From NCBI GenBank assembly GCA_019057795.1, contig JAHLWS010000065.1, forward strand, positions 1 to 64,000: a DNA stretch of 64,000 nucleotides, in the 5' to 3' direction. Shown here in pieces: positions 1 through 64,000 of this stretch (within the stretch, counting starts at the first letter, position 1; the number at the start of each line of letters is the position of its first letter). Under the pieces are notes generated by a model, which was given only the letters and a program-made list of their open reading frames with translations, was not told the DNA's origin and searched no databases. The position numbers were made by a program, and so were the translations under genes. The stretch comes from Promethearchaeota archaeon. Lineage in GTDB: Archaea > Asgardarchaeota > Lokiarchaeia > Sigyniarchaeales > SOKP01.

Positions 1-789
1 AAAAAAGCGATAAGAAAAAGTCTAAGAAAGGAAGTAGATTTTATAAAAATCCTATCGACTGGAGGCGTTATGAGTTCGCGAAAAATCGGCGAAGCTGGAC
101 GGCCTCAAATGACCATAGAAGAGATCGAGACTGCGTGTTTTGAGGCTCATCGTGGTGGATTATTAGTTGCCACTCATTGCGAAGCGACTCACGGTATTAA
201 GGAAGCACTTTTGGGAGGTGTTGACAGCATTGAACATGGTGCTAAAATAACTGATGATTTAGTACCATTATTTAAAAACAATCCTAAATCACTCCGAGGA
301 TTTACTACTTTGACTTCCACTATTTCTGCAGGTATGGGTATAGCTGTACTCTCTAAAGAAGAGACGAAAATAACGGATGTTAAAAAAGAAAATGCTATTT
401 TGATAGAAGTAGGAATGATCAATGGATTACAAAAGGCGTACAAAGAAGGAATAAATTTAACGGTTGGTACAGATGCGGCAGTTCCGTACTCTACACACTA
501 TAATATGTGGAAAGAATTAAAGAACTTTTTGAAATACACAGATATGACCGCACAAGAAGCTCTTCATTTCGCCACTAAAGGTAATGCCGAAAATATTGGA
601 ATTGGTGAAATAACAGGAAGCATAGAGGTTGGAAAATCAGCAGATATACAAGTTGTTCCGGGAAATCCCCTAGAAAATATTGATTATTTAGGACAAGTAT
701 CTATGGTAATGATTAAAGGATATTTAATTAAGAATCCTAAAGTTAAAAAAGTTAAGAACTTAAAAGAATTCGAACCAATAGAGCTTTAA
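1..789 (+). CDS. Metal-dependent amidohydrolase (prolidase-like family), 5'-truncated by the window edge
   Basis: Frame is open from base 1 (KKAIRKSLRKEVDFIKILSTGGVMS); motifs ATHCE, SIEHG, VGTDA, GSIEVGKSAD. Confidence 0.85.
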   Translation, partial: KKAIRKSLRKEVDFIKILSTGGVMSSRKIGEAGRPQMTIEEIETACFEAHRGGLLVATHCEATHGIKEALLGGVDSIEHGAKITDDLVPLFKNNPKSLRGFTTLTSTISAGMGIAVLSKEETKITDVKKENAILIEVGMINGLQKAYKEGINLTVGTDAAVPYSTHYNMWKELKNFLKYTDMTAQEALHFATKGNAENIGIGEITGSIEVGKSADIQVVPGNPLENIDYLGQVSMVMIKGYLIKNPKVKKVKNLKEFEPIEL

Positions 790-842
790 ATATTTTTTTT
801 ATTTTATTTTTATCTAATTTTTTTTTAGTAGATATTAAATAA

Positions 843-1727
843 TTAATTAGATGAAATATCTAATTGATTTTCTTTAAATCCCCATGATTTTAAAATCTCT
901 CCCGCTTCGTCCATAATTTCTTCGATGAAATCGCGTAAAGGAATGATTTCTTTTTGATGCGCTATAGCTGTTGATAATACGCTAGTTGCTTTTAATTCTC
1001 GATGGTACAGTTTTTTATGGTAATCTTCGGAAAATATATCCATGTCTAACCATTTCTTCTTCATCTCTTTAGGGACGGGACTTTCAGCTGTTGTAAGGAT
1101 TGCTGAACCAAGGCAAACACCATCTGCCCCCATAGCTAATGCCCCTAAGAATCCACGTGCGTCTCCAATTCCACCTGCGGCAATGATGGGAACGTTCAAT
1201 AACCGTTTTGCTATGGTTATATTTACTAAAGTTGTGTGTTGATAGGGATTTTTAAAACCTGAAGCTTCCATTCCAATTAAAGTAATAGCGTCAGCTCCCG
1301 CTCTTTCAGCCGAAATAGCGTGTCTAATCAAAGCACATTTGTGAATCCAATAGTTACCCGCTTCGTGAATCCTTTTTCCCAAATGAGTAGCTTGGTAAGC
1401 AGAAGTAAAAAAAACTTTCACACCTTCATTTATAGCAATGTCTAAATATTTTAAATAGTCATCTTTTGATACCTTAACATTTATAGCTCTCACGCCCGGA
1501 GGTAGCACAGTTAAATTAACACCAAAAGGCTTGTCCGTTAATTCTTTCATTTTTTGCAATTCGGATCTAAAATCACCGATCTGGTAATTCAAGGCAGTAA
1601 TAACCCCCAATCCACCAGCATTTGAGAACAATGCTGCAAATTCAGTTCTACCATACCCGGCAAAAGCGGCCATAATTAAAGGGTACTTAGTACCCGTCAT
1701 TTTATTTATTGAAGTTTTCCAAATCAT
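843..1727 (-). CDS. Nitronate monooxygenase / FabK-like flavin oxidoreductase
   Basis: SNAGGLG, TDKPFGVN, PIIAAGGIGDARG, GADGV motifs. Confidence 0.85.
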   Translation of the reverse strand: MIWKTSINKMTGTKYPLIMAAFAGYGRTEFAALFSNAGGLGVITALNYQIGDFRSELQKMKELTDKPFGVNLTVLPPGVRAINVKVSKDDYLKYLDIAINEGVKVFFTSAYQATHLGKRIHEAGNYWIHKCALIRHAISAERAGADAITLIGMEASGFKNPYQHTTLVNITIAKRLLNVPIIAAGGIGDARGFLGALAMGADGVCLGSAILTTAESPVPKEMKKKWLDMDIFSEDYHKKLYHRELKATSVLSTAIAHQKEIIPLRDFIEEIMDEAGEILKSWGFKENQLDISSN

Positions 1728-1792
1728 ATTGTAACACTATTCAATTGTTAATGTGTATTTAAAATATTGAAAGGTTTCTAAATCATACAAGG

Positions 1793-2650
1793 TTATAATT
1801 CTAATAACTTTTTTGCATTTTCACCGAGAATTTTTCTTCGAAACCCATCAGAAATAGGAATTTCTTTAACTGCGGGAATAATCTTGTTCCAATGTTTAAT
1901 TGGGTGATCTGAAGCAAATAATACTTTATCCTCAGCATTACTTTTAGAAAAAGCTTCAAAAGGAAACCACTGATATAGTTCAGGATATGCAGAAATATCA
2001 ATATAGACTTTGGGATGTCTAACAACTACGCTCCATGCATCCCAAAACCATGGAGTTCCCATGTGTCCCATTATAATTGTTAAATCTTGATGTTTAGATG
2101 CCAATACATCTACTAGCATTGGATGACCGTATTTTGTTATTGAACCTATTATTGATCCTAAATGTGCTGTGTGAGTCCAAAGAGGAATGTTAAAATCTAT
2201 CATTTTCTTCCATAAGGGGTCATATTTATTATCAGAAATGTCAAACTTCTGCGCTGGAGGTACAAGTTTGACACCTTTAAGTCCTAACGATGTTATAGCA
2301 TATTCAAGTTGATCCATAGCGTCATGTGCGGGAATATCAATACACGCAAATCCAATAAACTTCTCTGGATATTTCTCAACAAAATCCGCGACATTATCAT
2401 TTGTAACTATACATACACCGTAGGCTGTCGTAAGATTATATGATACAATTACAGCTTTATCAATACCGTATTTTTCCATCTGAGTAATATAATCATCAAT
2501 AGATATTTTTGTCTGTAGAACTTCATAAAATTTAAACATCGCACGACGGCCTTTTTTATTTGTACCAAGTAGAGCATTAGCTACAAAATCAAGATCGTCG
2601 CCCCAATCAGCCTCTTTACAAAAAGGATGAACATGCATATCAATAATCAT
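1793..2650 (-). CDS. Amidohydrolase_2 family protein
   Basis: IIDMHVH, GLKGVKL, IMGHMG, VLFASDHP, ILGENAKKL. Confidence 0.85.
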   Translation of the reverse strand: MIIDMHVHPFCKEADWGDDLDFVANALLGTNKKGRRAMFKFYEVLQTKISIDDYITQMEKYGIDKAVIVSYNLTTAYGVCIVTNDNVADFVEKYPEKFIGFACIDIPAHDAMDQLEYAITSLGLKGVKLVPPAQKFDISDNKYDPLWKKMIDFNIPLWTHTAHLGSIIGSITKYGHPMLVDVLASKHQDLTIIMGHMGTPWFWDAWSVVVRHPKVYIDISAYPELYQWFPFEAFSKSNAEDKVLFASDHPIKHWNKIIPAVKEIPISDGFRRKILGENAKKLLEL

Positions 2651-2721
2651 CTTAATAACTCCCCAGTTCCTTATAGATTTAAATTAAGTTAAGTATAATA
2701 TAAATTTTAAAATTAGATAAC

Positions 2722-4053
2722 TTATAAAAAATTATCTATAGTTCTCTGATTTTTAACGAAATTTATTAATTTACTGCTCTTTTTCCAATATTTATAGCTA
2801 ACCATGAAACCCTCCGCCATGCTTTTAATCGAATCGTCAAAATTATCGAGGATTTGCGGATTGTTTAGTTCCATTGCGTTTTTTACAGTCTCTCTGATAA
2901 CCCAAACACCTAATGGCACAATATAACCCCCTTGTACTTCGCGAAAGATTAGAATCCTTGCTTGTCTTCCGATCCGGTATAAATATTCGCAAACTTCCTT
3001 TCGAGCAGCGTAATAAGCACCCGTAATATTGCTTGCGTAACTCTTTCTCCCCCTATAAAATTCAAAATCAGTCATTATTTGAGGTTTTAAACTGCCAATA
3101 TTCCCATTGAGAGAAATGTTCCACAATGTATTGGGCGCCCAAACTTCGTTCATCTCATACGTGAATTTACCAGGAAAAAGAAGTATTTTAAAGTGATTAT
3201 CTAAGTAAGTTCTTTCAAAAATGCGATAATCATTTATTTCAGGAAATTTTTTAATCTCTTTAATTAGTGCCTTAGAGATGATGTCATCAACAGCGGTTAT
3301 ACTCCATCTAGTCGGAACAATTCGCCGTTTATTCTTTTCGCCTAACAAACCAGCTGAAAAAACCCTTTTAATTGTCGATTCTGGGACGCGTCCTTTAAAA
3401 TAGAGGTATTTTGATACTGCTTCCGTTGCTTTTAAATCGGTATCTGCAACGCAATAATCTACTTTTGGATGGACCTTTGTATTCTCTGTGATTCTTATTT
3501 TCTCAGTCATGCCAGTAGGACCCATAGGTAACGAATGATTATCCAGCAACATTCTTAAATTTATTTTTGGTAGCTTTGTTTCTGTATCTACAGGACGAGC
3601 TGCCATCGATAATTCTTGAGAAGTTTCGAGCAATTTTTGTGCCTTCATGGGGGGCGTGTTTTTACGGCTCCTTTTGCCAATATTAACATTGATTTTAAAA
3701 TTATTTCTTACCAAACTACTTCTATATCGAATAATATCAAGCATACTTTTTCCAAACCACAGTTCTGGAGCGTCTAAGATGTGGTAATCCGAAATTCTTT
3801 GATCTATTTCAAATTTTTGGAAAGGAACCAATGGTCCTAAATACACGTTAGGATAATTGAAATGACCGACGAAAAATCCTGGAGGGCTAGGTCCAGAAAG
3901 CTCTACATTTCGTAATGTTTTATCAAATTCAAATGGAACCAGCGATTTTAAAACAGATTTTTTTAATAAGATTGGGCATGTTTTCTTACCACATAATAAT
4001 CTCGCTCCTTTACAGCGTAAGCAGATGTTTTTTTCAGTTGGGGGTCGAACCAA
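2722..4053 (-). CDS. nreA: Archaeal DNA repair protein Nre
   Basis: N-terminal CLRCKG...CGKKTCP, VPTRWSITAVDD, GAYYAAR, PLGVWVIRE, C-terminal PIP box QRTIDNFL. Confidence 0.9.
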   Translation of the reverse strand: MVRPPTEKNICLRCKGARLLCGKKTCPILLKKSVLKSLVPFEFDKTLRNVELSGPSPPGFFVGHFNYPNVYLGPLVPFQKFEIDQRISDYHILDAPELWFGKSMLDIIRYRSSLVRNNFKINVNIGKRSRKNTPPMKAQKLLETSQELSMAARPVDTETKLPKINLRMLLDNHSLPMGPTGMTEKIRITENTKVHPKVDYCVADTDLKATEAVSKYLYFKGRVPESTIKRVFSAGLLGEKNKRRIVPTRWSITAVDDIISKALIKEIKKFPEINDYRIFERTYLDNHFKILLFPGKFTYEMNEVWAPNTLWNISLNGNIGSLKPQIMTDFEFYRGRKSYASNITGAYYAARKEVCEYLYRIGRQARILIFREVQGGYIVPLGVWVIRETVKNAMELNNPQILDNFDDSIKSMAEGFMVSYKYWKKSSKLINFVKNQRTIDNFL

Positions 4054-4261
4054 TCTTGTGTCTCTTTAAAAATTATTATCTTTATTAGAAAAGATTATAT
4101 TTATTATTAAAAAGGTAGACGAGTATAAATTTTTAATATTTATAAAAGAATTAATATAAATTTTTTATTGAATGTATGTGTTGTTGATGTTTATATTATT
4201 GATCATCAATTTATATAGAATGCCTTCTAATAAGGATTTATTATAATAATAATAAATACTT

Positions 4262-5245
4262 ATGAAAGCGATTGTATGCACAAAATACGGACCACCGGAT
4301 GTACTTCAGCTCAAAGAGGTAGATAAACCTACTCCCAAGGACAATGAAGTACTGGTCAAAGTTCATGCGGCATCCTTAAATGCCGCTGATTTGGATTACC
4401 TCAGAGGTAGGCCAATGGTCCGCATCGGGGGGCTTCGAAAACCAAGATATAAGATACTCGGATCTGACATAGCGGGGCGGGTTGAAGCAGTTGGCAGAAA
4501 TGTAAAGCAGTTTCAACCAGGTGATGATATATTCGTGGACTTATCCGTGTGTGGTTTTGGCGGTTTTGCAGAGTATGTATGTGTTCCTGAAAAACCATTA
4601 GCGCTGAAATCGGCCAGCATGACATTCGAGGAAGCAGCGACCCTACCTCAAGCAGCAATCCTCGCCTTGCAGGGTCTTCGCGATAAAAGTCAGATTCAGC
4701 CAGGTCAAAAGGTTTTGATTAATGGTGCGGGTGGTGGTGTGGGTACGTTTGCGGTGCAGATTGCCAAATTATTCGGGGCTGAAGTGACTGGCGTGGACAG
4801 CACGGAGAAATTGGACATGGTGCGCTCCATTGGTGCTGACCAGGTCATTGATTACACTCAAGAAGATTTCACCAAAAGTGGGCAGCGTTATGACCTGATT
4901 CTTGATGTTGTGGTATCTCGTTCAATTTCCGATTACAAGCGTGCTTTGAACCCCAAGGGAATTTTACGCATGGTCGGAGGTTCAATGGCTCGAGTTTTCA
5001 AAGTTATGTTCCTAGGATCATTGATTTCAAGGAGTAAGAAAATGGGTATCGTGATGTGGAAACCAAACAAAAAAGAAGATCTGGTTTTTTTGACTGAGCT
5101 TTTTGAAGCCGGCAAGATAGTCCCTATTATAGATAGATGTTACCCGTTAGGTGAGGTTGCTGAAGCTTTCCGGTACCTTGAAGAAGGACACCACCAAGGA
5201 AAATTAGTAATAACTATTGACAGTAAGAAAAATGAGTTTCCTTAG
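4262..5245 (+). CDS. NAD(P)-dependent medium-chain dehydrogenase / quinone oxidoreductase-like protein
   Basis: MKAIVCTKYGPPDVL, GSDIAGRVEAVG, VLINGAGGGVG, GKLVI. Confidence 0.9.
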   Translation: MKAIVCTKYGPPDVLQLKEVDKPTPKDNEVLVKVHAASLNAADLDYLRGRPMVRIGGLRKPRYKILGSDIAGRVEAVGRNVKQFQPGDDIFVDLSVCGFGGFAEYVCVPEKPLALKSASMTFEEAATLPQAAILALQGLRDKSQIQPGQKVLINGAGGGVGTFAVQIAKLFGAEVTGVDSTEKLDMVRSIGADQVIDYTQEDFTKSGQRYDLILDVVVSRSISDYKRALNPKGILRMVGGSMARVFKVMFLGSLISRSKKMGIVMWKPNKKEDLVFLTELFEAGKIVPIIDRCYPLGEVAEAFRYLEEGHHQGKLVITIDSKKNEFP

Positions 5246-5288
5246 GCTTCGGTAGAGGGATAAAACTTGTAATTCATGTGTTCAAGTT

Positions 5289-5762
5289 TCACTTCTTTTG
5301 CAGGTTCTGCTTCAGGTTCTGAGCAAACTCTTCCGCATGTTTGAGGTCTTCAGCATTAGGTCTACCCTTATTCATTCCCCCAAAATATTTCATGAAACTA
5401 TTAGTGTTAAAACCTTTACAAGCAAATTCATCAACGATCATGTAACCTTTCGATTGCAGTTTTTCCCTAAGCAGCGAATGATCTTTGGCGACTTTGGCTT
5501 CTCCTGTCATTGCACTGGTTGAGAAAATGAATGCTTTCTTGTTGGTGACTTGTGGTAGTTTATCGGCAAGGTCAAGCAGATCTTTATGGTGTTTTGCACC
5601 ATATATCCCTGAGCCAAAGCCTATTAGACTATACTCTTGAAGCTCTTCAGGGTTTATTTGCTGTGGCGTTTTTATTTGTGCATCAAGAACTTTTGCGAAG
5701 ACATTAGCGATTTTCTCAGTATTATTGTGATGGTATGAAAGCAAAACCAATAGAGATTTCAT
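5289..5762 (-). CDS. Flavodoxin family protein
   Basis: SYHHNNTEKIA, IGFGSGIY, FACKGF, GRPNAEDL. Confidence 0.85.
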   Translation of the reverse strand: MKSLLVLLSYHHNNTEKIANVFAKVLDAQIKTPQQINPEELQEYSLIGFGSGIYGAKHHKDLLDLADKLPQVTNKKAFIFSTSAMTGEAKVAKDHSLLREKLQSKGYMIVDEFACKGFNTNSFMKYFGGMNKGRPNAEDLKHAEEFAQNLKQNLQKK

Positions 5763-5990
5763 AGGTATCGAAACATTCTCTTATATTTAAGATTATCGGA
5801 CTTAAAAATGCATATGCCAAAATGTTTGATCGTTATCTTGATACTTAATATATGATATTGATGAATATCCAACCATTTTTGAATCTTAAGAGCTTCTAAA
5901 GTATAATTCACATAAGTTATGTAATCAATAAATTTTTAATATTTATATTAAAGAACCAATATTTTGCTTTTAAAAATTCGAAAATAAAAT

Positions 5991-6049
5991 TTTACAAATA
6001 ATTTATTACAAAAACCTTTAATTTATAATAAATTGTAATATATTGTAAA
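5991..6049 (+). promoter_or_regulatory. Putative operator of the antitoxin-doc pair
   Basis: Two TTACAA boxes (5991-6011) mirrored by two TTGTAA boxes (6033-6049) around an AT-rich promoter just upstream of 6075. Confidence 0.4.
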
Positions 6050-6074
6050 TATAAAATTATTTTTAAATTTTTAA

Positions 6075-6338
6075 GTGGTTTTAATGGAGAAAGAAAAACC
6101 AAAAGTGGTACATACAGAGTTAAAAGGCAATCTTTCAACACGTTTCAATATAATTAAATCCTCTTTAGGGATACAAAATGACGCTGAAGTTATTCGCTAT
6201 TTAATTCAGAATTATTTTAAGGAATCTTTAGAAAGTGAAAAAAAGGGAGCTATAGAAGAATTAGAAAGAGATCGAGAAATTGTAAAGACATTCATGGAAA
6301 AATATGGTGAAGAATGGAGAAAACTTGGTGAAGATTAG
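6075..6338 (+). CDS. Putative antitoxin (small RHH-like protein)
   Basis: 87 aa; stop overlaps the start of the Fic/Doc gene; DAEVIRYLI helix and acidic C-terminus. Confidence 0.6.
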   Translation: MVLMEKEKPKVVHTELKGNLSTRFNIIKSSLGIQNDAEVIRYLIQNYFKESLESEKKGAIEELERDREIVKTFMEKYGEEWRKLGED

Positions 6339-6712
6339 TGGTTTGGATTCCTTCAGTTGAATATATTGAAGCTTTATTCGAAGATCAAATTAAGAAAGGA
6401 CATTTAATGAATCGACAAGGATTGATATCCACACTTGATAAAGTAAAATGGGGCATTCCTTTCCAAAACACTCCGACTATTTGGGATCAATTTGCTACTT
6501 TATATAAAGAAATTGTAGAGAATCATTATTTCTCTGACGGAAATAAAAGAATAGGTTCTTTATTAGCATATATCTTCTTAGATAAAAATGGATATGAATT
6601 TTTTCCGCCTAAAGGCGAAATTTATCGTATGACTATGAATGTTGCACAAGGATTAAGTAAATTTGATGAACTTAAAGAATGGTTTCAAAAAAATTCTAAG
6701 AAAATTCAATAA
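6338..6712 (+). CDS. Fic/Doc family toxin
   Basis: HYFSDGNKRIG matches the Doc-type motif HxFxDGNKR. Confidence 0.85.
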   Translation: MVWIPSVEYIEALFEDQIKKGHLMNRQGLISTLDKVKWGIPFQNTPTIWDQFATLYKEIVENHYFSDGNKRIGSLLAYIFLDKNGYEFFPPKGEIYRMTMNVAQGLSKFDELKEWFQKNSKKIQ

Positions 6713-6719
6713 AGGGAAT

Positions 6720-6767
6720 ATTCCTTTCCAAACACTCTGAAAATTTGGATATCGTAGAAAATCACTT
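6720..6767 (+). repeat. Degenerate copy of an internal doc segment (6455-6528)
   Basis: attcctttccaaacactctga vs attcctttccaaaacactccga; atcgtagaaaatcac vs attgtagagaatcat. Confidence 0.6.
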
Positions 6768-6805
6768 TAATGAAGATATTTTTCCTTTTTAGGTGTTCCA
6801 TCAAT

Positions 6806-8878
6806 TTATGTTATTCTAAACGATGTTGATATAAAATTCTCCTCTTTAGAAGAGGGTCCAACATTCGCAATATATTCAATTGGTTCAATAACCCATTCTT
6901 TTTTATGAGAATCGTAATATGATAGGTCTTCTGCTTTAAGTTTTAATGTTAATGTTTTAGTTTCTCCAGGGTTCAAATATACCTTCCCAAATCCTTTTAA
7001 TTCTTTAATTGGGCGATCAACTGAAGAATTATTATAACTTATATATAATTGTGCGATTTCTTCTCCTGCTATATGTCCATCGTTCGTAATATCCACATTA
7101 AATTCTATTTCAGCATTTTTAGAAATGGTTTCTTTATTCTTGCGAAGATTTTTATAAGTATAAGTTGTATAACTTAGTCCATATCCAAAAGGGAAAGCAG
7201 GTTCATACCCATTTTTATCCATTAACTTGTATCCATGATAATATCCATATTCAATATATTTTGCATATTTGTCAAAAAAGGGGAGTTGATCTTCTGATTT
7301 TGGGAATACAATGGGAAGTTTACCACACGGATTAAATTTTCCGAAAATAATCTCCCCAATTGCTGTACCACCCTCCATTCCAGGATACCACGCCATTAAT
7401 ATTGCTGGAACTTTATCTTTCCAAGATTCTACTATTATTGAACTTCCCCCTTCTAATACAACAATAGAGTTATTGTTTGCTGAAGCAACTACTAAAATTA
7501 ATTTTTCGTCTTCCTCTGCCAATTCAAGCAAATCCCTATCTCCCCCTAAAGGAGGAATATACTCGCCTTCGTCATCGCTTGTATTACCTACAACAATGAT
7601 TACAACATCAGTTTGCCGAGCTAATTTTACAACGTCCTCAAGGTTTCTTCCATCGTTGTGTATTATTTCTATAGTATTTCCAGCAGAATTTTTGATTCCC
7701 TCGAGAGGAGTTATTACGTAAGGCGGATAAACCCTGCTACTACCATTGTCTCCGATATTAGGCGCATCTGCAAGCTTTCCTATCACTGCAATTTTTTTAA
7801 TATTGTTTTTATTTAGTGGAAGTAGATTTTTCTCATTTTTTAATAGTACTATACTTTTCCTCGCGGCATCTAATGCAAGCTGGATATGCTCTTTACACGC
7901 AACTTTATCTGTATTATATATCGCAGGATCTCCTTCATGTGCATACTTGAGTTTTAATCTCAATATTCTTAAAACGGCCTCATTAATTTGCTCTTCCGAA
8001 ATTTTCCCTTTCTCTAATAACCTTTTCAGCTTTATTGGTTTCATATGAATTCCAAAAGGCATCTCAATATCAACTCCAGCATTTATTGCATCCATTCCGT
8101 TTCGAATGCCCCGGACAAAATCTGTAACTACAAAACCTTTGAAATTCCAATCAGTTTTTAATATATCGCGTAAAAGATGAGAATTGTGGCCACAGTATTT
8201 TCCATTGACCTTGTTATATGCATTCATAATGGATGTTACACCTGCTTCGACGCATTTTTTAAAATGCCAAAGATACACTTCCCTTAAGGTCCGTTCATCT
8301 ATTTTTACATCAACATCAAATCGCATGTTCTCCATGCTATTACACGCGTAATGTTTTGCACATGACATTACATGCTTCTGCGTTCCTTTTATGAGGGCCA
8401 CTCCAAAGGCTCCAAGATGGAAAGTATCTTCGCCATAAGTTTCTTGAGCCCTACCCCATGCGGGATGTCTTAGAAGGTTAATGCAAACGCCACCAAAATA
8501 ATTAGCTCCTTGAGCTTTTGCTTCGATTCCGATCGCATTTCCTATATTTTTCTCTAGTTCCAAATCCCAAGTTGCCCCCCTTGCCATAGAAACAGGAAAA
8601 CAAGTGGAATTACCCAATGCAACACCTCTAGGACCATCAGTGAATTCAATACCGGGAATTCCAAGATTCTTATCAACACCAGCAGGGACAGGTTTATAAT
8701 TATATCTTGTTTCCGAACTCTCCGAACTCTCATCATGAATACCAAGTTCACCATCTCCAACCATCTGCCATGTTTTTTCTTTTATAGTCATATGTGAAAG
8801 AATTTCTTGTGCTTTTTGGTTAATTTCTTCTTCTGAGAGCCCAATTAACTTGTCCCACTTTAATTTTCGTTCAGCCAT
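6806..8878 (-). CDS. Glycoside hydrolase family 3 beta-glucosidase
   Basis: TDGPRG, GRAQETYGED, CAKHYA, GFVVTDF, AWYPGMEGG, PFGYGLSYT, Fn3-like C-terminus. Confidence 0.95.
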   Translation of the reverse strand: MAERKLKWDKLIGLSEEEINQKAQEILSHMTIKEKTWQMVGDGELGIHDESSESSETRYNYKPVPAGVDKNLGIPGIEFTDGPRGVALGNSTCFPVSMARGATWDLELEKNIGNAIGIEAKAQGANYFGGVCINLLRHPAWGRAQETYGEDTFHLGAFGVALIKGTQKHVMSCAKHYACNSMENMRFDVDVKIDERTLREVYLWHFKKCVEAGVTSIMNAYNKVNGKYCGHNSHLLRDILKTDWNFKGFVVTDFVRGIRNGMDAINAGVDIEMPFGIHMKPIKLKRLLEKGKISEEQINEAVLRILRLKLKYAHEGDPAIYNTDKVACKEHIQLALDAARKSIVLLKNEKNLLPLNKNNIKKIAVIGKLADAPNIGDNGSSRVYPPYVITPLEGIKNSAGNTIEIIHNDGRNLEDVVKLARQTDVVIIVVGNTSDDEGEYIPPLGGDRDLLELAEEDEKLILVVASANNNSIVVLEGGSSIIVESWKDKVPAILMAWYPGMEGGTAIGEIIFGKFNPCGKLPIVFPKSEDQLPFFDKYAKYIEYGYYHGYKLMDKNGYEPAFPFGYGLSYTTYTYKNLRKNKETISKNAEIEFNVDITNDGHIAGEEIAQLYISYNNSSVDRPIKELKGFGKVYLNPGETKTLTLKLKAEDLSYYDSHKKEWVIEPIEYIANVGPSSKEENFISTSFRIT

Positions 8879-8986
8879 TTCTTTTGAAACCTTTTTTATT
8901 GGTTTAATGAGTACAGCAAAAAGATAAGTATTTTTCTTAAACTTTGATTTTTTTTATAATATTAAGTCAAAAAAGATTATATCCTT

Positions 8987-9017
8987 AATTAAAGATATTG
9001 AATGGGTTGTAGGGGTA
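8987..9017 (+). repeat. 31-bp exact direct repeat of the nfi-internal segment 9876-9906
   Basis: aattaaagatattgaatgggttgtaggggta is present at both positions. Confidence 0.9.
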
Positions 9018-9108
9018 CTAAATCTAATCATTTCCTCGTTTAGTCCTAACCTGAATTTAATTTCTCAACTTATTTAGTAAATAATTCCTAAAATAATTTT
9101 TGTTTAAT

Positions 9109-9699
9109 TTAATTTTTCCTACATAATAATTCTCCTTTTCCAATTGGTAAAATCATAGCGTCTACACGTTTGTCAGACAATGCTTTATTTATCATAGGCT
9201 TTAATGTCTCATAGTGATTTATTGCATTGTCAGCTACCAACAATCCTCCTTGTATCAACTTTGGTATTATTAAATCATAACATTCTTCATAAATTTCTTT
9301 TTCAGCATCCAAAAAACAAAACGATACATTTTTTTCAGTTGTCAAATAATTGAGAGCATCCCCCTCAATTAATTCAATATATTTCTCCATTTTACTCTCT
9401 CGAAATGTCTCTTTAGCAATTTGTATTTTTTTCTCCAAAATTTCATAGGTTTTAATTTTAATATTCCTTTTCATGCATGCTAAAGCTATCCATAGTGTGG
9501 AATAGCCAGCACTGGTTCCGATTTCTAAGATTTGTCCTTCTGGTGCAGAAGCTGCTAAAATCGCGAGAAATTTACCAGTTTCAGCCGGTATTTGTCGCAA
9601 TCTTTCCATCCGAGGCGTTCCATTAGCTCTATCTTTAGAATCAAGACCCTCTAAATATCTCATTCTTCTTATTACGAGTTCTGGGATGTTATGAAACAT
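9109..9699 (-). CDS. O-methyltransferase (Methyltransf_3 type)
   Basis: [28 protein letters not shown]. Confidence 0.9.
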
Positions 9700-9762
9700 T
9701 TTATTTCACTTGATTAGTATATTAATTTATAATAAATATAACGATTAATATATTGATTATCA

Positions 9763-10497
9763 ATGACGTATGAATTACTTCAAAAGGACTTTTCTTCAGA
9801 TGAAGCAGAAGCACTTCAAAAGAAATACAGTTTAATTTTTAAAAAAAAGAATCAAAAAAGTGTAATTAATACAAAAATTAAAGATATTGAATGGGTTGTA
9901 GGGGTAGATATTTCTTATTATAACAAAGAAAATGAAGAGTGGGGGGTTTCATGTGCGGTTCTCTGGAATTTGACTAATAATAAGATGGAAAATCATTGTC
10001 TCGCGGAAGGTATTATTAAATTCCCTTATAAAACCGGTTTTTTGGGTTTTAGAGAGTGTAACTTGCTTGCACAAGCTATAAACAAGCTTTCAAAAACGCC
10101 AGATATTATTATGTGTGATGGTCACGGAATTATCCATCCTAAACGATTTGGAGAGGCGGTACAGTTAGGTTTAGCTTTAGATGTCCCAACTTTTGGTGTA
10201 GCAAAAAATCCGTTTATTGGATATTCAGAGTGGAAAACATTAAAGAGAGAAAAAGGGAAAAAAGTGCCAGTCTGGGCTTATGATCCAAAAAAAGCAACTG
10301 ATTCACCTCAAGAAATAATAGGAAATGCTGTATGTTTAAACGATAGTATGAAACCTATCTTTATTAGCGTTGGGTACAAAACAATTTTAGATTTATCTAT
10401 AAAAGTTGCGTTAAAAACAACTAGAAATCATAGACAACCAGAACCTCTTTATTTAGCAGATTACTTTTCAAGGCAAAAAATAAAAGATCGTTTCTAA
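9763..10497 (+). CDS. nfi: Endonuclease V
   Basis: GVDISY, FPYKTGFLGFRE, MCDGHGIIHP, GVAK, PIFISVG, RQPEPLYLAD. Confidence 0.92.
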   Translation: MTYELLQKDFSSDEAEALQKKYSLIFKKKNQKSVINTKIKDIEWVVGVDISYYNKENEEWGVSCAVLWNLTNNKMENHCLAEGIIKFPYKTGFLGFRECNLLAQAINKLSKTPDIIMCDGHGIIHPKRFGEAVQLGLALDVPTFGVAKNPFIGYSEWKTLKREKGKKVPVWAYDPKKATDSPQEIIGNAVCLNDSMKPIFISVGYKTILDLSIKVALKTTRNHRQPEPLYLADYFSRQKIKDRF

Positions 10498-10582
10498 CTA
10501 AAACCGGTAATATTTTAGAGAAACGCTATTTTTAAAGGAAGAAAAATAATGTTAATTAAATTAATAATAATAAATTATATGG

Positions 10583-11782
10583 GTGATGTATACGAGCTTT
10601 AAAGTAAAAAATAACGTTTATTGGGTAGGTAAAGTAGATTGGGAACTCCAAAAATTCCATGGAGACGAATATTCCACGAATCGGGGCTCTACTTACAATT
10701 CCTACTTAATTAAGGAAGAAAAAATTGTACTAATTGATACTGTTTGGAAGCCCTTTTCGAAAGAATTTGTTGAGAATCTATCTAAAGAAGTTGACTTAAA
10801 TAAAATTGATTACGTTATTACAAATCATGCGGAGAGTGATCATAGTGGAGCACTTCCGGAACTCATGGAAAAAATACCAGAGACGCCAATATATTGTACT
10901 GCAAATGGCGTAAAGTCCATAAAGGGACATTATCATAAAGATTGGAATTTTCAAGTAGTAAAAACGGGGGATACGTTAGATCTAGGAAATGGTAAACAAT
11001 TAATCTTTGTAGAAATGAGGATGCTTCATTGGCCTGATAGTATGGCGTGTTATCTAACGGGAGACAACATCCTGTTCAGTAACGATGCTTTTGGTCAACA
11101 TTACGCCAGTGAATTTATGTATAACGATCTTGTTGATCAAGAGGAACTTTATGCGGAGTGCTTAAAATATTATGCTAATATTCTCACGCCTTTTAGTATG
11201 TTTGTTGATAAAAAAATCAAAGAGGTTTTAGATCTTAAAATCCCTATTGATATTATTGCAACAAGTCATGGTGTTATTTGGAGAGACAATCCAACTCAAA
11301 TCGTAGAAAAATATTTAACTTGGGCTAACGATTACCAAGAAGACCAAATTACAATATTATACGGTACAATGTGGGATGGAACAAAAAGAATGGCCGAAGC
11401 AATTACAAAAGGAATCCGTGAAATTGATAAGAAAGTTAATGTTAAATTGTATAACATAGCAAAATCCGATAAAAACGACTTAATTACAGAGATCTTTAAA
11501 TCTAGGATTATTCTTGTAGGATCACCTACTATTGGTGGAGGCGTTCTAACTGGTGTTGCCGCAATTTTGGAGATGATTAAAGAAATGCGTTTTAAAAACA
11601 AGAAAGCGGCGTCATTCGGCTGTTATGGCTGGAGTGGAGAATCAATAAAGATTATAAAGGAACATTTAGAAAAGAGCGGTTTTTCTATAATTAACGACGG
11701 TATACGCGCTATGTGGAACCCTGATGATGAAAGTATTGAAAAATGCGTAGAATTCGGTAGAGAAATAGCTAATACTAAATAA
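10583..11782 (+). CDS. fprA: Flavodiiron protein (FprA type, NO/O2 reductase)
   Basis: GSTYNSYL, NHAESDHSG, LHWPDSM, FSNDAFGQH, C-terminal flavodoxin domain with FGCYGWSGE. Confidence 0.92.
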   Translation: MMYTSFKVKNNVYWVGKVDWELQKFHGDEYSTNRGSTYNSYLIKEEKIVLIDTVWKPFSKEFVENLSKEVDLNKIDYVITNHAESDHSGALPELMEKIPETPIYCTANGVKSIKGHYHKDWNFQVVKTGDTLDLGNGKQLIFVEMRMLHWPDSMACYLTGDNILFSNDAFGQHYASEFMYNDLVDQEELYAECLKYYANILTPFSMFVDKKIKEVLDLKIPIDIIATSHGVIWRDNPTQIVEKYLTWANDYQEDQITILYGTMWDGTKRMAEAITKGIREIDKKVNVKLYNIAKSDKNDLITEIFKSRIILVGSPTIGGGVLTGVAAILEMIKEMRFKNKKAASFGCYGWSGESIKIIKEHLEKSGFSIINDGIRAMWNPDDESIEKCVEFGREIANTK

Positions 11783-11949
11783 TTATTTTTTTTAAAATTT
11801 TTTTTATTTCAAAATGTTAATGTATATAAGCAATTCATAATAATTATCGTAATATCTTCGTATTACCACAAGTTGTATATATGTTGTATATACAATTAAC
11901 AACTGTCCTCTAAAATAATTTTGCGTACTATGAACTTCTAAATGATTAT

Positions 11950-12450
11950 TTATTTCAGACTATTTTCATATTTTAACAAATCTAAAACTAATATGGAGAA
12001 GGTCTTTCTATCTTTAAACCATTCAAATCCTAAATTTATTTTTTCTAAATAATAAGACTTCTTATCTAGTGAAGTTTCAATTAATAAAAATCGGCAAGCG
12101 ATTAATTTACTAGCTTCAAGCGCTTTCTTAATAGCAATGGTTATCATTGTGCGTCCGATATTACTTCCCCTAAAATTTTTATCTACGCCCATTCTCCCTA
12201 ATAGTACAATTGGTATTTTATCAATTCCATAGATACGAGCATCTCCAGTATTTAATTGGGACGCCAATATAGAGAAATAAGCAACTACTCTTTTATCTTC
12301 TTCATTGTAAAAGAGATATGTATTTGAAAGTTTTCTATATTGATTTGGAATTGCCAAATTTTTTAGGAAGTAATTGATATCATCGTCTCCACAATTGAAA
12401 TTATCGATCTTGTCAGATTCATCAATTATTTTTAATAACAGTTTACTCAA
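11950..12450 (-). CDS. GNAT acetyltransferase, AtaT/TacT-like toxin
   Basis: FNCGDDDINYFL and IPIVLLGRMGVDKNFRG motifs; overlaps the upstream small gene. Confidence 0.75.
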   Translation of the reverse strand: MSKLLLKIIDESDKIDNFNCGDDDINYFLKNLAIPNQYRKLSNTYLFYNEEDKRVVAYFSILASQLNTGDARIYGIDKIPIVLLGRMGVDKNFRGSNIGRTMITIAIKKALEASKLIACRFLLIETSLDKKSYYLEKINLGFEWFKDRKTFSILVLDLLKYENSLK

Positions 12451-12701
12451 GGCTTATTTTCTCTTGCTATTTCTTCTAATGAAATAGAAAAATTATTTTT
12501 CATAAGTCTTTCATAGAACTCATTCGCTGATCTAAATGCAGCTTTAGTTTTATCGCTAATTTCTTCATTTTCCAAGATTTCTTTCAATCTGTTTATATCA
12601 TCCTCAGTTTCAATTAGATCTTCATCTAAATGAAAGAATAAGTTTTCTTTAAGTCGTTCCTTTTCTTTTTCTAACTTCTTTTTCTCATTAATAGTAGTCA
12701 T
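12447..12701 (-). CDS. Putative antitoxin of the GNAT toxin
   Basis: 84 aa, highly charged, 4-nt overlap with the GNAT gene. Confidence 0.55.
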   Translation of the reverse strand: MTTINEKKKLEKEKERLKENLFFHLDEDLIETEDDINRLKEILENEEISDKTKAAFRSANEFYERLMKNNFSISLEEIARENKP

Positions 12702-12780
12702 CGTTATTATAATACTATTTTTTACTTAAAATTATAACTATTTTTTGGATTAGAATAATTAAATGGAGAAAAGAGTTTCC

Positions 12781-12794
12781 CTTTACGGGTAAAG
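12781..12794. promoter_or_regulatory. Palindromic putative operator CTTTAC-GG-GTAAAG
   Basis: Perfect 6-bp inverted repeat upstream of 12856; near-identical copy at 13394. Confidence 0.65.
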
Positions 12795-12818
12795 TAATAA
12801 TTATATTACTTAATTATC

Positions 12819-12852
12819 CATTTTAATTAACTATACATTTTAATTAACTATA
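12819..12852 (+). repeat. 17-bp tandem duplication
   Basis: cattttaattaactata twice, immediately before the 12856 start. Confidence 0.8.
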
Positions 12853-12855
12853 GAT

Positions 12856-13371
12856 GTGATCCTTATGGCTCCTATATCTGTTATAATTGCTCCAATATTA
12901 ATAAACTTCCTCCACAATGTATTTACTGCTTTGTGGATTGGGGGTATGTTGACGCTTGCATTTACCGTTTTACCTGCAATGAGGAAGGTTCTTGGTAAAT
13001 CCAAAGAAACTCAAGCATTGAATTCTATGATAAAGAAAAAACTTAGTGTGTTAACCTACATCAGTATAGTTGGATTGATAATTACCGGGTTACTTATGTC
13101 TAATAGAGCTGTATTATCTGGGTTATCCACGGGCTTTTTGAGCTTTGGAAATGAATACTCGACCCTTATGAGTATCAAACATTTGTTATACTTCGTGATG
13201 GTATTCTTAAGTTTGTTCCGCAGTCAGATTGTGGATAGAGTTAAGAAATTCACACCAGAACAGAAGCAGAAGCTCAATATGCTTACACTATTGCTGAATA
13301 TTCTTGCGGGATTATCGGTTCTGTTCCTCAGTTCATATGTTAGCGTACTTGCAGCGTTACCAACACCTTAA
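12856..13371 (+). CDS. CopD/DUF4149-like four-TM membrane protein
   Basis: FLHNVFTALWIGG, IITGL, IKHLL motifs and four hydrophobic helices. Confidence 0.65.
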   Translation: MILMAPISVIIAPILINFLHNVFTALWIGGMLTLAFTVLPAMRKVLGKSKETQALNSMIKKKLSVLTYISIVGLIITGLLMSNRAVLSGLSTGFLSFGNEYSTLMSIKHLLYFVMVFLSLFRSQIVDRVKKFTPEQKQKLNMLTLLLNILAGLSVLFLSSYVSVLAALPTP

Positions 13372-13393
13372 ATTTTTTTTTTTTATTTTTTCA

Positions 13394-13407
13394 CTTTACG
13401 GGTAAGG
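13394..13407. promoter_or_regulatory. Second copy of the putative operator (CTTTACGGGTAAGG)
   Basis: 13/14 match to 12781-12794, about 30 bp upstream of the HTH-10 gene. Confidence 0.6.
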
Positions 13408-13436
13408 TTTTTCTAAAAAGATAATTTTCTTTTATT

Positions 13437-14078
13437 ATGCCTCAAGATATTGTTCAAATTAGGCTTGAAATAGACATTCCTCATGATAAATGGCTATTCA
13501 AATTTAACGAAAAATATCCCGAATTAAATTTTTATATCCTATCTAAATTTCTTATAGAAGATAACGCTGGGATAACTTTATTCCAAATAAGAGGGCTATC
13601 TGTTAAACAATTTATTTCAGATTTTAAGGAACAATTAACCAAGAATTCTTCCCAAATCTTATTTGAAGGAAGTGATCTTGTAATTATGAACATTAGAGTG
13701 GTTGATCCATGGATTTTAAACACATTGATAAAAACTGAGCTTTTAATATTATATCCAATACTAGTAAAAGAAGGTAAAATAAGAATAGAAGCTATTACTA
13801 ATCGTTCTAAAGTTGATGATTTCTTAACAGAATTAGAAAAAAAAGGCATAAAAGCGTCCATAGGAAGTATAGGATACGGCTTTAAACCTACTTTACTCAC
13901 CCAAAGACAAAATGAAATATTAAATGTTGCTTATAAAAACGGATATTTTGATATTCCAAGAAAAATTTCATTAACCGAATTTGCTAATAATCTAAATATA
14001 TCTAAATCTGCTCTTTCTGAAACTTTGAGAAGAATTTTTAAAAGACTTTCTGATAATTATCTTAAATCTAACAATTGA
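13437..14078 (+). CDS. HTH-10 (bacterio-opsin activator type) transcriptional regulator
   Basis: LTQRQNEILNVAYKNGYFDIPRKISLTEFA...SETLRR. Confidence 0.88.
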   Translation: MPQDIVQIRLEIDIPHDKWLFKFNEKYPELNFYILSKFLIEDNAGITLFQIRGLSVKQFISDFKEQLTKNSSQILFEGSDLVIMNIRVVDPWILNTLIKTELLILYPILVKEGKIRIEAITNRSKVDDFLTELEKKGIKASIGSIGYGFKPTLLTQRQNEILNVAYKNGYFDIPRKISLTEFANNLNISKSALSETLRRIFKRLSDNYLKSNN

Positions 14079-14194
14079 ACCAAAATATAATATACAATTT
14101 TATCTTGAAGATGTTCGCTTTAAAATTTATATCCTATCAAATTTTAGACAGCTTAGTTCATTAGTAAAAAATAAAAAGTTAAGATGAAAAATAA

Positions 14195-14533
14195 ATGAAA
14201 ATAGTAGATGTTAAAGACGTTCAAATTGCTGATACGCCTCATAAAGTAGCAGTTAAAAAATTATTTAATTTTGAGCACGCAACAATCGTTCATATTGAAC
14301 TTAAACCGGGAGAGGCTCTTAAAAGGCACTTAACTCCTGTAGACGCATTTTTCTACGTTCTTGAAGGAAACGGTATTGTTGAGATTGGAAAAGAAAGAAA
14401 AGAAATTCAAAAAGATCAATTGATCTTCAGTCCTGCTAAAATATCTCATATATTGGCAAACGAATCTGACGATATATTTCGATTCTTAGTTATTAAAACT
14501 CCAACTCCTACTTCAGAAACAAAAATTCTTTAA
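14195..14533 (+). CDS. Cupin domain protein
   Basis: LKPGEALKRH...FYVLEGNG...PAKISH. Confidence 0.85.
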   Translation: MKIVDVKDVQIADTPHKVAVKKLFNFEHATIVHIELKPGEALKRHLTPVDAFFYVLEGNGIVEIGKERKEIQKDQLIFSPAKISHILANESDDIFRFLVIKTPTPTSETKIL

Positions 14534-14639
14534 AGATTTATATCTTTTTTTATATCTTATCCTTAATGTAAAAATAATTTGTTTGAGCAATAAAATTAAT
14601 ATTTATAATTACAGATGTAATTATTAGTGATGTGAAATT

Positions 14640-14903
14640 ATGAAAACATTACAAATTAGGTTACCTGAAGGTTTGTTGAATAAAATAGATAATTTCATAG
14701 AAAAAGGTTTATTTAAGAGTAGAAGCCAATTAATAAGAGAAGCACTACAGAAGTATATTTCAGATTTTAATTATGTAGGTACTTTGCCTTATATTATAGG
14801 TCCTTTCTCGCCAGCAGAAATAGATTTACTGAAAAAGGATCCCAAAGAACCGCTTGAGATTTCTATATCCCAACAAAATAATAAATATCTTAAAAATATT
14901 TAA
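14640..14903 (+). CDS. Ribbon-helix-helix (CopG-like) DNA-binding protein
   Basis: LQIRLPEGLLNKID...FKSRSQLIREAL. Confidence 0.8.
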   Translation: MKTLQIRLPEGLLNKIDNFIEKGLFKSRSQLIREALQKYISDFNYVGTLPYIIGPFSPAEIDLLKKDPKEPLEISISQQNNKYLKNI

Positions 14904-15372
14904 TCCACATTACCGCATCATTATTAGGATAGAACGATGGGATCTCTGAAACTTTGCGAAAACCCATATGGTTATAGAATAGTTCTCCCATATTGTTGCT
15001 TTTTTCCATAAAGAGATAAATAACTCGCAATTTATATCCAGCTTTAGAGAAATATTTTTTTACTTCATTTATTAACGATAATACTAAATCTCTTGCTATT
15101 CCTTGTCGTTTAAAATTGGAAGATGTGCCTAATCCAACTAATTCTATAACACCGTCATCCAAACCACCACGAGTATCCCATGTAATAGTTCCACGGATGT
15201 TTTTATCGCTTACGCAAATATTTGTTTTAAACCGATAAATTAAATCTTTAGCAAACTGTTGAGCGCGCTGTTGATGGTTTTCAACTTCGTCTAAATACAT
15301 CTTTACGAGTATATCCATGTCTTTTTCTGTAGCGTTTCTTATTATTTTATCCAAAAAATCACCTTCATTCAT
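14890..15372 (-). CDS. GNAT acetyltransferase
   Basis: FKRQGIARDL and FYNHMGF motifs. Confidence 0.8.
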   Translation of the reverse strand: MNEGDFLDKIIRNATEKDMDILVKMYLDEVENHQQRAQQFAKDLIYRFKTNICVSDKNIRGTITWDTRGGLDDGVIELVGLGTSSNFKRQGIARDLVLSLINEVKKYFSKAGYKLRVIYLFMEKSNNMGELFYNHMGFRKVSEIPSFYPNNDAVMWIKYF

Positions 15373-15393
15373 TCAATAAATCGTTTATTTTAA

Positions 15394-16362
15394 TTAAATT
15401 TGGGACAATAGTTCAATTAATGCCCTCGGAATTTCTCTGTAATTATTTACGGCAAAAAACTTACCTTGCCCCGCTTTAGCAATTTCTCTGCACGTATCGA
15501 TGCCGCTTGCGGCATCATTTTTGGCAGGTATCCCTATTACATGTAGTTTAGGATATTTTTTCGCTAATTCGATTGGGTTATCCCCTCTATTATAGTTACC
15601 GTCACTAATTAAAATTCCAAATTTGTTTCTTGTTCTTTCTTTAATTTTATCTAATTCTTTCAATCCTTTCTCTAAACCAATATTTATATTAGTAAACCCA
15701 ACCGCCTCAGAATCCAAGATTTCGTCGATTATTGTTATAATTGGCTTTTTTTCGTCAATTTTTTTTAGAACCATTGCGGTAGAGTTGAATAAAACTATAC
15801 CATAATCTTCTTTTTCCATATTATAGGCTAAAACGGAAGTAGTGAGAGCGGCATTAAGCAAAAGTTTGCCGTACATGCTTCCACTTGTGTCAAGAATCAG
15901 AATAATTTTCCTTTTCTGTCGTTGTCTTCTTATTCCGTAGATGTCTTTATAAGTTAAGCTTTTTTTGTAAATGTTCAATGGATTGTGCTGGATAGTTTCA
16001 TCCAAGTCAAACTCTGGCATCCCAATATGATAATAAGGGACAGTTTTCTTATAATTTCCTCTAATTCCCTTACTTGTTATTTTTAAAGAAGTTTTCAATA
16101 TGCTCTGTCTGGCTAGCCTTCTAAAAATTTTTTTGTATTTTTCTGAAATTGGGCGTCTTATAAAAAAGTAGACTTCTGCCATAGAGGTTTCAGAATTTTT
16201 TGCTTTTTCTGTGAAGAACTTCACGCCTTCGTCACAATCCAAAGCGTCGGTTGAGGCGTATACATTTGACTTAAGTAAGCCTAATATTGCTTCGAGATTC
16301 TTGTATTGAATAGCTAAGTAAGTCAGTTCCTTAATTTGTTTGTAGTCTAATGTATTTGCCAA
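15394..16362 (-). CDS. vWA-domain protein resembling the ChlD C-terminus; may be expressed as a frameshift fusion with the upstream ATPase
   Basis: MIDAS motifs ILDTSGSM, GFTNI, ISDG; the frame stays open upstream of the TTG into the 3' end of the ATPase gene. Confidence 0.85.
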   Translation of the reverse strand: MANTLDYKQIKELTYLAIQYKNLEAILGLLKSNVYASTDALDCDEGVKFFTEKAKNSETSMAEVYFFIRRPISEKYKKIFRRLARQSILKTSLKITSKGIRGNYKKTVPYYHIGMPEFDLDETIQHNPLNIYKKSLTYKDIYGIRRQRQKRKIILILDTSGSMYGKLLLNAALTTSVLAYNMEKEDYGIVLFNSTAMVLKKIDEKKPIITIIDEILDSEAVGFTNINIGLEKGLKELDKIKERTRNKFGILISDGNYNRGDNPIELAKKYPKLHVIGIPAKNDAASGIDTCREIAKAGQGKFFAVNNYREIPRALIELLSQI

Positions 16363-16505
16363 ATGCTGGTAATAATCTGGTTTTTTCCTTTTTTTCCGAA
16401 TTATTTCAAATCTTAAGATCTCTCCGTCGGGAATCCTTTCAGTAAGTCTAACATGAAGTCTTTTACTCTCAATCTCCTCGGAATCCTCCGCAGAGAAATC
16501 ATCGA

Positions 16506-17378
16506 TTATTGAAAATCCATTTTGTTTAAAACTGATAGTACAATATCTGTGATAATTTCGGTTTTAGAACTGGTTACGCCATCTTCAAGGTCAATCTTGT
16601 TATACAAAGCCATGATTGCCGCTTCGACCCAATTTTTTGAACTGTTTTCATTTTCCGATTTAGAAATTAACTCTGCCAAATCAATAGCGCCTCTTATCGA
16701 ACTACCCCTGCGAATTGAAGTAATATTTCTTGAAATTTGAACTATTTGTTGTGAAATCATTGCGATTTTATCGCTACTAGGATTACTCAGATTGGCTTCT
16801 TGTTTAATAATGAGAATTTCTTCTTCAGGAGGTTGGAAATCTAGTTTTACCCAAATAAATCTATCTTTTAAAGCCTCTCCTATAACGGTCACGCCTATAT
16901 GAGCAGCAGGATTTTGTGTGGCAATGACAAAAAACTTTTTATGAGCTTTAATTGTTTTTAGTTTAGGTATTTCTATCGTGCCTTCGTCTAATGCAGTTAA
17001 AAGAGAGTTTTGAGTGCTCTCAGGCATTCTGTTGATTTCATTAATAAAAAGACAGCCCCCTTTGAGCATCGATGAAGTGAGTGGCCCATAAACGTAAGCG
17101 TCTTCTATATAACCCTTTGAAATCACCATTGGTGGATCCCAATAGCCAACTAAATTATGAGCAAGCGTTTCTTCTGAACAGTCTATTCGAGCAAAACCAA
17201 TATCGTAATAAGAAGCAATAGCTTTTGCGATCCTGGTCTTACCAACACCTACAGAACCTTCAATTATAATATTTTTTCTAACTGTTCTTGCCAGAATAAT
17301 TTTTTTTAATTCTTCAGTTCTTCCAATGATTTTGTATTTACTTTGTATCTCTTTCACAATCTCAGAAGCATTTACCAT
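16506..17378 (-). CDS. MoxR-type AAA+ ATPase
   Basis: Walker A GSVGVGKT, Walker B-like FINEINR, ATQNP, EALKDRF, SIRGAI. Confidence 0.88.
   Translation of the reverse strand: MVNASEIVKEIQSKYKIIGRTEELKKIILARTVRKNIIIEGSVGVGKTRIAKAIASYYDIGFARIDCSEETLAHNLVGYWDPPMVISKGYIEDAYVYGPLTSSMLKGGCLFINEINRMPESTQNSLLTALDEGTIEIPKLKTIKAHKKFFVIATQNPAAHIGVTVIGEALKDRFIWVKLDFQPPEEEILIIKQEANLSNPSSDKIAMISQQIVQISRNITSIRRGSSIRGAIDLAELISKSENENSSKNWVEAAIMALYNKIDLEDGVTSSKTEIITDIVLSVLNKMDFQ
16524..16530 (-). other. Candidate -1 ribosomal frameshift slippery site T TTA AAC
   Basis: In-phase X XXY YYZ heptamer 5 codons before the ATPase stop; the -1 frame is open from here to the vWA stop. Confidence 0.6.
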
Positions 17379-17486
17379 GAAATTATTAATATTTCATTTC
17401 TAAAAAACTAAACTTAACAAAGTAAAAGGTTTATAAAAAATAAGAAGAATTTTTTAATTAACGAAGGATTTTAACTTAAGTTAATA

Positions 17487-19511
17487 ATGCCTCTAAATTT
17501 TGGGTTTAATAGAAAGGAAACGAAAAATGTGTGTCTTGTTTTTATTACATTAATTTTAATTTTGTTAGCAGCGAATTTTATAACAAATTTTATTAGTACA
17601 TCAAAGCAAAATTACGAACCGTCTTTTTCGATATCAGATAATGGTGTTAGTTTTGACATATTAGATTTTTGGGAAACTGAAATTGAGAGAGTAAATAATA
17701 CACCATTAAATATTGTTTTTGGCGAGAATCGTACCATAGAGCATGTTAACCCCATTTCTAACAAAATATTTAAATTCAAAGCCCAAGATATTAATTTTAC
17801 TTCACCAAATTGGGTTGGAGCACTGCAACAGAACATAACATTACGAGGTATTATACTTTATCCCAAAATTATTAAAAGTTCTAATCCAGGATGTTTATGC
17901 ATGCACGGTTTGAATGCAGAAATTGAAGATGCGTTTGAATTGGCGATTCCATATTTAGAAAAAGGTTTTGTAGTCTTATGCCATTCGCACCCAGGTCACG
18001 GCAATTCTGAAGGGGCTGAACCAGAACCAAATAACATTTTTTATACTGGAGCCTATAACGAATCAGCACATTTCTATCTAACTTTATGTGGGGCAATACA
18101 AGGATTAAGAGTGCTTGAAAATCTTTCATTTGTAAATAATTCTCAAATAATGGTTACAGGCAAGTCTTATGGCGGATTAAACGCTATGTGGCTCGCAAGT
18201 ATTGCGGGGGAAAGAATTGCGGGGATTTTAGCTTATATTTCGATTGGAGACATCGCTAAAAACTTACAGTATCCAGATAAATTAATTTTTTGGATTCTAG
18301 GGAAAAGTGCCGAAGAAATATCTGGTTCTTATTTAACAAACCAGCTTTTAAGGTTTGACCCAATATTCTACTTAAAATCTTCTAAACTTCCTCCGATCAT
18401 GTGGCAAATAGGAACAAACGACGATTTCTTTCATTATAGCTCAATTAAAAGCACTTATGAAACTGTCCGGCACTATAAGAAATTTCTTCAGATTTTTCCT
18501 AACGACCATCACGGTTTTCCAAGATTTGAAAATTCAACAAAATTTTTCATCGATTATATACTTAACAACGGTTCTGCTCCGCCTAAAATTAACATCAATA
18601 GCGATCGTAAGAATTATGGTTTACTTGGGGATAGTTTAAAAATTTCTTTAAGAGTAAATTCAACGGTGGAAATCGATTCGGTTCAAATCGTTTACAAATA
18701 TATAGATATAGTTGGATTTGTTTGGCAAAGGTTTAATCTTCAAAAAACGGGTGTAAACAATTGGGAAGGAGAACTAAATCCTGCAATAGTTAATTCACGG
18801 CTAGATTATTACATCATCGTAAATTTAAAAAATAAGAGTGATGTATGGTTTTCTTCTAATATTTTCTCGGTTGGAGTAATGATCAGTAATTACACAATCC
18901 CATTCGTAATTCTAATTTCATTTTTTATTATTGTTCCTTTCGCGTTATCAATCTGGAGAAAGTTTAACAAAATTTCAGAATCAGATATTGAGGATAAACT
19001 CGTCGCGAAACGGTGGTTACTTATTGAAGTCGTTTTAATATTTATCTTAGATTTGATTTATTACTTTGCTCTTATAATGCCTTGGATGGTATACGAAAGC
19101 GGAGGGGTTACTCTTTCGCATATATATTTCTTTAACAATTTATACACTTTGGAAACATTTTTTGGCGAAATAGCATCTCTATTAACAATTATCTTTTTTA
19201 TATCAGCTATAATTAACTCGAATTTAAACTTCATTAGCCCAATGAGTTCCGCTATACTTAAATTAATATATCCGACTATTGGGTTAATTTTTATTTGCGT
19301 AATGCCAATTCTTTCTGGTGTACTAGACCCTTCAAAGTTAATATCCAATTTTGGATTAATATTTCCTGGAGTCGGTCCTTTTTTAATGATAATTTCGGCA
19401 ATATCTCTGTTTTTTGTTGGTAATTGGGAAAGAAAGAACAAAATTAGAATTGGATTAAAAAAGAGGAATGAACGCTGGGAATCGTTAAAGCTAAGATTTA
19501 AATGGAATTAA
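17487..19511 (+). CDS. Membrane-anchored alpha/beta hydrolase
   Basis: N-terminal TM, HPGHGNS, nucleophile GKSYGG, GTNDDFF, DHH; several C-terminal TM helices. Confidence 0.75.
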   Translation: MPLNFGFNRKETKNVCLVFITLILILLAANFITNFISTSKQNYEPSFSISDNGVSFDILDFWETEIERVNNTPLNIVFGENRTIEHVNPISNKIFKFKAQDINFTSPNWVGALQQNITLRGIILYPKIIKSSNPGCLCMHGLNAEIEDAFELAIPYLEKGFVVLCHSHPGHGNSEGAEPEPNNIFYTGAYNESAHFYLTLCGAIQGLRVLENLSFVNNSQIMVTGKSYGGLNAMWLASIAGERIAGILAYISIGDIAKNLQYPDKLIFWILGKSAEEISGSYLTNQLLRFDPIFYLKSSKLPPIMWQIGTNDDFFHYSSIKSTYETVRHYKKFLQIFPNDHHGFPRFENSTKFFIDYILNNGSAPPKININSDRKNYGLLGDSLKISLRVNSTVEIDSVQIVYKYIDIVGFVWQRFNLQKTGVNNWEGELNPAIVNSRLDYYIIVNLKNKSDVWFSSNIFSVGVMISNYTIPFVILISFFIIVPFALSIWRKFNKISESDIEDKLVAKRWLLIEVVLIFILDLIYYFALIMPWMVYESGGVTLSHIYFFNNLYTLETFFGEIASLLTIIFFISAIINSNLNFISPMSSAILKLIYPTIGLIFICVMPILSGVLDPSKLISNFGLIFPGVGPFLMIISAISLFFVGNWERKNKIRIGLKKRNERWESLKLRFKWN

Positions 19512-19694
19512 CCTCGTTTTATGGATATAGTTTTGTGATCATATTTTCTCTAATGCACTATCAGATACTTACTATAAAGATTTTGAACTATTTATGAACC
19601 TAAAGCATAATCTTTTTTAACTTAAATGGTTTAGTGAAGTTTACTTTTAATCTAAAAACAATTTAATTTCACAAAATAATATAAGGTATTAAAA

Positions 19695-20216
19695 ATGGGA
19701 AAATCATCAGGAGTGGCATTAGCCTTTATAAGTTTGCTTATTGGGGCAGGAGGATTAGGAATTGGAGCGTATAGTTACTTTACATTTGGTACGCGAATTG
19801 CCGATTTAGAAGAGAGGTCTATTAAGGGTATATGGTACGAAGAATCTTTGGAAGATTGGTCTCCAACCGTCATAGATACAAATGAAACGATACCTAATCT
19901 TTCCATTACTTTTCAAGTAAAAGAAGGCGAATCTGTTTATTTTTTATTTATATCTAGAGCAATTATTTATCCCTATTCTGGTCATACATATTTACGTTTT
20001 ACTTTCAGTATTGATGGTACAATTTTATATGCGCCCTTTACCATAGCAGGTGGTTTGGATGTAGACGAATGGTATTCATATATTCCTGTTGCTCTTCAAT
20101 ACTCGACAGATTCTTTAGCAGCAGGTAACCATACTGTCTCTGTTATCGGATTGAAAACTATTAGTTCAAATCTTATTCGCCAAAGTACTTTATTAGTTCA
20201 AACGTACATACCATAG
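19695..20216 (+). CDS. Hypothetical membrane-anchored beta-rich protein
   Basis: 173-aa ORF with N-terminal TM; followed by a T-rich tract. Confidence 0.6.
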   Translation: MGKSSGVALAFISLLIGAGGLGIGAYSYFTFGTRIADLEERSIKGIWYEESLEDWSPTVIDTNETIPNLSITFQVKEGESVYFLFISRAIIYPYSGHTYLRFTFSIDGTILYAPFTIAGGLDVDEWYSYIPVALQYSTDSLAAGNHTVSVIGLKTISSNLIRQSTLLVQTYIP

Positions 20217-20282
20217 AATTTAAGAAATCTTATTTAACCTTTTTTTTTTTATTTTTATTTTTTATATAAAAATCCATTCATT

Positions 20283-21536
20283 TTAAGGATGCAAATATAC
20301 CAACACTTTTTCTCCTTTTTTCAATCCTTCTTTATCTTCTGATATTTCTACAATCCCATCAGACTGAGTTAATGAGCTTATGATTCCAGAGCCTTTTAAT
20401 CTAACTGGGAGAGCAAGAAAATGATTTTCTTTCTTTTCAAGTTTAACTCTCAAGAAATGTCTATATCCCATTCGCGAGACAGGTACATCTTTACTAATGG
20501 TTGCTATGATTTCTACTCTAGGATCTATGTTCATGCATCCTAACATCTTCTTGATGGTGGTTCCAACAATTAATAAAAAACAAATATACGCTGCTACAGG
20601 AGTACCGGGTAGGCAAAAAACTAACGATTGATCCATTAATCCAATTAATACAGGTGAACCGGGTCGCATCGCAATTCCATGAACCAACACCTCACCGTTT
20701 TTATGCATTATTTCGGGTAAGAAGTCTTTAGTTCCCACCGATGTTCCCCCCGTAAATATAATAATTTTAGAGTCTGCAGAAGATTTAATTAATTTATTTC
20801 TAATTTCGTCTTTACTGTCTTTAAGATTTAATTCTCTTACCACGCTTCCTCCATATGTTTCTACAAGACTTGATACCATTGGACTATTTGAATTATAGAT
20901 TTTATTTGGTGGAAGGGGATTACCTACTTCAATTAATTCGTCTCCTACAGCGAAAACACTAACTTTGGGTTTTGTTTTTATTTTGACATGTTTAATCCCT
21001 AATGAAGACAAAAGAGCGATGTGAGAAGCTTTAATTGTAATACCAGATCTTAATATTTCTGTTCCTCGAGGAATATCTTCGCCTCTTTTAGAAATATTTT
21101 TTCCCGGAACTATTGATGTATAAAGAGAAACTTTATCGCCATCAATATCAGTATCTTCTATTTTAATAACGGAATCAGAGCCTTGTGGTATTGCAGCTCC
21201 AGTGGATATTCTAACAGCTTCTCCAGATGTGAGAACAAGATCAGTATGTTCTCCAATCTCAACTGTTCCAATTTTCTTTATTACTTTTGGATTGCTAGGA
21301 GATGCACTAAATGTGTCTTCCGCTTTAACAGCGTATCCATCCATAGCAGATCTATTAAAAGGGGGAATATCGAGTTCACTGATAATATCAGTCGCTAATA
21401 CTCGGTTTAATGCTTTAGATGTTTCTACTTCATCAAGAGAAGCTGGTGTGATATAAGCTTGCATCTTTTTTAGAGCATCATCTAATAAAGTTAATCTCGA
21501 AAAACCAATTTTGTTTAAATTTTTCAGAATGCTCAC
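20283..21536 (-). CDS. moeA: Molybdopterin molybdo/tungstotransferase
   Basis: PPFNRSAMDGYAV, STGAAIP, GGTSVG, RPGSP, LPGTP. Confidence 0.93.
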   Translation of the reverse strand: MSILKNLNKIGFSRLTLLDDALKKMQAYITPASLDEVETSKALNRVLATDIISELDIPPFNRSAMDGYAVKAEDTFSASPSNPKVIKKIGTVEIGEHTDLVLTSGEAVRISTGAAIPQGSDSVIKIEDTDIDGDKVSLYTSIVPGKNISKRGEDIPRGTEILRSGITIKASHIALLSSLGIKHVKIKTKPKVSVFAVGDELIEVGNPLPPNKIYNSNSPMVSSLVETYGGSVVRELNLKDSKDEIRNKLIKSSADSKIIIFTGGTSVGTKDFLPEIMHKNGEVLVHGIAMRPGSPVLIGLMDQSLVFCLPGTPVAAYICFLLIVGTTIKKMLGCMNIDPRVEIIATISKDVPVSRMGYRHFLRVKLEKKENHFLALPVRLKGSGIISSLTQSDGIVEISEDKEGLKKGEKVLVYLHP

Positions 21537-22069
21537 TCTTTTTTATTTATCATATAAATCATATGCTTGATTTCGGGCAAAATTATTTCATTTAAAGCTA
21601 ATTTTACAGCATTAGGAGATCCTGGAAGTAAAAATACTGCTTTATTTTTGATTTTACCTGCTATTGCGCGTGATAACATCGCCGATGTACCAATATCTTT
21701 GTAAGAGAGATATCGGAATAATTCTCCGAAACCATCTATAGTTTTTTCTAATAAAGGTTGAATTGCTTCGTACGTTACATCTTTAGGTGTTAATCCTGTC
21801 CCTCCACTAAATACGATGGCGTGTAGGGAAGAATCACTTAATAATCTTTCTAACATTTCTACGATTTGAACTTGGCTATCGGACACTATCTCTGAATATG
21901 TTAGGAATACTCTAGGATTTTGACCTAAAATTTGTTGTACCAAAGGAATCGTCTTATCTGAGCTACTTTCTTTTTCTTTTAACTCATTAAATTTGGATGT
22001 GCTTACGATAACTAAGGCAAGGTTAACAATATCAGGTCCTTTTTTCTTATGTTGTTCATGAACTTTCAT
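21533..22069 (-). CDS. moaB: Molybdenum cofactor biosynthesis protein MoaB/MogA
   Basis: SGGTGLTPKDVT, GFGELFR, LSRA, LPGSP. Confidence 0.9.
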   Translation of the reverse strand: MKVHEQHKKKGPDIVNLALVIVSTSKFNELKEKESSSDKTIPLVQQILGQNPRVFLTYSEIVSDSQVQIVEMLERLLSDSSLHAIVFSGGTGLTPKDVTYEAIQPLLEKTIDGFGELFRYLSYKDIGTSAMLSRAIAGKIKNKAVFLLPGSPNAVKLALNEIILPEIKHMIYMINKKE

Positions 22070-23295
22070 TAAAAAAAATACACCCGTTTTTTTTCTCCTT
22101 TTTCAATTAGTGACTCTAATTCATCGATTTCAACATAACCATCCGCATAAAACATAGTGCTAATAGCTTCAGAACCTGTTTTTATTGGAAAAATCTTTTT
22201 AACACCATCCACATCTTGAATTTTTACAGTTTTGAATTCGTGACGACCGATCGTGCTGTATATTCTTTCTCCAACTTCGAATAGCTTAGAATAAGATTCT
22301 TTTAAAGGATAACCAGAATTTTTTCTAAGAAAATTATCGATAAAAACATAAAAACAACTTAATGCTGAAGTTGGGTATCCTGGTAGTATAAAAATCATCT
22401 TGTTTCCAAACTTGGTAAAAATTATTGGCTTACCAGGTTTAATTCTTACACCATGCACCAGAATTTCTATATCATTGTATTGTTCTAAAACTTTAGGTCC
22501 CAAATCCCCCTCACCTTTAGAAGTTCCGCCAGAAAGAATAACAATGTCAGAATATTTCAAAACATCGTCAATTACACACTTCATTTCATTAAAATCGTCC
22601 ATTAGAATTCCATAGAATTCCACTGACGCTCCTGTGTTTTCAATCGCTTTTTTCAATATTATAGAATTTACATCGTAAATTTTCCCAATTTCTAATTCTA
22701 CAACATTATCGCTGACGAGCTCGTTTCCAGTACTCATGAGCCCTACCCTTAGTTTCTTGTAAACGGGCACTTCCCTAATTCCACATGAAGCTAGAATTCC
22801 GAGAGTTGCTAAATCGATTAATCGATCTTTTTTAACGATAATTTGTTCTTTTTGAATATCATGCCCAATTTTTATTATATATGTTCCAGGAGTTATAGCT
22901 TTTGAAATTAGAATCTTTTCTTCAATTCTTTCAGTAAATTCAACCATTACTACACTATCAGCGTTTTCCGGAATGGCTGCACCCGTTGCAACGTACGAAC
23001 ATTGACCTCTGGATATTTTTTTTTGAGGTTTCTCTCCCGCAGGAATTGTTTCGATTAATTCGAATTCTATGAGGTTGTCTTCTTCAGCAAGAAAAGTATC
23101 CTCAGCAATAACAGCATAACCGTCCATTCTTGATTTACGGAAATGAGGGACATCGATAGGACTTATAATGTCTCTGAACAATACCCTATTATAGGCTTCT
23201 TCAAGGAGGATGATTTCTTCTTTAATTTTTATCTTTGGTATAGCGCTTAATATCTCTTTAAATTCTTCTACTTTAATTGTTTGTAAAAATTTCAT
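22069..23295 (-). CDS. moeA: Second MoeA paralog
   Basis: SRMDGYAV, STGNEL, SGGTSKG, KPGKP, LPGYP. Confidence 0.92.
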   Translation of the reverse strand: MKFLQTIKVEEFKEILSAIPKIKIKEEIILLEEAYNRVLFRDIISPIDVPHFRKSRMDGYAVIAEDTFLAEEDNLIEFELIETIPAGEKPQKKISRGQCSYVATGAAIPENADSVVMVEFTERIEEKILISKAITPGTYIIKIGHDIQKEQIIVKKDRLIDLATLGILASCGIREVPVYKKLRVGLMSTGNELVSDNVVELEIGKIYDVNSIILKKAIENTGASVEFYGILMDDFNEMKCVIDDVLKYSDIVILSGGTSKGEGDLGPKVLEQYNDIEILVHGVRIKPGKPIIFTKFGNKMIFILPGYPTSALSCFYVFIDNFLRKNSGYPLKESYSKLFEVGERIYSTIGRHEFKTVKIQDVDGVKKIFPIKTGSEAISTMFYADGYVEIDELESLIEKGEKKRVYFF

Positions 23296-23327
23296 TTGAA
23301 GATATCCTAATAATGATTATTTTTAAT

Positions 23328-23777
23328 TTAATGAACCCATTCTGAAGTTCCATCTAAAAAAACTTCTTTCTTCCAGACGGCTATTTCTTTTTTATATTTT
23401 TCTACAGCGAGTCTTAAAGCTTTGAATCCTTCTTCTCTATGAGAAGATGTGACTATAACATGAACTAATTCGTCTTTTATGTCAAAAACTCCTTTGAAAT
23501 GAATTATGATGACATCAACTATTCCGGGTATTTCTTTTATTTCCTTACATATTTTGTTAATGCTTTTATTTGCAAGCTCTTCATAGGCATCAATTTCTAA
23601 ATTGCGAATTAGTTTGCCATCCTTGGAATCTTTTCTTACAATTCCTGTGAAGGTTAGAATCGAACCAGCATCTTTAATTTTAGGATGGTTTTTTAGTGAA
23701 AATATGATATTACTTAAGTTAATTTCATCTTTTTCATAGATACCAGATTTAACTTGAGTAAAGTTATTATTATCCAC
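23328..23777 (-). CDS. moaE: Molybdopterin synthase large subunit
   Basis: GSILTFTGIVR, SSHREEGF, VWKKE. Confidence 0.92.
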   Translation of the reverse strand: MDNNNFTQVKSGIYEKDEINLSNIIFSLKNHPKIKDAGSILTFTGIVRKDSKDGKLIRNLEIDAYEELANKSINKICKEIKEIPGIVDVIIIHFKGVFDIKDELVHVIVTSSHREEGFKALRLAVEKYKKEIAVWKKEVFLDGTSEWVH

Positions 23778-23782
23778 TTTAG

Positions 23783-24064
23783 TTAACCCCCCGCAAAGGG
23801 TAATAAAAAAGCTACTTTATCTCCATCTATCAACTTCTTTATTCCTTTGTTTTTATCTGTGATCAATTTATCGTTTATGACGATAGAGATATTTCCCTTC
23901 AAATTTTTTATTTCGTCGTCCCATATTAGATTTTTTATTGGATTATACTTGCTAAAGATCTTTGAAGTAAGTCCTTCAATAGTGTTTTCCTTTAATTCTA
24001 AAAACTCCCTATCTTTTCCGGTTATATCCTTAAAATCAGCAAAGTAAAGTATTTCGACTTTCAT
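23783..24064 (-). CDS. moaD: MoaD/ThiS sulfur carrier (SAMP-like)
   Basis: Beta-grasp size; C-terminal DGDKVAFLLPFAGG. Confidence 0.9.
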   Translation of the reverse strand: MKVEILYFADFKDITGKDREFLELKENTIEGLTSKIFSKYNPIKNLIWDDEIKNLKGNISIVINDKLITDKNKGIKKLIDGDKVAFLLPFAGG

Positions 24065-24087
24065 TATCGTGATATCTAAAATTTTAG

Positions 24088-25008
24088 TTAATAATAAGGT
24101 TCTCTGGTATCTACAACTTGTTTAACGATTTTTTCATACATAGATAGTGTGTGATTATTCTTCAATGCCTCTTTAATGTTTGTACCTAAATCAGACCGAA
24201 ACAGACAACCAAACAGATTTCCATCGCAGCCAACTCTTAATTTTGTGCATCCCATACAAAATTCATGCCCGGGAGTAATAGTTTCAACTTTTGCTGAGTT
24301 TGGTAGTGTAAACACCTTTCGGTTTTGCATATTGCCCCTTACTTCTATATTTGTTGCTTTTCTTTCAAATTCTTCTATTAAGGGCGTTACATCGAAATAA
24401 TACTTTTTATAAAATCCATTATCTTGACTGATTGATCTAGACACTTTATGTAATTCAATTAATTGCAAAATAAACTCATTTTCAGCACAAAAATTAATCA
24501 AATCATCTACTTCCTGATCATTTATGCCTTTAAGGACTACGTAATTCAATTTAATAGGAGTAAGTCCTACTTCTTTTGCTCTCATCAATCCTTTTAGAAC
24601 TGTTTCTAAGGAATCAGACCCATATATCTTCTTATAAATACCTGGTTTTAATGTTCCTAACGATACATTAACACGGTTTAAACCAGCATCATGAAGGTCT
24701 TGAGCTTTTTCAATTAAATAAAAACCGTTTGTTGTCATAGATATATCTTTGTAAAGTTGCAGATCAGAAACATTTCTAATAATCTCGACTATTTCTTCTC
24801 TGAGTAAAGGCTCTCCGCCAGTAAATTTAATTTTGGTTACTTTTAATATTTGTGCTAATATCCTACAAAGTTGAGTAATTTCATTAACGCTTAGGTCCGT
24901 CGTTTTGGGAATGAAACCTTCTCGATCGCAGTAAATGCAATTGTAATTACAATCAGAAGTGACCGAAAATCTAATGTGCTTTATTTCTCTGTTGCAATTG
25001 TCTTTCAT
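24088..25008 (-). CDS. moaA: GTP 3',8-cyclase (radical SAM)
   Basis: CNYNCIYC, FTGGEP, FCMGC...RVGCDG...CL. Confidence 0.93.
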   Translation of the reverse strand: MKDNCNREIKHIRFSVTSDCNYNCIYCDREGFIPKTTDLSVNEITQLCRILAQILKVTKIKFTGGEPLLREEIVEIIRNVSDLQLYKDISMTTNGFYLIEKAQDLHDAGLNRVNVSLGTLKPGIYKKIYGSDSLETVLKGLMRAKEVGLTPIKLNYVVLKGINDQEVDDLINFCAENEFILQLIELHKVSRSISQDNGFYKKYYFDVTPLIEEFERKATNIEVRGNMQNRKVFTLPNSAKVETITPGHEFCMGCTKLRVGCDGNLFGCLFRSDLGTNIKEALKNNHTLSMYEKIVKQVVDTREPYY

Positions 25009-25017
25009 AATATTTTC

Positions 25018-25449
25018 TTACATTTTTTTTATTTTTTCATCAACTTTCACTTCATTAATAACTGTTATCGGATACTGTCCTTTACTATCTTTCTCATACA
25101 TCTTTACAACATCCCAAATATTTAATAATGCAATGTTAACACCCATGAGAGCTTCCATTTCTACTCCAGTTTTTGAAATGCTTTTGACAGTACATGTCAC
25201 TTTAATAATATTATCGCCTTCATAATTAAAATCAATAACAACATTACTTATAGGAATTGGGTGACATAATGGAATTAAATCAGGAACTTTTTTAACGGCA
25301 TTAATCGCTGCGATTTTTGCAATTGTAAAAACATCCCCTTTTTTAACATTTTTATTTTTAATCCGTTCAATTGTTTCTTTCTTTAGATAGATTTTCCCAG
25401 ATGCTGTTGCTATTCTTAATATTGACTTTTTTTCTGAAATATCAATCAT
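25018..25449 (-). CDS. moaC: Cyclic pyranopterin monophosphate synthase
   Basis: KKGDV, LIPLCHP, TGVEMEAL, IWDVVK. Confidence 0.95.
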   Translation of the reverse strand: MIDISEKKSILRIATASGKIYLKKETIERIKNKNVKKGDVFTIAKIAAINAVKKVPDLIPLCHPIPISNVVIDFNYEGDNIIKVTCTVKSISKTGVEMEALMGVNIALLNIWDVVKMYEKDSKGQYPITVINEVKVDEKIKKM

Positions 25450-25538
25450 TTTTTCATAAGGAACTTTTTTTTTTCGTTTTTTTCGTTTTCATTTCTCATA
25501 CATATCGATAAATTTCGCTATTATTAAAAAATTTAGGA

Positions 25539-26642
25539 TTATAGGAGTTTAACATCAGTCGCCTTGAAATTGATATAAACTTCTTTTCCAAATTTAATAC
25601 CTAATTTTTGTTGAGATAATTTTGTAACGCTTACTAAAAATCTTTCTGAATTAGTTTTAATAATAACATGGATTAAATTACCAAGATCTCGAATTTCATC
25701 AACTTTACCTTTAAATAAATTCAATGAGCTAACATTTTGAGGTGGATTTTTAGCGAGAATAATACTCTCAGGATGGATACAAACTTTCACTTTTCCTTCT
25801 TTTTGATCCGATGAAGTGATAACAATATCATTTATTTTTATTTGATTAAGATTTGATGTTGGATCTACTTGGGCGTTACCTGAAAAAATATTTTCGTAAC
25901 CTACAAAATATGCTGTGAATTCATCTTTAGGAGATTGAAATATTATGCTTGGAGAATTAATTTGATTAATTTTCCCTTGATTTAAAACCGCTATTCTATC
26001 CGCTAACTTTATTGCTTCATATCGATCGTGAGTGCTTATTATGATTGTTTTTTCTTTATCTTGTTTGATTAATTTAATAAAACTATCTAGAATTTTAATG
26101 TTGATTGGATCCAAATTTGCTGAAACCTCATCAAGTAAGTAAATTTCCGGGTTGATTATAAAATTCATAGCGATTACAACTCTCTGCATTTCTCCTCCTG
26201 ATAATGTTCTAGCGTTTTTGTTTTCCATACCAGAGAGTCCTACGGATTCAATTATTTCTTCTACTAGATGTTTGTACTGTTTATATTGCAAACCTCTAAC
26301 TTTCAATCCATAAGCGATATTGTCAAAAACCGAAGCAGCTCTTACTAAGGGTTTTTGCCTTACGAATGATAATTTTCTTCGATATAGTGTTTTTTCTTTT
26401 CTTGATAAATTTGTTATCTCTTTACCTAAATATCTTATTTCCCCTTTCGTTGGAGATTCAAGTAAGCCTAAAATTCTCAATAAAGTGGTCTTCCCACTTC
26501 CATTTGGGCCGATTATGGCAAAAGTTTCTCCCTTATTAATTGAAAAATTAATATTTGATAGTACTGAGATTACATTACCATCTTTTTTATAGTAATCTTT
26601 TGAGAGGTTTTTAACCTCAAGAAGGCTCATTCTATTTATCAC
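25539..26642 (-). CDS. tupC: Tungstate ABC transporter ATPase with TOBE domains
   Basis: GPNGSGKT, LSGGEMQR, LLDE; operon context. Confidence 0.85.
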   Translation of the reverse strand: MINRMSLLEVKNLSKDYYKKDGNVISVLSNINFSINKGETFAIIGPNGSGKTTLLRILGLLESPTKGEIRYLGKEITNLSRKEKTLYRRKLSFVRQKPLVRAASVFDNIAYGLKVRGLQYKQYKHLVEEIIESVGLSGMENKNARTLSGGEMQRVVIAMNFIINPEIYLLDEVSANLDPINIKILDSFIKLIKQDKEKTIIISTHDRYEAIKLADRIAVLNQGKINQINSPSIIFQSPKDEFTAYFVGYENIFSGNAQVDPTSNLNQIKINDIVITSSDQKEGKVKVCIHPESIILAKNPPQNVSSLNLFKGKVDEIRDLGNLIHVIIKTNSERFLVSVTKLSQQKLGIKFGKEVYINFKATDVKLL

Positions 26643-27327
26643 TCCCTTGTAATCGCGTTAAACCGTAATTTAATATAAAAGCTATTGATATTAGGATAAT
26701 ACCTAACGCTATTGCCATACCAAATTCGCCCATACGCGTTTCTAATACAATTGAGGTAGTAAATGTTCTGGTTGCCCAACGAATGTTTCCACCGACGATC
26801 ATAACAGCCCCAACTTCAGATATTGCTTGACCAAAAGCTACTAGAAAACCCGCAATAATTGATTTTTTAGAATGTTTGATTAATTCCCACCAAAGTTGCC
26901 GTTCATTGGCCCCCAAAGAAAGAACCGTTTCTTTCAAGGCGGGATCTACGCTTTCTATTGCTGCCTTTCCAGTTCCAATTATGATTGGTACCGCTAAAAG
27001 AAATTGAGCGATAATCATGGCAGTCGTCGAATATAATAACCCTAGCGATCCAAATATTCCTCCAGCAGAAAGTAGTAAAAACACTATCAGTCCCATAACT
27101 ACTGGTGGAAATCCCATAAAAGTATTTATTAAATTGCTGAGAAATCTTTTTCCACGGAATTCTCTTAATCCAATGAAAGAGCCAATTGGTAAAGAAACTA
27201 AAGCTGCAAGAAACGTAGAAGTTAAAGAGACGCGAAATGAAACTTCAATCACGCTCCAGACTTCTGGATTTAAAGTAAAAATTAAAAAAATCGCTTCTAA
27301 TATTCCTTCTATAATTTCATTTGACAT
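26632..27327 (-). CDS. tupB: Tungstate ABC transporter permease
   Basis: FMGFPPVVMGL, FGQAISEVGAVMIVGGNI. Confidence 0.92.
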   Translation of the reverse strand: MSNEIIEGILEAIFLIFTLNPEVWSVIEVSFRVSLTSTFLAALVSLPIGSFIGLREFRGKRFLSNLINTFMGFPPVVMGLIVFLLLSAGGIFGSLGLLYSTTAMIIAQFLLAVPIIIGTGKAAIESVDPALKETVLSLGANERQLWWELIKHSKKSIIAGFLVAFGQAISEVGAVMIVGGNIRWATRTFTTSIVLETRMGEFGMAIALGIILISIAFILNYGLTRLQGSDK

Positions 27328-27345
27328 CTTTCTTTTGTTATCTAT

Positions 27346-28356
27346 TTAATTAAATTCTTGTTGGTAACTTGCCCAAAAAGAAACTTCTTCTTTAGTAGTT
27401 GGGCAATTATGTGTTGAATTACACATTCCAAAGGCACCATGAAATAGTGTTTCTCCGTTTTTTGTATAAGAGTTAATTAAGTTTTGCCCATAATCAGAAG
27501 TAAGAAATCCAACAAACCTCAATACGCTACTATATTTAACATGTGAATGCATATCGGGGTTCACGGGGATTACACCATAAGGATTAAGTAAATTATCCTC
27601 CCCTACAACTGATTCAGCTAAAATTTTTAAAGTTGTATAGGTATCGTTAAAAGAGAGCCAAGTACCTCGATCTACTAAAGTATAACCCTTATTATTCGCA
27701 TCTTGGTAAGTCATTTGTAAAGTAGCTGCCATACCTTGTCCAGTTTCGGTGTATTTATCAGGCTGTCCAAACCACTCCACATCCGGAGTAACATTGATAT
27801 TTCCCCATAAAGACAATTCTTTGAAATAAGTACCTGATCCATCTCCTCGAGAGTAGAACGCTGAATTGCCAGCATCTATGCTGTCTTTCAATTTTATCAT
27901 AACAGTAGTGATGTTATCATTTGGTAGTAATTCTACAGGATTGTTTTCATGACCAACTATAATAAAATCATTGTACATGACACATGCTCTATTAATCCCA
28001 AAGGGAGTTTGCCCATCGCTATCGTTTACAAATGCATCTTCTCTTGATCTAGAATGAACAAGTATTACATCTACATCGCCATTCTCACCATATAATAAAG
28101 CTTGTCCAGTTCCAACTGATAAAACTGAAACTTCGATTCCTGTTTTTTGAGTAAATTTAGGTAGCAAATAATCTAATAATCCAGAATCATAGGTAGAAGT
28201 TGTAGTTGCTAAAGTAATTCGATTAGGATTTCGTGCAGTTAGTATGTCAAATATAAAATAAGTTCCAAATGAACCCCCAATTATTATTAAAAGCATTAAA
28301 ATAAAGGCGGTTTTATGTTCACTTATTAATATTTTTAATGATTTTTGATGTGGCAC
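27346..28356 (-). CDS. tupA: Tungstate ABC transporter substrate-binding protein
   Basis: LATTTSTYDSGLL, GTGQAL, MYNDF, SRGDGSGT; GGAGG Shine-Dalgarno-like site before the GTG. Confidence 0.92.
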   Translation of the reverse strand: MPHQKSLKILISEHKTAFILMLLIIIGGSFGTYFIFDILTARNPNRITLATTTSTYDSGLLDYLLPKFTQKTGIEVSVLSVGTGQALLYGENGDVDVILVHSRSREDAFVNDSDGQTPFGINRACVMYNDFIIVGHENNPVELLPNDNITTVMIKLKDSIDAGNSAFYSRGDGSGTYFKELSLWGNINVTPDVEWFGQPDKYTETGQGMAATLQMTYQDANNKGYTLVDRGTWLSFNDTYTTLKILAESVVGEDNLLNPYGVIPVNPDMHSHVKYSSVLRFVGFLTSDYGQNLINSYTKNGETLFHGAFGMCNSTHNCPTTKEEVSFWASYQQEFN

Positions 28357-28677
28357 TTTTTTTATCCTCCCGCTAAACTTACGTTAATAATTAATAAGAT
28401 TCCAATAATCATGTCTTTATTTTCCATCTTAAATTCATTCTATTATTTTCTTTAAAAATTTATATTATAATTCAATTTTTTATTATTTAAAAAAGATCTC
28501 GTTTGGTCTGACCAAACATATCGGAGTAATAACGAGCCGTTCAAGTAATGTTGCGATATATCTACCCAGAGGGCTTAAATATTAAAGGAACAGAACTGCT
28601 TAGGAAAATTCAGCAATATTTTAGATTTCTTTATTAAAAGATTCTTTCAGGGCTTTTATCAATTAATTTAAAAAATC

Positions 28678-28812
28678 TTAAAAAGTTGGATTTTTTTCCT
28701 TCCATTTCTTAAAAACAGTCTCGTTCTCCAAATCAGTATCCTTGATTGCTTTGATTAAATTAGAATAAGCATCCAGCTTGTGATAATTAGCTAGTTTATC
28801 AATATCCGGTAA
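28678..28812 (-). pseudogene. Probable C-terminal gene remnant
   Basis: 44 sense codons with no ATG (LPDIDKLANYHKLDAYSNLIKAIKDTDLENETVFKKWKEKNPTF), starting right after the vapC stop. Confidence 0.3.
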
Positions 28813-28813
28813 T

Positions 28814-29230
28814 TTATATTGGATCAATCCGTTTTATGAGCATTATTTTATCAAAATCTGAATCATGAGAATAGATTTCTTGAATCTTATTCTCTAGTAA
28901 GCTTGCCGCAATTAAGGAATCCCTCCCCCCAGTCCTATACTTTTCAGCTATCTCAAATGCAAATAATATTGAAGATGTAGAAATGTCTAATACATTGATA
29001 TTTTTAGAATCGATAATAGCAATTAACCGCTTCTTAACCTCAACCTCTTTATATTTAAATGCTTTAACTAACGCATGAAAACATTCCATAAATACAATTG
29101 AAGGAATGCTTACGAGTTCTTTTCCATTAACTATATTAATTAAAAGTTCTTTACAAGGTAAATGTTCAGGAAGATCTTTATTTAATGCATACACAAGAAT
29201 GTTCGAATCGATCCCCTTCATGATTTCCAC
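28814..29230 (-). CDS. vapC: VapC-like PIN-domain toxin
   Basis: IDSNILVY, conserved E, RDSLIAA, IYSHDSDFDKI. Confidence 0.9.
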   Translation of the reverse strand: MEIMKGIDSNILVYALNKDLPEHLPCKELLINIVNGKELVSIPSIVFMECFHALVKAFKYKEVEVKKRLIAIIDSKNINVLDISTSSILFAFEIAEKYRTGGRDSLIAASLLENKIQEIYSHDSDFDKIMLIKRIDPI

Positions 29231-29448
29231 ATACTCTTACTTGCCTTTATTACATCTACGTTTTTTAAACCCTCTGATAATGGATTCTCTAAAATCTCGA
29301 GAATTTTATCTTTATTAACCATCTTTTTTCTAAGATCATGACAGAAAATAAAATAATCACCAATTTTCATGTTGAGATGATCTGCTTCCTTTTTAATCTC
29401 CCACCACTTCTCTTTTAACTCATCATCAATTACAATATTAGTCCTCAT
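29218..29448 (-). CDS. vapB: VapB-like antitoxin
   Basis: MRTNIVIDDEL N-terminus; overlaps the PIN gene. Confidence 0.75.
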   Translation of the reverse strand: MRTNIVIDDELKEKWWEIKKEADHLNMKIGDYFIFCHDLRKKMVNKDKILEILENPLSEGLKNVDVIKASKSMWKS

Positions 29449-29453
29449 ATATG

Positions 29454-29474
29454 TAAGTATGTATTACATACTTA
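29454..29474. promoter_or_regulatory. Perfect 21-bp palindrome, likely the vapBC operator
   Basis: taagtatgta-t-tacatactta, 5 nt upstream of the antitoxin ATG. Confidence 0.7.
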
Positions 29475-29687
29475 AAAGCTTTACTTAATTTAAATTATTA
29501 TAGACTCTGGAAAAGCACTTGGAAGTTAAAGGATGTTACATTTCTTTTTTAGTAGGGGGTTACCACGGGGGAGGGAGATAATAGGGAGAAAATAATATCC
29601 ATCAGTTTAAGATAAAAAGTTAATTTAAAAATTAATAAATAAAAGTTAGTTAGGGCATTGTTATAATGTTAGTATCTTCGTCTAATT

Positions 29688-31697
29688 TTATTGAGAGAGA
29701 AATTTTTTAATATGATCAGAATTATTTTCCACATTTGTTAAGTTCTCGCATTTCCAGGTAGGATCTTGGAGTAATTCTGTACTAGAGCCGCCAATTTTTT
29801 CTAAAAGGCCAACAAATGCTCCAAAAACTAAAGCTAATCGATATTCAAAAGCAGAAATTTTTCCCCCTCCAATTCCAAAAAGTTTAATTTTACTAGAAGT
29901 AAGTTCGTTTAATACAATATCCGTCCAATAGTGGAGTGCCTCTAAAAAACTAAAATCATTCCCATCAGTCTGATGTATTTTTAAATACCTTTCATCAACC
30001 TTAACATCTCCGGGAAAATTTTTAGGAATGTAGCCAACAGTTTTAATTGAATTCGGATACGCCTTCTGGATATCACCTACAAGGTCACAGACACCAGCAA
30101 CTGTGCTTCCAGAGATAATTGTTCCTTCAAAAGATTTTAATGCTTCTAATAAATTTCTTTGTAAATCTTGCCCGAGTTCTTCCTTACTTAGTTTCGTACT
30201 TCCTGTAATAATGACAAGTGGTATGCTCAAACCACCCTCCTTTACGTCATACTCTTTTTTCAATCGATTTATTGCATCTTTATCCTTGAATCGAATAGCT
30301 AAACCAAGTATTAGTAAATGTCTTACTAATTTAATTCCTTGTAACTTATCATCTACAATGCTAAGACTATCCAGATCATTTAAATGAGAAGAGATCATCC
30401 ATCCTGCTGTACTAAACCTTATCCCCAATAAATAATTATGTAAACTTTCATTTATCTCTTTAGAAAATAATTTAAACAGCCCATTATTGAAATATGCCCA
30501 AGGCATGTTAATTCCAACTGAAATTTGCTCTTCACTCATTTTAATTATGTTTTTTATAGCTGGTAATGAATAATCAAGGATATCGATATTTTTATTAAGA
30601 GTAATATTAGTAATAAAGTAATTAACACCAGTATAGGTATCATCAGGATTAACATTATAAGATTGGTTATAACAGTCAAGCGACCTTTTAAGATTTAGTT
30701 TCTTCCATGAACCGCCTAAGCATGTTAAAGCATCGGTATCTTCAGGATCCAATTTAATTGCTTCTTCTAAATATTTTTGTCCTTGTTGATATTCAGTGCC
30801 ATTAGGATTATTAGCATAATATTTGTATAAAGCAAGACCAAGTTCTCTTAATGCTGAAGAATTATTGGAATTGACAAAATCAGTTAGTAGTTTTATATTA
30901 AGATCCCATTTTTCTACAGCTCTTGCTAGTTTTACAATTCTTAATATTAAATTAAGTTCTTTTGATTTATCAGGGGCAGTATCATATACCAATTCCAAAC
31001 TATTAATTTTATTGTTTATTTCTTGAGCAGTCATATATGCTCCATAATTCGCCTCATATATGCTCAAAAATTCTAAGCTATTCTTAAATTCATAGTCAGC
31101 ATCTTCAAGAATTGCCGCAATTCGATAGAATTGCCGCTTAATTTTATCTGGAATTTTAATACTTGGTTTATATAAATTATCATGTTGAATAACACTCCAA
31201 CAATGTTGAAGAAGAGTTCTTATTTGAAGTTCCGCTTTAAGTTGATAAATCTCATCAGGAACATCAAGATCTTGTAGATATATGGAATCTGGAATTAATT
31301 GTACAATATAATGATGAGATAAATATCCAAATTGATCCTCATCTAAAGTATCGAGTTTGTCCTCGCTATCTTCCCATTGTATTTTGAAATTCTCTTCTAT
31401 TATTTGGCAACATTTCTTTACATCATCTAGAGTTGGTAAAATAATACGTCCACCGCACAGATCGGTTAAATCTTCAACAGGATTTGGTCCATACTTCTCT
31501 GCTTTCCCAGGGCGTTGTATTTTTTCTGCATAACTCGTTACCGCTTTAGCACGTGTTTGAACTATGCTTTCAGGAGAAATATTTTTCGCAATTTTTTTAA
31601 GAATCAATTCAAGTATTTCTGCATATTTAACAAAATCTTTACGACATTCTTTGTAATTATTAATTTCTCTTATAAGCTCATCTCGATCTTTTTTCAT
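29688..31697 (-). CDS. RelA/SpoT synthetase domain + TPR + SLOG-like domain protein
   Basis: RAKAVTSYAEK, DLCGGR, GYLSHH, ELQIRTLLQHCW; central TPRs; C-terminal VIITGS...IISGSTVAGV...VGYIP...GIGGGKISAFEYRLA...IGG. Confidence 0.85.
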   Translation of the reverse strand: MKKDRDELIREINNYKECRKDFVKYAEILELILKKIAKNISPESIVQTRAKAVTSYAEKIQRPGKAEKYGPNPVEDLTDLCGGRIILPTLDDVKKCCQIIEENFKIQWEDSEDKLDTLDEDQFGYLSHHYIVQLIPDSIYLQDLDVPDEIYQLKAELQIRTLLQHCWSVIQHDNLYKPSIKIPDKIKRQFYRIAAILEDADYEFKNSLEFLSIYEANYGAYMTAQEINNKINSLELVYDTAPDKSKELNLILRIVKLARAVEKWDLNIKLLTDFVNSNNSSALRELGLALYKYYANNPNGTEYQQGQKYLEEAIKLDPEDTDALTCLGGSWKKLNLKRSLDCYNQSYNVNPDDTYTGVNYFITNITLNKNIDILDYSLPAIKNIIKMSEEQISVGINMPWAYFNNGLFKLFSKEINESLHNYLLGIRFSTAGWMISSHLNDLDSLSIVDDKLQGIKLVRHLLILGLAIRFKDKDAINRLKKEYDVKEGGLSIPLVIITGSTKLSKEELGQDLQRNLLEALKSFEGTIISGSTVAGVCDLVGDIQKAYPNSIKTVGYIPKNFPGDVKVDERYLKIHQTDGNDFSFLEALHYWTDIVLNELTSSKIKLFGIGGGKISAFEYRLALVFGAFVGLLEKIGGSSTELLQDPTWKCENLTNVENNSDHIKKFLSQ

Positions 31698-31746
31698 TTT
31701 AACTCATTTAATTTTTAAGTTAGTTTACATTTTACAATCTATTTAT

Positions 31747-34272
31747 TTACACTTTATCATGTTCATAAAGAGTTGGTAATATTACTTCTCGTAATTTAGG
31801 GTAAAAATCGGAATCAGACATGAGATATTTCTTCATAGATTGAATATCAGCAATATCAAACTCTAATTCACTGGGTAATTCAGTCTCCTTCAGATAAACA
31901 CCAAAAAATCTCTTCTGTCTTTTCGAAGCGAAGCTAATTTCCTTCATTACATAATCTGAATCGAGTATATGCGGTGTAATAAATAGTAAAAAAGCTTTAC
32001 ATCGCTCTAAATTTTCCACGATTGATCTTTTCCAATTCTCGCTAATAGGAATTCCTTCATCATACCAAATATGTATACCCTTTTTATTAAGATAGTCTAT
32101 TATTGGATATACTTGGAGTTTGTCTGTGTGAGAATAACTAACAAAAACAAATGGCTCATCTCCTTCATATGCTTCAAATGGCATTTGAAATTTCTGTGGA
32201 TCGGAAAGAAAGCTCTCAACTATCAGGTTTTCAAGAGAAGGATGCTTATTTATTTCTATAACCTCATTTACATTTACAACATTTTTCAGGGTCTCCATAA
32301 GACTAGAATCCTTTTTTAAATTCTCACAAAAATGATCTAATTTCTGCTTAGCACTATATGAATGACCTTGGAACATATAATAGATGCAAATATTTTCTAT
32401 TGCTGATATAAGGATTGTGTATTGACCAAATTTCACACGATCAAAAGATTCGGAAAAAATTTGATCGCAAAATGCATTACAAGAAGAAAGAAACTCACCG
32501 AAGTGGGACTCGTCGATAGTCATATCTGCTGTAAATGGACTGGATAATAAAACATCTCCCTCTTTTGTCATTATAGCAAATAATATAGGCTGTTCTGCAT
32601 CTAACTTCGGAGGTTTTACTACACGTTTTCTGAGCATTTGTCCCATTTGATCGTTTAAACGAGCTAATTCTATACGCTCCTCTAAAGGCGCTTTTGAATC
32701 TCTTAAGTGCTCCCATAAGTTTAGTTGATTAAGCAATTGATCGTGTTCACTTGATATCCTCATAGCTAAACGAGTAAGACCATATTTTTCAGCTATTTCT
32801 TGAGCTTTAGCCAATAATCTTCGGGCTTCTTCTAGATTCAATGAGATTAATGCTAATTTAGCTTGTAGAAGATAAGTTTCCCCCAAAATCCAAAATGAAT
32901 GTGATTTATCGGATAAATTTAATAGTTGGGTAATAAAAGGCTTGATCTCTTCTAAAATTTCTACTTCATTAGTCATTTGTAATTCAGCGAGGAGCAATTC
33001 ACATAAGTTAAGTAATGTTTTTAGTAAAATACCAATTTGTAAATCCTTTTCTTCAAGAATTTGCCTTAATAATTCTTCAGCTTTTACCCGATTGCGGGCT
33101 CGAGGACTGGTTTTCAATAGCAAAGCCTTATCAAAAAGATACACTAAATTAATAAATTTGTCTTTTAATTGACTGTTCAATTGCTCCAAATCACGAAGAG
33201 AATTCCGTGCTCGTTCAAGATCGCCCATATCAATTAATATCTGAATTAAAATGTTAAGGTTAAGAGCTAGTTCTCTTAAAACTCCTAACTCACGGCTTAA
33301 TCCCATAGATTGTTCTATACGCTCTAAAGCACGATCCAATTCTCCTTTCATTCGATAACTTTCAGATAAATTGTTAAAAACATAAATCATTAAGTATTTA
33401 TAGTTAAGTTCATTGTAAATTATCAAGCTTTGCTCAAAAAGCATAATACTACGATCCAATTCACCTCTCATTGCATAACTATCTCCCAAATCGCTAAGAA
33501 CCCTTGCTATCATAAATTTATTGTTAAGTTCATTGTAAATTATCAAGCTTTGCTCAAAAAGCATAATACTACGATCCAATTCACCTTTAACCAGATGTAC
33601 CCCTGCCATATAGTAAAGACAATATCCAATAACATTTTTATTACCACTTTCCTCGGCAAGAGCCAAGCCTTGCTTCAAGTATTTTAAAGCACGGTCAAAA
33701 TCACCTTTTAGATACGTAAATACATGGGCAATTCCTACAAGGGAACGCGCAATTTCTTTTTTAGCACTAAGTTCTTCTCGCAATGATATACTGAGCTCAA
33801 ACTGTTTTACTGCATGATCAGCCTCACTTTTTTGTTCGTAAGCCCATCCTTTCAGAAAAGCTATATACGCCTCTCTTTGCTTGTACTCTGCGGGTAATTC
33901 TAGTGTTAAAGTTTTTAGCAGTTCTTCTCCCTGCTTAATGATATCGTGAGCTTTATCCGTTGGACCTTGACCCATACGTAATAGAGCTAAAGCCATTATT
34001 AGTAAGATATCAACTGATAGAAGGTTATTTCCTAATCCTAAACTCTCTTTATATGTTTGTTCGGCAAGTTTTACACTATCTTCATATAAACCTCGCTCAC
34101 ATAAGAGCTCACATTTGAGGAAATAACATAAAACTATATCGTGAAGAGTGTGTCCTCCTTTTTCCTCAAAGCTCTTTATTAATTGCTCTGCTTCATCAAG
34201 CTTATATTCATCAATGAGTTGTTTTGCTCGAATTAATTCCTTAGGTTCTAAATAAGTCATATGTTTTTCCAT
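31747..34272 (-). CDS. TPR-repeat + longin-like + TIR domain protein (paralog 1)
   Basis: 40-aa TPR repeats; FAIMTKEGDVLLS domain; TIR motifs VFVSYSHTD, IWYDEGI, SDYVMKEI. Confidence 0.85.
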   Translation of the reverse strand: MEKHMTYLEPKELIRAKQLIDEYKLDEAEQLIKSFEEKGGHTLHDIVLCYFLKCELLCERGLYEDSVKLAEQTYKESLGLGNNLLSVDILLIMALALLRMGQGPTDKAHDIIKQGEELLKTLTLELPAEYKQREAYIAFLKGWAYEQKSEADHAVKQFELSISLREELSAKKEIARSLVGIAHVFTYLKGDFDRALKYLKQGLALAEESGNKNVIGYCLYYMAGVHLVKGELDRSIMLFEQSLIIYNELNNKFMIARVLSDLGDSYAMRGELDRSIMLFEQSLIIYNELNYKYLMIYVFNNLSESYRMKGELDRALERIEQSMGLSRELGVLRELALNLNILIQILIDMGDLERARNSLRDLEQLNSQLKDKFINLVYLFDKALLLKTSPRARNRVKAEELLRQILEEKDLQIGILLKTLLNLCELLLAELQMTNEVEILEEIKPFITQLLNLSDKSHSFWILGETYLLQAKLALISLNLEEARRLLAKAQEIAEKYGLTRLAMRISSEHDQLLNQLNLWEHLRDSKAPLEERIELARLNDQMGQMLRKRVVKPPKLDAEQPILFAIMTKEGDVLLSSPFTADMTIDESHFGEFLSSCNAFCDQIFSESFDRVKFGQYTILISAIENICIYYMFQGHSYSAKQKLDHFCENLKKDSSLMETLKNVVNVNEVIEINKHPSLENLIVESFLSDPQKFQMPFEAYEGDEPFVFVSYSHTDKLQVYPIIDYLNKKGIHIWYDEGIPISENWKRSIVENLERCKAFLLFITPHILDSDYVMKEISFASKRQKRFFGVYLKETELPSELEFDIADIQSMKKYLMSDSDFYPKLREVILPTLYEHDKV
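33403..33586. repeat. Two identical 64-bp units with a 120-bp period (33403-33466, 33523-33586)
   Basis: Both encode GELDRSIMLFEQSLIIYNELN in adjacent TPRs. Confidence 0.9.
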
Positions 34273-34308
34273 AAATTATCGGTTTAAAAACTTGGATTTA
34301 TACTTTAA

Positions 34309-34325
34309 AAATACAATTAATATAT
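34309..34325 (-). promoter_or_regulatory. 17-bp upstream element shared by both TIR genes (second copy at 36889-36905)
   Basis: aaatacaattaatatat lies about 40-50 bp upstream of each start. Confidence 0.55.
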
Positions 34326-34475
34326 TAAGTAATTAAGTCAATTACAATTTTAAATATAATACAATTTGTTTTCTCCAGTTATTTATATCATTTTCTTTTT
34401 TTCAATTTTTATATCCTTCTTTCAACTGATTATTAATTTATTCTTTAATAATTATTATTCGATTTTGCAAATCAT

Positions 34476-36839
34476 TCATCCATGAAGCACAGGAAACAGT
34501 GTATTTCTTAACTTATCATAAAATTCGGTTTCTGGCATGAGGTATTTTTTCATTGCTTGAATTTCATCCATATCAAACATTAGCTCATGAGGTAATTCTG
34601 TTTCTTTCAAATAAATCGTGAAAAATGGCTTATGCATTTTCATTGCATAATTAATTTCTTTCCTCACATATTCTGAATCTATTATATGAGGGGTTACAAA
34701 CACCAAAAAAGCATTACACTTATCTAAGTTTTCTACTATGGATTTCTTCCAATTCTCGCTAATAGGAATCCCTTCATCATACCAGATATTTAATCCAATT
34801 TTATTAAGATAATCTATAATAGGATAGACTTGGAGTTTGTCTGTATGAGAGTAGCTAGCAAAAACAAATGCCTCATCTCCTTCATATGCTTTAAATGGCA
34901 TTTGAAATTTGTGTGGATCAGATAGAAAACTCTCAACAATTAATTCCTCAAGAGAAGGATGTTCATTTATTGATATAATCTTATTCTCGTTAACAATATT
35001 TCCCAGAAATTTCATTAAAGTGGGATCTTTTTTAATTGCATCACAGAAATGGGTTAATTTCTGCTGAGCACTATATGAATGTCCTTGGAACATATAATAG
35101 ATGCAAATATGTTCTATTGCTGATATAAGGATTGTGTATTGACCAAATTTCACACGATCAAACGATTCTGAAAAAATTTGATCACAAAAAGTCATACAAG
35201 AGGTTAAAAACTCACCGAAGTGGGTCTCATCAATAGTCATATCCGCAGTAAAGGGGCAGGATAACACCATCTCACCCTCTTTTGTCATTATAGCAAATAA
35301 TATAGGCTGTTCTGCTTCCAATTTTGGATATTCCATCACACGTTTCTTGGTCATGTGTTTTATTTGATTAGCCAAACGAGCTAATTCTATACGTTCTCCC
35401 ATAGGGGCATTTGATTCTCTTAATCCCTCCCACACACTCAATTCATTTAATAATTTATCATGTTCTTCTGAAATACTCATAGCTAACCTATTAAGACCAA
35501 ATTTTTCAGCAATTTGCTGTCCTTTAGCCAATAATCGTCTAGCTTCTTCCAGGTTAGATGATATTAAAACCATTTTTGCTTGTAATAGATACGCTTCGGC
35601 TTGAAGCGAGTATGAATGTGTTTTTTCGGCAATATTTAATAGTCGACCAATATAATCTTTTATTTCATCCACGATTTCCATATCGTTGGTATTACGTAAA
35701 TCTACTAAGAGTATGTCACAAAGATTAATTATAGCAATTTTTTGCCCAGCATCCTCTTCAATTACCTCTTTTAATAATTTTTGAGCCTTAGCTAAATTGC
35801 TAATTCGCGGTTTAGTTTTCAACAATAAAGCTTTGCTTACACGATATAGTCTATTAACCCCTTTATTTTGTGTTTGATCGGAAATTTCTTTTATCTGTTG
35901 TAAGTATTCCTCTGCTTGGTTAATCTCATTTTTACTTATAGTTATTCGTAATAATGTGTACATAAATGAAGCGAGAAAAGGAATATTATGACCGACTTGC
36001 CTATACAATGTCAAACCCCGTTCACTAAATATTAAAGCTTGATCAAAATCACCTTGGCTATAATAAATATTGCCAATGCAGTCTAAAAAATATGCGATAT
36101 TTATTTTACCGCTATTAAGTTTCTCAGCAAGCGCTAAACCTCGTTTATAGTAGATGAGGGCATGATCCAATTCACCTCTTTGATTATAAAAAAATCCCAT
36201 ATGATAGAAAAGCCATGTAAGAAACGCATTAAAACCTTTTTCTTCAAGTGCAAGAGCTTTATCATAGTATTTCAGAGCTTGTTCCCAATCACCTTGAGAT
36301 AAGTAATTTAACCCAATATATTGATAAAATCGTGCAATTTCATGCTTATTACCTAGTTTTTTTTGCAGTGCTAATCCATATTTAAGATATTTTAAACTAA
36401 GCTCTAAATCCCTTTCAAGATAATTATCCACATTAATATAACCTTTTATAAGAGCAATAGCAGATTCTATCCTGTTGTGTTCAATTGTCGTTTCTAGAGT
36501 AATAGTTTTAAAAAATTTTTCACATTTCATAATCACCTCAAGACTCTCGTTATATCTCTCAAGATACATAAAAGCCTCAGCCATTTCAATGGATACATCA
36601 ATTGATTGGATAGGAGTTCCTAATTTTTCAGCGTCTTTATAAGTTTTTTTGGCAAGTTTGAGAGCATCTTCATGGAACCCTAGCTTGTTTAGGAGAGTAC
36701 ACTTAATGATATTGTTGGAAAGTTGATCTTGAGATGTAATACCTTCATTTTTCTCTATTTCTTTGATTATCTTAAAGGCTTCAATAAATTTACCTTCTTC
36801 CTTAAGATGTTTTGCTTGAAGCAATTCTTCAGGATCCAA
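34476..36839 (-). CDS. TPR-repeat + longin-like + TIR domain protein (paralog 2)
   Basis: TPRs; FAIMTKEGEMVLS; TIR motifs VFASYSHTD, IWYDEGI, SEYVRKEI. Confidence 0.85.
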   Translation of the reverse strand: MDPEELLQAKHLKEEGKFIEAFKIIKEIEKNEGITSQDQLSNNIIKCTLLNKLGFHEDALKLAKKTYKDAEKLGTPIQSIDVSIEMAEAFMYLERYNESLEVIMKCEKFFKTITLETTIEHNRIESAIALIKGYINVDNYLERDLELSLKYLKYGLALQKKLGNKHEIARFYQYIGLNYLSQGDWEQALKYYDKALALEEKGFNAFLTWLFYHMGFFYNQRGELDHALIYYKRGLALAEKLNSGKINIAYFLDCIGNIYYSQGDFDQALIFSERGLTLYRQVGHNIPFLASFMYTLLRITISKNEINQAEEYLQQIKEISDQTQNKGVNRLYRVSKALLLKTKPRISNLAKAQKLLKEVIEEDAGQKIAIINLCDILLVDLRNTNDMEIVDEIKDYIGRLLNIAEKTHSYSLQAEAYLLQAKMVLISSNLEEARRLLAKGQQIAEKFGLNRLAMSISEEHDKLLNELSVWEGLRESNAPMGERIELARLANQIKHMTKKRVMEYPKLEAEQPILFAIMTKEGEMVLSCPFTADMTIDETHFGEFLTSCMTFCDQIFSESFDRVKFGQYTILISAIEHICIYYMFQGHSYSAQQKLTHFCDAIKKDPTLMKFLGNIVNENKIISINEHPSLEELIVESFLSDPHKFQMPFKAYEGDEAFVFASYSHTDKLQVYPIIDYLNKIGLNIWYDEGIPISENWKKSIVENLDKCNAFLVFVTPHIIDSEYVRKEINYAMKMHKPFFTIYLKETELPHELMFDMDEIQAMKKYLMPETEFYDKLRNTLFPVLHG

Positions 36840-37100
36840 CTAAGACCTCTCTATATAAAGATTTGATTTGTTTAGATTATAAATTTTTAAATACAATTAA
36901 TATATAAGGGTAATTACTATTTTAAATGTAATTAAGGTTAATGAGTTGTTGGTGAAATAGAAAAAAAGAATTAAAAAAATTATAGTCCCAGAAAATAATG
37001 AAGAATTAGATGATGATCATTTTTAAAATTTTGAGAAACAATAAAATAAGACTTATCAATTCTATAAAAATAAAAATACAACAGGACTTCATTAGTGGGG

Positions 37101-38150
37101 CTAGGGTGAGAACCAATTTCCCCCCTTCATTTTTGATTCTTTGAGGACCTCTCTATCATAGGCACCGAATTCTTCCTCGGCCCTGTTGATGTAAGCATTA
37201 AATCCCTTGAAATCGAATCCGGCGAGGTTGCAGAGGATAGCGTCTAGGGACACGAGGTCTCTGCCAAAGGCCACAACCCCCAAGCCCTCTATAATGTTGT
37301 ATTTGCGCTTGAACATATCTTCAAACTTACCTTCAGGATGGAGGACGGCCGTGTTGTTCAACGCTTCACAAATCCCGTAAATGTTGAAGAGAGAGTGGTA
37401 AATTTTGTTAATGTCGACGATACTCTTTGCAAGCATGCTATTTTCTGGTCCATGCCACCATGGCCTCCATGGATCGGGTATCATTCCGAAAAGGTTCTTC
37501 AAAGTGAATGTGTTGAAGTGTTTCAGTTTAGCTAAGCTGATGAACGTCGATCCACGCAGGTCGTAAAGTCTTTTCGGTATCATACTATAAAGCTTGTCTA
37601 TTTGAACCGGTTTGAAACGTGTCTCCACTATCCTCTTTACTTCTGTTGGATCTGCTATCCTTCCACTCCAAACTTCATCGGTCACGCAGATGTAACTGAC
37701 ATTGAACTCCTTGAAGAGATCTGTGAACCCATATCTGCCAAGGAAGGCTTTATCCTCCTTCTTGATCTGATCCCAGTATCCACCTTTCTTAAACCAGTCC
37801 CAATCCGGGTTTTCGATAAACCAGTTCCAACCGCCGCCATCTATTATCCACTTTAAGTTCACCTCCTTGTCCTCGACGACGAAGCTCATCCCCTCCTTTA
37901 GGAGTTCATTAACCACGTGTGTGGAGGATTCCGTGACCACGATATGGGCGTCAAGTGCCTCCAATATCGTTCTCAAAGTCTTGGAATCGATGAAATGTGC
38001 TGGTTCTGTTGATACCCAGTTTGGTTTGATGATGATGGTCTCGGATTCGAGCCAAGGGTCAATCAATAGCTGCTTTAATTCATCGGAGTTGCTTACTTTC
38101 GCTATGGTTATCTGACCGAACTTGTGATAGGGAACAGACATGTTCAACAT
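37101..38150 (-). CDS. DUF362 domain protein
   Basis: IIKPNWV, LAKLK, TLKNLFG, DLVSLDA; visibly GC-richer than its flanks. Confidence 0.75.
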   Translation of the reverse strand: MLNMSVPYHKFGQITIAKVSNSDELKQLLIDPWLESETIIIKPNWVSTEPAHFIDSKTLRTILEALDAHIVVTESSTHVVNELLKEGMSFVVEDKEVNLKWIIDGGGWNWFIENPDWDWFKKGGYWDQIKKEDKAFLGRYGFTDLFKEFNVSYICVTDEVWSGRIADPTEVKRIVETRFKPVQIDKLYSMIPKRLYDLRGSTFISLAKLKHFNTFTLKNLFGMIPDPWRPWWHGPENSMLAKSIVDINKIYHSLFNIYGICEALNNTAVLHPEGKFEDMFKRKYNIIEGLGVVAFGRDLVSLDAILCNLAGFDFKGFNAYINRAEEEFGAYDREVLKESKMKGGNWFSP

Positions 38151-38570
38151 ATAGTTTTTAAATGAGTTTAGCTAATTCTTTAGGGTCTGAATGAGACATT
38201 TAATCATCTTTACTTAATAGATTTGATAAATAAACTTGGATTAGTTTTTTTTATACAATAGAAATATTAAGATAACAAAAATTATAAATATCTTCTTTTC
38301 TCTTTTAATCATCTCGATTGATTATATGTTCAGAAAATGGTTTGATATTTTTTAGAGATTAAATGGTGCGAATTGTATAAATTGTAAAAAAAAATCATTT
38401 TCGTATTTCTTAGAAAAACCTTTAAATCTAGAATAATTGAGAATGAGATCACAGAGAAAATTGATTTTAAGCGTAAATTTTTTTTTATTTTCTTTTTTAG
38501 GATTTCTCTCTTTTAAAAATACGAAAACGCTTTAAAATTTAAAAAAGAACATTAAAAATAAGAAAAAAAG

Positions 38571-39308
38571 TTAAGGCATTGTTATAATGTTAGTATCTTC
38601 GTCAAGATTTATTATACCCTTTACTGCAAGCTGTTTAATAGTTCTAACAGCCATAATTGGAGGAACATCAAGCAGTTTTTTCAAGTCATTAAGATTACAG
38701 CTACCTTGAGCCATAATAGTGGCTATTATATCAACCTCAGGAAAATCTTCTTTAGAATTTTCTATTAAAAACGATGTAAAGTAGCTATCCCTTTTTAAAT
38801 AAGTTAGTTTTTTATTTAAATCTTCCATCTTTTGCCCTGTATATGTTGTTTTTAGTTGATTTTCCTTGTTTTCGTTATCGATCTTTTTCTGGTCTAACTG
38901 TGACTTTTCTAACTCTTTTGAAGCGATTTTTTCGTTTATGGTATTTAACTTCGATAAATTGTTTTCAAGCTCAACTTTAGGTGTCTTGAGATCGTCATTT
39001 ATACTCTCTAAAGTGCCTTTTAATTCCGAAACTTTTGATAAGGATTCGTCCTTTGTAGATTTTAAGCTTTCAAGTTTTTTATTTAAATCATCTGCTTTAA
39101 TTTTTAATCCAGTTAATTCATTCTTTTGAATTTCAATATTTCTTTCTATTTTTTGGAGATCATCATGCTCTAATTTCATCAATTTCCATGTTGAGCTTAA
39201 ATTTTGAATAATATTTTCGCAATTTTTTTGAAAGGCTTGCTGATATTCGTCAAAATATTTTTCAAGTTGTTCAATTGATCCTAAAATATCTTTTAAACTT
39301 GAACTCAT
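38571..39308 (-). CDS. Coiled-coil protein with C-terminal winged helix
   Basis: Long E/K/L heptads, then DIIATIMAQGSCNLNDLKKLL...IKQLAVKGIINLD. Confidence 0.75.
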   Translation of the reverse strand: MSSSLKDILGSIEQLEKYFDEYQQAFQKNCENIIQNLSSTWKLMKLEHDDLQKIERNIEIQKNELTGLKIKADDLNKKLESLKSTKDESLSKVSELKGTLESINDDLKTPKVELENNLSKLNTINEKIASKELEKSQLDQKKIDNENKENQLKTTYTGQKMEDLNKKLTYLKRDSYFTSFLIENSKEDFPEVDIIATIMAQGSCNLNDLKKLLDVPPIMAVRTIKQLAVKGIINLDEDTNIITMP

Positions 39309-40063
39309 TAGAAATCAACCTCCTCTTTTAGGGTTATCGTTCCATCCGTTGGATTATATTCGATTGGTCCGTTATCTTCAAGCATTTTTACTATAATTTT
39401 TTTGGCTTGGTCTTCTCTCATATCAATTGCAACTAATATATTTTTTAAATCTAAAGCACTTCCTAATTGTAAGGCTTTGATAAACTGAAATAATGAAGAG
39501 TTTATGTATTTCTTATTAATTAAAATTTTCATGGCAGCTACTCTATTTTCGTACGATTGAACGAATTTTTCCTTCTTTATAAAAGTATTTTCAAGCTCAG
39601 CTTCTAATGCGTTTAATTCTACTTCAAATTTTTCAATTTCTTTATATAAAGTAAACAATCTATCCTCAAGTTCTCTTAGACGCTGATCCCGACTTATTAA
39701 TTCTTCTTGTTTCAATTTAATGATCTGTTGTGTCTCATTCAACTCATTTTGTTTTTCCTGAATTTTTTGTAATAATTCTTGGCGCTTTTTCGTTAATTCA
39801 GCATTATCTTCTTCAAACTTTACGATATCTCGTTGATTTTGAGAAATCTCATTCTTGAAAGAATTAATTTCTTCATTGTTAGATTCTATAGTTTTCATTA
39901 GGTTGTTTTTTTCATCTTCGTATTTTTCTAACCCTTCAAGAATGCTTTCGGGTTGCATTCTTAATTTCGGTATATAATCGCTATTTAATCCGCTAATATC
40001 TACAATTATCGAAGTCATTTTCTTTAAAGATGTTTTAGCATCTAATATTGGTACCTCACTCAT
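39308..40063 (-). CDS. Coiled-coil protein with C-terminal winged-helix-like domain
   Basis: Long heptads, then LDLKNILVAIDMREDQAKKIIVKML...IEYNPTDGTITL; 1-nt overlap with the next gene. Confidence 0.72.
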   Translation of the reverse strand: MSEVPILDAKTSLKKMTSIIVDISGLNSDYIPKLRMQPESILEGLEKYEDEKNNLMKTIESNNEEINSFKNEISQNQRDIVKFEEDNAELTKKRQELLQKIQEKQNELNETQQIIKLKQEELISRDQRLRELEDRLFTLYKEIEKFEVELNALEAELENTFIKKEKFVQSYENRVAAMKILINKKYINSSLFQFIKALQLGSALDLKNILVAIDMREDQAKKIIVKMLEDNGPIEYNPTDGTITLKEEVDF

Positions 40064-40166
40064 ACTAATTTCTCCTAGATATTTTAAACTAAATTATAAT
40101 TTATTTATAGAGTATGCATTATTAAATTTGCATTTTCCCAAAACTTTATATAATTAAATTGAAAAA

Positions 40167-41003
40167 TTACATTTCTTTTGAGATATTTTTTATGAAGTTT
40201 TCCTTTTTGAGATTTAAATTGATCCCTCTTCTTCTCATTACTATATTTAAATTCTCAATAAGTTTCTCTGTGAAATATTTAAAATTAAAATGAAATGTAG
40301 GGTTTTTCCGGTAATAGCTTTTTAAAAAGAGGTTTAATAGCTCAATTTTGGATTTAGGATTATCCATTTCAAAAATTCCGGGATTGGTATCAAGTAAAGA
40401 GCAGCAAACCCATGCGATGTCGTCAATGTGATTTCCTTCGTAAGATTCTTCGAAATCCATACCATACAATTCGTTATTTGAAGGATTATATATGAAATCT
40501 CTTAGACGAGTGTCGCCTTTATTTAGAACTATAATTTCTGAAAGCTCGTTCTTCCCAATCGTATTATTTGTATGTAATTGAGTAAACCAATCTGCTAATT
40601 TTTCAACACAAATAATAATCTCTTTTTTAACAGCAGCGTCTAACTCGTTTAAATCAGCAACATCAACTAACTTATCGTTAATGTAATCGCATAAATTAAC
40701 CCCTTCCGCTTTTCCAAGGAATAAATAAGGTTTTTTATAAAATAATATATCGGGGATTAATAACTTTTGTTTCTTCAATCGTTTTAAAGTATTATATTCA
40801 TTATCGGCATTTTTAGTTCTAAATATTTTAACTATCGTTTCTTTAGGTAGTCTTTCCGTTTCTTTGTTAAAAATTAAGCTGATAACTGTATTTTGCTTAC
40901 TTTGTAAGGGAGATATAACAAAATGATTAAATTTATCAACCAATTCAGGAAGTTCTTCTCTAAGATCGGTAATGATTTCCTTTCTAATTTTTAAAAGCTC
41001 CAT
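40167..41003 (-). CDS. Protein-kinase-like (APH/choline kinase-type) phosphotransferase
   Basis: IVKIF, NEY, NKGDTRLRDF, GMDFEES, DDIAW. Confidence 0.65.
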   Translation of the reverse strand: MELLKIRKEIITDLREELPELVDKFNHFVISPLQSKQNTVISLIFNKETERLPKETIVKIFRTKNADNEYNTLKRLKKQKLLIPDILFYKKPYLFLGKAEGVNLCDYINDKLVDVADLNELDAAVKKEIIICVEKLADWFTQLHTNNTIGKNELSEIIVLNKGDTRLRDFIYNPSNNELYGMDFEESYEGNHIDDIAWVCCSLLDTNPGIFEMDNPKSKIELLNLFLKSYYRKNPTFHFNFKYFTEKLIENLNIVMRRRGINLNLKKENFIKNISKEM

Positions 41004-41235
41004 CTTGATAAAACGAAAATAAAACGGTGATTAATATATTCTGATTTATGGAACGCTGTAATTTAATAATAAATATCAAATATTTATATTAAATTTCTGT
41101 ATTAGTTTTTTGAAACTTTATTAAAATATTATTATTAGAATAATAAGTGAAGATGTTCAAGGCAAATATTATATGATTTATGAAATATCATAGTAATAAA
41201 TTAAAGTCTAGATTAAATTTATTCCTTGATGAGAT

Positions 41236-42114
41236 ATGGAAAAACAATATAAAATTGGGATTTTTTACGGACCGGCTCCAGATACAGAAATGTTAGCCCA
41301 AAAATTTGTTGGCAACCTTATCAACGACGATGAATTTTGTAAAGCATGTGAATTGCTCGAGCAAAAAGTTAAATGCGATCACTGTAGAGAACATTTAAGA
41401 AACTTTTCAAGTTCGGTTTATTTTTAGGATAAAATAGGAGAAAATATCCCAGATTTTATTGAAAACCCTGAAGAGTTTTTGCCAAAAACTATACCCCCAG
41501 TAGATTTTTTGATGGTAGTTGGAATTCATCAAGACTTACTTTCAGAATTACCAGAGTATTTGAAAGATAAAAAAATTAAAGCGGTAATTATCCCTATTGA
41601 GAATCCTAAATGGGTGCCCCCAGGATTACAAGTACAAGTATTAGAAGATTTTGAAAGATTGGGAATTCAAGCAGCGTTTCCAAAACCTTTTTGTTCATTG
41701 AGTAAAGAACTGAACGAATACATCAAAGTAGGGTTTAATCTCACTAAAAACCACGATTATATTATTGAATTTATTGATTATTACAAAATTGGAGAACCCA
41801 TTGTTTCATTCATTTTGAGCGACGATGGAAAAGCAATTTTGGATACATGCGTTTTACAAAGCGCACCATGCGGCTCTACATTCTATATCCTCCAACAATT
41901 GAAAGCTAAATATATTGATGACGATGAATTAAGTTTAAACGAAAGAATTAGTAAAGCTCATCATTCCTATCCTTGCAATGCATCAATGGATAAAGATTTA
42001 ATATTAAAAGATTCAATACTCCATATAGGTGGAATTCTCGTAAGAAACGCGGTTAGAAACGAATTGGGGCTTAAAGAACATGAAGGTCGTAAAATGGCAT
42101 ATGTCGCCCCTTAA
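41236..42114 (+). pseudogene. DUF166 family protein interrupted by an in-frame TAG at 41425-41427 (readthrough, mutation or error)
   Basis: ORFs 41236-41427 and 41479-42114 share a frame; FIENPEEFLP, PKPFCSL, SAPCGST, HHSYPCNASM. Confidence 0.75.
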
Positions 42115-42355
42115 TTTTAACCATTTTTACTATTTTTAAAACATAATTCACGCTTCGTAATAATATTTAATATGGCAATTTATATTTTATAAAAAGAACT
42201 TGAGTTTTGATCAATAAAATTAGTAGCTAAAATTAAATCTGTTAATCTTTTAATAGTTTAACAGCTAACACTAATATATTCACATTTTTAACGGAAGTTA
42301 GCTCGTTTTTATTATATAATATGAACCTTTTTAGACGTAATTAAATTCATTAATC

Positions 42356-44524
42356 ATGGTGAGTCATATAACTCAATGTACAAAAACGCTGTGTCTCGAC
42401 GAAGGTTTTGAAGTAGAAAAAGAATCTCTTTTTGAAAAAAAATTTTGGTATTTCATAATTCCATCATTGATCTTGCTTGGATTATCAATCACTTTAGAAC
42501 TTCTAACTGACTCTGTTTTATTAAGTCAGGTTTTAGCTGCTGCTTCAATTCTACTCTCAGGTTATGGAATATTAAAAGAGGCTATAGAAGATGTCTTATC
42601 TAAAAAGATTACAGCTAATATTCTAATGTTAGTCGCTGGTATTGCGTCTTTCTTTATATTGCATGGTCAGGAAGGCGCTATGGCGATTTTACTTTATGCA
42701 ATAGCTGAATATTTAGAGGAATTAACTACTGAAAAATCTAAAAATGCGATCAAAGAATTACTTGAATTAGCTCCAGATGACGCTCTATTAAAGATTGAAG
42801 ATAGCTACGAGAAAGTACCGACTGAAACTGTAAAAATCGGTGAAATAATCGGTATTAAACCAGGAATGAAAGCCCCTCTGGATGGAATAATTGTAAAAGG
42901 GAAATCTTATTTCGACGAAAGTGCAATAACAGGCGAGTCCTTACCTATTTTCAAAGAAGAAAACGATGAAATCTTTGCCGCAAGTATTAATAACGATAGT
43001 TTTGTGGATATAGAAGTAATAAGAGAGAGTTCAAACACAGTTGTGGCCAAAATAGCCGAAAGTATTAAATTAGCTCAACAAAACAAAAGCGATAGCGAAC
43101 GATTTATTGAAAAGTTTGCTAAATATTATACGCCAATTATATTGATTAGCGCGCTCCTTGTTATGATTATACCCACGGTCGTATTTAGCCTTGATTTTAA
43201 CGTGTGGTTTTACCGAGGTTTAATTTTATTAGTAGTTTCTTGTCCTTGTGCTCTCACATTGTCAACTCCTTTAGCTAATATAGCCGCGCTCACAAAATTG
43301 GCAAAGGAAGGAATACTGGTTAAAGGAAACAAATTTATTGAAATAGCGAAAAATATCGAGTTAATTGCGTTTGATAAGACCGGAACTCTTACGGAAGGAA
43401 ATTTAAAAGTTTTTAATATTATTAATTATTCCAGCAATAATAATAATAAACAAGAGATTCTTAAAATAGCTGCTAGCTTAGAAATTCTTTCAGAGCACCC
43501 AATTGGAAAAGCTATCGTTTATCAAGCGAAACAAATGCAATTACCGTTATATAATGTGGAAGACTTTAGAATTACTAAAGGTAAAGGTATTAAAGGAGTA
43601 ATTCAAGGGGAAGTATATTATGTAGGAAGTAAGAATTACCTTGAAGAATTAAAGATTGACCTTCCTGATGATATCTTTGAAGAAACCGAATTATCTGGAA
43701 CTATTCCTATATTACTTGGAAACAATAAAACTATTATGGGTATAATTACAATCAGAGATGTGTTAAGAGTTTCAGCACCCCTCTTAGTCGACGGTTTGAA
43801 AAAACGAGGTTATAAGTCAGTCCTTATTTCGGGAGATAATCAGCTAGTATGTAACACAATAGGGGAATGTTTAGATATAGATTCTTACTACGGTGAATTG
43901 TTACCCGACCAAAAATTAGAGGAAATTGAAAATTTTAAAAAGAAATTTAACGGAGTGGCTATGGTTGGTGACGGAATAAACGATGCTCCAGCCTTAGCAT
44001 TATCAGATTTAGGAATTGCGATCGGTGCTTCGGCAACGGATTTAACTTTAGAAACAGCGGATGTTATTATAATGAGCGACGATTTAAAGAAAATTATAAC
44101 CTTCTTTGATATTACAAAAAGGACCAATAGAATCATAAGACAAAACATTTGGACTTCGATAATTGTCAAAGTTGCTTTCGCGATTCTCACAGTCTTAGGT
44201 TTTATGACGCTGTGGCTTGCGGTTGGAATAGCCGATATGGGCGTGTCATTACTCGTTTTAATCAATGGAATGACCATTTTCAGGTATAAAATAAAGTTTA
44301 AAGAACTCTCTTTAGAGAACTTAGAAAGCAATGCAAAATTAATTCTTTGTCAAAGTTGCGAAACTAAAAAAATTATACCTCAACACCATGGTCGAGATAT
44401 GATCGAAAAAGATGGAAAACTAATTTGTTGGAGAAAATTACTAAGTAGCGAAGATTTAGAACCATGTCAAGAGGAATTACCTTTATTTTGCCCTAAATGT
44501 AATAATGAGTTACATGTAATTTAA
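42356..44524 (+). CDS. Heavy-metal P1B-type ATPase (ZntA/CadA-like) with Cys/His-rich C-terminal extension
   Basis: TGES, SCPCAL, DKTGT, SEHP, GDGINDAP. Confidence 0.92.
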   Translation: MVSHITQCTKTLCLDEGFEVEKESLFEKKFWYFIIPSLILLGLSITLELLTDSVLLSQVLAAASILLSGYGILKEAIEDVLSKKITANILMLVAGIASFFILHGQEGAMAILLYAIAEYLEELTTEKSKNAIKELLELAPDDALLKIEDSYEKVPTETVKIGEIIGIKPGMKAPLDGIIVKGKSYFDESAITGESLPIFKEENDEIFAASINNDSFVDIEVIRESSNTVVAKIAESIKLAQQNKSDSERFIEKFAKYYTPIILISALLVMIIPTVVFSLDFNVWFYRGLILLVVSCPCALTLSTPLANIAALTKLAKEGILVKGNKFIEIAKNIELIAFDKTGTLTEGNLKVFNIINYSSNNNNKQEILKIAASLEILSEHPIGKAIVYQAKQMQLPLYNVEDFRITKGKGIKGVIQGEVYYVGSKNYLEELKIDLPDDIFEETELSGTIPILLGNNKTIMGIITIRDVLRVSAPLLVDGLKKRGYKSVLISGDNQLVCNTIGECLDIDSYYGELLPDQKLEEIENFKKKFNGVAMVGDGINDAPALALSDLGIAIGASATDLTLETADVIIMSDDLKKIITFFDITKRTNRIIRQNIWTSIIVKVAFAILTVLGFMTLWLAVGIADMGVSLLVLINGMTIFRYKIKFKELSLENLESNAKLILCQSCETKKIIPQHHGRDMIEKDGKLICWRKLLSSEDLEPCQEELPLFCPKCNNELHVI

Positions 44525-44699
44525 ATCTGCGATTTTTTAAAAAATCTTCTTTCTTTCTCATTTAAAAGAATAAAAATAACTCTTTTTCAAACCCAAGTAA
44601 TAATCTGATATACAATGTAAAAAAGAAACCTAATGATATCTTTTATTGTCTAAACATAAAGATTCTTTCCCAATTATTTTAAAAGTAAGAATGTTTAAA

Positions 44700-44784
44700 T
44701 GCGGGAAGGGAGATTCGAACTCCCGAACCCCTACGGGACTGGATTCTGAGTCCAGCGCCTTTGACCAAGCTTGGCAATTCCCGC
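44700..44784 (-). tRNA. tRNA-Leu(CAG)
   Basis: GCGGGAA/TTCCCGC acceptor stem, CTGGA-CTCAGAA-TCCAG anticodon arm, long variable arm, GTTCGAATC T-loop, discriminator A, no encoded CCA. Confidence 0.95.
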
Positions 44785-44981
44785 ATTGAATTAATTTTCG
44801 AAAGTTTCCTTTGCCAATAATATTAGAGACTGAGGAATATAATTACACGAAATTTTTATATCTTGTGAACTTTGCAGTTGTTAAAGTCCAGTTTTTAAAA
44901 TACTAAAATTAAGAAAAACCTAATATTAAAATAAATTAAAATCTTATACATCGATAACTAATCGAAAGGGGAATTTAAATA

Positions 44982-45776
44982 ATGCCTAAGGTTAAAATTA
45001 ATAATTTTAATTTATACTACGAAGTTTACGGCGAAGGCCATCCTCTATTAATGATCTTAGGTTTGGGGGCAAATACTAGCTGGTGGGGGAGATATTTTCT
45101 TAAAGAGTTAGCAAAACATTTTAAAGTTATTGTGTTCGATAATAGAGGAACAGGACAATCTGACGATCCCAAACTGGATTACAAAATAAAATCATTAGCA
45201 GATGACACAATTGGTTTAATGGATGCCTTAAACATTGATTATGCTCATCTTTTCGGGCACTCAATGGGAGGTGGTATTGCCCAAGAGTTGGTTCTAAACT
45301 ATGATAGGGTAAATAAGTTAATTTTATGTTCCACAAGTTGTGGCGGCCCTAAATCTATTTTAGCATCTCCAGAAGTATTACAAATTGTAGGGAAGCCAAG
45401 AGAGGGCCGAACTATAGAAGAAATAGCAAAAGAAACTTTGACTATATTCTATTCAAACGAATTCATAAAAAACAACCCTATGCTTATTGGATATGCGATT
45501 CAAAACATGGGAAAAACGCCAATGTCGCCCGAAAATTACGAACGTCAAACAAAGGCAATTGAATCGTTCAACACATGCGATAAATTAAAAGAATTAAAGA
45601 AATCTACCTTAATCATGCATGGAAAGAAGGACATTTTAGTTCCACCTCAAAACGCCAAAATCCTCGCTGAATTAATAGTAAATTCCCAAATCACTTGGTT
45701 TAATAAAAGCGCACATGCTCCTTTTGTCGAAGAACCATATTTGGTCTTAAATGCTATAATTGAATTTCTGAAATAA
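44982..45776 (+). CDS. Alpha/beta hydrolase
   Basis: DNRGTGQS, GHSMGG, HGKKD, SAH. Confidence 0.9.
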   Translation: MPKVKINNFNLYYEVYGEGHPLLMILGLGANTSWWGRYFLKELAKHFKVIVFDNRGTGQSDDPKLDYKIKSLADDTIGLMDALNIDYAHLFGHSMGGGIAQELVLNYDRVNKLILCSTSCGGPKSILASPEVLQIVGKPREGRTIEEIAKETLTIFYSNEFIKNNPMLIGYAIQNMGKTPMSPENYERQTKAIESFNTCDKLKELKKSTLIMHGKKDILVPPQNAKILAELIVNSQITWFNKSAHAPFVEEPYLVLNAIIEFLK

Positions 45777-45867
45777 ATTCTACATCTATTTTTAAAGCAA
45801 AAATAATAATATATTATTAATCCTAACTAGAGTTATTAAGTAAAGAAAGCAATTTAAATTAAATAAA

Positions 45868-46632
45868 ATGCCAGACGAGCAACCCCCAGCTAAAAATAAC
45901 ACGAAAGAAGAAGAAAATATTCCTGAAAGACAAGTTCAAGAGATTATCGTTTATCAATTCAATGACGAAATCGGTGAATTCCAGGAATTGATTATTGATC
46001 CTGACCTACGATTATCAGAGTTGTTAGATGATGATTTTGTTCTTCTTTTTGTAGATCCGCAGCATTATAGAGTCTGGCTGTGGTACGGCTATAATTGTAC
46101 TACAAGAATGAAATTCATCGCTGCAAAGATTTCTCCAGCTATAAGAGACAAACACGGAGTTGCCTTTAAAATTACTGCTGTTGACCAAGATGACGAAACA
46201 CATGGTTTTAAAGAAATGATGGGGTTAGAGAAAGCGATCGATTATGAACTTACTCAAACTGGACCTGCTTATGAAGGTACAGCTGAAGATCTTGAGCTTC
46301 TTGAGTCTTTATCGAGGGAAAAAATAATCCTAATACTTGAAAAAGCGGGAATTCCTGAAGGATTTGAACGAAAAATTGTTATTGTAAAAAATGATATCTT
46401 TGGGTATCGCGAATATGAACGAAATTATCTAGGTTCTGTAATTAAAGAAAAGCAGTTATTCCCTTTAAAAGAAGAAATCGAAGATGGAACCTATTTAGCT
46501 GATAAATATATCCCCAGAATGCTTTTTTCGTATAATAAGGTTGTGCTAACCGAGCTGTTGCAGAGGGTAGAAGTGGAAGAAGGAGGAGAAGGCGATGATA
46601 TCATAAAAAAAAAGCCACTTAAAGTAAAATAA
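45868..46632 (+). CDS. Gelsolin-domain protein with additional C-terminal domain (Asgard 1DGelX-like)
   Basis: LLDDDFVLLFVD...VWLWYG...KFIAAK...VDQDDETHGF fits the gelsolin repeat pattern. Confidence 0.7.
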   Translation: MPDEQPPAKNNTKEEENIPERQVQEIIVYQFNDEIGEFQELIIDPDLRLSELLDDDFVLLFVDPQHYRVWLWYGYNCTTRMKFIAAKISPAIRDKHGVAFKITAVDQDDETHGFKEMMGLEKAIDYELTQTGPAYEGTAEDLELLESLSREKIILILEKAGIPEGFERKIVIVKNDIFGYREYERNYLGSVIKEKQLFPLKEEIEDGTYLADKYIPRMLFSYNKVVLTELLQRVEVEEGGEGDDIIKKKPLKVK

Positions 46633-46784
46633 TGAATAAAATGAGTTCATTAAAATCAAAACGGTACCAAAAAAGAAAGAAGTATATACGAAAAAAGCAG
46701 AATAAAAAGGCATGGATAACATTAGCGCTAATATCGATATTTCTAGTTAGTATTTTAGTAAGTGTTATTATTGCGATAGTTTAA
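46632..46784 (+). CDS. Tail-anchored microprotein, 50 aa (not in the ORF track)
   Basis: TAATG overlap with the gelsolin gene; MNKMSSLKSKRYQKRKKYIRKKQNKKAWITLALISIFLVSILVSVIIAIV. Confidence 0.65.
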   Translation: MNKMSSLKSKRYQKRKKYIRKKQNKKAWITLALISIFLVSILVSVIIAIV

Positions 46785-46865
46785 ATCCCTTAATGTTTCT
46801 AAACGATCAACTATTTAATGAACTTCTTTTTATTTTACATAATAACATCATGAAGTATTAATTAA

Positions 46866-47578
46866 ATGAAGTTAAAACGAATAGATTACGTCTTTATAAT
46901 TCTGTTAATCGTGCTTACGATTATTTCAATTGATTTCCTATTAAATGAAGCTCATAGAGAAGCTATAGAAAACCTTTCCAAATATCCCCCCTTTCAAAAT
47001 TTAGCATCTGGGCTTCTAATAACCTTTCTTGTTTGTTTAATAGGAAACCTATTACCTATTCCTACACCATATACATTTGTAGTTTGCTTTAGTTCGCTTC
47101 CATTTTTACAATTAAATTTGATCATCCCTTTAATTGTCGCTTTAAAGCAAGTTTAGGTTGTTTATTTGGCGAATTGGGGGGTTATTTTGTTGGTAGAGGC
47201 GTTTCAGAGTTCATTTCTGAAGAACAGAGAAAAAAATTAAAGAATTATCAACAGTTCTTAGTAGAACATCCAAAAATTGCTCCTTTTGCTATATTTTTTG
47301 CCGCTTTAACTCCCATATCTGACGATCTTATCACAATTCCCCTTGGATTAATAAAATATTCTTTGAAAAAGACAATATTTTGGTGTTGGCTTGGGAAATT
47401 AGGTTTGATGTTAATTTTCTCTTATAACTTCTTAAATATTTGCAGTTTATTGGGAGGAGAAAGTTGGATTCTAAGCGTAGTTTCATTATATGTTATGGTA
47501 ATCTTCTTATATGCTATGTTGAAAATAAATTTTCTAGACTTAGTAAAAAAATATGTAAAAAGAAAATCAAATAAATAA
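46866..47578 (+). pseudogene. DedA/VTT-domain membrane protein split by a -1 frameshift near 47141-47147
   Basis: GNLLPIPTPY in frame 0; ASLGCLFGELGGYFVGRG, LTPISDD, PLGL in the -1 frame. Confidence 0.7.
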
Positions 47579-47597
47579 AAAGTTATGGATTTTTAAT

Positions 47598-49130
47598 TTA
47601 CTTTTCCTTAATTGAGATTTCCGTACCTGGTAAAGAAACGCTCCCCGATGTCATCCCTTCGGCTTTCATATAATCGTCGATCGTTCTTTCTTCTACTTCT
47701 TTAATATATTCTTGTAGTTCAGAATGGATATCTTGAGAAAGTTCAGGAGGGTTATAATCCCGCAATATTTCCTCGACTTTTTCGCGAGCTGACTCCATAA
47801 TATCTTTTGAACCCTTCTTTCGCCAAGTACTTCTTCTATTCCTATTAATAAGTTTATGAATTGGCATATATAATTCTTGCTTCATATGTTTACGCGTGTG
47901 TTTTTCAGCCAAGAAAGTAGCACCAGGCTTTTCATTCAATGCTATTTTTTTAATAGTTTCTAACCCTATTGTATCATCATTTACAATAATACCCTCAGTT
48001 GCTCTTTTTACCATGCCAGCTAACTCGTCATCAATTACAAGAAGCTCCAAAGCTTCGACTAAAGTAGCTTCGTAAGTCCCAGCGCACGTAATGTAATTTA
48101 TTCCAGCCTGTGCTGCAAGTAAAAGCGTCTGAAATCGTTCAAAACCATTTTGTAGGTCGAAACATTTAGAATCGGTTACCAAACCAGGACCTCTTGAAGG
48201 AATATTGTAAAATCGCGCAAGTTGTGCAATACCCACAGTGATAAGTCCAGTTTCAATACTCCCAATAGCTGAGTTCCCAGATCGCATGTCAGTTATGTGA
48301 GATACGGTTCCATAAAAAATTGGAGCTCCCGGGTTAAAGATTTGAGCAAGAATAGCACCACCAAGAATTTCAGCGTTGGTTTGGGCTAATAATCCCGCTA
48401 AGGTAACTGGTGCTGAGGATCCAGCAAGAGCTTCAGGAGCAACTATTGTTGGCTGCTTGTATTTCGCAAAGATTTGTAATCCATTTGTCATGATTTGGGG
48501 GAAATGAAGCGGGCTAGTAGGGCTAAAAAACCCAACAAGGCGAGGTCTGTTAATTAATTCATCATTTCCTCCTACAACTATAGAGACCATGTTCATCATA
48601 TCTGTACTTGCAAGCTTCCCGTAAACGCCTAGGCCGTAAGGTTTTCTGGTATTTTTAGCCCATTCATAGATACAACGTACGTGGATTGTTGTGTATTGTA
48701 TATCTCCCGGCCACACATCTACATGTGAACATACGATGTTTTCCAGACTATCTACGACTCGTATCTGTTTAATCGTATCATCTAATAAAGATTTTCGTAT
48801 GCCACTCTTATTCTCGGGATCGTATATTTTAACTGGAGTTCCTATAGTTGCAAAAATGGTATCGTGCGTATTTACTTTAAAATTAAAAGAGCCATCAGGT
48901 CCGTGTAATTTAAAAGAACTAGGGACTTTTTTTATCTGCTCTTCAATAAAATTTTCAGGGAATTTTACAAATTTGGTATTATCATTAATAATAGCGCCTT
49001 TTTCCTGAAGTAACTCCCTAACATCTTGAGTATCAATTTTAATACCGACTGTTGATAGTAATTCCATAGATGCGGAATGAATTAATTCAATTTCATCCTT
49101 CGTTAAAACCTCAATTTGATTCATTTTCAT
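47598..49130 (-). CDS. Trimethylamine-methyltransferase (MttB) superfamily protein, non-pyrrolysine
   Basis: SPLHF, AGSSAPVTLAGLLAQTNAEILGG, PGAPIFYG, DSKCFDLQNGFER, IDDE. Confidence 0.9.
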   Translation of the reverse strand: MKMNQIEVLTKDEIELIHSASMELLSTVGIKIDTQDVRELLQEKGAIINDNTKFVKFPENFIEEQIKKVPSSFKLHGPDGSFNFKVNTHDTIFATIGTPVKIYDPENKSGIRKSLLDDTIKQIRVVDSLENIVCSHVDVWPGDIQYTTIHVRCIYEWAKNTRKPYGLGVYGKLASTDMMNMVSIVVGGNDELINRPRLVGFFSPTSPLHFPQIMTNGLQIFAKYKQPTIVAPEALAGSSAPVTLAGLLAQTNAEILGGAILAQIFNPGAPIFYGTVSHITDMRSGNSAIGSIETGLITVGIAQLARFYNIPSRGPGLVTDSKCFDLQNGFERFQTLLLAAQAGINYITCAGTYEATLVEALELLVIDDELAGMVKRATEGIIVNDDTIGLETIKKIALNEKPGATFLAEKHTRKHMKQELYMPIHKLINRNRRSTWRKKGSKDIMESAREKVEEILRDYNPPELSQDIHSELQEYIKEVEERTIDDYMKAEGMTSGSVSLPGTEISIKEK

Positions 49131-49160
49131 AGTTAATCAGACTTACACTCTTATTTTTAT

Positions 49161-49802
49161 CTATTCAATTAATTTCTTTACTAAGTTTACCGTTTCAATA
49201 GCATCGTCTGCCCAACCATCGGCTCCAATTTGCTCAGACCATTCATCTGTTGTAGGAGCACCGCCAACGATAACCTTATATTTCTCCCTCAATCCCCTCT
49301 TTTTCAATTCTTCTATAACTTGTCGTTGAAAATCCATAGACATCGTTAATAACGAAGACATTCCTATAATTTTGGCGCCAATTTCTTCTGCTTTATTAAT
49401 AAACTCGTCAGCAGTAACCTCTACTCCTAAATTATAGACATCAAACCCATTAGAAAAAAGAAAAGACGCTACTAAATCCTTCCCAATACTATGTACATCG
49501 CTTTCAACGGTTCCAATAACGATTTTTCCGAGCGTTTTCTTTTCACTACCAGAAGCTCTAATTGCCGGGTCTAATACATCGTCGATTACGGTTTTAACGA
49601 CTCCCGCAGCACCAATTAAGTCAGGTAGAAAAATTTCTTCATTTTCAAATTGAGAACCTATAAATTTCATAAGATTACCAATAATTTCCAAGAGTTCTTC
49701 CGCAGACGCTTCTTGGTTATCTAACACGGAATTACATAGATTTTTCAAACCATCCTCATCCCATTCTTCAACAAGTTCTTTCACTTGTTCTTCTAATGAC
49801 AT
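49161..49802 (-). CDS. Corrinoid (B12-binding) methyl-acceptor protein
   Basis: GTVESDVHSIGK, MSSLLT, VGGAP, IGADGW. Confidence 0.92.
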   Translation of the reverse strand: MSLEEQVKELVEEWDEDGLKNLCNSVLDNQEASAEELLEIIGNLMKFIGSQFENEEIFLPDLIGAAGVVKTVIDDVLDPAIRASGSEKKTLGKIVIGTVESDVHSIGKDLVASFLFSNGFDVYNLGVEVTADEFINKAEEIGAKIIGMSSLLTMSMDFQRQVIEELKKRGLREKYKVIVGGAPTTDEWSEQIGADGWADDAIETVNLVKKLIE

Positions 49803-49971
49803 TTTGATTCCTCTGAATAATAGAATTTAATATATAGTTTTTATTTATTACTAACCTTTATGAAAGAAAAAGTTTTTCAAAAAGTAGATAAATTAATGCT
49901 TTCTAGAACTAAAATATTGAAATAATATCTTGTTAAGAGAATTTAAATATCTTATCTGGTTTGAAATAACA

Positions 49972-50043
49972 ATGAGAATGAATCAAATTGAAGTTTTAAC
50001 GAAGGATGAAATTGAACAAGTAATTACTGGTTTAGAGGGATAA
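49972..50043 (+). repeat. Inverted copy of the first 45 nt of the MttB gene, forming a 23-aa mini-ORF
   Basis: 43/45 identity with 49130-49086; MRMNQIEVLTKDEIEQVITGLEG; stop lies 2 nt before the 50046 ATG. Confidence 0.85.
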
Positions 50044-50045
50044 AA

Positions 50046-51320
50046 ATGGCAGAAAAAAAACCACAGGATCAAATCAATAAAGAATTAAGAGAAAAGTGGG
50101 ATGAGCTAGAATTCGATTCACAACTAATTAGAGCTGGAGAAGACCCATACCCTAGCACTACTCATAGTTTACGCGTACCCTTATATGCTACTAAATCATA
50201 CGTATACTCCTCCTTAACAGAACTTTTAAAGCACCATTACTTTTATTCAAGAACAGAAAACCCTACATTGTTTGCTTTGGATAAGAAGCTCGCAACATTG
50301 CATGGGGGAGACGATGCTATATCCGTTGCTTCTGGGATGGCAGCAGTTCATCTTGCTTGTTCGAGCGTCCTCCAAAAACGGATTAAGAGAGTCAAACCGA
50401 AAAATTTATCCAAGTATTACCCTCAAAGTAAACCAGATCATATTCCAAACTTTATTATGCATAAAAACCAATACACTGGAACATATCGCCTTTTTACAAA
50501 TTTATATCCACAAATTGGATACAAACCGAAAATAATTGATATGCGGGATTTAAACGCTGTCAAAAAGGCTATTGACGAACAGACTAAGTTTGTATTTGTT
50601 GAGACACCTGCAAACCCCACAATTGACGTAATAAACATTCAGAAATGCGCTGAACTTATTCACGAAATAGGAGGAAAATGTATTGTGGATAACACATTCG
50701 CAAGTCCAGCTTTACAAAAACCAATAAAATTAGGCGCTGATTTAGTGATTGAGAGTTTAACTAAATATATTAATGGACACGGTGATTGCCTTGGTGGGGC
50801 AATAATTGGTCCCAAAAACGAGTTACAAAATATTCGGTATTTCTAGTTAGAGACTCAAGGAGCCGTTTTAAGTCCGTTTAGCGCATGGCTCATTTTGCGC
50901 GGATGTAGAACTCTTAGCTTGCGAATGAAAAGACATAGTTCAAGTGCAATGAAAATAGCAGAATTCTTGAGTAAACATCCAAAAGTGACAAATGTTGTTT
51001 ACCCGGGATTAGAATCAGATTTGGGACACGAAATCGCTAAAATGCAAATGACGGATTTTGGTGGCATGATTGGTTTCGAATTAGAGTCGATGGATGCTAG
51101 TTACAGGTTTATCGATTTATTAAAACTAATCAAAGTCGGAGTATCGTTAGGAGACACGACTTCTTTAATCGAATATACTGCTGTTATGACGGGAATTGAT
51201 CTAGCTTCGTGGGAAAAGCGAACTATGGGAATGTCTGATACTCACTTTAGATTTTCGGTTGGTTTAGAAGATCCTAAGGATTTAATTACGGATTTAGATC
51301 AGGCATTAAAAAATTCATAA
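50046..51320 (+). pseudogene. PLP-dependent trans-sulfuration enzyme (cystathionine/methionine gamma-lyase family) interrupted by an in-frame TAG at 50844-50846
   Basis: YSRTENPT, ASGMAA, ETPANP, DNTFASP, SLTKYINGHGD, then TAG, then LETQGAVLSPFSAWLILRG, VSLGD, RFSVGLED in the same frame. Confidence 0.85.
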
Positions 51321-51391
51321 GTGAATTAAGATTAGAATTTGAACCTAAAATAAAAAAAAGAGTGTTAAAAAATTTTATATAGTTAATACAT

Positions 51392-52774
51392 TTAAGTAAC
51401 TTTTTCTTTCTTCTGGTTATGAAGCTCCGTTATTTGTTGCTTAATCTCTTCAACTCTAGATTTTGAGAAGGGATAAAATTTTAAACAAATCAGGTTTAGA
51501 CCTAGTGCAATGGCGGGGAACAAAAATACTAATAATCTGAGCCCAAGAATTATATCTACATCAGGTGAAGGTTGGTAATCTCCCCAACCCGTCGCTGTGA
51601 ATATGAACCCCACAGTTACAATAGAAAGAACCATTGAAAGCCGCATGAAGAAATTTGTAATTCCAAAGAAGATTCCCTCGTGTCGTACACCGGTTTTTAA
51701 TTCATCCTCGTCAATAACATCTGCAATAATCAGGTAAATGAAATACAGCATGCCTCCAAATCCAAAACCCATTAAGGATACTACAATTAATGCTAGTTCA
51801 TATGTCTCTAGAAATAACAATGGGATTGAAGCAACAAAATAAGCGACAATTGAGATAAAATATCCTTTTTTGCTTCCAAGTTTAACATCTAACTTCTTCC
51901 AAATTAATACCGTGGCAATTCCTACGATAAACAACAACCCTAACATTATCGATGTGAGAAATGTACTTTCTTGATTTAGAACATGCAAACTATACAACGG
52001 TACGGTTGTTGCGAGCACAAGTAGGACATACTCATATAAGAAAAACATAAGTGTATAGAGTACAAAACCTTTGTTCTTTAAAGTATATTTTAATCCTCCA
52101 AAAAAGGAAAAGGCCTGCTTATAATCTTCTTTAAATTCTACACGTTCAACAGCACCCCATTTTAGAAAAATAAGCATTGTTATTCCTACGATTATTGATG
52201 TAACAATACCATTTGTTAAGTAACCAGACATCTTTGTCAAGTCTATAATTAAGAACCCTGGAACTAAGAAAGCTAATATCAACCCCACTGTAGATAAAAT
52301 TTGTCTAATAGTATTTACTTGGGCTCGGTCTTCTACAGACGTATACAATTCAGGAAATAATGAATCTGAAGGTAAGGCTAACATGGTATAGAAGGTATCA
52401 TAACATATAAGCATGATAAGAAGATAGAAAAATCCTAATATTTGATTACCAACAGGGGGCAACCATAAGATTATCTCAATTATGAGAACAGGTATTAATC
52501 CAATCATTATATATGGTTTTCGTCGACCCCAGCGAGTATGTGTACGATCTGAAAGGTAACCAATTAGGGGGTCATTTACTGCGTTCCAAATTGTCCATAA
52601 AACATATGCTAACATTATATACGGTATTTCCAAGCCAACAGCGACATAGTAAAAAGAAAAAACCCATGTATTAAATGCACTATTAATAAAAAATAGTCCA
52701 AACGAAATTGTCCCGAAACTCCACTTTTGTAGCGCCCCAAATTCTTGAGTACTTCTATTTTTATTTTGATTCAT
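51392..52774 (-). CDS. MFS transporter, GPH (MelB-like) family
   Basis: WNAVNDPLIGYLSDRTHTRWGRRKPY, IADVIDEDELKTGVRHEG. Confidence 0.9.
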   Translation of the reverse strand: MNQNKNRSTQEFGALQKWSFGTISFGLFFINSAFNTWVFSFYYVAVGLEIPYIMLAYVLWTIWNAVNDPLIGYLSDRTHTRWGRRKPYIMIGLIPVLIIEIILWLPPVGNQILGFFYLLIMLICYDTFYTMLALPSDSLFPELYTSVEDRAQVNTIRQILSTVGLILAFLVPGFLIIDLTKMSGYLTNGIVTSIIVGITMLIFLKWGAVERVEFKEDYKQAFSFFGGLKYTLKNKGFVLYTLMFFLYEYVLLVLATTVPLYSLHVLNQESTFLTSIMLGLLFIVGIATVLIWKKLDVKLGSKKGYFISIVAYFVASIPLLFLETYELALIVVSLMGFGFGGMLYFIYLIIADVIDEDELKTGVRHEGIFFGITNFFMRLSMVLSIVTVGFIFTATGWGDYQPSPDVDIILGLRLLVFLFPAIALGLNLICLKFYPFSKSRVEEIKQQITELHNQKKEKVT

Positions 52775-53005
52775 CTTTTTAATCCAAAAATTTAATTATT
52801 TAATTGTTTATTTTTGAAATTTATATAAGGTATTAGATTTTTTCACATATAAAAATAAGCAATTTTAGACTATTTCTAATTCAGATTATAAATATAAAGA
52901 AGTAGATTATGGTAAATTTAAAATTTATTATTATAATTATATGTTTAATATTGCTGTATATCTCTACAAACTAAGAAAAGTCAAGTAGAAAAGGGTTATC
53001 GTGCT

Positions 53006-53218
53006 TTACTCTCTAGAATATTTCTCTATAATATAATTTTGCAAAGACCAAGCATACTTTTCGAGATTTAGAATTAAAACTTTTTGTTGTATTTCTCTTA
53101 AGTACGATACATCAAAACTTTCAAATAATCCTTTAAGGTGATCTATTGCGTTAAAAACTTCTACGATAACCTTCCAATCGCTCGCCCATTCCTTATCTTG
53201 AATTTCTAATTGATTCAT
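53006..53218 (-). CDS. Small hypothetical protein
   Basis: Stand-alone 70-aa ORF with ATG start and helical, protein-like composition. Confidence 0.6.
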   Translation of the reverse strand: MNQLEIQDKEWASDWKVIVEVFNAIDHLKGLFESFDVSYLREIQQKVLILNLEKYAWSLQNYIIEKYSRE

Positions 53219-53396
53219 TTTATGAAATTGTAAATTTTAATGTTTTTTAATTGAATTATAACTTCTTTATGAATCCTATAGTTACACCCATTAAAAAATG
53301 TTTAGATATCTATGATTTAGTAATTTCAATATATCGCGAAATTTGAATACGATTTATCAATTTTAGAGAAGATTAATTTTGTAATTTTATTCTGGA

Positions 53397-54545
53397 TTAT
53401 AAATACAATTGAAAGTTTTTTTCCACGATTTCTTTTACGCCGCTGAATTCTGAAACGTTAATTAACCGATTTATATCTTGAAGATCGGTTAGCTCATCCT
53501 CATATTTTCTTTTAAATTCAATCGAAAAGTTTTGCATAAGGTCTTCTATTATACTATTTTTTTTATTAGTGATAACTACTAAAGCAAAACCATAGTCAAT
53601 TTCATACCTAACCACAATATCAGAGTTTTTTGTTTGGATAACATCAATTTTATTTTTTTTGCCAACAAACTCGCTTAGAATATGATTTAGACCTATAAGG
53701 ATATTCCCCCAGATGGGTGATTCATCTTTACTATCTAATTTTTTATCGAAATTAAAAGAATATAATAAGATACCTGATTTGTGATAAATGTTAATTGAGT
53801 AAATTCTATTTGGTAAAACGAAAAACATCTCTGGTTTTTTAATTAACATGATATTGACGGCAAAGTTTGTTATCCAAATAAGAGTTATGTATAACTCTCT
53901 ATAGACGGTCTGTTGTAATATTACGTAATAAATATTCATTAATATAGGAATCGTAAAAACAATGGTATTTAATATTAAAGGCAAACTTTCTTCCTTTTTT
54001 TTTGATCTGATATTAATTATTGAAGCAATATAAAGATAATAACTCGTAATTAAACTTTGAAATAATATAATTATTGCTCCAGTTATAAAGTTAAAGCGAA
54101 AATTAATTATAGCAGGATCTATAACTGAAAACGACGAAGGAGGGGGGATACTAAGAGTTAATTCGATTGAATCAGGAGCTATTAAAGCCCCAATCAACAT
54201 GCCAATAAGGAGCGTGTAGTATAAAAATGGAAAGGGTTTTATTTTTTTATATTCATTAAAAAATGAATATATGAATGAAGCTATCATTAATGAAATAACC
54301 CCGGCAATAATTGATAGTTTCCAAAATAAAATGTTGATTTCATAACTAATGAAAAAAGTAACTGAAAAGACGAATAATGTTGAATAAATAACACCCGCGG
54401 TAAGAACTGTTGCCGCAAGCAAAAATGCTATTAATTCCGTTCCATATTTCTTTCGATATCGGATGATGTGAATTATTGTTATAATACTTAAACATAATAT
54501 AATAATATAGCCAATGATGAGCGATATGGAAGTAGTATAATTCAT
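53397..54545 (-). CDS. About 7-TM membrane protein with C-terminal longin-like domain (paralog A)
   Basis: Seven hydrophobic segments, then INIYHKSGILLYSFNF...ILIGLNHILSE...GFALVVIT...FSIEFKRKY. Confidence 0.7.
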   Translation of the reverse strand: MNYTTSISLIIGYIIILCLSIITIIHIIRYRKKYGTELIAFLLAATVLTAGVIYSTLFVFSVTFFISYEINILFWKLSIIAGVISLMIASFIYSFFNEYKKIKPFPFLYYTLLIGMLIGALIAPDSIELTLSIPPPSSFSVIDPAIINFRFNFITGAIIILFQSLITSYYLYIASIINIRSKKKEESLPLILNTIVFTIPILMNIYYVILQQTVYRELYITLIWITNFAVNIMLIKKPEMFFVLPNRIYSINIYHKSGILLYSFNFDKKLDSKDESPIWGNILIGLNHILSEFVGKKNKIDVIQTKNSDIVVRYEIDYGFALVVITNKKNSIIEDLMQNFSIEFKRKYEDELTDLQDINRLINVSEFSGVKEIVEKNFQLYL

Positions 54546-54736
54546 AATTTATAATGGTTTAAAATTCAAACGAGAAAAACTATGAGATTTCTTGGAAATA
54601 TCAAAAAATATTCTTATAAATAGAGAAGAATTATTGATTTTTAAGAATTACTGAAGGTTTTTCTAAAAAAATGTGAGAAAATCTTTTAAAAATGTAAATT
54701 ACGATACAATTCTACGTAGAAATGTAGGTGCTTTAC

Positions 54737-55837
54737 TTATTTTCCAGTTAAATAATGGCTAAAATATTCTTCGATTAAATCGTTAGCATTTTTAAAAGTT
54801 GATACATCAATTAAGCCACCTAGCTTTTTTAAGTTATCTTTATTGATTTCGGCAAATTTCTTCGTAAAATTATCTACTGCGTTTTCGAGAATTTTATTTT
54901 TGTGTTTTGCGATTAGTAAAACTGCGTAACCTAATTGGTTGTTATAGTTAAAAACAATTGCTCGATCGCTCATCTTAATAAGGGTTATCTGATCTTCTAC
55001 ATTTGACAAATTAGCTAAAATGTGATTAATTCCAATTAGTATGCTCCCTTTTAGAAGCGTTTCATCAATTTCTGATTGTTTTTCGAAATTAAAAGAATAT
55101 AGTAAGATGCCAGACTTATGGAAAATAATAAAATCGTATATTTTATTAGTGAAAACTACAAATAAATCTGGTCTCTTAACTGCAAGAAAGATTACAAATC
55201 CCATAAAAATAATGTAAAACATTTGATGTAGAATTTTAAAAAATGAATTTAAAGTTAATATATAGAGTGTATACCATAAAATTTTTAAGCTTAAGAGAAA
55301 TACAAAAAAGAAATAGAAATTACCTAACTTTCTGTCGTTAAAATCCTTGTATCCTTTTATTTGTGTAATCCAGGAAATAACTACAATAAAAACATTGAAT
55401 GTAACAATCGAAATTAATAAGGGAAGGTTACTGAAAAAGTAGGAGAACTCAAATCCAGTCTGGGTAACTAAAAACGAAACGGGATTGAACAATAAGCTAA
55501 GGATAATCCCTCCTATTAAGATGGATATCATAACAGGTAAAAATCTAACTCGGCTAGATTTGTTTAATTCCGTACTATGAACAGCAGACCATATCCCATT
55601 TGATATTATTCTAGCAAAAATTGATATATTCCATAATATCAAGGCTGAATTTATATCAAAAAAGGTTTCGACTGATAGATTAAATAAAATGAAGTAAATA
55701 CTTTCACTGACGAAATATAACATAATTACAATAAAAAAATCTACTTCAGGCTTGTAATCTTCTCTGTGAAATAATATGTAAATTATACCAATAGAAAATA
55801 TCGTAAAGTAAACAGTAATAAATATACTTGCAATCAT
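54737..55837 (-). CDS. About 7-TM membrane protein with C-terminal longin-like domain (paralog B)
   Basis: Hydrophobic N-terminal half, then FIIFHKSGILLYSFNF...ILIGINHILAN...GYAVLLIA...FTKKFAE. Confidence 0.7.
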   Translation of the reverse strand: MIASIFITVYFTIFSIGIIYILFHREDYKPEVDFFIVIMLYFVSESIYFILFNLSVETFFDINSALILWNISIFARIISNGIWSAVHSTELNKSSRVRFLPVMISILIGGIILSLLFNPVSFLVTQTGFEFSYFFSNLPLLISIVTFNVFIVVISWITQIKGYKDFNDRKLGNFYFFFVFLLSLKILWYTLYILTLNSFFKILHQMFYIIFMGFVIFLAVKRPDLFVVFTNKIYDFIIFHKSGILLYSFNFEKQSEIDETLLKGSILIGINHILANLSNVEDQITLIKMSDRAIVFNYNNQLGYAVLLIAKHKNKILENAVDNFTKKFAEINKDNLKKLGGLIDVSTFKNANDLIEEYFSHYLTGK

Positions 55838-56066
55838 TAATTTTAACGGATTTCTTTATTATTTTTAATTTCTTCCTTTTTGTATCAAAGAAGATATTGA
55901 ATAATTTTATATAAATATTGGTTCAACAACCTATAAGAAGTTTTATGTGAATAGTGATCTCCATAATTTTAAAGAACTCTAATTAAATATAAAACTTTAT
56001 TCTGGTTAAATAGAAATTTAATTTGATAAAACATAATTTGATTTATAATACCTAAAACCGAACTTT

Positions 56067-57983
56067 ATGAGCGATTTTCAAAAATTCCTAATAGATAAGG
56101 GAATAATTTCAGACTTAATAACACGATATGGAATCGATTTAATAGATAAAGAAATAAACGATTTCATCAATAAAATGGTCGAAGATTTAACTAAGATTGA
56201 ATCGAAAGAAATTCATGATAATAAACAAGGGGATGATCACAGTTTTGATTTGGATATCCTAGCTAAATCTTACGAAAAGATTATTCCCCATTCCCAAAGA
56301 AAAACAATGGGTGAGTTTTTTACCCCCATTCAAATAGTTAATTACATACTAAAGAGAGTGGGGTATATAGAACAGCAAGATATTGAAAATAAAAAATTAA
56401 TAGATTTAAGTTGTGGTTCAGGGAGTTTTTTAATTAAAGCTGTAAAGGTTCTCTTAGAAAAATTAAGAAAGCAAATTAAATCGAAAGAGAACTCAGAGTT
56501 AACTCCTAAACAAGCTGAAGAAATTATCAACAAAATTAAAGTAAATATCTCTGGCATTGATATAAATCCAATGGCTTGTATATTATGCCAAATCAACTTT
56601 TATTATACACTTTTCGAACTCATAAAAATTATTTTAGAAACAAATAAAGATTACCAAATACCCGTATTTAATATTTTCAATAAAGATACTCTTCAATTTA
56701 ATTTTAATAATAAATACGACTATGTAGTTGGAAATCCCCCATATTTATTTATTCGAGCGATTCCACATGATTATAGAAAATTAATTGAAAAACTCCCATT
56801 GGAAACAAATAAGGGTCAATATGACTACTATCAACTGTTTATCGAAATAGGAATTCAAATATTAAAGCAAAATGGTTTACTTGGTTATATAATCCCTGAT
56901 TCTTTGCTCGTGTTATCAAATCGTAAAATACTTAGAAAATATATATACAACTCAACTAAGATAAAGGAGATTTATTATAGCGGCCCGCAATTCGATGAAC
57001 CAGTCGTTTCAAATATTATTCTTGTTTTAGAAAAAGAATCAGATGAAATAAAGAGGAAAAATAATCAAATCATATTAAAATTTCCATTAGAGCAATCTCA
57101 AGATGATAATACAATTCTTCAAAATGTAATTGAAAAATGGAATTATCGATTTCTAATTAATTTAAATGACCAGGATAGAGAAATTATCGAGTTTTTGAAC
57201 ATAAATTTTCCTGAATTAAATGATTTAAGTGTTAATCCAAATTTTAGAATAGATATATGGAGGGGCGTTGAATTAGGCAAAAATGGAAAGGTTATATTCT
57301 GTAATATTTGTAATAAATATTTTCCTCTTCCAAAAAATAATTATATATGCAAAGAATGTAAATCAGAATTAAGCAATGATTCTATAGAAAGTATAATAAT
57401 AAAAAGTATAAAAGGCGATTTAAAAAAAAATTATAAACCATTTCTCTATTCTATTAATCGATATCAAGTAAAGGAATTAAAATATATTAATACAACTAAA
57501 CAAGGCATTAATTACAAGGAGTTAAATCGCTACGAAAATCGCGTAATAGTAAGACAATTAGCACAAAATAGCTTAATATGTGCTACTTATGATAAGGATT
57601 CATTGACTTCGCAATCGCTTTACAATATAAAAATACTTAAATCACCTATTACAGAATTTAATAATTATTACCTTCTAGGGCTTTTAAATTCGCAATTATT
57701 AGCGTTTTACTTTATTAAATCATTTGGCTCTTATAAAAAACTATTCCCAAGGATTCTTATAGAGAATTTAAAAAGTATGCCTATAGTAGTTCCTGAAATC
57801 GACATTGAAAAGAAATTTTCAAGAGAAATTATAATACTCGTCAAAACCATCTTGAAATTAGATAAATTTGATACAGAACACTATACTAGTTTACAAAATA
57901 AAATTAATTCACTTGTTTTTGATCTCTATCGTATAACAAATGAGCAACGCAATTATATATCTGATGTTTTGAAGAATTTATGA
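56067..57983 (+). CDS. N6-adenine DNA methyltransferase (gamma class, TaqI/Eco57I-like) with zinc-ribbon insertion
   Basis: GEFFTP, DLSCGSGSF, GIDINP, VVGNPPY, CNIC-x-CKEC, YLLGLLNS. Confidence 0.88.
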   Translation: MSDFQKFLIDKGIISDLITRYGIDLIDKEINDFINKMVEDLTKIESKEIHDNKQGDDHSFDLDILAKSYEKIIPHSQRKTMGEFFTPIQIVNYILKRVGYIEQQDIENKKLIDLSCGSGSFLIKAVKVLLEKLRKQIKSKENSELTPKQAEEIINKIKVNISGIDINPMACILCQINFYYTLFELIKIILETNKDYQIPVFNIFNKDTLQFNFNNKYDYVVGNPPYLFIRAIPHDYRKLIEKLPLETNKGQYDYYQLFIEIGIQILKQNGLLGYIIPDSLLVLSNRKILRKYIYNSTKIKEIYYSGPQFDEPVVSNIILVLEKESDEIKRKNNQIILKFPLEQSQDDNTILQNVIEKWNYRFLINLNDQDREIIEFLNINFPELNDLSVNPNFRIDIWRGVELGKNGKVIFCNICNKYFPLPKNNYICKECKSELSNDSIESIIIKSIKGDLKKNYKPFLYSINRYQVKELKYINTTKQGINYKELNRYENRVIVRQLAQNSLICATYDKDSLTSQSLYNIKILKSPITEFNNYYLLGLLNSQLLAFYFIKSFGSYKKLFPRILIENLKSMPIVVPEIDIEKKFSREIIILVKTILKLDKFDTEHYTSLQNKINSLVFDLYRITNEQRNYISDVLKNL

Positions 57984-58043
57984 TCGTTCAAGCTTCTATA
58001 AAATTTGATAGATATTTGAAATGAGTAATTAAGAAAATTAATA

Positions 58044-58208
58044 TTAAACTAATTCTCTTTTTGCTACATAATTTTTTAGAATTCTGTCCCATTTTTCGGC
58101 TAATTCTGTTAGTCCGGTTTTTTTAAAGAGATCAACAGCTCTAAATAACATTTTTTCAATTTGCTTTTCTTCAATCAAGTCGTTTTTCAAATGTATATTG
58201 TCTATCAT
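58044..58208 (-). CDS. Small helical protein, paralog 1 (54 aa from the ATG at 58208)
   Basis: Similar to the adjacent 50-aa ORF: IEKMLFRAVDLFKKTGLTELAEKWDRILKNY. Confidence 0.65.
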   Translation of the reverse strand: MIDNIHLKNDLIEEKQIEKMLFRAVDLFKKTGLTELAEKWDRILKNYVAKRELV

Positions 58209-58337
58209 AAAATATAGAAGAAACATTTCGAATAAAAAGAAGAATAATATTGTGATATAACTATAAAAATATTGTTTTTGGAATAAAACGAGAGAACTTC
58301 CTTAAGAATCGACAAAAAGTAATTCTGAACCGTTTAA

Positions 58338-58490
58338 TTATTTTCGTAATGTTTTTGCTTTGTCGTAGTTCTTTAGAACTTGTTCTCCTTTTTTTGCTAG
58401 GTTAGTAAGATCTGTTTGTTTGCAGAGGGAAACTATGCGACCTAGAATTTTTGCTATGTTTTCCTCGTGCTTTAAAAAATTTTCTTCCAT
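58338..58490 (-). CDS. Small helical protein, paralog 2 (50 aa, not in the ORF track)
   Basis: MEENFLKHEENIAKILGRIVSLCKQTDLTNLAKKGEQVLKNYDKAKTLRK. Confidence 0.65.
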   Translation of the reverse strand: MEENFLKHEENIAKILGRIVSLCKQTDLTNLAKKGEQVLKNYDKAKTLRK

Positions 58491-58665
58491 TCTACAGAAA
58501 TCAATACAAATTTAGAAATAAATAGGTTTATGTTATGGAGATAATCAGAGTTTAAAAATTACTTGAGTTTTAATTTCAATTGCGGGTAAATATCGTTTTA
58601 CAATTTTCTAATAGCTATATTTATATCTTTTAAAACTAATATATTTTTAAGAAAACCCAACAAAG

Positions 58666-59652
58666 TTGAATTCTATGGAAGGTTTGCCCAATATCGATTT
58701 AATTCAATCCTTATTAGAAAACTACATGTTCGATGTAGATGGTGCCGCAGCGGTGACAATTTGTGATAGAGACGGTTTTATTATCGCTTCAGAAAGTAAA
58801 GAGAAAGGAAGTCACGAATCAACTTTAGTAATTGGAGCAATTTCAGCATTTCTTGATATTTATATTGATAGAATTAAAAGTGAATATAAAACCCAGAGCA
58901 ATTTTTTTAATATAACCTCAATGCAAGATAAAAAATTTGCTTATTGTTCCATGGGACCACATTGTATATTAACTACGATCGCTGATCCAACTACATCAAA
59001 TACAGAACTAAGGATTTATTCGGAATATATTGCCAGTAAGGTTGAACTGATTCTTGATGGTTTCGATAATGTGTCTACAGATATACCCGAAATTATCCGC
59101 GTTTTATCAAAAAGAAGAGAAGGTAAGCTACCGAAGGGTGAATTTACGGCAAAACTCCTTCTAACTGGCGATTTTAAAGTTGGAAAAACTTCTTTAATTA
59201 AGAGATTTGTCGAAAATGTATTCAGTGAAACATATATCTCAACGATTGGCGTTGAGATTTCTAAGAAATCCATTGTAATGGACGAAGATACAAGCATTAA
59301 CTTCGTCCTCTGGGATATTGGAGGTCAAATAGGCTCAATGACACCTTATAGACGAAGATTTTACGAAGGGGCAAGCGCAGCTTTTATAGTGATTGACAGA
59401 ACCCGTCCAAATAATTTAGAAAGCGTTAAGAAATGGTATGAGGACATAAAAACTTCTGTATCGAAAAGTATACCCGTTGTGATAGTTGGAAATAAATCGG
59501 ATTTACTAGAAGAGATAGTAATTAGCGAAGACGAGATAAAGGTTGTTGCTAAACAACTAGGTTTTCACCACATTTTGACTTCTGCTCGAACAGGTGAAAA
59601 TGTCAACGAGGCTTTCCTTTATATTGCCTACAGAGATATTGAGAAAGCGTAG
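58666..59652 (+). CDS. Roadblock/LC7-like domain fused to a Rab-like small GTPase
   Basis: AVTICDRDGFIIAS; G1 GDFKVGKTS, G2 YISTIGV, G3 WDIGGQ, G4 NKSD, G5 TSA. Confidence 0.88.
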   Translation: MNSMEGLPNIDLIQSLLENYMFDVDGAAAVTICDRDGFIIASESKEKGSHESTLVIGAISAFLDIYIDRIKSEYKTQSNFFNITSMQDKKFAYCSMGPHCILTTIADPTTSNTELRIYSEYIASKVELILDGFDNVSTDIPEIIRVLSKRREGKLPKGEFTAKLLLTGDFKVGKTSLIKRFVENVFSETYISTIGVEISKKSIVMDEDTSINFVLWDIGGQIGSMTPYRRRFYEGASAAFIVIDRTRPNNLESVKKWYEDIKTSVSKSIPVVIVGNKSDLLEEIVISEDEIKVVAKQLGFHHILTSARTGENVNEAFLYIAYRDIEKA

Positions 59653-59822
59653 ATTAATCGATAGAAACTTTTTTAATTCTCATATATATTCTTATTATTG
59701 TAAGATTAGCATCAAGTTTGTTAAATATTTGTATAGAAATAAATAAAGGAGGTTATAAAAAAATAGTATTAAAGGTTTTATTCAACGACATTTTGGCGAC
59801 TTGAAATCAATCAGGCTATTTA

Positions 59823-60689
59823 ATGGGATTTTCGATAAAAGAATTGACATATCAGGGAAAATATTTGCTCTTTTTGACAGAACAGCAGTTTGCCGGGCCA
59901 TGGTTCAGTTTTAAATTGATAGGCAAAAAAGTGGGCACTATTCCTGTTGTGTTGAAAAATATTGAACCAACGCCGATCTATAAAATGGTAAACAGTCGGA
60001 CGGGAACTGTGATCGACCGTATAACGCTAGATTTTGACATAAAAGAATACTTAAAAAAATTAATAAGAGAAAAGAAAATTCAACCGATTAGATTTAAAAA
60101 AGAAAATTCTTCGATTCGGTTATATATTGACGTCTTTAATCGTCCAAAAGTTCCTTATGTCAACACATTTTTCACATTAAAGAATATTTCCGATTTCAGC
60201 TTAATTGACTTCTCAATGTACTTTGTGTTTGACTTTGATATCAACGGATTAGAAGGTTTCGATAACGACTTATCTGGTTATGACGAAGAAAACGACATAC
60301 TTTACCAATACGATCATACAGGTTTATATGGTGGCTTCTCTCCTATATCAAAATCGACGAATTACGAAACTTGTTTAACGAAAGACTTTGAAATTAATAA
60401 CGAAAGATTGAATCTGTCAAATACTTTATATGGAGAGGCTGGAGAAATCTTATCGGCTTTGCAAATTGAGTTCAAAACTTTAAAGCCAGACCAATCGTTT
60501 CAGACTGCTTTAATTATTTCTGGAGCTTTAAGCAAAGAAGAATTAATTGAAAACATTAACGAAGGCAAAACCAATGCGATGAAATTTTTGTCGCAAGTAA
60601 ACAGATCAGTAAAATCAGAGCAAAGAAACAGACAAGAAGAAGCTTTCATTAAAATCAATCTCCAAAAATCAGTTGATTGTAATGAATAA
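59823..60689 (+). CDS. Hypothetical protein (beta-rich)
   Basis: 288-aa ORF; no motif recognised with confidence. Confidence 0.7.
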   Translation: MGFSIKELTYQGKYLLFLTEQQFAGPWFSFKLIGKKVGTIPVVLKNIEPTPIYKMVNSRTGTVIDRITLDFDIKEYLKKLIREKKIQPIRFKKENSSIRLYIDVFNRPKVPYVNTFFTLKNISDFSLIDFSMYFVFDFDINGLEGFDNDLSGYDEENDILYQYDHTGLYGGFSPISKSTNYETCLTKDFEINNERLNLSNTLYGEAGEILSALQIEFKTLKPDQSFQTALIISGALSKEELIENINEGKTNAMKFLSQVNRSVKSEQRNRQEEAFIKINLQKSVDCNE

Positions 60690-60827
60690 GTCCTATTTAA
60701 TGATTCAAATAAAAAAGTCCAATTAGGGAAGTTATTTGATGAATGCTCCGCGAGAGTTGGGATTTACTATAATTAAATTATTGATTATAGAATTTATTTA
60801 AGGATAGATATGCGATGTTTGACTATA

Positions 60828-61922
60828 TCAATTATTACTTTGCTCAAACTCAAATTTACTATAATTTACAGTAAATTTTTTACCTTCTTCGCTATAATTT
60901 TTTATGGAAAATAATAAAATTTCAATTTCTTGTTTTGTAATAACCGGAAACTTATAATTTTTCGCTTGATATTTAGGTTCCTTTCCTGATTTCTTATATT
61001 TTTCTATAAATTCAATATGACTTTTAATTCGGTTATTGTTAATCGATTGAGTAGTATTTTTTAGTTCTTTCAGATTAAGTTTAAAGCCTTCCAAAAATTC
61101 AGAATTAATCTCGTACCCTATAGAATTTCTCCTAGAAACCATCGCAGCGAGAGTCGTTGTACCTGTCCCCCAAAAAGGATCTAAAACTATGTCTCCATAA
61201 ATAGAAAACATATTGATCAATCTATATGGCAATTTTAGGGGAAAAGCTGCTGATCTTTCTCTTATTTTTTTTTTATTTCCATTTTGATTATTCAATTTTT
61301 GGGACATCCCTCTAATATCTACCCACAAATCTGAAAACCATTTATTTCTTTCTTCCCAAAAATAAGCACTATTATATCTATGCTCAAACCCAGGAGGTAG
61401 CTTCCTTTTTTTATCCCCTTTTCTAAAAATTAATACATACTCGTGTTCAAGGGTTATATATGCATTTGTTGGCAACATACCTGATCCTAAGAATTTATTA
61501 GGACTATTTGTTGGTTTTCGCCATAGAATGCATGGTAAAACTATAAATCCATTGTTTTGAAAAAAAGTAGTTATTCTAACATGGTTAGCAAATAGTTGAA
61601 AACTTTTATTAATATTTCTTGTAGCATCTCCAACATTAATACATACAATTCCCCCCGGTTTTACCACTCTCACAACTTCATTCCAAATCTTTTCTAATTC
61701 TTCATGCATAAGATTAAAAGCGCTATTACCGTCTCCCTTTTGAAGATATTGTTGGATATTTTCGTTTAGCGTTGAAAATAATGCATCCCACATTTCTATC
61801 ATGGGGTAAGGGGGAGAAGTTATTACCAAATCAACTGTGTCTGATTTTACTTCGCTCATATCAGAAGAATTCTTAAAAAAAAATTTGTGAATAGTTTCCA
61901 TTATCAAATTATTAGTCTTCAA
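60828..61922 (-). CDS. Site-specific DNA methyltransferase (beta class, probably N4-cytosine)
   Basis: VITSPPY precedes VLDPFWGTGTT; AAFP; GYEIN. Confidence 0.9.
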   Translation of the reverse strand: MKTNNLIMETIHKFFFKNSSDMSEVKSDTVDLVITSPPYPMIEMWDALFSTLNENIQQYLQKGDGNSAFNLMHEELEKIWNEVVRVVKPGGIVCINVGDATRNINKSFQLFANHVRITTFFQNNGFIVLPCILWRKPTNSPNKFLGSGMLPTNAYITLEHEYVLIFRKGDKKRKLPPGFEHRYNSAYFWEERNKWFSDLWVDIRGMSQKLNNQNGNKKKIRERSAAFPLKLPYRLINMFSIYGDIVLDPFWGTGTTTLAAMVSRRNSIGYEINSEFLEGFKLNLKELKNTTQSINNNRIKSHIEFIEKYKKSGKEPKYQAKNYKFPVITKQEIEILLFSIKNYSEEGKKFTVNYSKFEFEQSNN

Positions 61923-62078
61923 TATGCATTTTGTTGCTTATAATTAGCTCTTCGGACTTATTAAAACTTTTAATTAATGAATATTTGTCATTTTCCTTTT
62001 TTTTTTAATTTATATATATAATTATACTACTTATAGTGTAATATATTACTTGCATATAAATAATTGAAATATGTGGTT

Positions 62079-64000
62079 ATGAATAATTCTAAACCAAAAA
62101 GAGAAATTACTATACCAGAGGAAATACGTCAAAAATGGCAAGGAATTGTAAATCTTATAGCTAAGATTATTAATGTTCCTGCTGCTTTAATTATGAAAAT
62201 CGATCCACCTTACATAGAAGTCTTTCGATCCAGCGAATCTGCAAACAATCCTTATAAAGTAAGAGACAGAGAGCATTTAGCTGGTCTTTATTGTGAAACC
62301 GTCATAAAAACAAGAGAAAAACTTTTGATTCCCAATGCTTTGAAGGATAAACACTGGAAAAAAAACCCAGACATCAAATTAGGAATGATCTCCTACTTAG
62401 GCTTTCCTTTACTTTGGCCTAATGATGAAGTTTTTGGTACAATTTGTGTACTTGATTCAAAAGAAAATAAATACAGCAAAGATTATAAGGATTTGATTTT
62501 ACTTTTCAAAGAAACTATTGAAGCCCATCTTACTCTTTTATATAAGAATCTCAAACTTGAAAATTTAATCGCAACAGGTAAAGAAATCGATCAGAAATTG
62601 AAAGATTCGGAGGAAAAATACAGATTAATCTCTGAAAACGCAAATGATATGATTCACATTTTTAACGAAAAGTTTGAGTTTGAATACATCAATGAACAAG
62701 CTTTTATGAAATTTATGGGATATTTAAAGGATGATTTAATTGGTAAATCGGGGTTAGAATTTATTCATCCAGCAGATTTAAAAAGAGCTAGTAAAGAGCT
62801 AAGAGGGGGTTTTAAAAGGGGTAAAGGAAGCCTTGAATTGAGATTAAGACATAAAAATGGCACTTATCGTTGGATTGAAGTTAGCGGATCGGTATATATA
62901 GATAAAGATGAAAAAAGGAAAGCTCTTTTAATTGGAAGGGATGTAACTAACCGTAAGAAAGTGGAGAAAAAGCTTAAGGAGAGTGAAGCCAGATTCAAGG
63001 GGATTTTTGAGTCTAAATTGATTGGTACATTTTTCTGGGATGCAAATGGCGATATTATCGACGCCAATGATGTCTATCTTAAGATGGTAGGATATTCTAA
63101 GGACGAAGTTCTTTCTGGAGCTGTACGCTGGAGGGATTTAACACCCTCGGAATATACAGATCTTGATAATAAAGCTTTAGAGGAGATTGCTACTACGGGT
63201 GTAATGACCCCCATCGAAAAAGAATACATTCGTAAAGATGGAAGCCGCTTTCCCATTCTTGTGGGTGGATCGGCATTACCTGGTTCTACACATGGCGGTG
63301 TGAGTTTTGTTTTGGATATTACTGAGCGAAAATTGTCAGAACAACGCTTAAAAGAATCTGAAGTAAAATATCGTCACTTGTTCGAAACATCTCCATATTT
63401 TATAGGTTTGCTGAATACAGAAGGAATTTTAATAGATTGCAATGACGCTATAAAGGATCTTCAATCTATCCATACTATAGAGGATGTAAAAGGTAAAAAT
63501 TTTATCGAAATTATTTTATTAAATGAGAAAAACAAACATCTTATCCCTATGTTCGAAAAATTTATAAAAAGTGTATTCGAAGGTGCTAATCAAGAAATGT
63601 TTGATTTTCGTTTAAGTAGGGCTATTGGAGGCCATTTGTGGCTATATGTTGAAGCTACTTTAATAGAAATCGAAAAGCAAAAATTCGTTCAGTTCATTAT
63701 GCAAGATATTACCGAGCGTAAGCGTTCAGAACAGTTACTTCAAGAATCTATGAAAGATTTAGCTAGAATTAATACCGAACTCGAGCAATTCACTTATGTC
63801 GCATCTCACGATCTAAAAGAACCTCTCCGAATGATTTCAAGTTTTGCTCAGCTTTTAGAAAAACAATATAAAGATAAATTAGATGAAGGTGCTAACGATT
63901 TCATTAGGTTTATTATTGAAGGAGTCGTAAGAATGCAAGATTTAATAAATAATTTATTGAAGTATTCAAAAATTGGAAAGTCAAGTAGGGAATTTGAAAA
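62079..64000 (+). CDS. GAF + multi-PAS sensor histidine kinase, 3'-truncated by the window edge (not in the ORF track)
   Basis: GLYCETV...YLGFPLLWPNDEVFGTICVLD (GAF); PAS/PAC ends RDVT, LDIT, QDIT; H-box ASHDLKEPLRMI in the same frame. Confidence 0.9.
   Translation, partial: MNNSKPKREITIPEEIRQKWQGIVNLIAKIINVPAALIMKIDPPYIEVFRSSESANNPYKVRDREHLAGLYCETVIKTREKLLIPNALKDKHWKKNPDIKLGMISYLGFPLLWPNDEVFGTICVLDSKENKYSKDYKDLILLFKETIEAHLTLLYKNLKLENLIATGKEIDQKLKDSEEKYRLISENANDMIHIFNEKFEFEYINEQAFMKFMGYLKDDLIGKSGLEFIHPADLKRASKELRGGFKRGKGSLELRLRHKNGTYRWIEVSGSVYIDKDEKRKALLIGRDVTNRKKVEKKLKESEARFKGIFESKLIGTFFWDANGDIIDANDVYLKMVGYSKDEVLSGAVRWRDLTPSEYTDLDNKALEEIATTGVMTPIEKEYIRKDGSRFPILVGGSALPGSTHGGVSFVLDITERKLSEQRLKESEVKYRHLFETSPYFIGLLNTEGILIDCNDAIKDLQSIHTIEDVKGKNFIEIILLNEKNKHLIPMFEKFIKSVFEGANQEMFDFRLSRAIGGHLWLYVEATLIEIEKQKFVQFIMQDITERKRSEQLLQESMKDLARINTELEQFTYVASHDLKEPLRMISSFAQLLEKQYKDKLDEGANDFIRFIIEGVVRMQDLINNLLKYSKIGKSSREFE

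What the first reader, a model, noticed from the sequence alone, without database searches (positions are those of the whole stretch)
15394..17378. Candidate programmed -1 frameshift joining a MoxR-type AAA+ ATPase to a ChlD-like vWA domain
Seen: the ATPase gene ends GTT TTA AAC AAA ATG GAT TTT CAA TAA, which contains an in-phase slippery heptamer T TTA AAC (16530-16524). The -1 frame is the vWA frame. It is open for 54 codons before its first possible start (a TTG) and encodes an acidic linker (QNGFSIIDDFSAEDSEEIESK). A short hairpin core CGGA-GGAT-TCCG lies downstream, though further away than a typical stimulator. The pre-vWA region (RGNYKK...FDLDETI...DIYGIRRQ...ILDTSGSM) resembles ChlD. 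Established: some prokaryotic chlD genes make both a short AAA+ subunit and a long AAA+-vWA subunit by -1 frameshifting. Inference: one locus yields 290-aa and about 661-aa subunits, here in a MoxR-like system. The Walker B Asp is replaced by Asn (FINE).
Basis: partly seen in the sequence, partly recalled or inferred. Interest (0 to 1): 0.78.

Follow-up and report, generated by a model that had tools for sequence, protein, structure and literature searches.

The report
Asgard ATPase-vWA gene joined by frameshift

Summary
The general idea, a -1 frameshift joining a MoxR-type AAA+ ATPase (290 aa) to a vWA protein (661 aa in all), is well supported by comparison. The vWA frame is -1 in 54 of 55 orthologous loci across the Asgard phylum. 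It has no conserved ATG, GTG or TTG. It shows coding periodicity from the ATPase stop onward. In-frame fused homologs exist.

In 14 of them a -1-frame TAA lies downstream of it. The conserved slip site is the in-phase T_TTT (G_GAT_TTT_C, 16518-16511), one codon before the stop. An in-phase T_TTT lies 0-2 codons before the stop in 33 of 36 lineages, including GC-rich ones.

A hairpin flanked by GA...GA (16505-16467) follows the stop. The flanks fit a kink-turn-like motif, but in this family the evidence is conservation rather than covariation.

The protein is not a ChlD family member; it only resembles ChlD in layout. The Walker B Asn is conserved phylum-wide.

Earlier notes of this scan report the same frameshift on other Asgard genomes. 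I found no paper on it. Confidence in a -1 frameshift is about 0.75.

The parts
16506..17378 (-). Zero-frame ORF: MoxR-class AAA+ ATPase, 290 aa. Walker A is GSVGVGKT (17258-17235). Walker B is LFINE with Asn in place of Asp (17051-17037). Stop is TAA at 16508-16506.
   Evidence: Asn-Glu in Walker B is kept in 49 of 49 scorable orthologs and 39 of 42 fused homologs.
16524..16530 (-). It is in phase but specific to this lineage, and it is not the conserved shift site.
   Evidence: Present only in L001-L004. In 14 of 20 congeners the -1 frame has a TAA downstream of this position.
16564..16566 (-). TAA in the -1 frame: the upstream limit of the open vWA frame in this genome. In most congeners the limit lies only 13 nt before the ATPase stop.
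16511..16518 (-). Conserved shift site G_GAT_TTT_C. The TTT (Phe289) codon at 16514-16512 is preceded in phase by T16515. tRNA-Phe can re-pair on TTT one base back, and the next -1 codon is TCA.
   Evidence: GGATTTT is invariant or nearly so in 32 family sequences. An in-phase T_TTT lies 0-2 codons before the stop in 33 of 36 representative lineages, against 0.9% of codons in the ATPase bodies.
16467..16505 (-). Downstream RNA element: UC-GAU-GA-UU-[hairpin 16496-16473]-UU-GA-GA. It starts 6 nt after the TTT codon. It is kink-turn-like, with a possible 3-nt bulge GAU (16503-16501), tandem G.A pairs G16500/A16499 with G16470/A16469, and a 2-bp outer helix U16505-A16467, C16504-G16468.
   Evidence: The GA flanks and the outer pairs are invariant at synonymous sites in 32 sequences. 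The related GA-stem-NNN-GA layout is found in 17 of 36 lineages against 0.75% of control windows.
15394..16512 (-). The -1 frame part of the trans-frame product: 372 codons plus stop. Acidic, disordered linker at residues 1-22 (16512-16447). Helical domain at residues 29-146 (16428-16075). vWA domain about 15906-15427, with MIDAS DTSGS at 15891-15877.
16360..16362 (-). First canonical start candidate (TTG) in the vWA frame, at residue 51 of the -1 part. It is not conserved and lies inside the confidently folded helical domain. The first ATG is at 16182-16180 (residue 111).

Best explanation
This is a programmed -1 ribosomal frameshift. Ribosomes translating the ATPase mRNA reach GAU UUU CAA UAA. 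In most passes they terminate and give the 290-aa ATPase. In a fraction of passes the tRNA-Phe on UUU (16514-16512) slips one base back onto the overlapping UUU. Decoding then continues with UCA AUA AUC GAU.. and gives a 661-aa protein: ATPase residues 1-289, a 22-residue acidic flexible linker, a helical domain, and a vWA/MIDAS domain.

The slip is probably helped by two things. One is the nearby zero-frame stop. The other is the RNA element that begins 6 nt downstream: a hairpin with GA...GA flanks, possibly a kink-turn bound by L7Ae.

The long form would carry the adaptor domain covalently on one or a few subunits of the ATPase ring. The slip frequency would set the ratio of short to long subunits.

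Shown here by comparison: the frame relation, the lack of a start codon, the conserved U-run, coding constraint, and fused homologs. Inferred: the slip itself, its efficiency, the role of the RNA element, and the assembly.
For: 1. The -1 offset is kept in 54 of 55 orthologous loci: 20 of the genus, 15 of the order, 20 of the phylum. vWA identity runs from 97% down to 35%.
2. No column-conserved ATG/GTG/TTG. The first candidates scatter from +5 to +605 nt after the stop, and L043 has none before +605. Gene callers give lengths of 294-367 aa for close homologs.
3. In most congeners the shift window is only 13 nt, and it contains only G_GAT_TTT.
4. An in-phase T_TTT lies 0-2 codons before the stop in 33 of 36 lineages, against 0.9% of codons elsewhere in the gene. 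It is kept as GAT TTT TTC in genomes of 52-61% GC, where TTT:TTC is 7:19, 6:18 and 2:20.
5. The 57 start-less codons show coding periodicity: 28, 13 and 47 variable columns at codon positions 1, 2 and 3. Homology starts at the shift site.
6. In the AlphaFold model (mean pLDDT 82.8), residues 1-22 are disordered and confident helices begin at residue 29, upstream of the first TTG (residue 51) and the first ATG (residue 111).
7. There are 42 in-frame AAA+-vWA homologs of 563-719 aa, from Bathyarchaeia, Njordarchaeales and Promethearchaeota. P0133 is 40% identical to the vWA frame over residues 20-384, and its junction has no U-run and no stop.
8. RNA just downstream of the stop is more stable than control windows in the same genes: mean z -1.08, and 15 of 36 loci fall in the lowest decile. 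GA-stem-NNN-GA occurs in 17 of 36 loci against 0.75% of controls.
9. A paralogous AAA_5/vWA pair in the same genome is conventional, with an ATG after an 18-nt spacer that holds GGGGT.
Against: - There is no RNA or protein evidence.
- In this lineage the site is not a full X_XXY_YYZ heptamer. Only one tRNA can re-pair, which usually gives low efficiency.
- The window's own hairpin is not significantly stable on its own: -11.8 kcal/mol, z -0.83, and 39 of 200 shuffles fold at least as well.
- Covariation within the family is weak. The core stem is invariant, and sliding the partners by -2 columns pairs almost as well.
- The terminal Phe could be conserved for protein reasons.
- A few lineages have possible starts: L038 has an ATG at +10 with a +1 offset; L042, L045, L050 and L054 have TTGA overlaps; L035 has a GTGA overlap; several families have a conserved RG(R/K)M ATG preceded by GAGG.
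- The loci compared are related, so the counts overstate independence.
Confidence: 0.75

Rival explanations
1. There are two separate proteins. The vWA protein is started on its own at a non-canonical codon next to the ATPase stop (ATA 16510-16508 or ATC 16507-16505), either de novo or by termination-reinitiation coupling.
For: ATA or ATC is present after the stop in all 32 family sequences. Some lineages have TTGA, GTGA or ATG close to the stop, so coupling does occur in this gene family. An earlier scan note (e1-5560936) proposes ATT/ATA/ATC starts in another Asgard genome; I did not test that.
Against: No single codon is invariant. ATC is GTC in L003 and L065, and ATA is GTA in seven sequences. 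Outside the family the -1 codons at the stop are CTA, TTA, GTA and similar, with no ATH for up to about 20 codons, for example in L025 and L027. There is no SD-like motif before the stop in the window. This rival does not explain the in-phase T_TTT kept against codon bias, or the fixed -1 offset.
Confidence: 0.12
2. Transcriptional slippage. RNA polymerase changes the length of the T-run in a fraction of transcripts (one base lost or two added), and standard translation of the edited mRNA gives the fusion.
For: The conserved element is a homopolymer run, and it is 6 T long in several lineages (L033-L035, L040, L046, L049, L053, L055). fs-chlD efficiency rises with run length (PMC3711429).
Against: The run is only 4 T in the window and in most lineages. 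Known slippage sites need about 7 or more (PMC3711429 cites A of more than 7 and T of more than 8). The phase of the run relative to the codons is conserved (T_TTT), which matters for ribosomes and not for polymerase. A downstream structure at 6-8 nt fits ribosomal frameshifting.
Confidence: 0.06
3. An ordinary gene pair. The vWA gene starts at TTG 16362 or a later ATG, and the open frame upstream is untranslated.
For: the ORF listing gives TTG 16362. Public annotations call proteins of 294-367 aa.
Against: The TTG is absent in L002 and most other congeners. There is codon periodicity upstream of it. Conserved blocks and confident helices (residues 29-52) lie upstream of it. An open stretch of 67 codons is unexpected in a window of 32% GC.
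Confidence: 0.04
4. An assembly or sequencing indel, or a decaying fused gene (pseudogene).
For: None beyond the frame break itself.
Against: The same break is found in 54 of 55 independent assemblies across a phylum, and both parts are under purifying selection.
Confidence: 0.01

Closest known systems
Frameshifted chlD (fs-chlD) of Mg/Co chelatases (Antonov et al. 2013, PMC3711429; Kuznetsov et al. 2022, PMC9227772; reviewed in PMC5009743)
   Same: One locus is thought to give a short AAA+ subunit and a long AAA+-linker-vWA subunit through a -1 shift at the end of the AAA+ ORF. In-frame fused homologs exist in other lineages. [quoted passage not shown]
   Different: The ATPase family differs: AAA_5/AAA_3 MoxR class, and TIGR02031 scores 20 bits against a cut-off of 499.55. 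The slip site is U_UUU_N next to the stop, not A_AAA_AAR or a longer poly-A run. The distribution is the Asgard phylum. There is no chelatase context in the neighbouring genes. fs-chlD was confirmed with reporters in E. coli (10-63%); nothing has been tested here.
MoxR-vWA pairs NorQ/NorD and CbbQ/CbbO (PDB 9qhd, 9qh6, 6l1q, 5c3c)
   Same: An AAA_5 ATPase with a partner that carries a C-terminal vWA/MIDAS domain. The ATPase matches CbbQ (40.8 bits) and NorQ (38.8 bits). The vWA model matches the NorD chains (9qhd_G at E 2e-7 with TMq 0.43; 9qh6_G with TMq 0.45).
   Different: Those pairs are two genes with their own starts, as is the paralogous pair in this genome. Here the partner has no start and overlaps in the -1 frame. 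Walker B is Asn-Glu. No substrate is known.
Sulfolobus solfataricus fucA1 -1 frameshift (reviewed in PMC8211752)
   Same: A cellular archaeal gene split into a zero-frame ORF and a -1 ORF, with a slippery run and a putative stem-loop.
   Different: fucA1 uses A_AAA_AAT, is restricted to a few strains, and makes only one useful product. The present case is conserved across a phylum and would make two useful products.
Kink-turn / box C/D-type L7Ae binding motif (general knowledge; the lead came from earlier scan notes)
   Same: GAUGA ... GA flanking a helix, a 3-nt bulge of GAU or AAU, and U.U next to the tandem G.A positions in the window's family.
   Different: In the window the outer (C) helix has only 2 invariant pairs. 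The orientation relative to the hairpin differs between this family and others. I found no report of a k-turn as a frameshift stimulator: neither PMC5009743 (the first 300,000 characters held) nor PMC8211752 mentions one. Binding is untested.

Membership tests
fs-chlD / ChlD-BchD medium chelatase subunit | N-terminal ChlI-type AAA+ module that matches the curated BchD-ChlD or Mg_chelatase models | tested here: not met
   TIGR02031 scores 20.2 bits against a cut-off of 499.55. PF01078 scores 26.5 bits, but only residues 105-158 match and no stretch passes on its own. AAA_5 and AAA_3 score 70.7 and 70.5 bits.
fs-chlD / ChlD-BchD medium chelatase subunit | C-terminal vWA domain with a MIDAS motif, after an acidic linker | tested here: met
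   PF00092 scores 39 bits. DTSGS lies at 15891-15877. The linker is SIIDDFSAEDSEEIESK.
fs-chlD / ChlD-BchD medium chelatase subunit | Conserved A_AAA_AAR / poly-A shift site | tested here: not met
   The conserved site is T_TTT_N. PMC3711429 and PMC5009743 describe poly-A sites for fs-chlD.
fs-chlD / ChlD-BchD medium chelatase subunit | Partnership with a large chelatase subunit (ChlH/CobN) | tested here: inconclusive
   The neighbouring genes are an S9/alpha-beta hydrolase-like protein, a GNAT, an HTH_10 protein and a cupin. The rest of the genome was not searched for CobN/ChlH.
MoxR-class AAA+ with vWA adaptor | AAA_5/AAA_3 domain above the Pfam gathering score, with Walker A | tested here: met
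   GSVGVGKT lies at 17258-17235.
MoxR-class AAA+ with vWA adaptor | Canonical Walker B hhhhDE | tested here: not met
   LFINE. Asn is conserved in 49 of 49 orthologs.
MoxR-class AAA+ with vWA adaptor | Adjacent co-oriented vWA/MIDAS protein with a NorD/CbbO-like fold | tested here: met
   Best matches include NorD 9qhd_G (E 2e-7) and 9qh6_G (TMq 0.45).
MoxR-class AAA+ with vWA adaptor | Physical complex of the ATPase ring with the vWA protein | not tested
   No complex prediction was run. This is a textbook pairing and a pass would not change the reading.
Programmed -1 ribosomal frameshift cassette | ORF2 in the -1 frame, overlapping the end of ORF1, conserved among orthologs | tested here: met
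   54 of 55 loci.
Programmed -1 ribosomal frameshift cassette | Conserved slippery site that allows re-pairing in the -1 frame | tested here: met
   In-phase T_TTT in 33 of 36 lineages. Full heptamers T_TTT_TTC or T_TTT_TTA occur in 8 of them. In the window only single-tRNA re-pairing is possible.
Programmed -1 ribosomal frameshift cassette | Stimulatory RNA structure about 5-9 nt downstream | tested here: inconclusive
   Enriched across lineages. In the window the stable stem starts 15 nt after the TTT codon, and the composite element starts 6 nt after it. Alone it scores z -0.83. Covariation within the family is weak.
Programmed -1 ribosomal frameshift cassette | Detection of the trans-frame protein | not testable with these tools
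Kink-turn (L7Ae-binding) RNA motif | Tandem G.A/A.G positions flanking a helix, next to a 3-nt bulge | tested here: met
   At sequence level only. GAU-GA (16503-16499) and GA (16470-16469) are invariant in 32 sequences. GA-stem-(G/A)AU-GA occurs in 15 further lineages.
Kink-turn (L7Ae-binding) RNA motif | A second, regular helix on the other side of the bulge | tested here: inconclusive
   The window has only C16504-G16468 and U16505-A16467. In about 11 of the 17 lineages that carry the GA-stem-NNN-GA layout, the flanks form 3-6 Watson-Crick pairs with differing sequences.
Kink-turn (L7Ae-binding) RNA motif | Binding of L7Ae and kinked geometry | not testable with these tools
   This needs a gel-shift, FRET or structure determination.

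The most novel reading that the evidence does not exclude
The frameshift is real, and it is driven or tuned by the ribosomal protein L7Ae bound to a kink-turn placed 6-8 nt behind a U_UUU slip site. A trans-acting protein would then set the ratio of short to long subunits of an AAA+ machine across the Asgard phylum. That would be a protein-dependent cellular frameshift signal of a kind not described so far.
Probability: 0.3. Interest if true: 0.85.

Novelty: new variant of a known kind. Interest (0 to 1): 0.7.

Why it matters
According to the 2021 review PMC8211752, only one -1 frameshift in a cellular archaeal gene (fucA1) has been shown by experiment. A frameshift conserved over a whole phylum, in the closest prokaryotic relatives of eukaryotes, would be a strong new case.

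It would also correct the annotation of hundreds of truncated 'VWA domain-containing proteins'. It would give a natural system in which slip frequency may set the subunit ratio of an AAA+ ring and its adaptor. If the kink-turn reading holds, it would be the first frameshift stimulator of that type. Cultured Asgard strains that carry the same locus could be used to test it by proteomics.

Tried and rejected
Rejected. It is not conserved, and in 14 of 20 congeners the -1 frame is blocked downstream of it.

2. **A specific link to eukaryotic midasin.** The ATPase scores 129 bits against Rea1/Mdn1. That is the sum over six AAA modules. The best single module scores 43 bits, below bacterial MoxR 2r44 at 52.6 bits. 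Rejected as a special relationship.

3. **Rfam.** No family matches the junction above noise.

4. **Raw reads or RNA runs**, to check for an indel or for slippage.

5. **Neighbouring genes as a clue to the substrate.** Uninformative.

6. **An alternative register of the window's hairpin (GA-UUUCUC...GAGGAG-AUU-GA).** It fails in the congeners that have A at the partner column.

7. **Literature.** Searches for an Asgard frameshift or a MoxR-vWA frameshift found nothing relevant.

8. **No complex prediction was run.**
Full report
**Observation.** On the minus strand, an ORF of 290 codons (17378..16506) encodes an AAA+ ATPase of the MoxR class: Pfam AAA_5 at 70.7 bits and AAA_3 at 70.5 bits. It ends GTT TTA AAC AAA ATG GAT TTT CAA TAA.

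The -1 frame is open from 16563 to a stop at 15396-15394. It encodes a vWA domain (PF00092 at 39 bits, plus VWA_2 and VWA_CoxE) with an intact MIDAS motif, DTSGS. The first ATG/GTG/TTG in that frame is a TTG at 16362, and the first ATG is at 16182. The ATG at 16502 is in the ATPase frame, not the vWA frame.

**Organism.** Close homologs are named by their sources as Promethearchaeota, Lokiarchaeota or Hermodarchaeota archaeon. The window comes from an Asgard archaeon with 32% GC.

**Comparison.** I fetched orthologous loci at three depths:
- 20 from the genus (ATPase 69-98% identical, vWA 73-97%);
- 15 from other families of the order (vWA 37-47%);
- 20 from across the phylum (vWA 35-44%).

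The vWA frame is the -1 frame of the ATPase in 54 of these 55 loci. The exception, L038, has a +1 offset and its own ATG 7 nt after the stop. An assembly indel and a pseudogene are therefore excluded. Among 301 genomes of the phylum, 184 carry an ortholog. All the listed open frames are 296-401 aa, so none of them is an in-frame fusion.

**Where the shift must occur.** T_TTA_AAC is present only in the window and its three closest relatives. In 14 of 20 congeners the -1 frame carries a TAA that ends 13 nt before the ATPase stop. The shift window there is A GCG GAT TTT CAA TAA or a close variant, and it holds only G_GAT_TTT.

Across 36 representative lineages the ATPase ends ..F-stop..F-x-stop or ..FF-x-stop. 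An in-phase T_TTT lies 0-2 codons before the stop in 33 of them. In eight of these it is a full heptamer, T_TTT_TTC or T_TTT_TTA. In-phase T_TTT makes up 0.9% of codons in the bodies of these ATPase genes. The site stays GAT TTT TTC in three genomes of 52-61% GC, where Phe is mostly TTC (TTT:TTC of 7:19, 6:18 and 2:20) and only 13-30% of C/T-ending codons end in T. So the run is held at synonymous sites and is not only a conserved Phe. In the window the site is G16518..C16511, with the TTT codon at 16514-16512.

**No start of its own.** In an alignment of the N-terminal 115 residues of the vWA frame, canonical start codons are scattered and are not conserved by column within the first ~60 columns. 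L043 has none until +605 nt. In the window's genus the 57 codons after the ATPase stop show clear coding periodicity: 28 of 53, 13 of 52 and 47 of 52 columns vary at codon positions 1, 2 and 3. tblastn homology starts within a few residues of the shift site, even at 37-47% identity.

An AlphaFold model of the -1 part was built from 41 aligned sequences (mean pLDDT 82.8). Residues 1-22, the acidic linker, are disordered. A confident helical domain runs from residue 29 to 146, ahead of the vWA fold. The TTG is residue 51 and the first ATG is residue 111, so both lie inside that domain. Public gene calls for close homologs range from 294 to 367 aa, which fits arbitrary start picks.

**Fused relatives.** A search for longer proteins with the ATPase found 42 in-frame AAA+-vWA proteins of 563-719 aa, from Bathyarchaeia, Njordarchaeales, Promethearchaeota and unnamed sources. 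P0133 (647 aa) is 40% identical to the window's vWA frame over residues 20-384. Its DNA has neither a T-run nor a stop at the junction. P0137 reads AAC TTT TTT CGT straight through in frame. The full-length polypeptide is therefore a functional form in nature. PMC3711429 used the same argument for fs-chlD.

**Internal control.** The same genome has a paralogous pair on another contig: an AAA_5 gene and an 837-aa vWA gene. That pair is conventional. It has a stop, an 18-nt spacer containing GGGGT, and then an ATG.

**RNA behind the site.** In 36 lineages, the 50 nt that start just before the stop fold more stably than same-size windows elsewhere in the same genes. The mean z is -1.08, and 15 of 36 fall in the lowest decile. 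Six lineages show nothing, and the loci are related.

In the window the hairpin is UCUCU.CGGA-GGAU-UCCG.GGAGA (16496-16473), at -11.8 kcal/mol. On its own it is not significant: z is -0.83, and 39 of 200 shuffles fold as well. Within the genus 88% of cells pair, and two pairs show compensatory changes. Over 32 family sequences the core stem is invariant, covariation is weak, and a -2 slide pairs almost as well.

**The kink-turn lead.** Earlier notes of this scan proposed a kink-turn, so I tested that. In the family, UCGAUGA (16505-16499) and GAGA (16470-16467) are invariant, including at third codon positions. They flank the helix as [UC]-GAU-GA-UU-stem-UU-GA-[GA]. In five species the two U.U positions become U.G, U-A or C-G.

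In other families the layout is GA-stem-NNN-GA, starting 2-10 nt after the stop. It occurs in 17 of 36 lineages, against 14 of 1872 control windows, and against 35 of 4994 ordinary hairpins of 5 bp or more. The bulge is GAU in 13 and AAU in 2. In about 11 of the 17, the outer flanks form 3-6 Watson-Crick pairs whose sequences differ between lineages.

This fits a kink-turn. But the window's outer helix has only two pairs. The orientation relative to the hairpin differs between this family and the others. Part of the GAUGA conservation is explained by a conserved (S/P)-D-(D/E) peptide. I rate the kink-turn reading at about 0.3-0.4. Rfam has no match.

**What it is like.**
- The closest precedent is fs-chlD. 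There, -1 frameshifting gives a ChlI-like and a ChlD-like subunit from one gene, confirmed with reporters at 10-63% on poly-A sites (PMC3711429, PMC9227772, PMC5009743).
- The present protein is not a member of that family. TIGR02031 scores 20 bits against 499.55, and the site is U-based.
- By sequence and fold it belongs with MoxR-vWA pairs such as NorQ/NorD and CbbQ/CbbO.
- The Walker B Asp-to-Asn change is a family trait: 49 of 49 orthologs and 39 of 42 fused homologs. It is not a lesion.
- The high score to midasin is a sum over its six AAA modules and is not a special link.

**Rivals.**
- *Non-canonical initiation or reinitiation at ATA/ATC.* This remains possible at about 0.12. No codon is invariant, such codons are lacking in other families, and the idea does not explain the phase-locked U-run.
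- *Transcriptional slippage.* About 0.06. A run of four T is too short, and its codon phase is conserved.
- *An ordinary pair starting at TTG 16362.* About 0.04. It contradicts the periodicity, the conservation and the fold upstream of that codon.

Some lineages probably also have, or have switched to, independent starts: L038; the TTGA and GTGA overlaps; and a conserved RG(R/K)M ATG preceded by GAGG. This suggests evolutionary traffic between the fused, frameshifted and separate forms.

**Prior knowledge.** Full-text searches found no report of this frameshift. The 2021 review of archaeal recoding lists fucA1 as the demonstrated cellular -1 case. Within this scan, the same locus has been noted and followed up on many other Asgard genomes with the same conclusion. 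I re-derived the frame, site and fusion evidence independently, and I partly tested the kink-turn idea.

**Verdict.** The mechanism is right, but the named slip site is wrong and the ChlD kinship is only architectural. The best explanation is a -1 ribosomal frameshift at G_GAU_UUU_C (confidence 0.75). Everything rests on sequence comparison.

Noticed in passing
L076 (G000:C53:21800-26200), ORFs 3593-4366(-) and 1061-3574(-): The same genome has a paralogous AAA_5 ATPase followed by an 837-aa vWA/CoxE-like protein. That protein has its own ATG after an 18-nt spacer containing GGGGT, so it is a conventional pair. Every genome of the genus has such a paralog, about 25% identical in the vWA part.
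   Followed up: partly
window 17037-17051 (-): Walker B is hhhhNE, not DE. This holds in all 49 scorable Asgard orthologs and in 39 of 42 in-frame fused homologs (3 have E). It is a family trait whose effect on ATP hydrolysis is unknown.
   Followed up: partly
P0001 against PDB midasin chains (6i27_A and others): The ATPase scores 129 bits to Rea1/Mdn1, but this is the sum over six AAA modules. The best single module scores 43 bits, below bacterial MoxR 2r44 at 52.6 bits. There is no specific midasin kinship.
   Followed up: yes
L038, L035, L042, L045, L050, L054: Variant junctions exist. L038 has the vWA in the +1 frame with an ATG 7 nt after the stop. L035 has a GTGA overlap. L042, L050 and L054 end TTT TGA, so a TTG overlaps the stop. 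L045 has no T-run (AAC CCT TGA) but has a TTGA overlap. These look like transitions between frameshifting and coupled initiation.
   Followed up: partly
L040, L041, L046, L047, L051, about +60 nt after the ATPase stop: A conserved RG(R/K)M motif whose ATG is preceded at 4-5 nt by GAGG. This may be an additional independent start for a linker-less vWA protein in those families. The window's family has no equivalent.
   Followed up: no
L059, L062-L065, L067, L075; the columns that correspond to window 16491-16478: In many species of the family the inner hairpin reads U-GA-GG...UC-UGA-A. This gives a second tandem G.A/A.G inside the stem. The window has G.A plus C-G there.
   Followed up: no
L079 (ENA contig with the fused 710-aa homolog P0137): In that Njordarchaeales-type contig, the in-frame fused AAA-vWA gene lies directly after a Cdc48-like double-AAA gene and before an RNA polymerase subunit L gene.
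   Followed up: no
window 41236-42114 and 50046-51320 (from earlier scan notes, not examined here): Other readers flagged in-frame TAG codons in Tyr-Phe-TAG contexts in two genes of this window. The ATPase here stops at TAA, so this does not affect the present finding.
   Followed up: no

Follow-up and report, generated by a model that had tools for sequence, protein, structure and literature searches.

Thoeris type I, together with the other SLOG-bearing types III and IX, places TIR genes, often several and with the catalytic Glu retained, beside a gene for an effector in which an enzyme is joined to a SLOG domain. In type I, the enzyme is SIR2; the TIR partners are small ThsB proteins. Other types use other effectors. 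According to the parts of a recent preprint covered here (bioRxiv 10.64898/2025.12.03.692087), SLATT proteins are the cADPR-activated effector class of type VII, and type VIII has a cADPR-activated CMP hydrolase-TPR effector, whose TPR module the authors connect with what Burroughs and Aravind predicted in 2020. The locus examined here lies in a window of 64,000 nucleotides (the whole stretch analysed) from a Promethearchaeota archaeon. It shares Glu-bearing TIR genes, a SLOG effector and a recurrent TIR-effector operon with Thoeris in the broad sense, and to this extent the original prediction of a Thoeris-like system holds; since SIR2 is missing, however, it is not Thoeris type I, and PADLOC returned no ThsA match at the locus. 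A RelA/SpoT synthetase domain (aa 12-214) takes the place of SIR2, the SLOG domain is of the TRPM/LSDAT type, and the sensors are TPR-longin-TIR proteins of 790-840 aa with TIR domains of the TIR_2 family. Judged from its sequence, the gene block is probably an alarm circuit that halts cell growth.

As had been described, three genes lie on the same (minus) strand with a short gap between the second and third. These open reading frames encode the sensor P0003 (34476..36839; 787 aa, TTG start), its paralogue P0002 (31747..34272; 841 aa) and the effector P0001 (29688..31697; 669 aa), and the intergenic gaps measure 203 bp (P0003-P0002) and 49 bp (P0002-P0001). Two of the three TIR_2 genes of this genome and its sole RelA_SpoT gene are all found here. 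A DUF362 gene (37101..38150, minus strand; Pfam) is a passenger inside the mobile block; it adjoins TIR genes in the closest loci only (L001, L006 and L039), which led to its rejection as a core part, and a paralogue is present on contig C22. In front of it, the remnant 5' end of a TPR-longin-TIR gene (38161..38250, minus strand), comprising the upstream element and first codons, matches the TIR-gene starts of loci L172, L147, L119 and L137. The vapBC pair (28814..29448, minus strand) that had been noted just downstream is indeed present, 239 bp from the effector, with PIN above the Pfam cut-off and a weak VapB; it was rejected as part of the system, as it lies outside the repeats described below and adjoins the effector in no related locus compared. 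The island is surrounded by housekeeping genes and not by a defence cluster. An RNA sequencing run gave scattered low-depth contigs only over the locus, and a bacterial promoter scan there remained at chance level.

P0001 comprises, on the minus strand, a small alarmone synthetase domain (aa 12-214; 31056-31664), TPR-S-like helical repeats (aa 221-470; 30288-31037) and a SLOG domain of the TRPM/LSDAT type (aa 492-669; 29691-30224). The RelA_SpoT match (aa 48-178) is above the Pfam cut-off, the TPR-S match reaches 25.4 bits against a cut-off of 27.6, and LSDAT_prok (PF18171) scores 14.3 bits in P0001 and 23.9-26.3 in homologues, with a cut-off of 25.4. In a fold search with the AF2 model (pLDDT 89.5), aa 492-669 matched the SLOG folds of 1rcu (Z 17.9), TRPM2 MHR (Z 17.0/16.0) and 1weh (Z 16.0); ThsA was absent among the fold matches listed. 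The corresponding sequence profile resembles nvTRPM2 weakly (E 0.056), and a profile search against the PDB gave no significant SLOG match. The synthetase matches 5dec (Z 16.7) and 6ewz (Z 16.0), its top structural matches being RelQ/RelP-type, and for the TPR region a match to ASK1 was obtained (5ulm; Z 18.1, rmsd 3.9 over 246 residues). HD hydrolase, TGS and ACT domains are absent in both the Pfam scan and the model, in which the synthetase begins near residue 12, and there is neither a RyR nor a longin tail. The catalytic residues R49, K51, S55, K59, R62, D79, R84, Y125, H129, E156, Q158, H172 and K177 are kept in 97-100% of 156 family members (S55 in 93%), and the ATP-donor and acceptor motifs of the SYNTH fold are intact. 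The donor-site spacing equals that of FaRel2 (R64/K66/S70/K74/R77, D90, R95, Y128, E145 and Q147; PMC11782079). The third gene thus bears out the predicted union of an intact RelA/SpoT synthetase, TPRs and SLOG, by Pfam, by TRPM2-like fold matches (Z 17) and by conserved catalytic residues, and the proposed check on the C-terminal domain returned a SLOG fold at Z 16-18.

The position before His172, a conserved Glu in RelQ-type enzymes, is variable here (Q171 in P0001), so that the acceptor cannot be read from the sequence; a literature search for acceptor-specificity residues found nothing. Within the SLOG domain of the family, W591 is invariant and E618 near-invariant, and Gly occupies position 531 in 145 of the 156 members, with Ser in the P0001 clade. 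No small gene of the kind expected for a toxSAS-type antitoxin is adjacent within the block, vapB belonging to vapC; the TPR-SLOG part could itself be a fused inhibitor. A predicted complex between the TIR domain and aa 222-669 of the effector scored 0.00 and was uninformative either way.

Both sensors carry TPR_12/TPR_MalT and TIR_2 matches above the Pfam cut-off, and their TIR fold is recovered at Z 14-16, as expected for the two TPR-TIR paralogues originally described; what had been overlooked is a longin domain between the TPRs and the TIR, with matches to TRAPP, AP-2 and VAMP7 (Z 10-12). An atlas search with the longin part gave only leads below 0.9. On the minus strand, the longin and TIR domains occupy 32197-32592 and 31774-32163 in P0002, and 34917-35312 and 34494-34883 in P0003. 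The catalytic Glu had been said to be retained in both, and E778 (YVMKEI, P0002) and E728 (YVRKEI, P0003) do align with the Glu of WVHKEL in the SARM1/TIR-1 TIR domain; it is kept in all 85 TIR domains checked. The TIRs of solved structure that come closest in sequence, SARM1/TIR-1 and AbTir, are NADases. With the ThsB_TIR model, P0003 passes the cut-off of 21.2 (25.2) and P0002 fails it (18.1), TIR_2 being far better for both. The variability claimed for the TPR arrays is likewise evident, since TPR ends average 32-34% identity across the sensors as against 74% for the TIRs. Between P0002 and P0003, identity is 33% in the N-terminal TPRs, 78% in the longin domain and 71% in the TIR, and P0002 contains a recently duplicated 120-bp TPR unit (33396-33586, minus strand). 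The TIR of P0002 falls in a subclade of effector-adjacent TIRs (support 0.996). Across genera, the effector-adjacent TIR keeps 88-91% identity, and its TPR end 34-46%. The sensors derive from GTPase-linked TPR-longin arrays.

That homologues of the effector should be TIR-linked elsewhere was a key expectation, and they are. Among the 20 Lokiarchaeia loci with at least 1 kb of upstream sequence, 15 have a TIR gene within 1 kb of the effector, and separate TIR lineages show the same linkage in two Asgard clades and in many bacteria. TIR density near the effector is 112/Mb in Lokiarchaeia and 65/Mb in 80 metagenome loci, as compared with a background of about 0.8/Mb for the class as a whole and of 0.25-2.1/Mb for two bacterial hosts. 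The linked TIRs are of diverse lineages, fused to beta-helix, WD40, NB-ARC-TPR, HSP70 or PFK domains, which fits a diffusible signal. The effector family, patchily distributed (30 of 161 genomes), accounts for nearly all RelA_SpoT matches in the class; it is large and mostly bacterial, and its usual form has a RyR tail and a Nudix partner, both missing here. This linkage is not universal. Of the 54 metagenome loci that have 3 kb or more of flank, only 19 show a TIR within 5 kb, and four Lokiarchaeia effectors have no TIR neighbour (L168, L171, L132 and L135). Seven genomes (G066, G139, G116, G097, G136, G137 and G084; completeness 81-98%) have TPR-longin-TIR genes and no effector found with the queries used. 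The tandem-amplified, variable sensors also keep other company: their family flanks DUF4231/SLATT genes in two other Lokiarchaeia genomes (G067 and G100), and locus L172 reads Nudix-TIR-TIR-TIR-effector-SLATT-like. A sister Lokiarchaeia clade retains the TIR link and has lost the acceptor-site motif, so that the output is not synthesis in every case.

The system and DUF362 are enclosed by 45-bp direct repeats on the minus strand (29648..29692 and 38569..38613), identical at 41 of 45 bases and found nowhere else in the genome; these repeats and the DUF362 gene between them had also been overlooked. The left boundary is the 3' end of a coiled-coil/wHTH gene (38571-39308) and the original of the repeat; the right one, starting directly after the effector stop, copies the last codons and stop of that gene. 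Between species, silent sites of the block are 82-99% identical as compared with 37-49% for core genes, from which it is concluded that the block moved recently between species. An assembly artefact is an unlikely cause of its position, since a TIR gene sits directly behind the same gene end in another genome (G124, locus L158); contigs from four sequencing runs cover most of the stretch, and none spans it. No excised-circle joint or empty site occurs among the joints listed for these contigs, and the subset of window genes scanned includes no recognisable integrase close to the repeats. Tandem duplication and deletion account for the repeats as well as integration does. For a C-rich cassette boundary, the rest of the genome offers just two short matches. 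Patchiness, recent transfer and tandem-amplified variable sensors are typical of defence loci.

On balance, these features point towards a Thoeris-like two-step nucleotide relay, in which SLOG would bind an ADPR-type signal made by the TIRs and thereby turn on nucleotide pyrophosphorylation, with growth arrest as the consequence. A trigger would be bound by the variable TPR solenoid and, perhaps relayed by the longin domain, would lead to TIR assembly and NAD+ cleavage. The TIRs, whose Glu is observed, would then release an ADP-ribose-type signal by their usual chemistry; the best guess is canonical cADPR or ADPR, in view of the SLATT effectors flanked by the same sensors and of the TRPM2-type SLOG. 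Binding to the SLOG fold is envisaged to relieve inhibition of the synthetase via the TPR-S bridge, and the synthetase, given its residues, would move pyrophosphate from ATP onto a purine nucleotide. Of the outputs named earlier, (p)ppGpp or (p)ppApp is the probable one; tRNA pyrophosphorylation is the less likely. The product may accumulate, as no HD_4 hydrolase was found in this genome and no Nudix gene lies beside the effector, draining ATP/GTP and arresting growth. Such arrest would most likely serve defence against viruses or other mobile elements, in a block that presumably spreads horizontally and exchanges sensor ends. Against this relay count the facts that, as of 2021, (p)ppGpp was undetected in archaea (PMC8646023), and that operons combining TIR with SLOG-patatin or with SLOG-4TM conferred no defence when assayed in E. 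coli (Table S2). Solo sensors, TIR-less effectors, the housekeeping surroundings, the sister clade's lost acceptor motif and Ser531 were also entered on that side.

The same TIR-to-SLOG relay might instead serve cell signalling, with the longin domain linking the TIR to membrane events or small GTPases, and a reversible stress or dormancy signal coming from the synthetase. This is unlikely, but the longin folds accord with it, as do arrays in which the sensors stand alongside small GTPases and TPR-longin genes that lack a TIR (L175, L154 and L142), the longin tail and membrane-type beta-helix TIR partners of the sister clade, the family's near-monopoly of RelA_SpoT matches in the class and a Nudix gene, a possible reset, in 39 of 66 loci of bacterial homologues. 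Patchiness, recent transfer and sensor amplification suit conflict better, SLATT effectors adjoin the same sensors, and the island holds no GTPase gene and no hydrolase was found. It is improbable, too, that the genes travel together but are wired differently, with the TIRs as NAD-depleting effectors, the SLOG as an enzyme making or removing the signal, or the synthetase product activating the TIR. Solo sensors and the kinship to NADases would agree with such wiring, some SLOG clades are catalytic (PMC9503650), and the present one has W591 and E618; the conservation of the effector-adjacent TIR relative to its TPR end is, however, what a matched signal would produce, and the SLOG effectors of Thoeris I are sensors.

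That conservation might also reflect direct binding of TIR to the effector's TPR-S region without a diffusible signal, and a BcTir/Tpr TIR-TPR complex has been reported (10.1101/2023.05.26.542521); pairing of the effector family with many distant TIR lineages, all with the catalytic Glu, makes this very improbable. Chance neighbourhood inherited within one clade is largely refuted and scarcely credible: many Lokiarchaeia loci are related, some by a common recent transfer, but the linkage extends to separate TIR lineages in both Asgard clades and in bacteria, the expected adjacency is about 0.6-1.5% per locus, and a KSB1 genome has its sole TIR_2 gene 473 bp from the effector.

If correct, the relay would constitute a new effector class for TIR signalling and would join NAD-derived immune messengers to alarmones, nucleotide systems so far studied separately. 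For archaea, where RSH enzymes are rare (PMC8646023), P0001 offers a concrete candidate for an alarmone-making enzyme. Tail-less at 669 aa, it is also the simplest member of a large family and thereby isolates the question of whether the SLOG domain is enough to gate the synthetase. The receptor-like TPR-longin-TIR sensors are relevant to how TIR immunity came together with GTPase-linked trafficking domains in relatives of eukaryotes. Tentatively, and with less assurance than the relay itself, the locus may be read as an immune pathway of an Asgard archaeon, put together from eukaryote-like parts and an effector of bacterial origin. In it, TPR-longin-TIR receptors, possibly under small-GTPase control, would produce an ADPR-type messenger, and a TRPM2-like domain would read this messenger and turn on alarmone synthesis. 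One nucleotide signal would then be converted into a second, and an archaeon would gain (p)ppGpp or (p)ppApp.

No publication on a TIR and RelA-SLOG system was found, though a prior prediction in Burroughs and Aravind 2020 (J Bacteriol e00365-20) or Burroughs 2015 is possible. Neither the covered parts of the preprint (10.64898/2025.12.03.692087) on 11 verified Thoeris types nor the listed rows of Yirmiya Table S1 contain a synthetase effector, or SpoT or PF04607, respectively. As to the novelty check proposed with PADLOC, PDC-S33 covers the synthetase part only (aa 6-168 against model positions 28-175 of 349), beside the missing ThsA match. Type VII is tied to the locus by the sensor family, which flanks SLATT genes in G067 and G100, and type VIII resembles it in the TPR module, but neither SLATT nor CMP hydrolase is present here. 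RelQ/RelP and the toxic SAS (FaRel, FaRel2, CapRel and Tas1) share the catalytic fold and residues, and in CapRel a fused sensor gates the synthetase in anti-phage defence; here, no antitoxin or zinc-finger-like domain is recognised, and a nucleotide-binding SLOG is the proposed regulator. Long RSH proteins (Rel/RelA/SpoT) differ by their HD hydrolase, TGS and ACT domains. The ADPR sensor TRPM2 MHR1/2 matches the SLOG fold (Z 16-17), a common fold that does not imply a common ligand, and has a channel where P0001 has none; the ASK1 central regulatory region matches the TPR fold, with no kinase here. The sister Asgard clade combines a longin tail with a decayed active site. Closest are RelA-TPR-SLOG-RyR proteins of bacteria, on which no publication was found either and whose neighbours include Nudix, TrkA_N-RyR and TIR genes; they are TIR-linked and homologous over all 669 residues at 30-40% identity. 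In the P0001 clade the RyR tail is missing, as in most cases is the Nudix gene, and the sensors are Asgard TPR-longin-TIR proteins.

As originally predicted, the effector gene P0001 (29688-31697, minus strand; 669 residues) and the two sensor genes P0002 (31747-34272; 841 residues) and P0003 (34476-36839; 787 residues) are co-oriented open reading frames in the window sequence, with a 49-bp gap between the first two; the nearest relatives of the DNA place it in Lokiarchaeia (Promethearchaeota). Each upstream protein has TPR arrays and, at its C-terminus, a TIR_2 domain, with scores above the cut-off, and the glutamate expected at the catalytic position is present: E778 and E728 align with the glutamate found in the SARM1/TIR-1 TIR domain, in its WVHKEL motif. 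A model of the final 322 sensor residues contains the TIR fold (Z up to 16.3), preceded by a longin domain, absent from the original prediction, that matches TRAPP, AP-2/AP-3 and VAMP7 (Z 10-12). These neighbours of the effector are two of the three TIR_2 genes in the genome; the third (G000:C9:12314-12718) encodes a stand-alone 134-residue TIR with its glutamate kept. A TIR-less TPR-longin paralogue lies close to a small-GTPase-like gene (G000:C21:78783-83997), and its family is the likely source of the sensors.

The predicted structure of P0001 is of high confidence (pLDDT 89.5). In fold comparisons of this model, the synthetase domain is RelQ/RelP-like (Z 16.7), the TPR region resembles the central region of ASK1 (Z 18.1), and the SLOG domain is nearest to TM1055 (Z 17.9) and the ADPR-sensing region of TRPM2 (Z 17.0); the proposed SLOG assignment is firm by structure, the sequence match being weak (LSDAT_prok, 14.3 bits). 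Compared with FaRel2, for which ATP-donor and acceptor residues are listed (PMC11782079), the synthetase appears intact, as had been claimed: R49, K51, S55, K59 and R62 correspond, as do D79, G82, R84, Y125, E156 and Q158. The spacing of the first motif is identical, and the matching residues are 93-100% conserved among 156 family members. P0001 lacks an HD hydrolase and is the sole RelA_SpoT gene of the genome (100% complete, 7.5% contamination), in which HD_4 has no match.

Of the 161 genomes of the class, 30 contain the effector, and its linkage to TIR genes recurs as the original prediction required: in the 20 Loki loci where 1 kb or more of upstream sequence is available, a TIR gene lies within 1 kb in 15 and within about 5 kb in 18. 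Counted per Mb in the vicinity of the effector, TIR genes number 112 in Loki loci and 65 in the 80 metagenome loci. The class background is about 0.8 per Mb (494 matches across 161 genomes, each of roughly 3.6 Mb), and two bacterial hosts have 14 TIR matches in 6.6 Mb and 1 match in 4.0 Mb. In these counts kin loci are non-independent and the TIR partners independent: on the TIR tree the TPR-longin-TIR family stands apart from the beta-helix TIRs of a second Asgard clade and from many bacterial lineages. The catalytic glutamate is kept in all 85 TIR domains examined. Among effectors at least 74% identical, a TPR-longin-TIR gene, in arrays of one to three, lies 20-60 bp upstream at every locus permitting a TIR call; a Heimdallarchaeota homologue instead adjoins a DUF4062-NACHT-WD40 gene. 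Uncommon fusions, TIR-phosphofructokinase (L008:3507-5783) and HSP70-TIR (L069:10504-13791), also adjoin effectors.

A profile search returned at least 150 full-length relatives at the 50%-identity level, most with a C-terminal RyR domain. In a midpoint-rooted tree the Asgard effectors fall into a single clade (support 1.0) that lies within the bacterial proteins, which suggests that the gene was acquired once. This clade splits into a longin-tailed branch, in which the G-Y-x-S-x-H and H-x-x-x-Y-K motifs are lost, and a tail-less branch including P0001, in which they are nearly always intact; as the decayed sister branch demonstrates, some members of the family can do without synthesis. A Nudix gene lies within 1.5 kb in 39 of 66 metagenome loci and in none of 20 Loki genome loci; at L172 it heads the operon. 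Two indirect indications, the RelQ/RelP type of the nearest folds and the Nudix partner kept by the bacterial family, make a small-nucleotide product more likely than tRNA pyrophosphorylation.

Bacterial effectors are often adjoined by a TrkA_N-RyR or AAA-ATPase-RyR gene (L044:229-2187, L065, L071, L074; L106, L107). One effector is fused to a C-terminal KaiC-like ATPase (L076:3529-6873), and Nudix domains occur inside the effector frame at L067:5512-7992 and L078:1867-4305. TPR-SLOG proteins without a synthetase domain (L121:3929-6052 in G061; L080:15183-16352; several contigs of G156, with up to six SLOG matches) suggest reuse of the sensor module in combination with different N-terminal parts. 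Directly 3' of deeper-branching effectors lies a conserved gene of about 100 residues (L168:10042-10350, L170:10070-10372, L171:5458-5754; 43-62% mutual identity) with no Pfam match and Atlas leads that include ParB-like clusters; it might substitute for the Nudix partner.

The block formed by a DUF362 gene (37101-38150), both sensors and the effector is bracketed by two copies (29648-29692 and 38569-38613; 41/45 identical) of the final 45 bases of gene 38571-39308. This gene is the second of two tandem coiled-coil genes (38571-40063, minus strand; 251 and 245 residues) kept in relatives; its product ends in a weak winged-helix match, and the 3' end of the gene is the presumed insertion site. 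In G122, G109 and L039 this block is found at a distance of about 6 kb, and in G059 and G093 at another location. At four-fold-degenerate sites the block is 82-96% identical to those of G122 and G109, against 37-49% for flanking core genes; most block genes are 88-99% identical to those of G124, and the effector is 62-63% identical to that of another genus, against 35-39%. Because silent-site identity exceeds that of core genes, the block must have moved recently between species. Sensor ends have also been swapped: in L001 an N-terminus of P0003 type is combined with a TIR of P0002 type. Over 30 sensors, identity averages 32-34% for the TPRs, 63% for the longin domain and 74% for the TIR.

The vapBC pair (28814-29448) was rejected as a system part; it lies outside the repeats and does not adjoin the effector in relatives. 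A C-rich stretch (29540-29600), located between vapB and the right repeat, has short matches at two places in contig C78. Tungstate ABC transporter-like and moaC/moaA/moaD-like genes further downstream (23783-28356, minus strand; translations read) are ordinary metabolism and mark the end of the variable region. Genes at 41236-42114 and about 46866-47578 appear split in two by a frameshift or stop, possibly sequence errors, and are single frames in L002 and L001.

Coupling of the TIRs to the effector is very probable, and a chance neighbourhood, set against the densities above, is barely credible. A trigger would lead to an ADPR-type signal that gates the SLOG domain and with it nucleotide pyrophosphorylation, causing growth arrest in defence; this proposed full chain is cautiously favoured. 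The best independent sign that the TIRs make a signal is an effector swap: in G067 and G100 a DUF4231/SLATT gene lies between a pair of TPR-longin-TIR genes (L140:4174-9696 and L146:882-6404), an arrangement resembling Thoeris type VII, and the RelA-TPR-SLOG effector was not found in either genome. Direct binding of TIR protein and effector is placed as highly unlikely. A SLATT gene also sits between TIR genes at G143:C284, and a SLATT_4-like gene lies 3' of the synthetase at L172.

Against the full chain count several effectors without a TIR neighbour and solo sensors among housekeeping genes in some genomes, where neither this effector nor a DUF4231 gene scoring over the cut-off was found. 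A wiring other than from TIR through signal and SLOG to synthetase is unlikely. Non-immune signalling is a somewhat stronger, still minor, candidate: the sensors derive from gene arrays in which small GTPases and TPR-longin genes lacking a TIR also occur, an origin that makes a GTPase-linked role possible.

PADLOC matched only isolated domains at the locus, and the 2026 Asgard defensome paper (PMC13700489) mentions neither SLOG, RelA nor alarmones. No synthetase effector occurs among the verified Thoeris types in the literature reviewed, which covers part of the 29 predicted effectors; an earlier prediction of a RelA/SpoT effector, for example in Burroughs and Aravind 2020 or the Thoeris effector list, is possible. 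With its TIR proteins and SLOG-bearing effector, the locus may operate in the manner of Thoeris; it is not Thoeris type I, because the SIR2 domain is absent. What it adds is a minimal intact archaeal form of the effector family, together with longin-bearing sensors, the SLATT swap and evidence of recent transfer.

Follow-up and report, generated by a model that had tools for sequence, protein, structure and literature searches.

A single reverse-strand gene, P0001, and the two paralogous genes that precede it on that strand make up the locus described here, which lies within a window of 64,000 nucleotides (the whole stretch of DNA that was analysed). P0001 encodes a three-domain RelA/SpoT-type protein and its upstream neighbours, P0002 and P0003, encode large TPR-X-TIR proteins. 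The features are as follows:

29688..31697 (-): whole gene P0001, RelA/SpoT(SAS)-TPR-S-SLOG protein (ORF and translation, full-length homologues, AF2)
31053..31697 (-): SAS-type pyrophosphokinase (synthetase) domain, aa 1-215 (PF04607, PDB profile match, Foldseek, invariant catalytic residues)
30246..31052 (-): all-helical TPR array of the TPR-S (sensor) type, aa 216-484 (PF20308, AF2 helical repeats)
29691..30245 (-): SLOG domain of the TRPM/LSDAT type, predicted nucleotide-ligand sensor, aa 485-669 (separate AF2 model, Foldseek, VIA)
31747..34272 (-): P0002, 841 aa, TPR(MalT-like)-middle domain-TIR protein, proposed to act as sensor and to generate the signal (TPR_12, TPR_MalT, TIR_2)
34309..34325 (-): 17-nt AT-rich, promoter-like element ATATATTAATTGTATTT, 37 nt upstream of the P0002 start
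34476..36839 (-): P0003, paralogous TPR-X-TIR protein, 787 aa (TIR_2, homology to P0002)
36889..36905 (-): identical second copy of the 17-nt element ATATATTAATTGTATTT, 50 nt upstream of the P0003 start

The P0001 open reading frame starts with ATG and encodes 669 aa, its coordinates matching the ORF list and translation exactly, and homologues that span its full length were found at 26-97% identity. In the AF2 model (pLDDT 90.6, pTM 0.79) the domains account for the entire chain and no globular part is left over. A preliminary description of this DNA had read P0001 as an archaeal RelA/SpoT-TPR-SLOG fusion devoid of HD, TGS and ACT domains, and we could confirm each element of that reading: the fusion is supported by domain matches and by the AF2 fold across all 669 aa, and HD, TGS and ACT gave zero Pfam or NCBIfam matches in a chain that the AF2 domains cover. 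As for the archaeal host, the SSU scored 1458 bits on the archaeal model versus 1118 on the bacterial one, and the nearest homologues (73-97% identity) as well as the syntenic contigs belong to Promethearchaeota MAGs. The architecture itself turned out not to be an archaeal peculiarity, as most family members are bacterial. At 669 aa and with TPR-S and SLOG modules, compared to ~200-250 aa for the classical single-domain SAS, P0001 is a SAS-type catalytic domain within a multidomain protein and not a classical SAS.

P0002 lies directly upstream of P0001 on the same strand, separated from it by 49 bp, and P0003 precedes P0002 with a spacer of 203 bp. Their TIR domains were recognised by TIR_2 (P0002: aa 709-811, E about 1e-17 to 6.7e-17; P0003: E about 1e-15 to 3.2e-15) and by ThsB-like PADLOC models. 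E778 of P0002 aligns with the catalytic-site WxxxE glutamate of SARM1/tir-1, AbTIR and Cat1, and P0003 retains this residue as E728. The two proteins are 50% identical overall, their C-terminal ~400 aa being ~80% identical and their TPR halves having diverged, and they combine a variable TPR end with a conserved signalling end; their middle domain had zero Pfam matches even at E<=10. The 17-nt element seems to have been duplicated along with the TIR gene, and we infer for it a promoter-like function. A VapBC-like pair is located immediately downstream of P0001.

A profile search of the 4.95 Mb genome returned a single RelA_SpoT gene; of its three TIR_2 matches, two (P0002 and P0003) lie within 5.2 kb upstream of P0001 on its own strand; further copies of the P0001 family were searched for in the genome as well, yielding generic TPR matches only. 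The genome search for a small alarmone hydrolase that the preliminary description had advised gave no HD_4/SAH match in this genome, whose marker-based completeness is 100%. DUF4062 was likewise absent from the genome, no partner-type NUDIX gene was found near P0001 (the genome's NUDIX genes being located elsewhere), and the search for an antitoxin gave neither an HD_4/SAH gene in the genome nor a conserved small neighbour across the Asgard loci.

Synthetase and sensor domains of P0001

Pfam RelA_SpoT (PF04607) matched P0001 at aa 48-178 (E 3.6e-15, 56.6 bits, cut-off 27) and was matched in 48/48 family members. All four synthetase motifs named in the preliminary description are present and conserved: R49-x-K51-xxx-S55-xxx-K59; D79-xx-G82-x-R84, with D79 as the Mg aspartate; G124-Y125-x-S127-x-H129, with Y125 as the acceptor-stacking tyrosine; and E156-x-Q158-x-R160-T161-xxx-H165-x-W167, with E156 and Q158 as the catalytic Glu/Gln. 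Across 48 homologues, down to 29% identity, R49, K51, K59, D79, R84, G124, Y125, E156, Q158 and H165 are invariant, and S55, G82, S127, H129, R160, T161 and W167 are conserved in at least 90%. Judging from these residues, the active site is intact and the enzyme is apparently active.

Searched against the PDB, the family profile scored 91 bits on RelQ, 79/66 on RelP, 44.5 on CapRel and at most 21 on long RSH enzymes, a ranking that serves as a proxy for placement in the named RSH/toxSAS tree. Foldseek, run with the synthetase domain, gave TM 0.75-0.83 to 2be3/5dec/6fgk and listed CapRel at rank 43. The sole PADLOC match of P0001, to the candidate-defence model PDC-S33, also falls on this domain. 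The domain has a pI of 5.1 and a net charge of -9, and the family's synthetase domains have a median pI of 6.4 and charges ranging up to +12, values that are a crude proxy for surface charge. According to Kurata et al., toxSAS that target tRNA carry a basic patch and the surface of RelP/RelQ is negative, and tRNA-using toxSAS have no clear sequence signature; as the P0001 domain is acidic, a tRNA 3'-CCA target is less likely for it. The view of P0001 as a synthetase-only RSH with regulatory modules holds on domain content and on the absence of HD, TGS and ACT. P0001 does not belong to the canonical stringent response, being the sole RelA_SpoT gene of its genome and patchy in the phylum. Conditional activation would be the natural reading of such a layout.

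The TPR-S family (PF20308) matched P0001 at aa 264-361 with 25.4 bits, slightly below its 27.6 cut-off; it matched 19/48 family members (best 3.4e-9), and a match is on record for most Loki orthologues of P0001. Within this region G287 and P399 are invariant in the 48-homologue alignment and G306 nearly so. The preliminary description had taken the TPR array for a protein-binding module, which is probably wrong: in the Thoeris preprint (bioRxiv 10.64898/2025.12.03.692087) the TPR-S type, there credited to Aravind and colleagues, is the part of the type VIII effector ThsI that presumably senses cADPR.

The SLOG domain gave a weak LSDAT_prok (PF18171) match at aa 494-559, with 14.3 bits versus a cut-off of 25.4, and 22/48 family members matched at E<=0.001 (best 1e-10). 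Modelled separately by AF2 (pLDDT 94), it had the N-terminal domain of TRPM8/2/4 and the MoCo carrier protein as its best Foldseek matches, and VIA aligned it to MHR1/2 of TRPM2/3/4 with Z 16-17 and an rmsd of 2.4-2.7 A over 181-183 of its 185 residues, and to the LOG-like 1rcu with Z 17.8 over 158 residues. It also carries the conserved SLOG motifs GGT-x-x-GV and GG-x5-E (G530, T532, G535, G611, G612, E618). The assignment is thus weak by sequence but, going by the modelled fold, firm. In TRPM2, the MHR1/2 domain binds ADP-ribose. The two-input enzyme suggested by the preliminary description is one possibility, but TPR-S and SLOG of P0001 may also both read a single signal, or either of them may serve solely for autoinhibition or oligomerisation. 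Two Aravind-lab papers (NAR 2015; J Bacteriol 2020) are said to be the most likely first description of the RelA/SpoT-TPR-S-SLOG architecture, and a prior computational description is implied by the very existence of the Pfam names TPR-S and LSDAT_prok. Our literature search found no experimental work on the family.

Distribution and gene neighbourhoods of the family

The RelA/SpoT-TPR-S-SLOG family was found in 536 of 185,579 species genomes, both bacterial and archaeal. Of 201 genomes sampled across the phylum, 10 contain RelA_SpoT, and within the genus it was seen in 1 of 16 further genomes; the distribution of the family is patchy and accessory, even within the genus. The Asgard copies form a single well-supported clade without NUDIX and without RyR, and bacterial members mostly come with MutT-like NUDIX and RyR modules. 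All seven Loki/Hod-type loci with readable flanks have one to three TPR-X-TIR genes followed by the P0001 orthologue, and in Loki/Hod-type genomes there is no evaluable TPR-X-TIR array without a P0001-type gene.

Across the family, TIR_2 was found in 23 of 81 non-redundant loci and DUF4062-NACHT-WD40/TPR in 18, one or the other of TIR_2 and DUF4062 lay within 5 kb in 38 loci spread over 16 of 21 phylum groups, and of 38 loci flanked by 4 kb or more on each side, 23 had TIR or DUF4062, 20 had NUDIX and 29 had any of these; the counts have no formal background control and are lower bounds, because the HMMs were built from those same loci. In bacteria the family is accompanied by RyR-domain proteins (TrkA_N-RyR, small RyR), in 25/81 loci. 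SLATT genes occur at some bacterial loci, and a SLATT_4-like gene lies 3' of the orthologue in the related locus L004. With a score of 29 bits, where genuine partners have a median of 194, the NUDIX gene that heads the operon in L004 was rejected as a true partner; the present genome contains no homologue of it. In bacteria the partner NUDIX resembles MutT/NudI and not an ADPRase, which would suit clearance of the product better than clearance of the signal and is directly uninformative on ADPR.

Coupling to TIR genes is not universal. Four members of the Asgard clade (L009, L019, L034 and L035) are without a TIR gene in the surrounding 5 kb and ~40% of well-flanked loci overall lack an adjacent one, and so the enzyme can exist without a TIR neighbour. 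Nor is there a conserved downstream effector in the window or in the closest relatives, among which the +1 gene varies.

A proposed TIR-gated pyrophosphokinase and its alternatives

Several known systems resemble parts of this locus. RelQ/SAS1 and RelP/SAS2 (PDB 2BE3, 5DEC/5DED, 6FGK and 6EWZ) share with P0001 the catalytic fold and the donor-ATP, Mg and acceptor-stacking residues (R49, K51, K59, D79, R84, Y125, E156, Q158), lack a hydrolase domain as it does, and are its best matches by sequence and structure; they are, however, ~210-aa single-domain housekeeping enzymes of Firmicutes, whereas P0001 has 669 aa, TPR-S and SLOG modules, a patchy distribution and a link to TIR genes. The toxSAS (CapRel, FaRel2, PhRel2; FaRel/Tas1) are also synthetase-only RSH enzymes, in their case growth-arresting weapons, and in CapRel too a regulator is fused at the C-terminus. 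Yet the P0001 family is closer to RelQ/RelP than to CapRel (91 vs 44.5 bits), neither an antitoxin gene nor an SAH accompanies P0001, its domain is acidic where tRNA-binding toxSAS are basic, and its tail is made of predicted nucleotide-sensor modules where that of CapRel-type toxSAS is a pseudo-zinc-finger domain. With TRPM2 it shares the SLOG fold across the whole MHR1/2 domain (Z 16-17) and a similar GGT-x-x-GV signature, and the NUDT9-H NUDIX of TRPM2 is paralleled by the NUDIX protein paired with bacterial family members; but the SLOG domain is predicted to gate a soluble enzyme and not an ion channel, ADPR binding is putative here, and the bacterial NUDIX partner is MutT/NudI-like instead of NUDT9-like and is missing from the Asgard clade.

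The Thoeris systems come closest in layout. Type I Thoeris (ThsB TIR and ThsA SIR2-SLOG) likewise has TIR gene(s) beside an effector with a SLOG ligand sensor, type III has multiple TIR paralogues, and the type VIII effector ThsI has a TPR type that presumably senses cADPR. P0001 differs in being a RelA/SpoT pyrophosphokinase and not a SIR2, Macro-TM, caspase or other described effector, and its locus in having a TRPM/LSDAT-type SLOG, large TPR-X-TIR sensors, an Asgard host and a putative defence role. The accessible main text and four supplementary files of the 2025 Thoeris survey (bioRxiv 10.64898/2025.12.03.692087) contain no RelA_SpoT, PF04607 or LSDAT term, and P0001 lies outside the effector types (ThsA, ThsC-ThsL) described in those parts of the survey and in PADLOC; if Thoeris-like, the system would be an undescribed type.

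The preliminary description had stopped at a generic regulated enzyme, a reading that omitted the decisive context, namely the two upstream TIR genes and the family-wide TIR/DUF4062-STAND/NUDIX neighbourhood, and it is on account of this context that we put forward a specific TIR-signalling hypothesis. P0001 is probably a TIR-signal-gated pyrophosphokinase, the output enzyme of a Thoeris-like anti-virus conflict system. The paralogous P0002 and P0003 would sense the invader through their fast-diverging TPR halves, and their TIR domains, which retain the catalytic glutamate in the alignment, would, by analogy with Thoeris TIR enzymes, use NAD+ to make ADP-ribose or else an ADPR derivative in cyclic or conjugated form. 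This nucleotide would be bound by the TRPM-type SLOG domain and/or TPR-S of P0001, whose fold and family are those described above, and its binding would free the N-terminal SAS-type pyrophosphokinase with its intact active site. With ATP as the donor of pyrophosphate and a purine nucleotide as its acceptor, the enzyme would then form (p)ppGpp- or (p)ppApp-type products and/or drain the ATP of the infected cell, which would be arrested. The Asgard version is the minimal form, and since it has no RyR tail, partner NUDIX or alarmone hydrolase, the pathway probably ends with the synthetase as its effector.

We counted in favour of the Thoeris-like reading the intact active site and SAS fold, the acidic synthetase domain, the TRPM-like SLOG, the TPR-S type and the PDC-S33 match, the catalytic glutamate and variable TPR ends of the TIR proteins, together with the genome-level and two-way TIR linkage, the family-wide neighbours and the patchy distribution. 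Counted against it were the TPR-S and LSDAT_prok scores of P0001, which fall under the curated cut-offs, the loci without an adjacent TIR gene, the MutT/NudI-like character of the bacterial NUDIX, and the consideration that a shared neighbourhood does not establish a shared function. A TPR-TIR or DUF4062-STAND protein may be an NADase defence protein complete in itself, and such genes may merely cluster in defence islands.

P0001 might instead be a physiological, non-immune alarmone synthetase that senses NAD or ADP-ribose status, its SLOG or TPR-S module reading endogenous ADPR or a related metabolite under redox or NAD-turnover stress, as in TRPM2, and its alarmone retuning metabolism, with TIR genes that tune the same pool or are unrelated. 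The four Asgard-clade loci without a TIR neighbour would fit such a role, as would the housekeeping nature of RelQ/RelP, the nearest solved enzymes, whose acidic character the domain shares, and the MutT-like NUDIX partner of bacteria, which is what a make-and-break second-messenger pair would lead one to expect. We nevertheless regard it as unlikely, given how patchy the family is even inside a genus, how tightly, in Loki-type genomes, it and the diversifying multi-copy TPR-TIR sensor genes are tied to each other, and that its partners elsewhere are NLR-like DUF4062-STAND proteins; a genome without an alarmone hydrolase or partner NUDIX would also be odd for a reversible regulator.

Distinctly unlikely, in our estimate, is a CapRel-like fused toxin-sensor, in which the TPR-S/SLOG tail would autoinhibit a toxic SAS until a viral protein binds it, and the TIR proteins would be independent abortive-infection genes in a shared defence island. 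CapRel is a recognisable relative by sequence (44.5 bits) and structure (Foldseek rank 43), the single-gene defence candidate PDC-S33 matches the synthetase domain, TPR arrays frequently bind proteins, and the VapBC-like pair just downstream suits island-like surroundings. The tail modules, however, bind nucleotides elsewhere (SLOG in TRPM2 and ThsA, TPR-S presumably in ThsI), and the tail is highly conserved, with invariant Gly/Thr/Glu motifs at 29% identity, where direct viral-protein sensors usually diversify; in this locus it is the TIR proteins that diversify, in their TPR halves, and TIR/DUF4062 linkage in 16/21 phylum groups exceeds what could be expected of island co-residence. The RyR-domain proteins of 25/81 loci and the occasional SLATT genes in bacteria, along with the SLATT_4-like gene that follows the orthologue in L004, would agree with a signal converter, in which the RelA/SpoT domain would add pyrophosphate to a nucleotide, possibly to the TIR product (the adenosine 3'-OH of ADPR being free), and the resulting second messenger would act on other proteins, in bacteria those with RyR domains or SLATT pores and in Asgard further partners. 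This we hold to be highly improbable, as the window and the closest relatives lack a conserved downstream effector and the sequence gives no pointer to an ADPR acceptor.

Returning to the TIR-gated pyrophosphokinase, a more far-reaching version of it is possible but doubtful: a two-tier Asgard immune pathway resembling that of plant TNLs, in which diversifying TPR-X-TIR receptors produce a NAD-derived messenger that acts through a TRPM-type SLOG/TPR-S receptor on an alarmone-type pyrophosphokinase. The product of this enzyme would be new to archaea, whether it is (p)ppApp or (p)ppGpp or even an ADPR derivative that carries a pyrophosphate. Should this pathway be real, it would constitute a new Thoeris effector class and the first alarmone-based immune output in archaea, and the ADPR-sensing SLOG of TRPM would have relatives in prokaryotic immunity, in the lineage nearest to eukaryotes.

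If the gating of P0001 by a TIR signal is true, TIR/NAD-derived immune signalling, RelA/SpoT alarmone chemistry and a TRPM-type SLOG sensor meet in one protein, and a pyrophosphokinase would join the known enzyme classes among TIR-signalling outputs. To our knowledge archaea are not known to use (p)ppGpp, and they would gain a defined alarmone-type reaction. The Asgard clade, with TIR sensors and one effector, is the simplest version and offers a clean system for questions of ligand and product, and in a family that spans hundreds of species one biochemical finding would be enough to annotate a large number of genes.

Domain architecture and fold of the RelA-type protein

The P0001 locus is a real feature, and the RelA/SpoT-TPR-SLOG fusion proposed for P0001 in the preliminary description was borne out by its open reading frame, by Pfam and by a structure model. 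The latter, an AF2 model made from 48 homologues, was confident (pLDDT 90.6, pTM 0.79), and its regions are listed together with the Pfam matches:

29688-31697, minus strand: P0001 open reading frame, ATG start, 669 amino acids
P0001 amino acids 1-215: N-domain, α/β (AF2 model)
P0001 amino acids 48-178: RelA_SpoT (Pfam, E 3.6e-15)
P0001 amino acids 216-484: helical repeat array (AF2 model)
P0001 amino acids 264-361: TPR-S (Pfam, 25.4 bits, slightly under the cut-off)
P0001 amino acids 485-669: C-domain, Rossmann-like (AF2 model)
P0001 amino acids 494-559: LSDAT_prok SLOG (Pfam, weak match)

The N-domain resembles RelQ and RelP structures (Foldseek TM 0.75-0.83), and the family profile, compared with solved structures, ranked RelQ (91 bits) above RelP (79/66), CapRel (44.5) and long RelA/SpoT homologues (RSH; at most 21 bits). 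The catalytic domain belongs to the RSH of the small alarmone synthetase (SAS) type, though P0001 differs from a classical SAS in its size and additional modules, and it falls outside the toxic SAS (toxSAS), an antitoxin being absent. Its active site is intact: the four synthetase motifs noted earlier are indeed present and are invariant or nearly so among homologues down to 29% identity, and Pfam and NCBIfam agreed with the earlier reading that HD, TGS and ACT regions are absent.

The C-domain, which has a SLOG fold, reached a pLDDT of 94 when folded separately. Its top Foldseek matches were the N-terminal MHR1/2 regions of TRPM8, TRPM2 and TRPM4, ADPR-bound TRPM2 among them. VIA gave Z scores of 16-17 against TRPM2, TRPM3 and TRPM4, across 181-183 of its 185 residues; LOG-like and MoCo-carrier proteins scored equally high in VIA, over fewer residues. 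The family profile weakly detected the TRPM 'GGT-N-T-GV' stretch. LSDAT_prok matches were found in 22 of 48 family members and TPR-S matches in 19 of 48.

TIR genes next door and the Asgard clade

Two paralogous genes, located directly upstream of the P0001 gene and in the same orientation, encode P0002 (841 aa, 49 bp from the P0001 gene) and P0003 (787 aa). Both proteins consist of MalT-like TPRs, a middle domain of ~150 aa and a C-terminal TIR_2 domain (Pfam), a layout termed TPR-X-TIR here, and both gave ThsB-like PADLOC matches, ThsB being the TIR protein of type I Thoeris defence. The catalytic Glu is retained (E778 in P0002, E728 in P0003), as seen by alignment to the TIR domains of SARM1/tir-1, AbTIR and Cat1. 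P0002 and P0003 share ~80% identity across their C-terminal ~400 aa while their TPR halves have diverged, and an identical 17-nt AT-rich element precedes each gene. The middle domain, which matched no Pfam family even at E<=10, is strongly conserved between them:

32175-32640, minus strand: middle domain between TPR array and TIR, P0002 amino acids 545-700
34890-35355, minus strand: middle domain between TPR array and TIR, P0003 amino acids 495-650

The TPR end and middle domain of P0002 recur at 35-45% identity in ~650-aa proteins of the Asgard groups Promethearchaeum, Thor-, Hermod-, Hod- and Heimdallarchaeota (loci L099-L106, e.g. L099:8816-10774:+). Since these proteins end right behind the middle domain, without a TIR, the TIR sensors look like a common TPR-middle-domain chassis to which a TIR is joined. 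P0002 and P0003 account for two of the three TIR_2 matches of the genome; the third is a small (~134-aa) TIR ORF on another contig (C9:11804-12718), which has a further, weak TIR-like ORF next to it on the other strand.

This gene linkage is tight and recurrent. In each of the seven core Loki-type loci whose upstream flank could be read, the RelA-type gene is preceded by one to three TPR-X-TIR genes, and in a reverse search from the conserved C-terminal half of P0002 a RelA-type gene followed every TPR-X-TIR array with a readable downstream flank, the remaining arrays stopping at contig edges. A Heimdall member has a DUF4062-nSTAND-WD40 gene downstream instead, and no TIR was found near four more divergent Asgard members. 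In a maximum-likelihood tree of 77 members, drawn from the 80 best matches to P0001 and hence biased towards its relatives, a branch with 100% SH-aLRT support separated all Loki, Hod and Heimdall sequences from the remainder, and non-Asgard archaeal members were dispersed among bacteria.

Immediately downstream of the P0001 gene, 28814-29448 (minus strand) is a predicted VapBC-type toxin-antitoxin pair: a 138-aa PIN-domain gene (PF01850, E 5e-14) overlaps by 13 nt an upstream 76-aa ORF with a faintly VapB-like N-terminus. Close relatives carry at this position a SLATT_4-like gene (locus L004) or an unassigned 241-263-aa family (loci L014/L015); a homologue of the former is encoded elsewhere in the present genome, apart from the TIR and RelA-type genes (C78:198240-198878, 47% identity over 215 aa). 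Upstream of the locus, 38571-40063 (minus strand) holds two adjoining, coiled-coil-like ORFs of ~250 aa, the first with a weak MarR-type winged-helix match at its C-terminus (E 0.0015) and the second with a weak AAA_13 coiled-coil match; no link between this pair and the TIR/RelA genes was seen.

Host genome and family distribution

The window (GC ~31%) lies on a 187-kb contig of a 4.95-Mb genome in 87 contigs, whose SSU rRNA scored 1458 bits with the archaeal model and 1118 with the bacterial one. The archaeal assignment of the contig does not rest on binning alone, since the full-length proteins closest to P0001 (73-97% identical) belong to MAGs of Promethearchaeota (Loki-type Asgard), and one of these also has the flanking DUF362 gene. 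The genome holds a single RelA_SpoT gene. Of 201 genomes sampled from the phylum only 10 carry such a gene, as does just 1 of 16 further genomes from the genus, a distribution that fits an accessory and exchangeable gene and not a core regulator. The search for a small alarmone hydrolase that the preliminary description had proposed found no HD_4 match in the genome.

The RelA-TPR-S-SLOG architecture is common in both bacteria and archaea, with 602 cluster representatives (50% identity) at E<1e-30 and a P0001 relative in 536 of 185,579 species genomes. The archaeal hosts are Loki, Hod, Heimdall, Bathyarchaeia, Thermoplasmatota, Halobacteriota and methanogens; those among bacteria include Chloroflexota, Planctomycetota, Gemmatimonadota, Actinomycetota and Bacteroidota. 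Many members, mainly bacterial, carry an additional C-terminal RyR domain.

For 81 non-redundant loci, genes lying up to 5 kb from the family gene were clustered; neighbours were counted with HMMs made from the same loci, so that the counts are lower bounds. MutT/NudI-like NUDIX proteins were found in 40 loci, mostly adjacent and co-oriented, RyR-domain proteins in 25, TIR_2 proteins in 23 and DUF4062-NACHT-WD40/TPR proteins in 18, with TIR or DUF4062 in 38 (no DUF4062 was found in the present genome). Where both flanks reached at least 4 kb (38 loci), TIR or DUF4062 was present in 23 and TIR, DUF4062 or NUDIX in 29. The TIR/DUF4062 linkage was seen across 16 of 21 phylum groups. The partner NUDIX of bacterial and non-Asgard archaeal members (e.g. 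loci L008, L021 and L023) forms a MutT/NudI-like subfamily of its own, closest among solved structures to the 'MutT related protein' 3grn (130 bits). It is unlike ADP-ribose pyrophosphatases, which suggests a role in clearing the product of the synthetase and not the signal of the TIR proteins. RyR tail, RyR neighbour and partner NUDIX were found in none of 15 Asgard-clade loci. In eight loci a ClpB-like double-AAA+ ATPase (~765 aa; e.g. L060:6039-8336:-) lies within 5 kb, chiefly on the strand opposite to the family gene.

A candidate Thoeris-like circuit

The most economical reading of the locus is a Thoeris-like circuit in which P0002 and P0003 would produce an NAD-derived nucleotide as a signal, and not merely deplete NAD+; this nucleotide would bind the SLOG and/or TPR-S receptor in the tail of P0001, and binding would switch on the SAS-type pyrophosphokinase. 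The literature lends indirect support by analogy: the SLOG domain of the Thoeris effector ThsA binds 3'cADPR, and the TPR of the effector ThsI is presumed to sense cADPR, a prediction credited to Aravind and colleagues (bioRxiv 10.64898/2025.12.03.692087). P0001, as the candidate effector, is not among the described Thoeris types (bioRxiv 10.64898/2025.12.03.692087).

We consider it unlikely that P0001 is a physiological, ADPR-sensing alarmone synthetase, and slightly less likely still that it is a fused toxin-sensor of the CapRel kind whose TIR genes just happen to share its island: the nucleotide-sensor tail is conserved, the TIR sensors are diversifying, and TPR-X-TIR and RelA-type genes are linked in both directions, all of which argue against either. 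That P0001 converts a signal to feed RyR or SLATT proteins is quite improbable, as the Asgard clade lacks a conserved downstream gene.

As to the product of the enzyme, we lean towards a nucleotide acceptor, given the acidity of the catalytic domain (pI 5.1, net charge -9): according to Kurata et al., the surface of RelP/RelQ is negative, whereas tRNA-modifying toxSAS have a basic patch on theirs. Because family members pass between bacteria and archaea, their effect should not need the (p)ppGpp targets of bacteria; draining of ATP or toxicity of the (p)ppApp type would be effective in every cell. The bacterial partner NUDIX fits the removal of a nucleotide product. The Asgard clade lacks it, and no alarmone hydrolase was found in the present genome, which points to a probable terminal, abortive output in that clade.

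The Pfam names of the domain families imply a prior computational description, and our literature searches found no experimental work on the family. New here are a distinct Asgard clade, its minimal form and its obligate TPR-X-TIR arrays.
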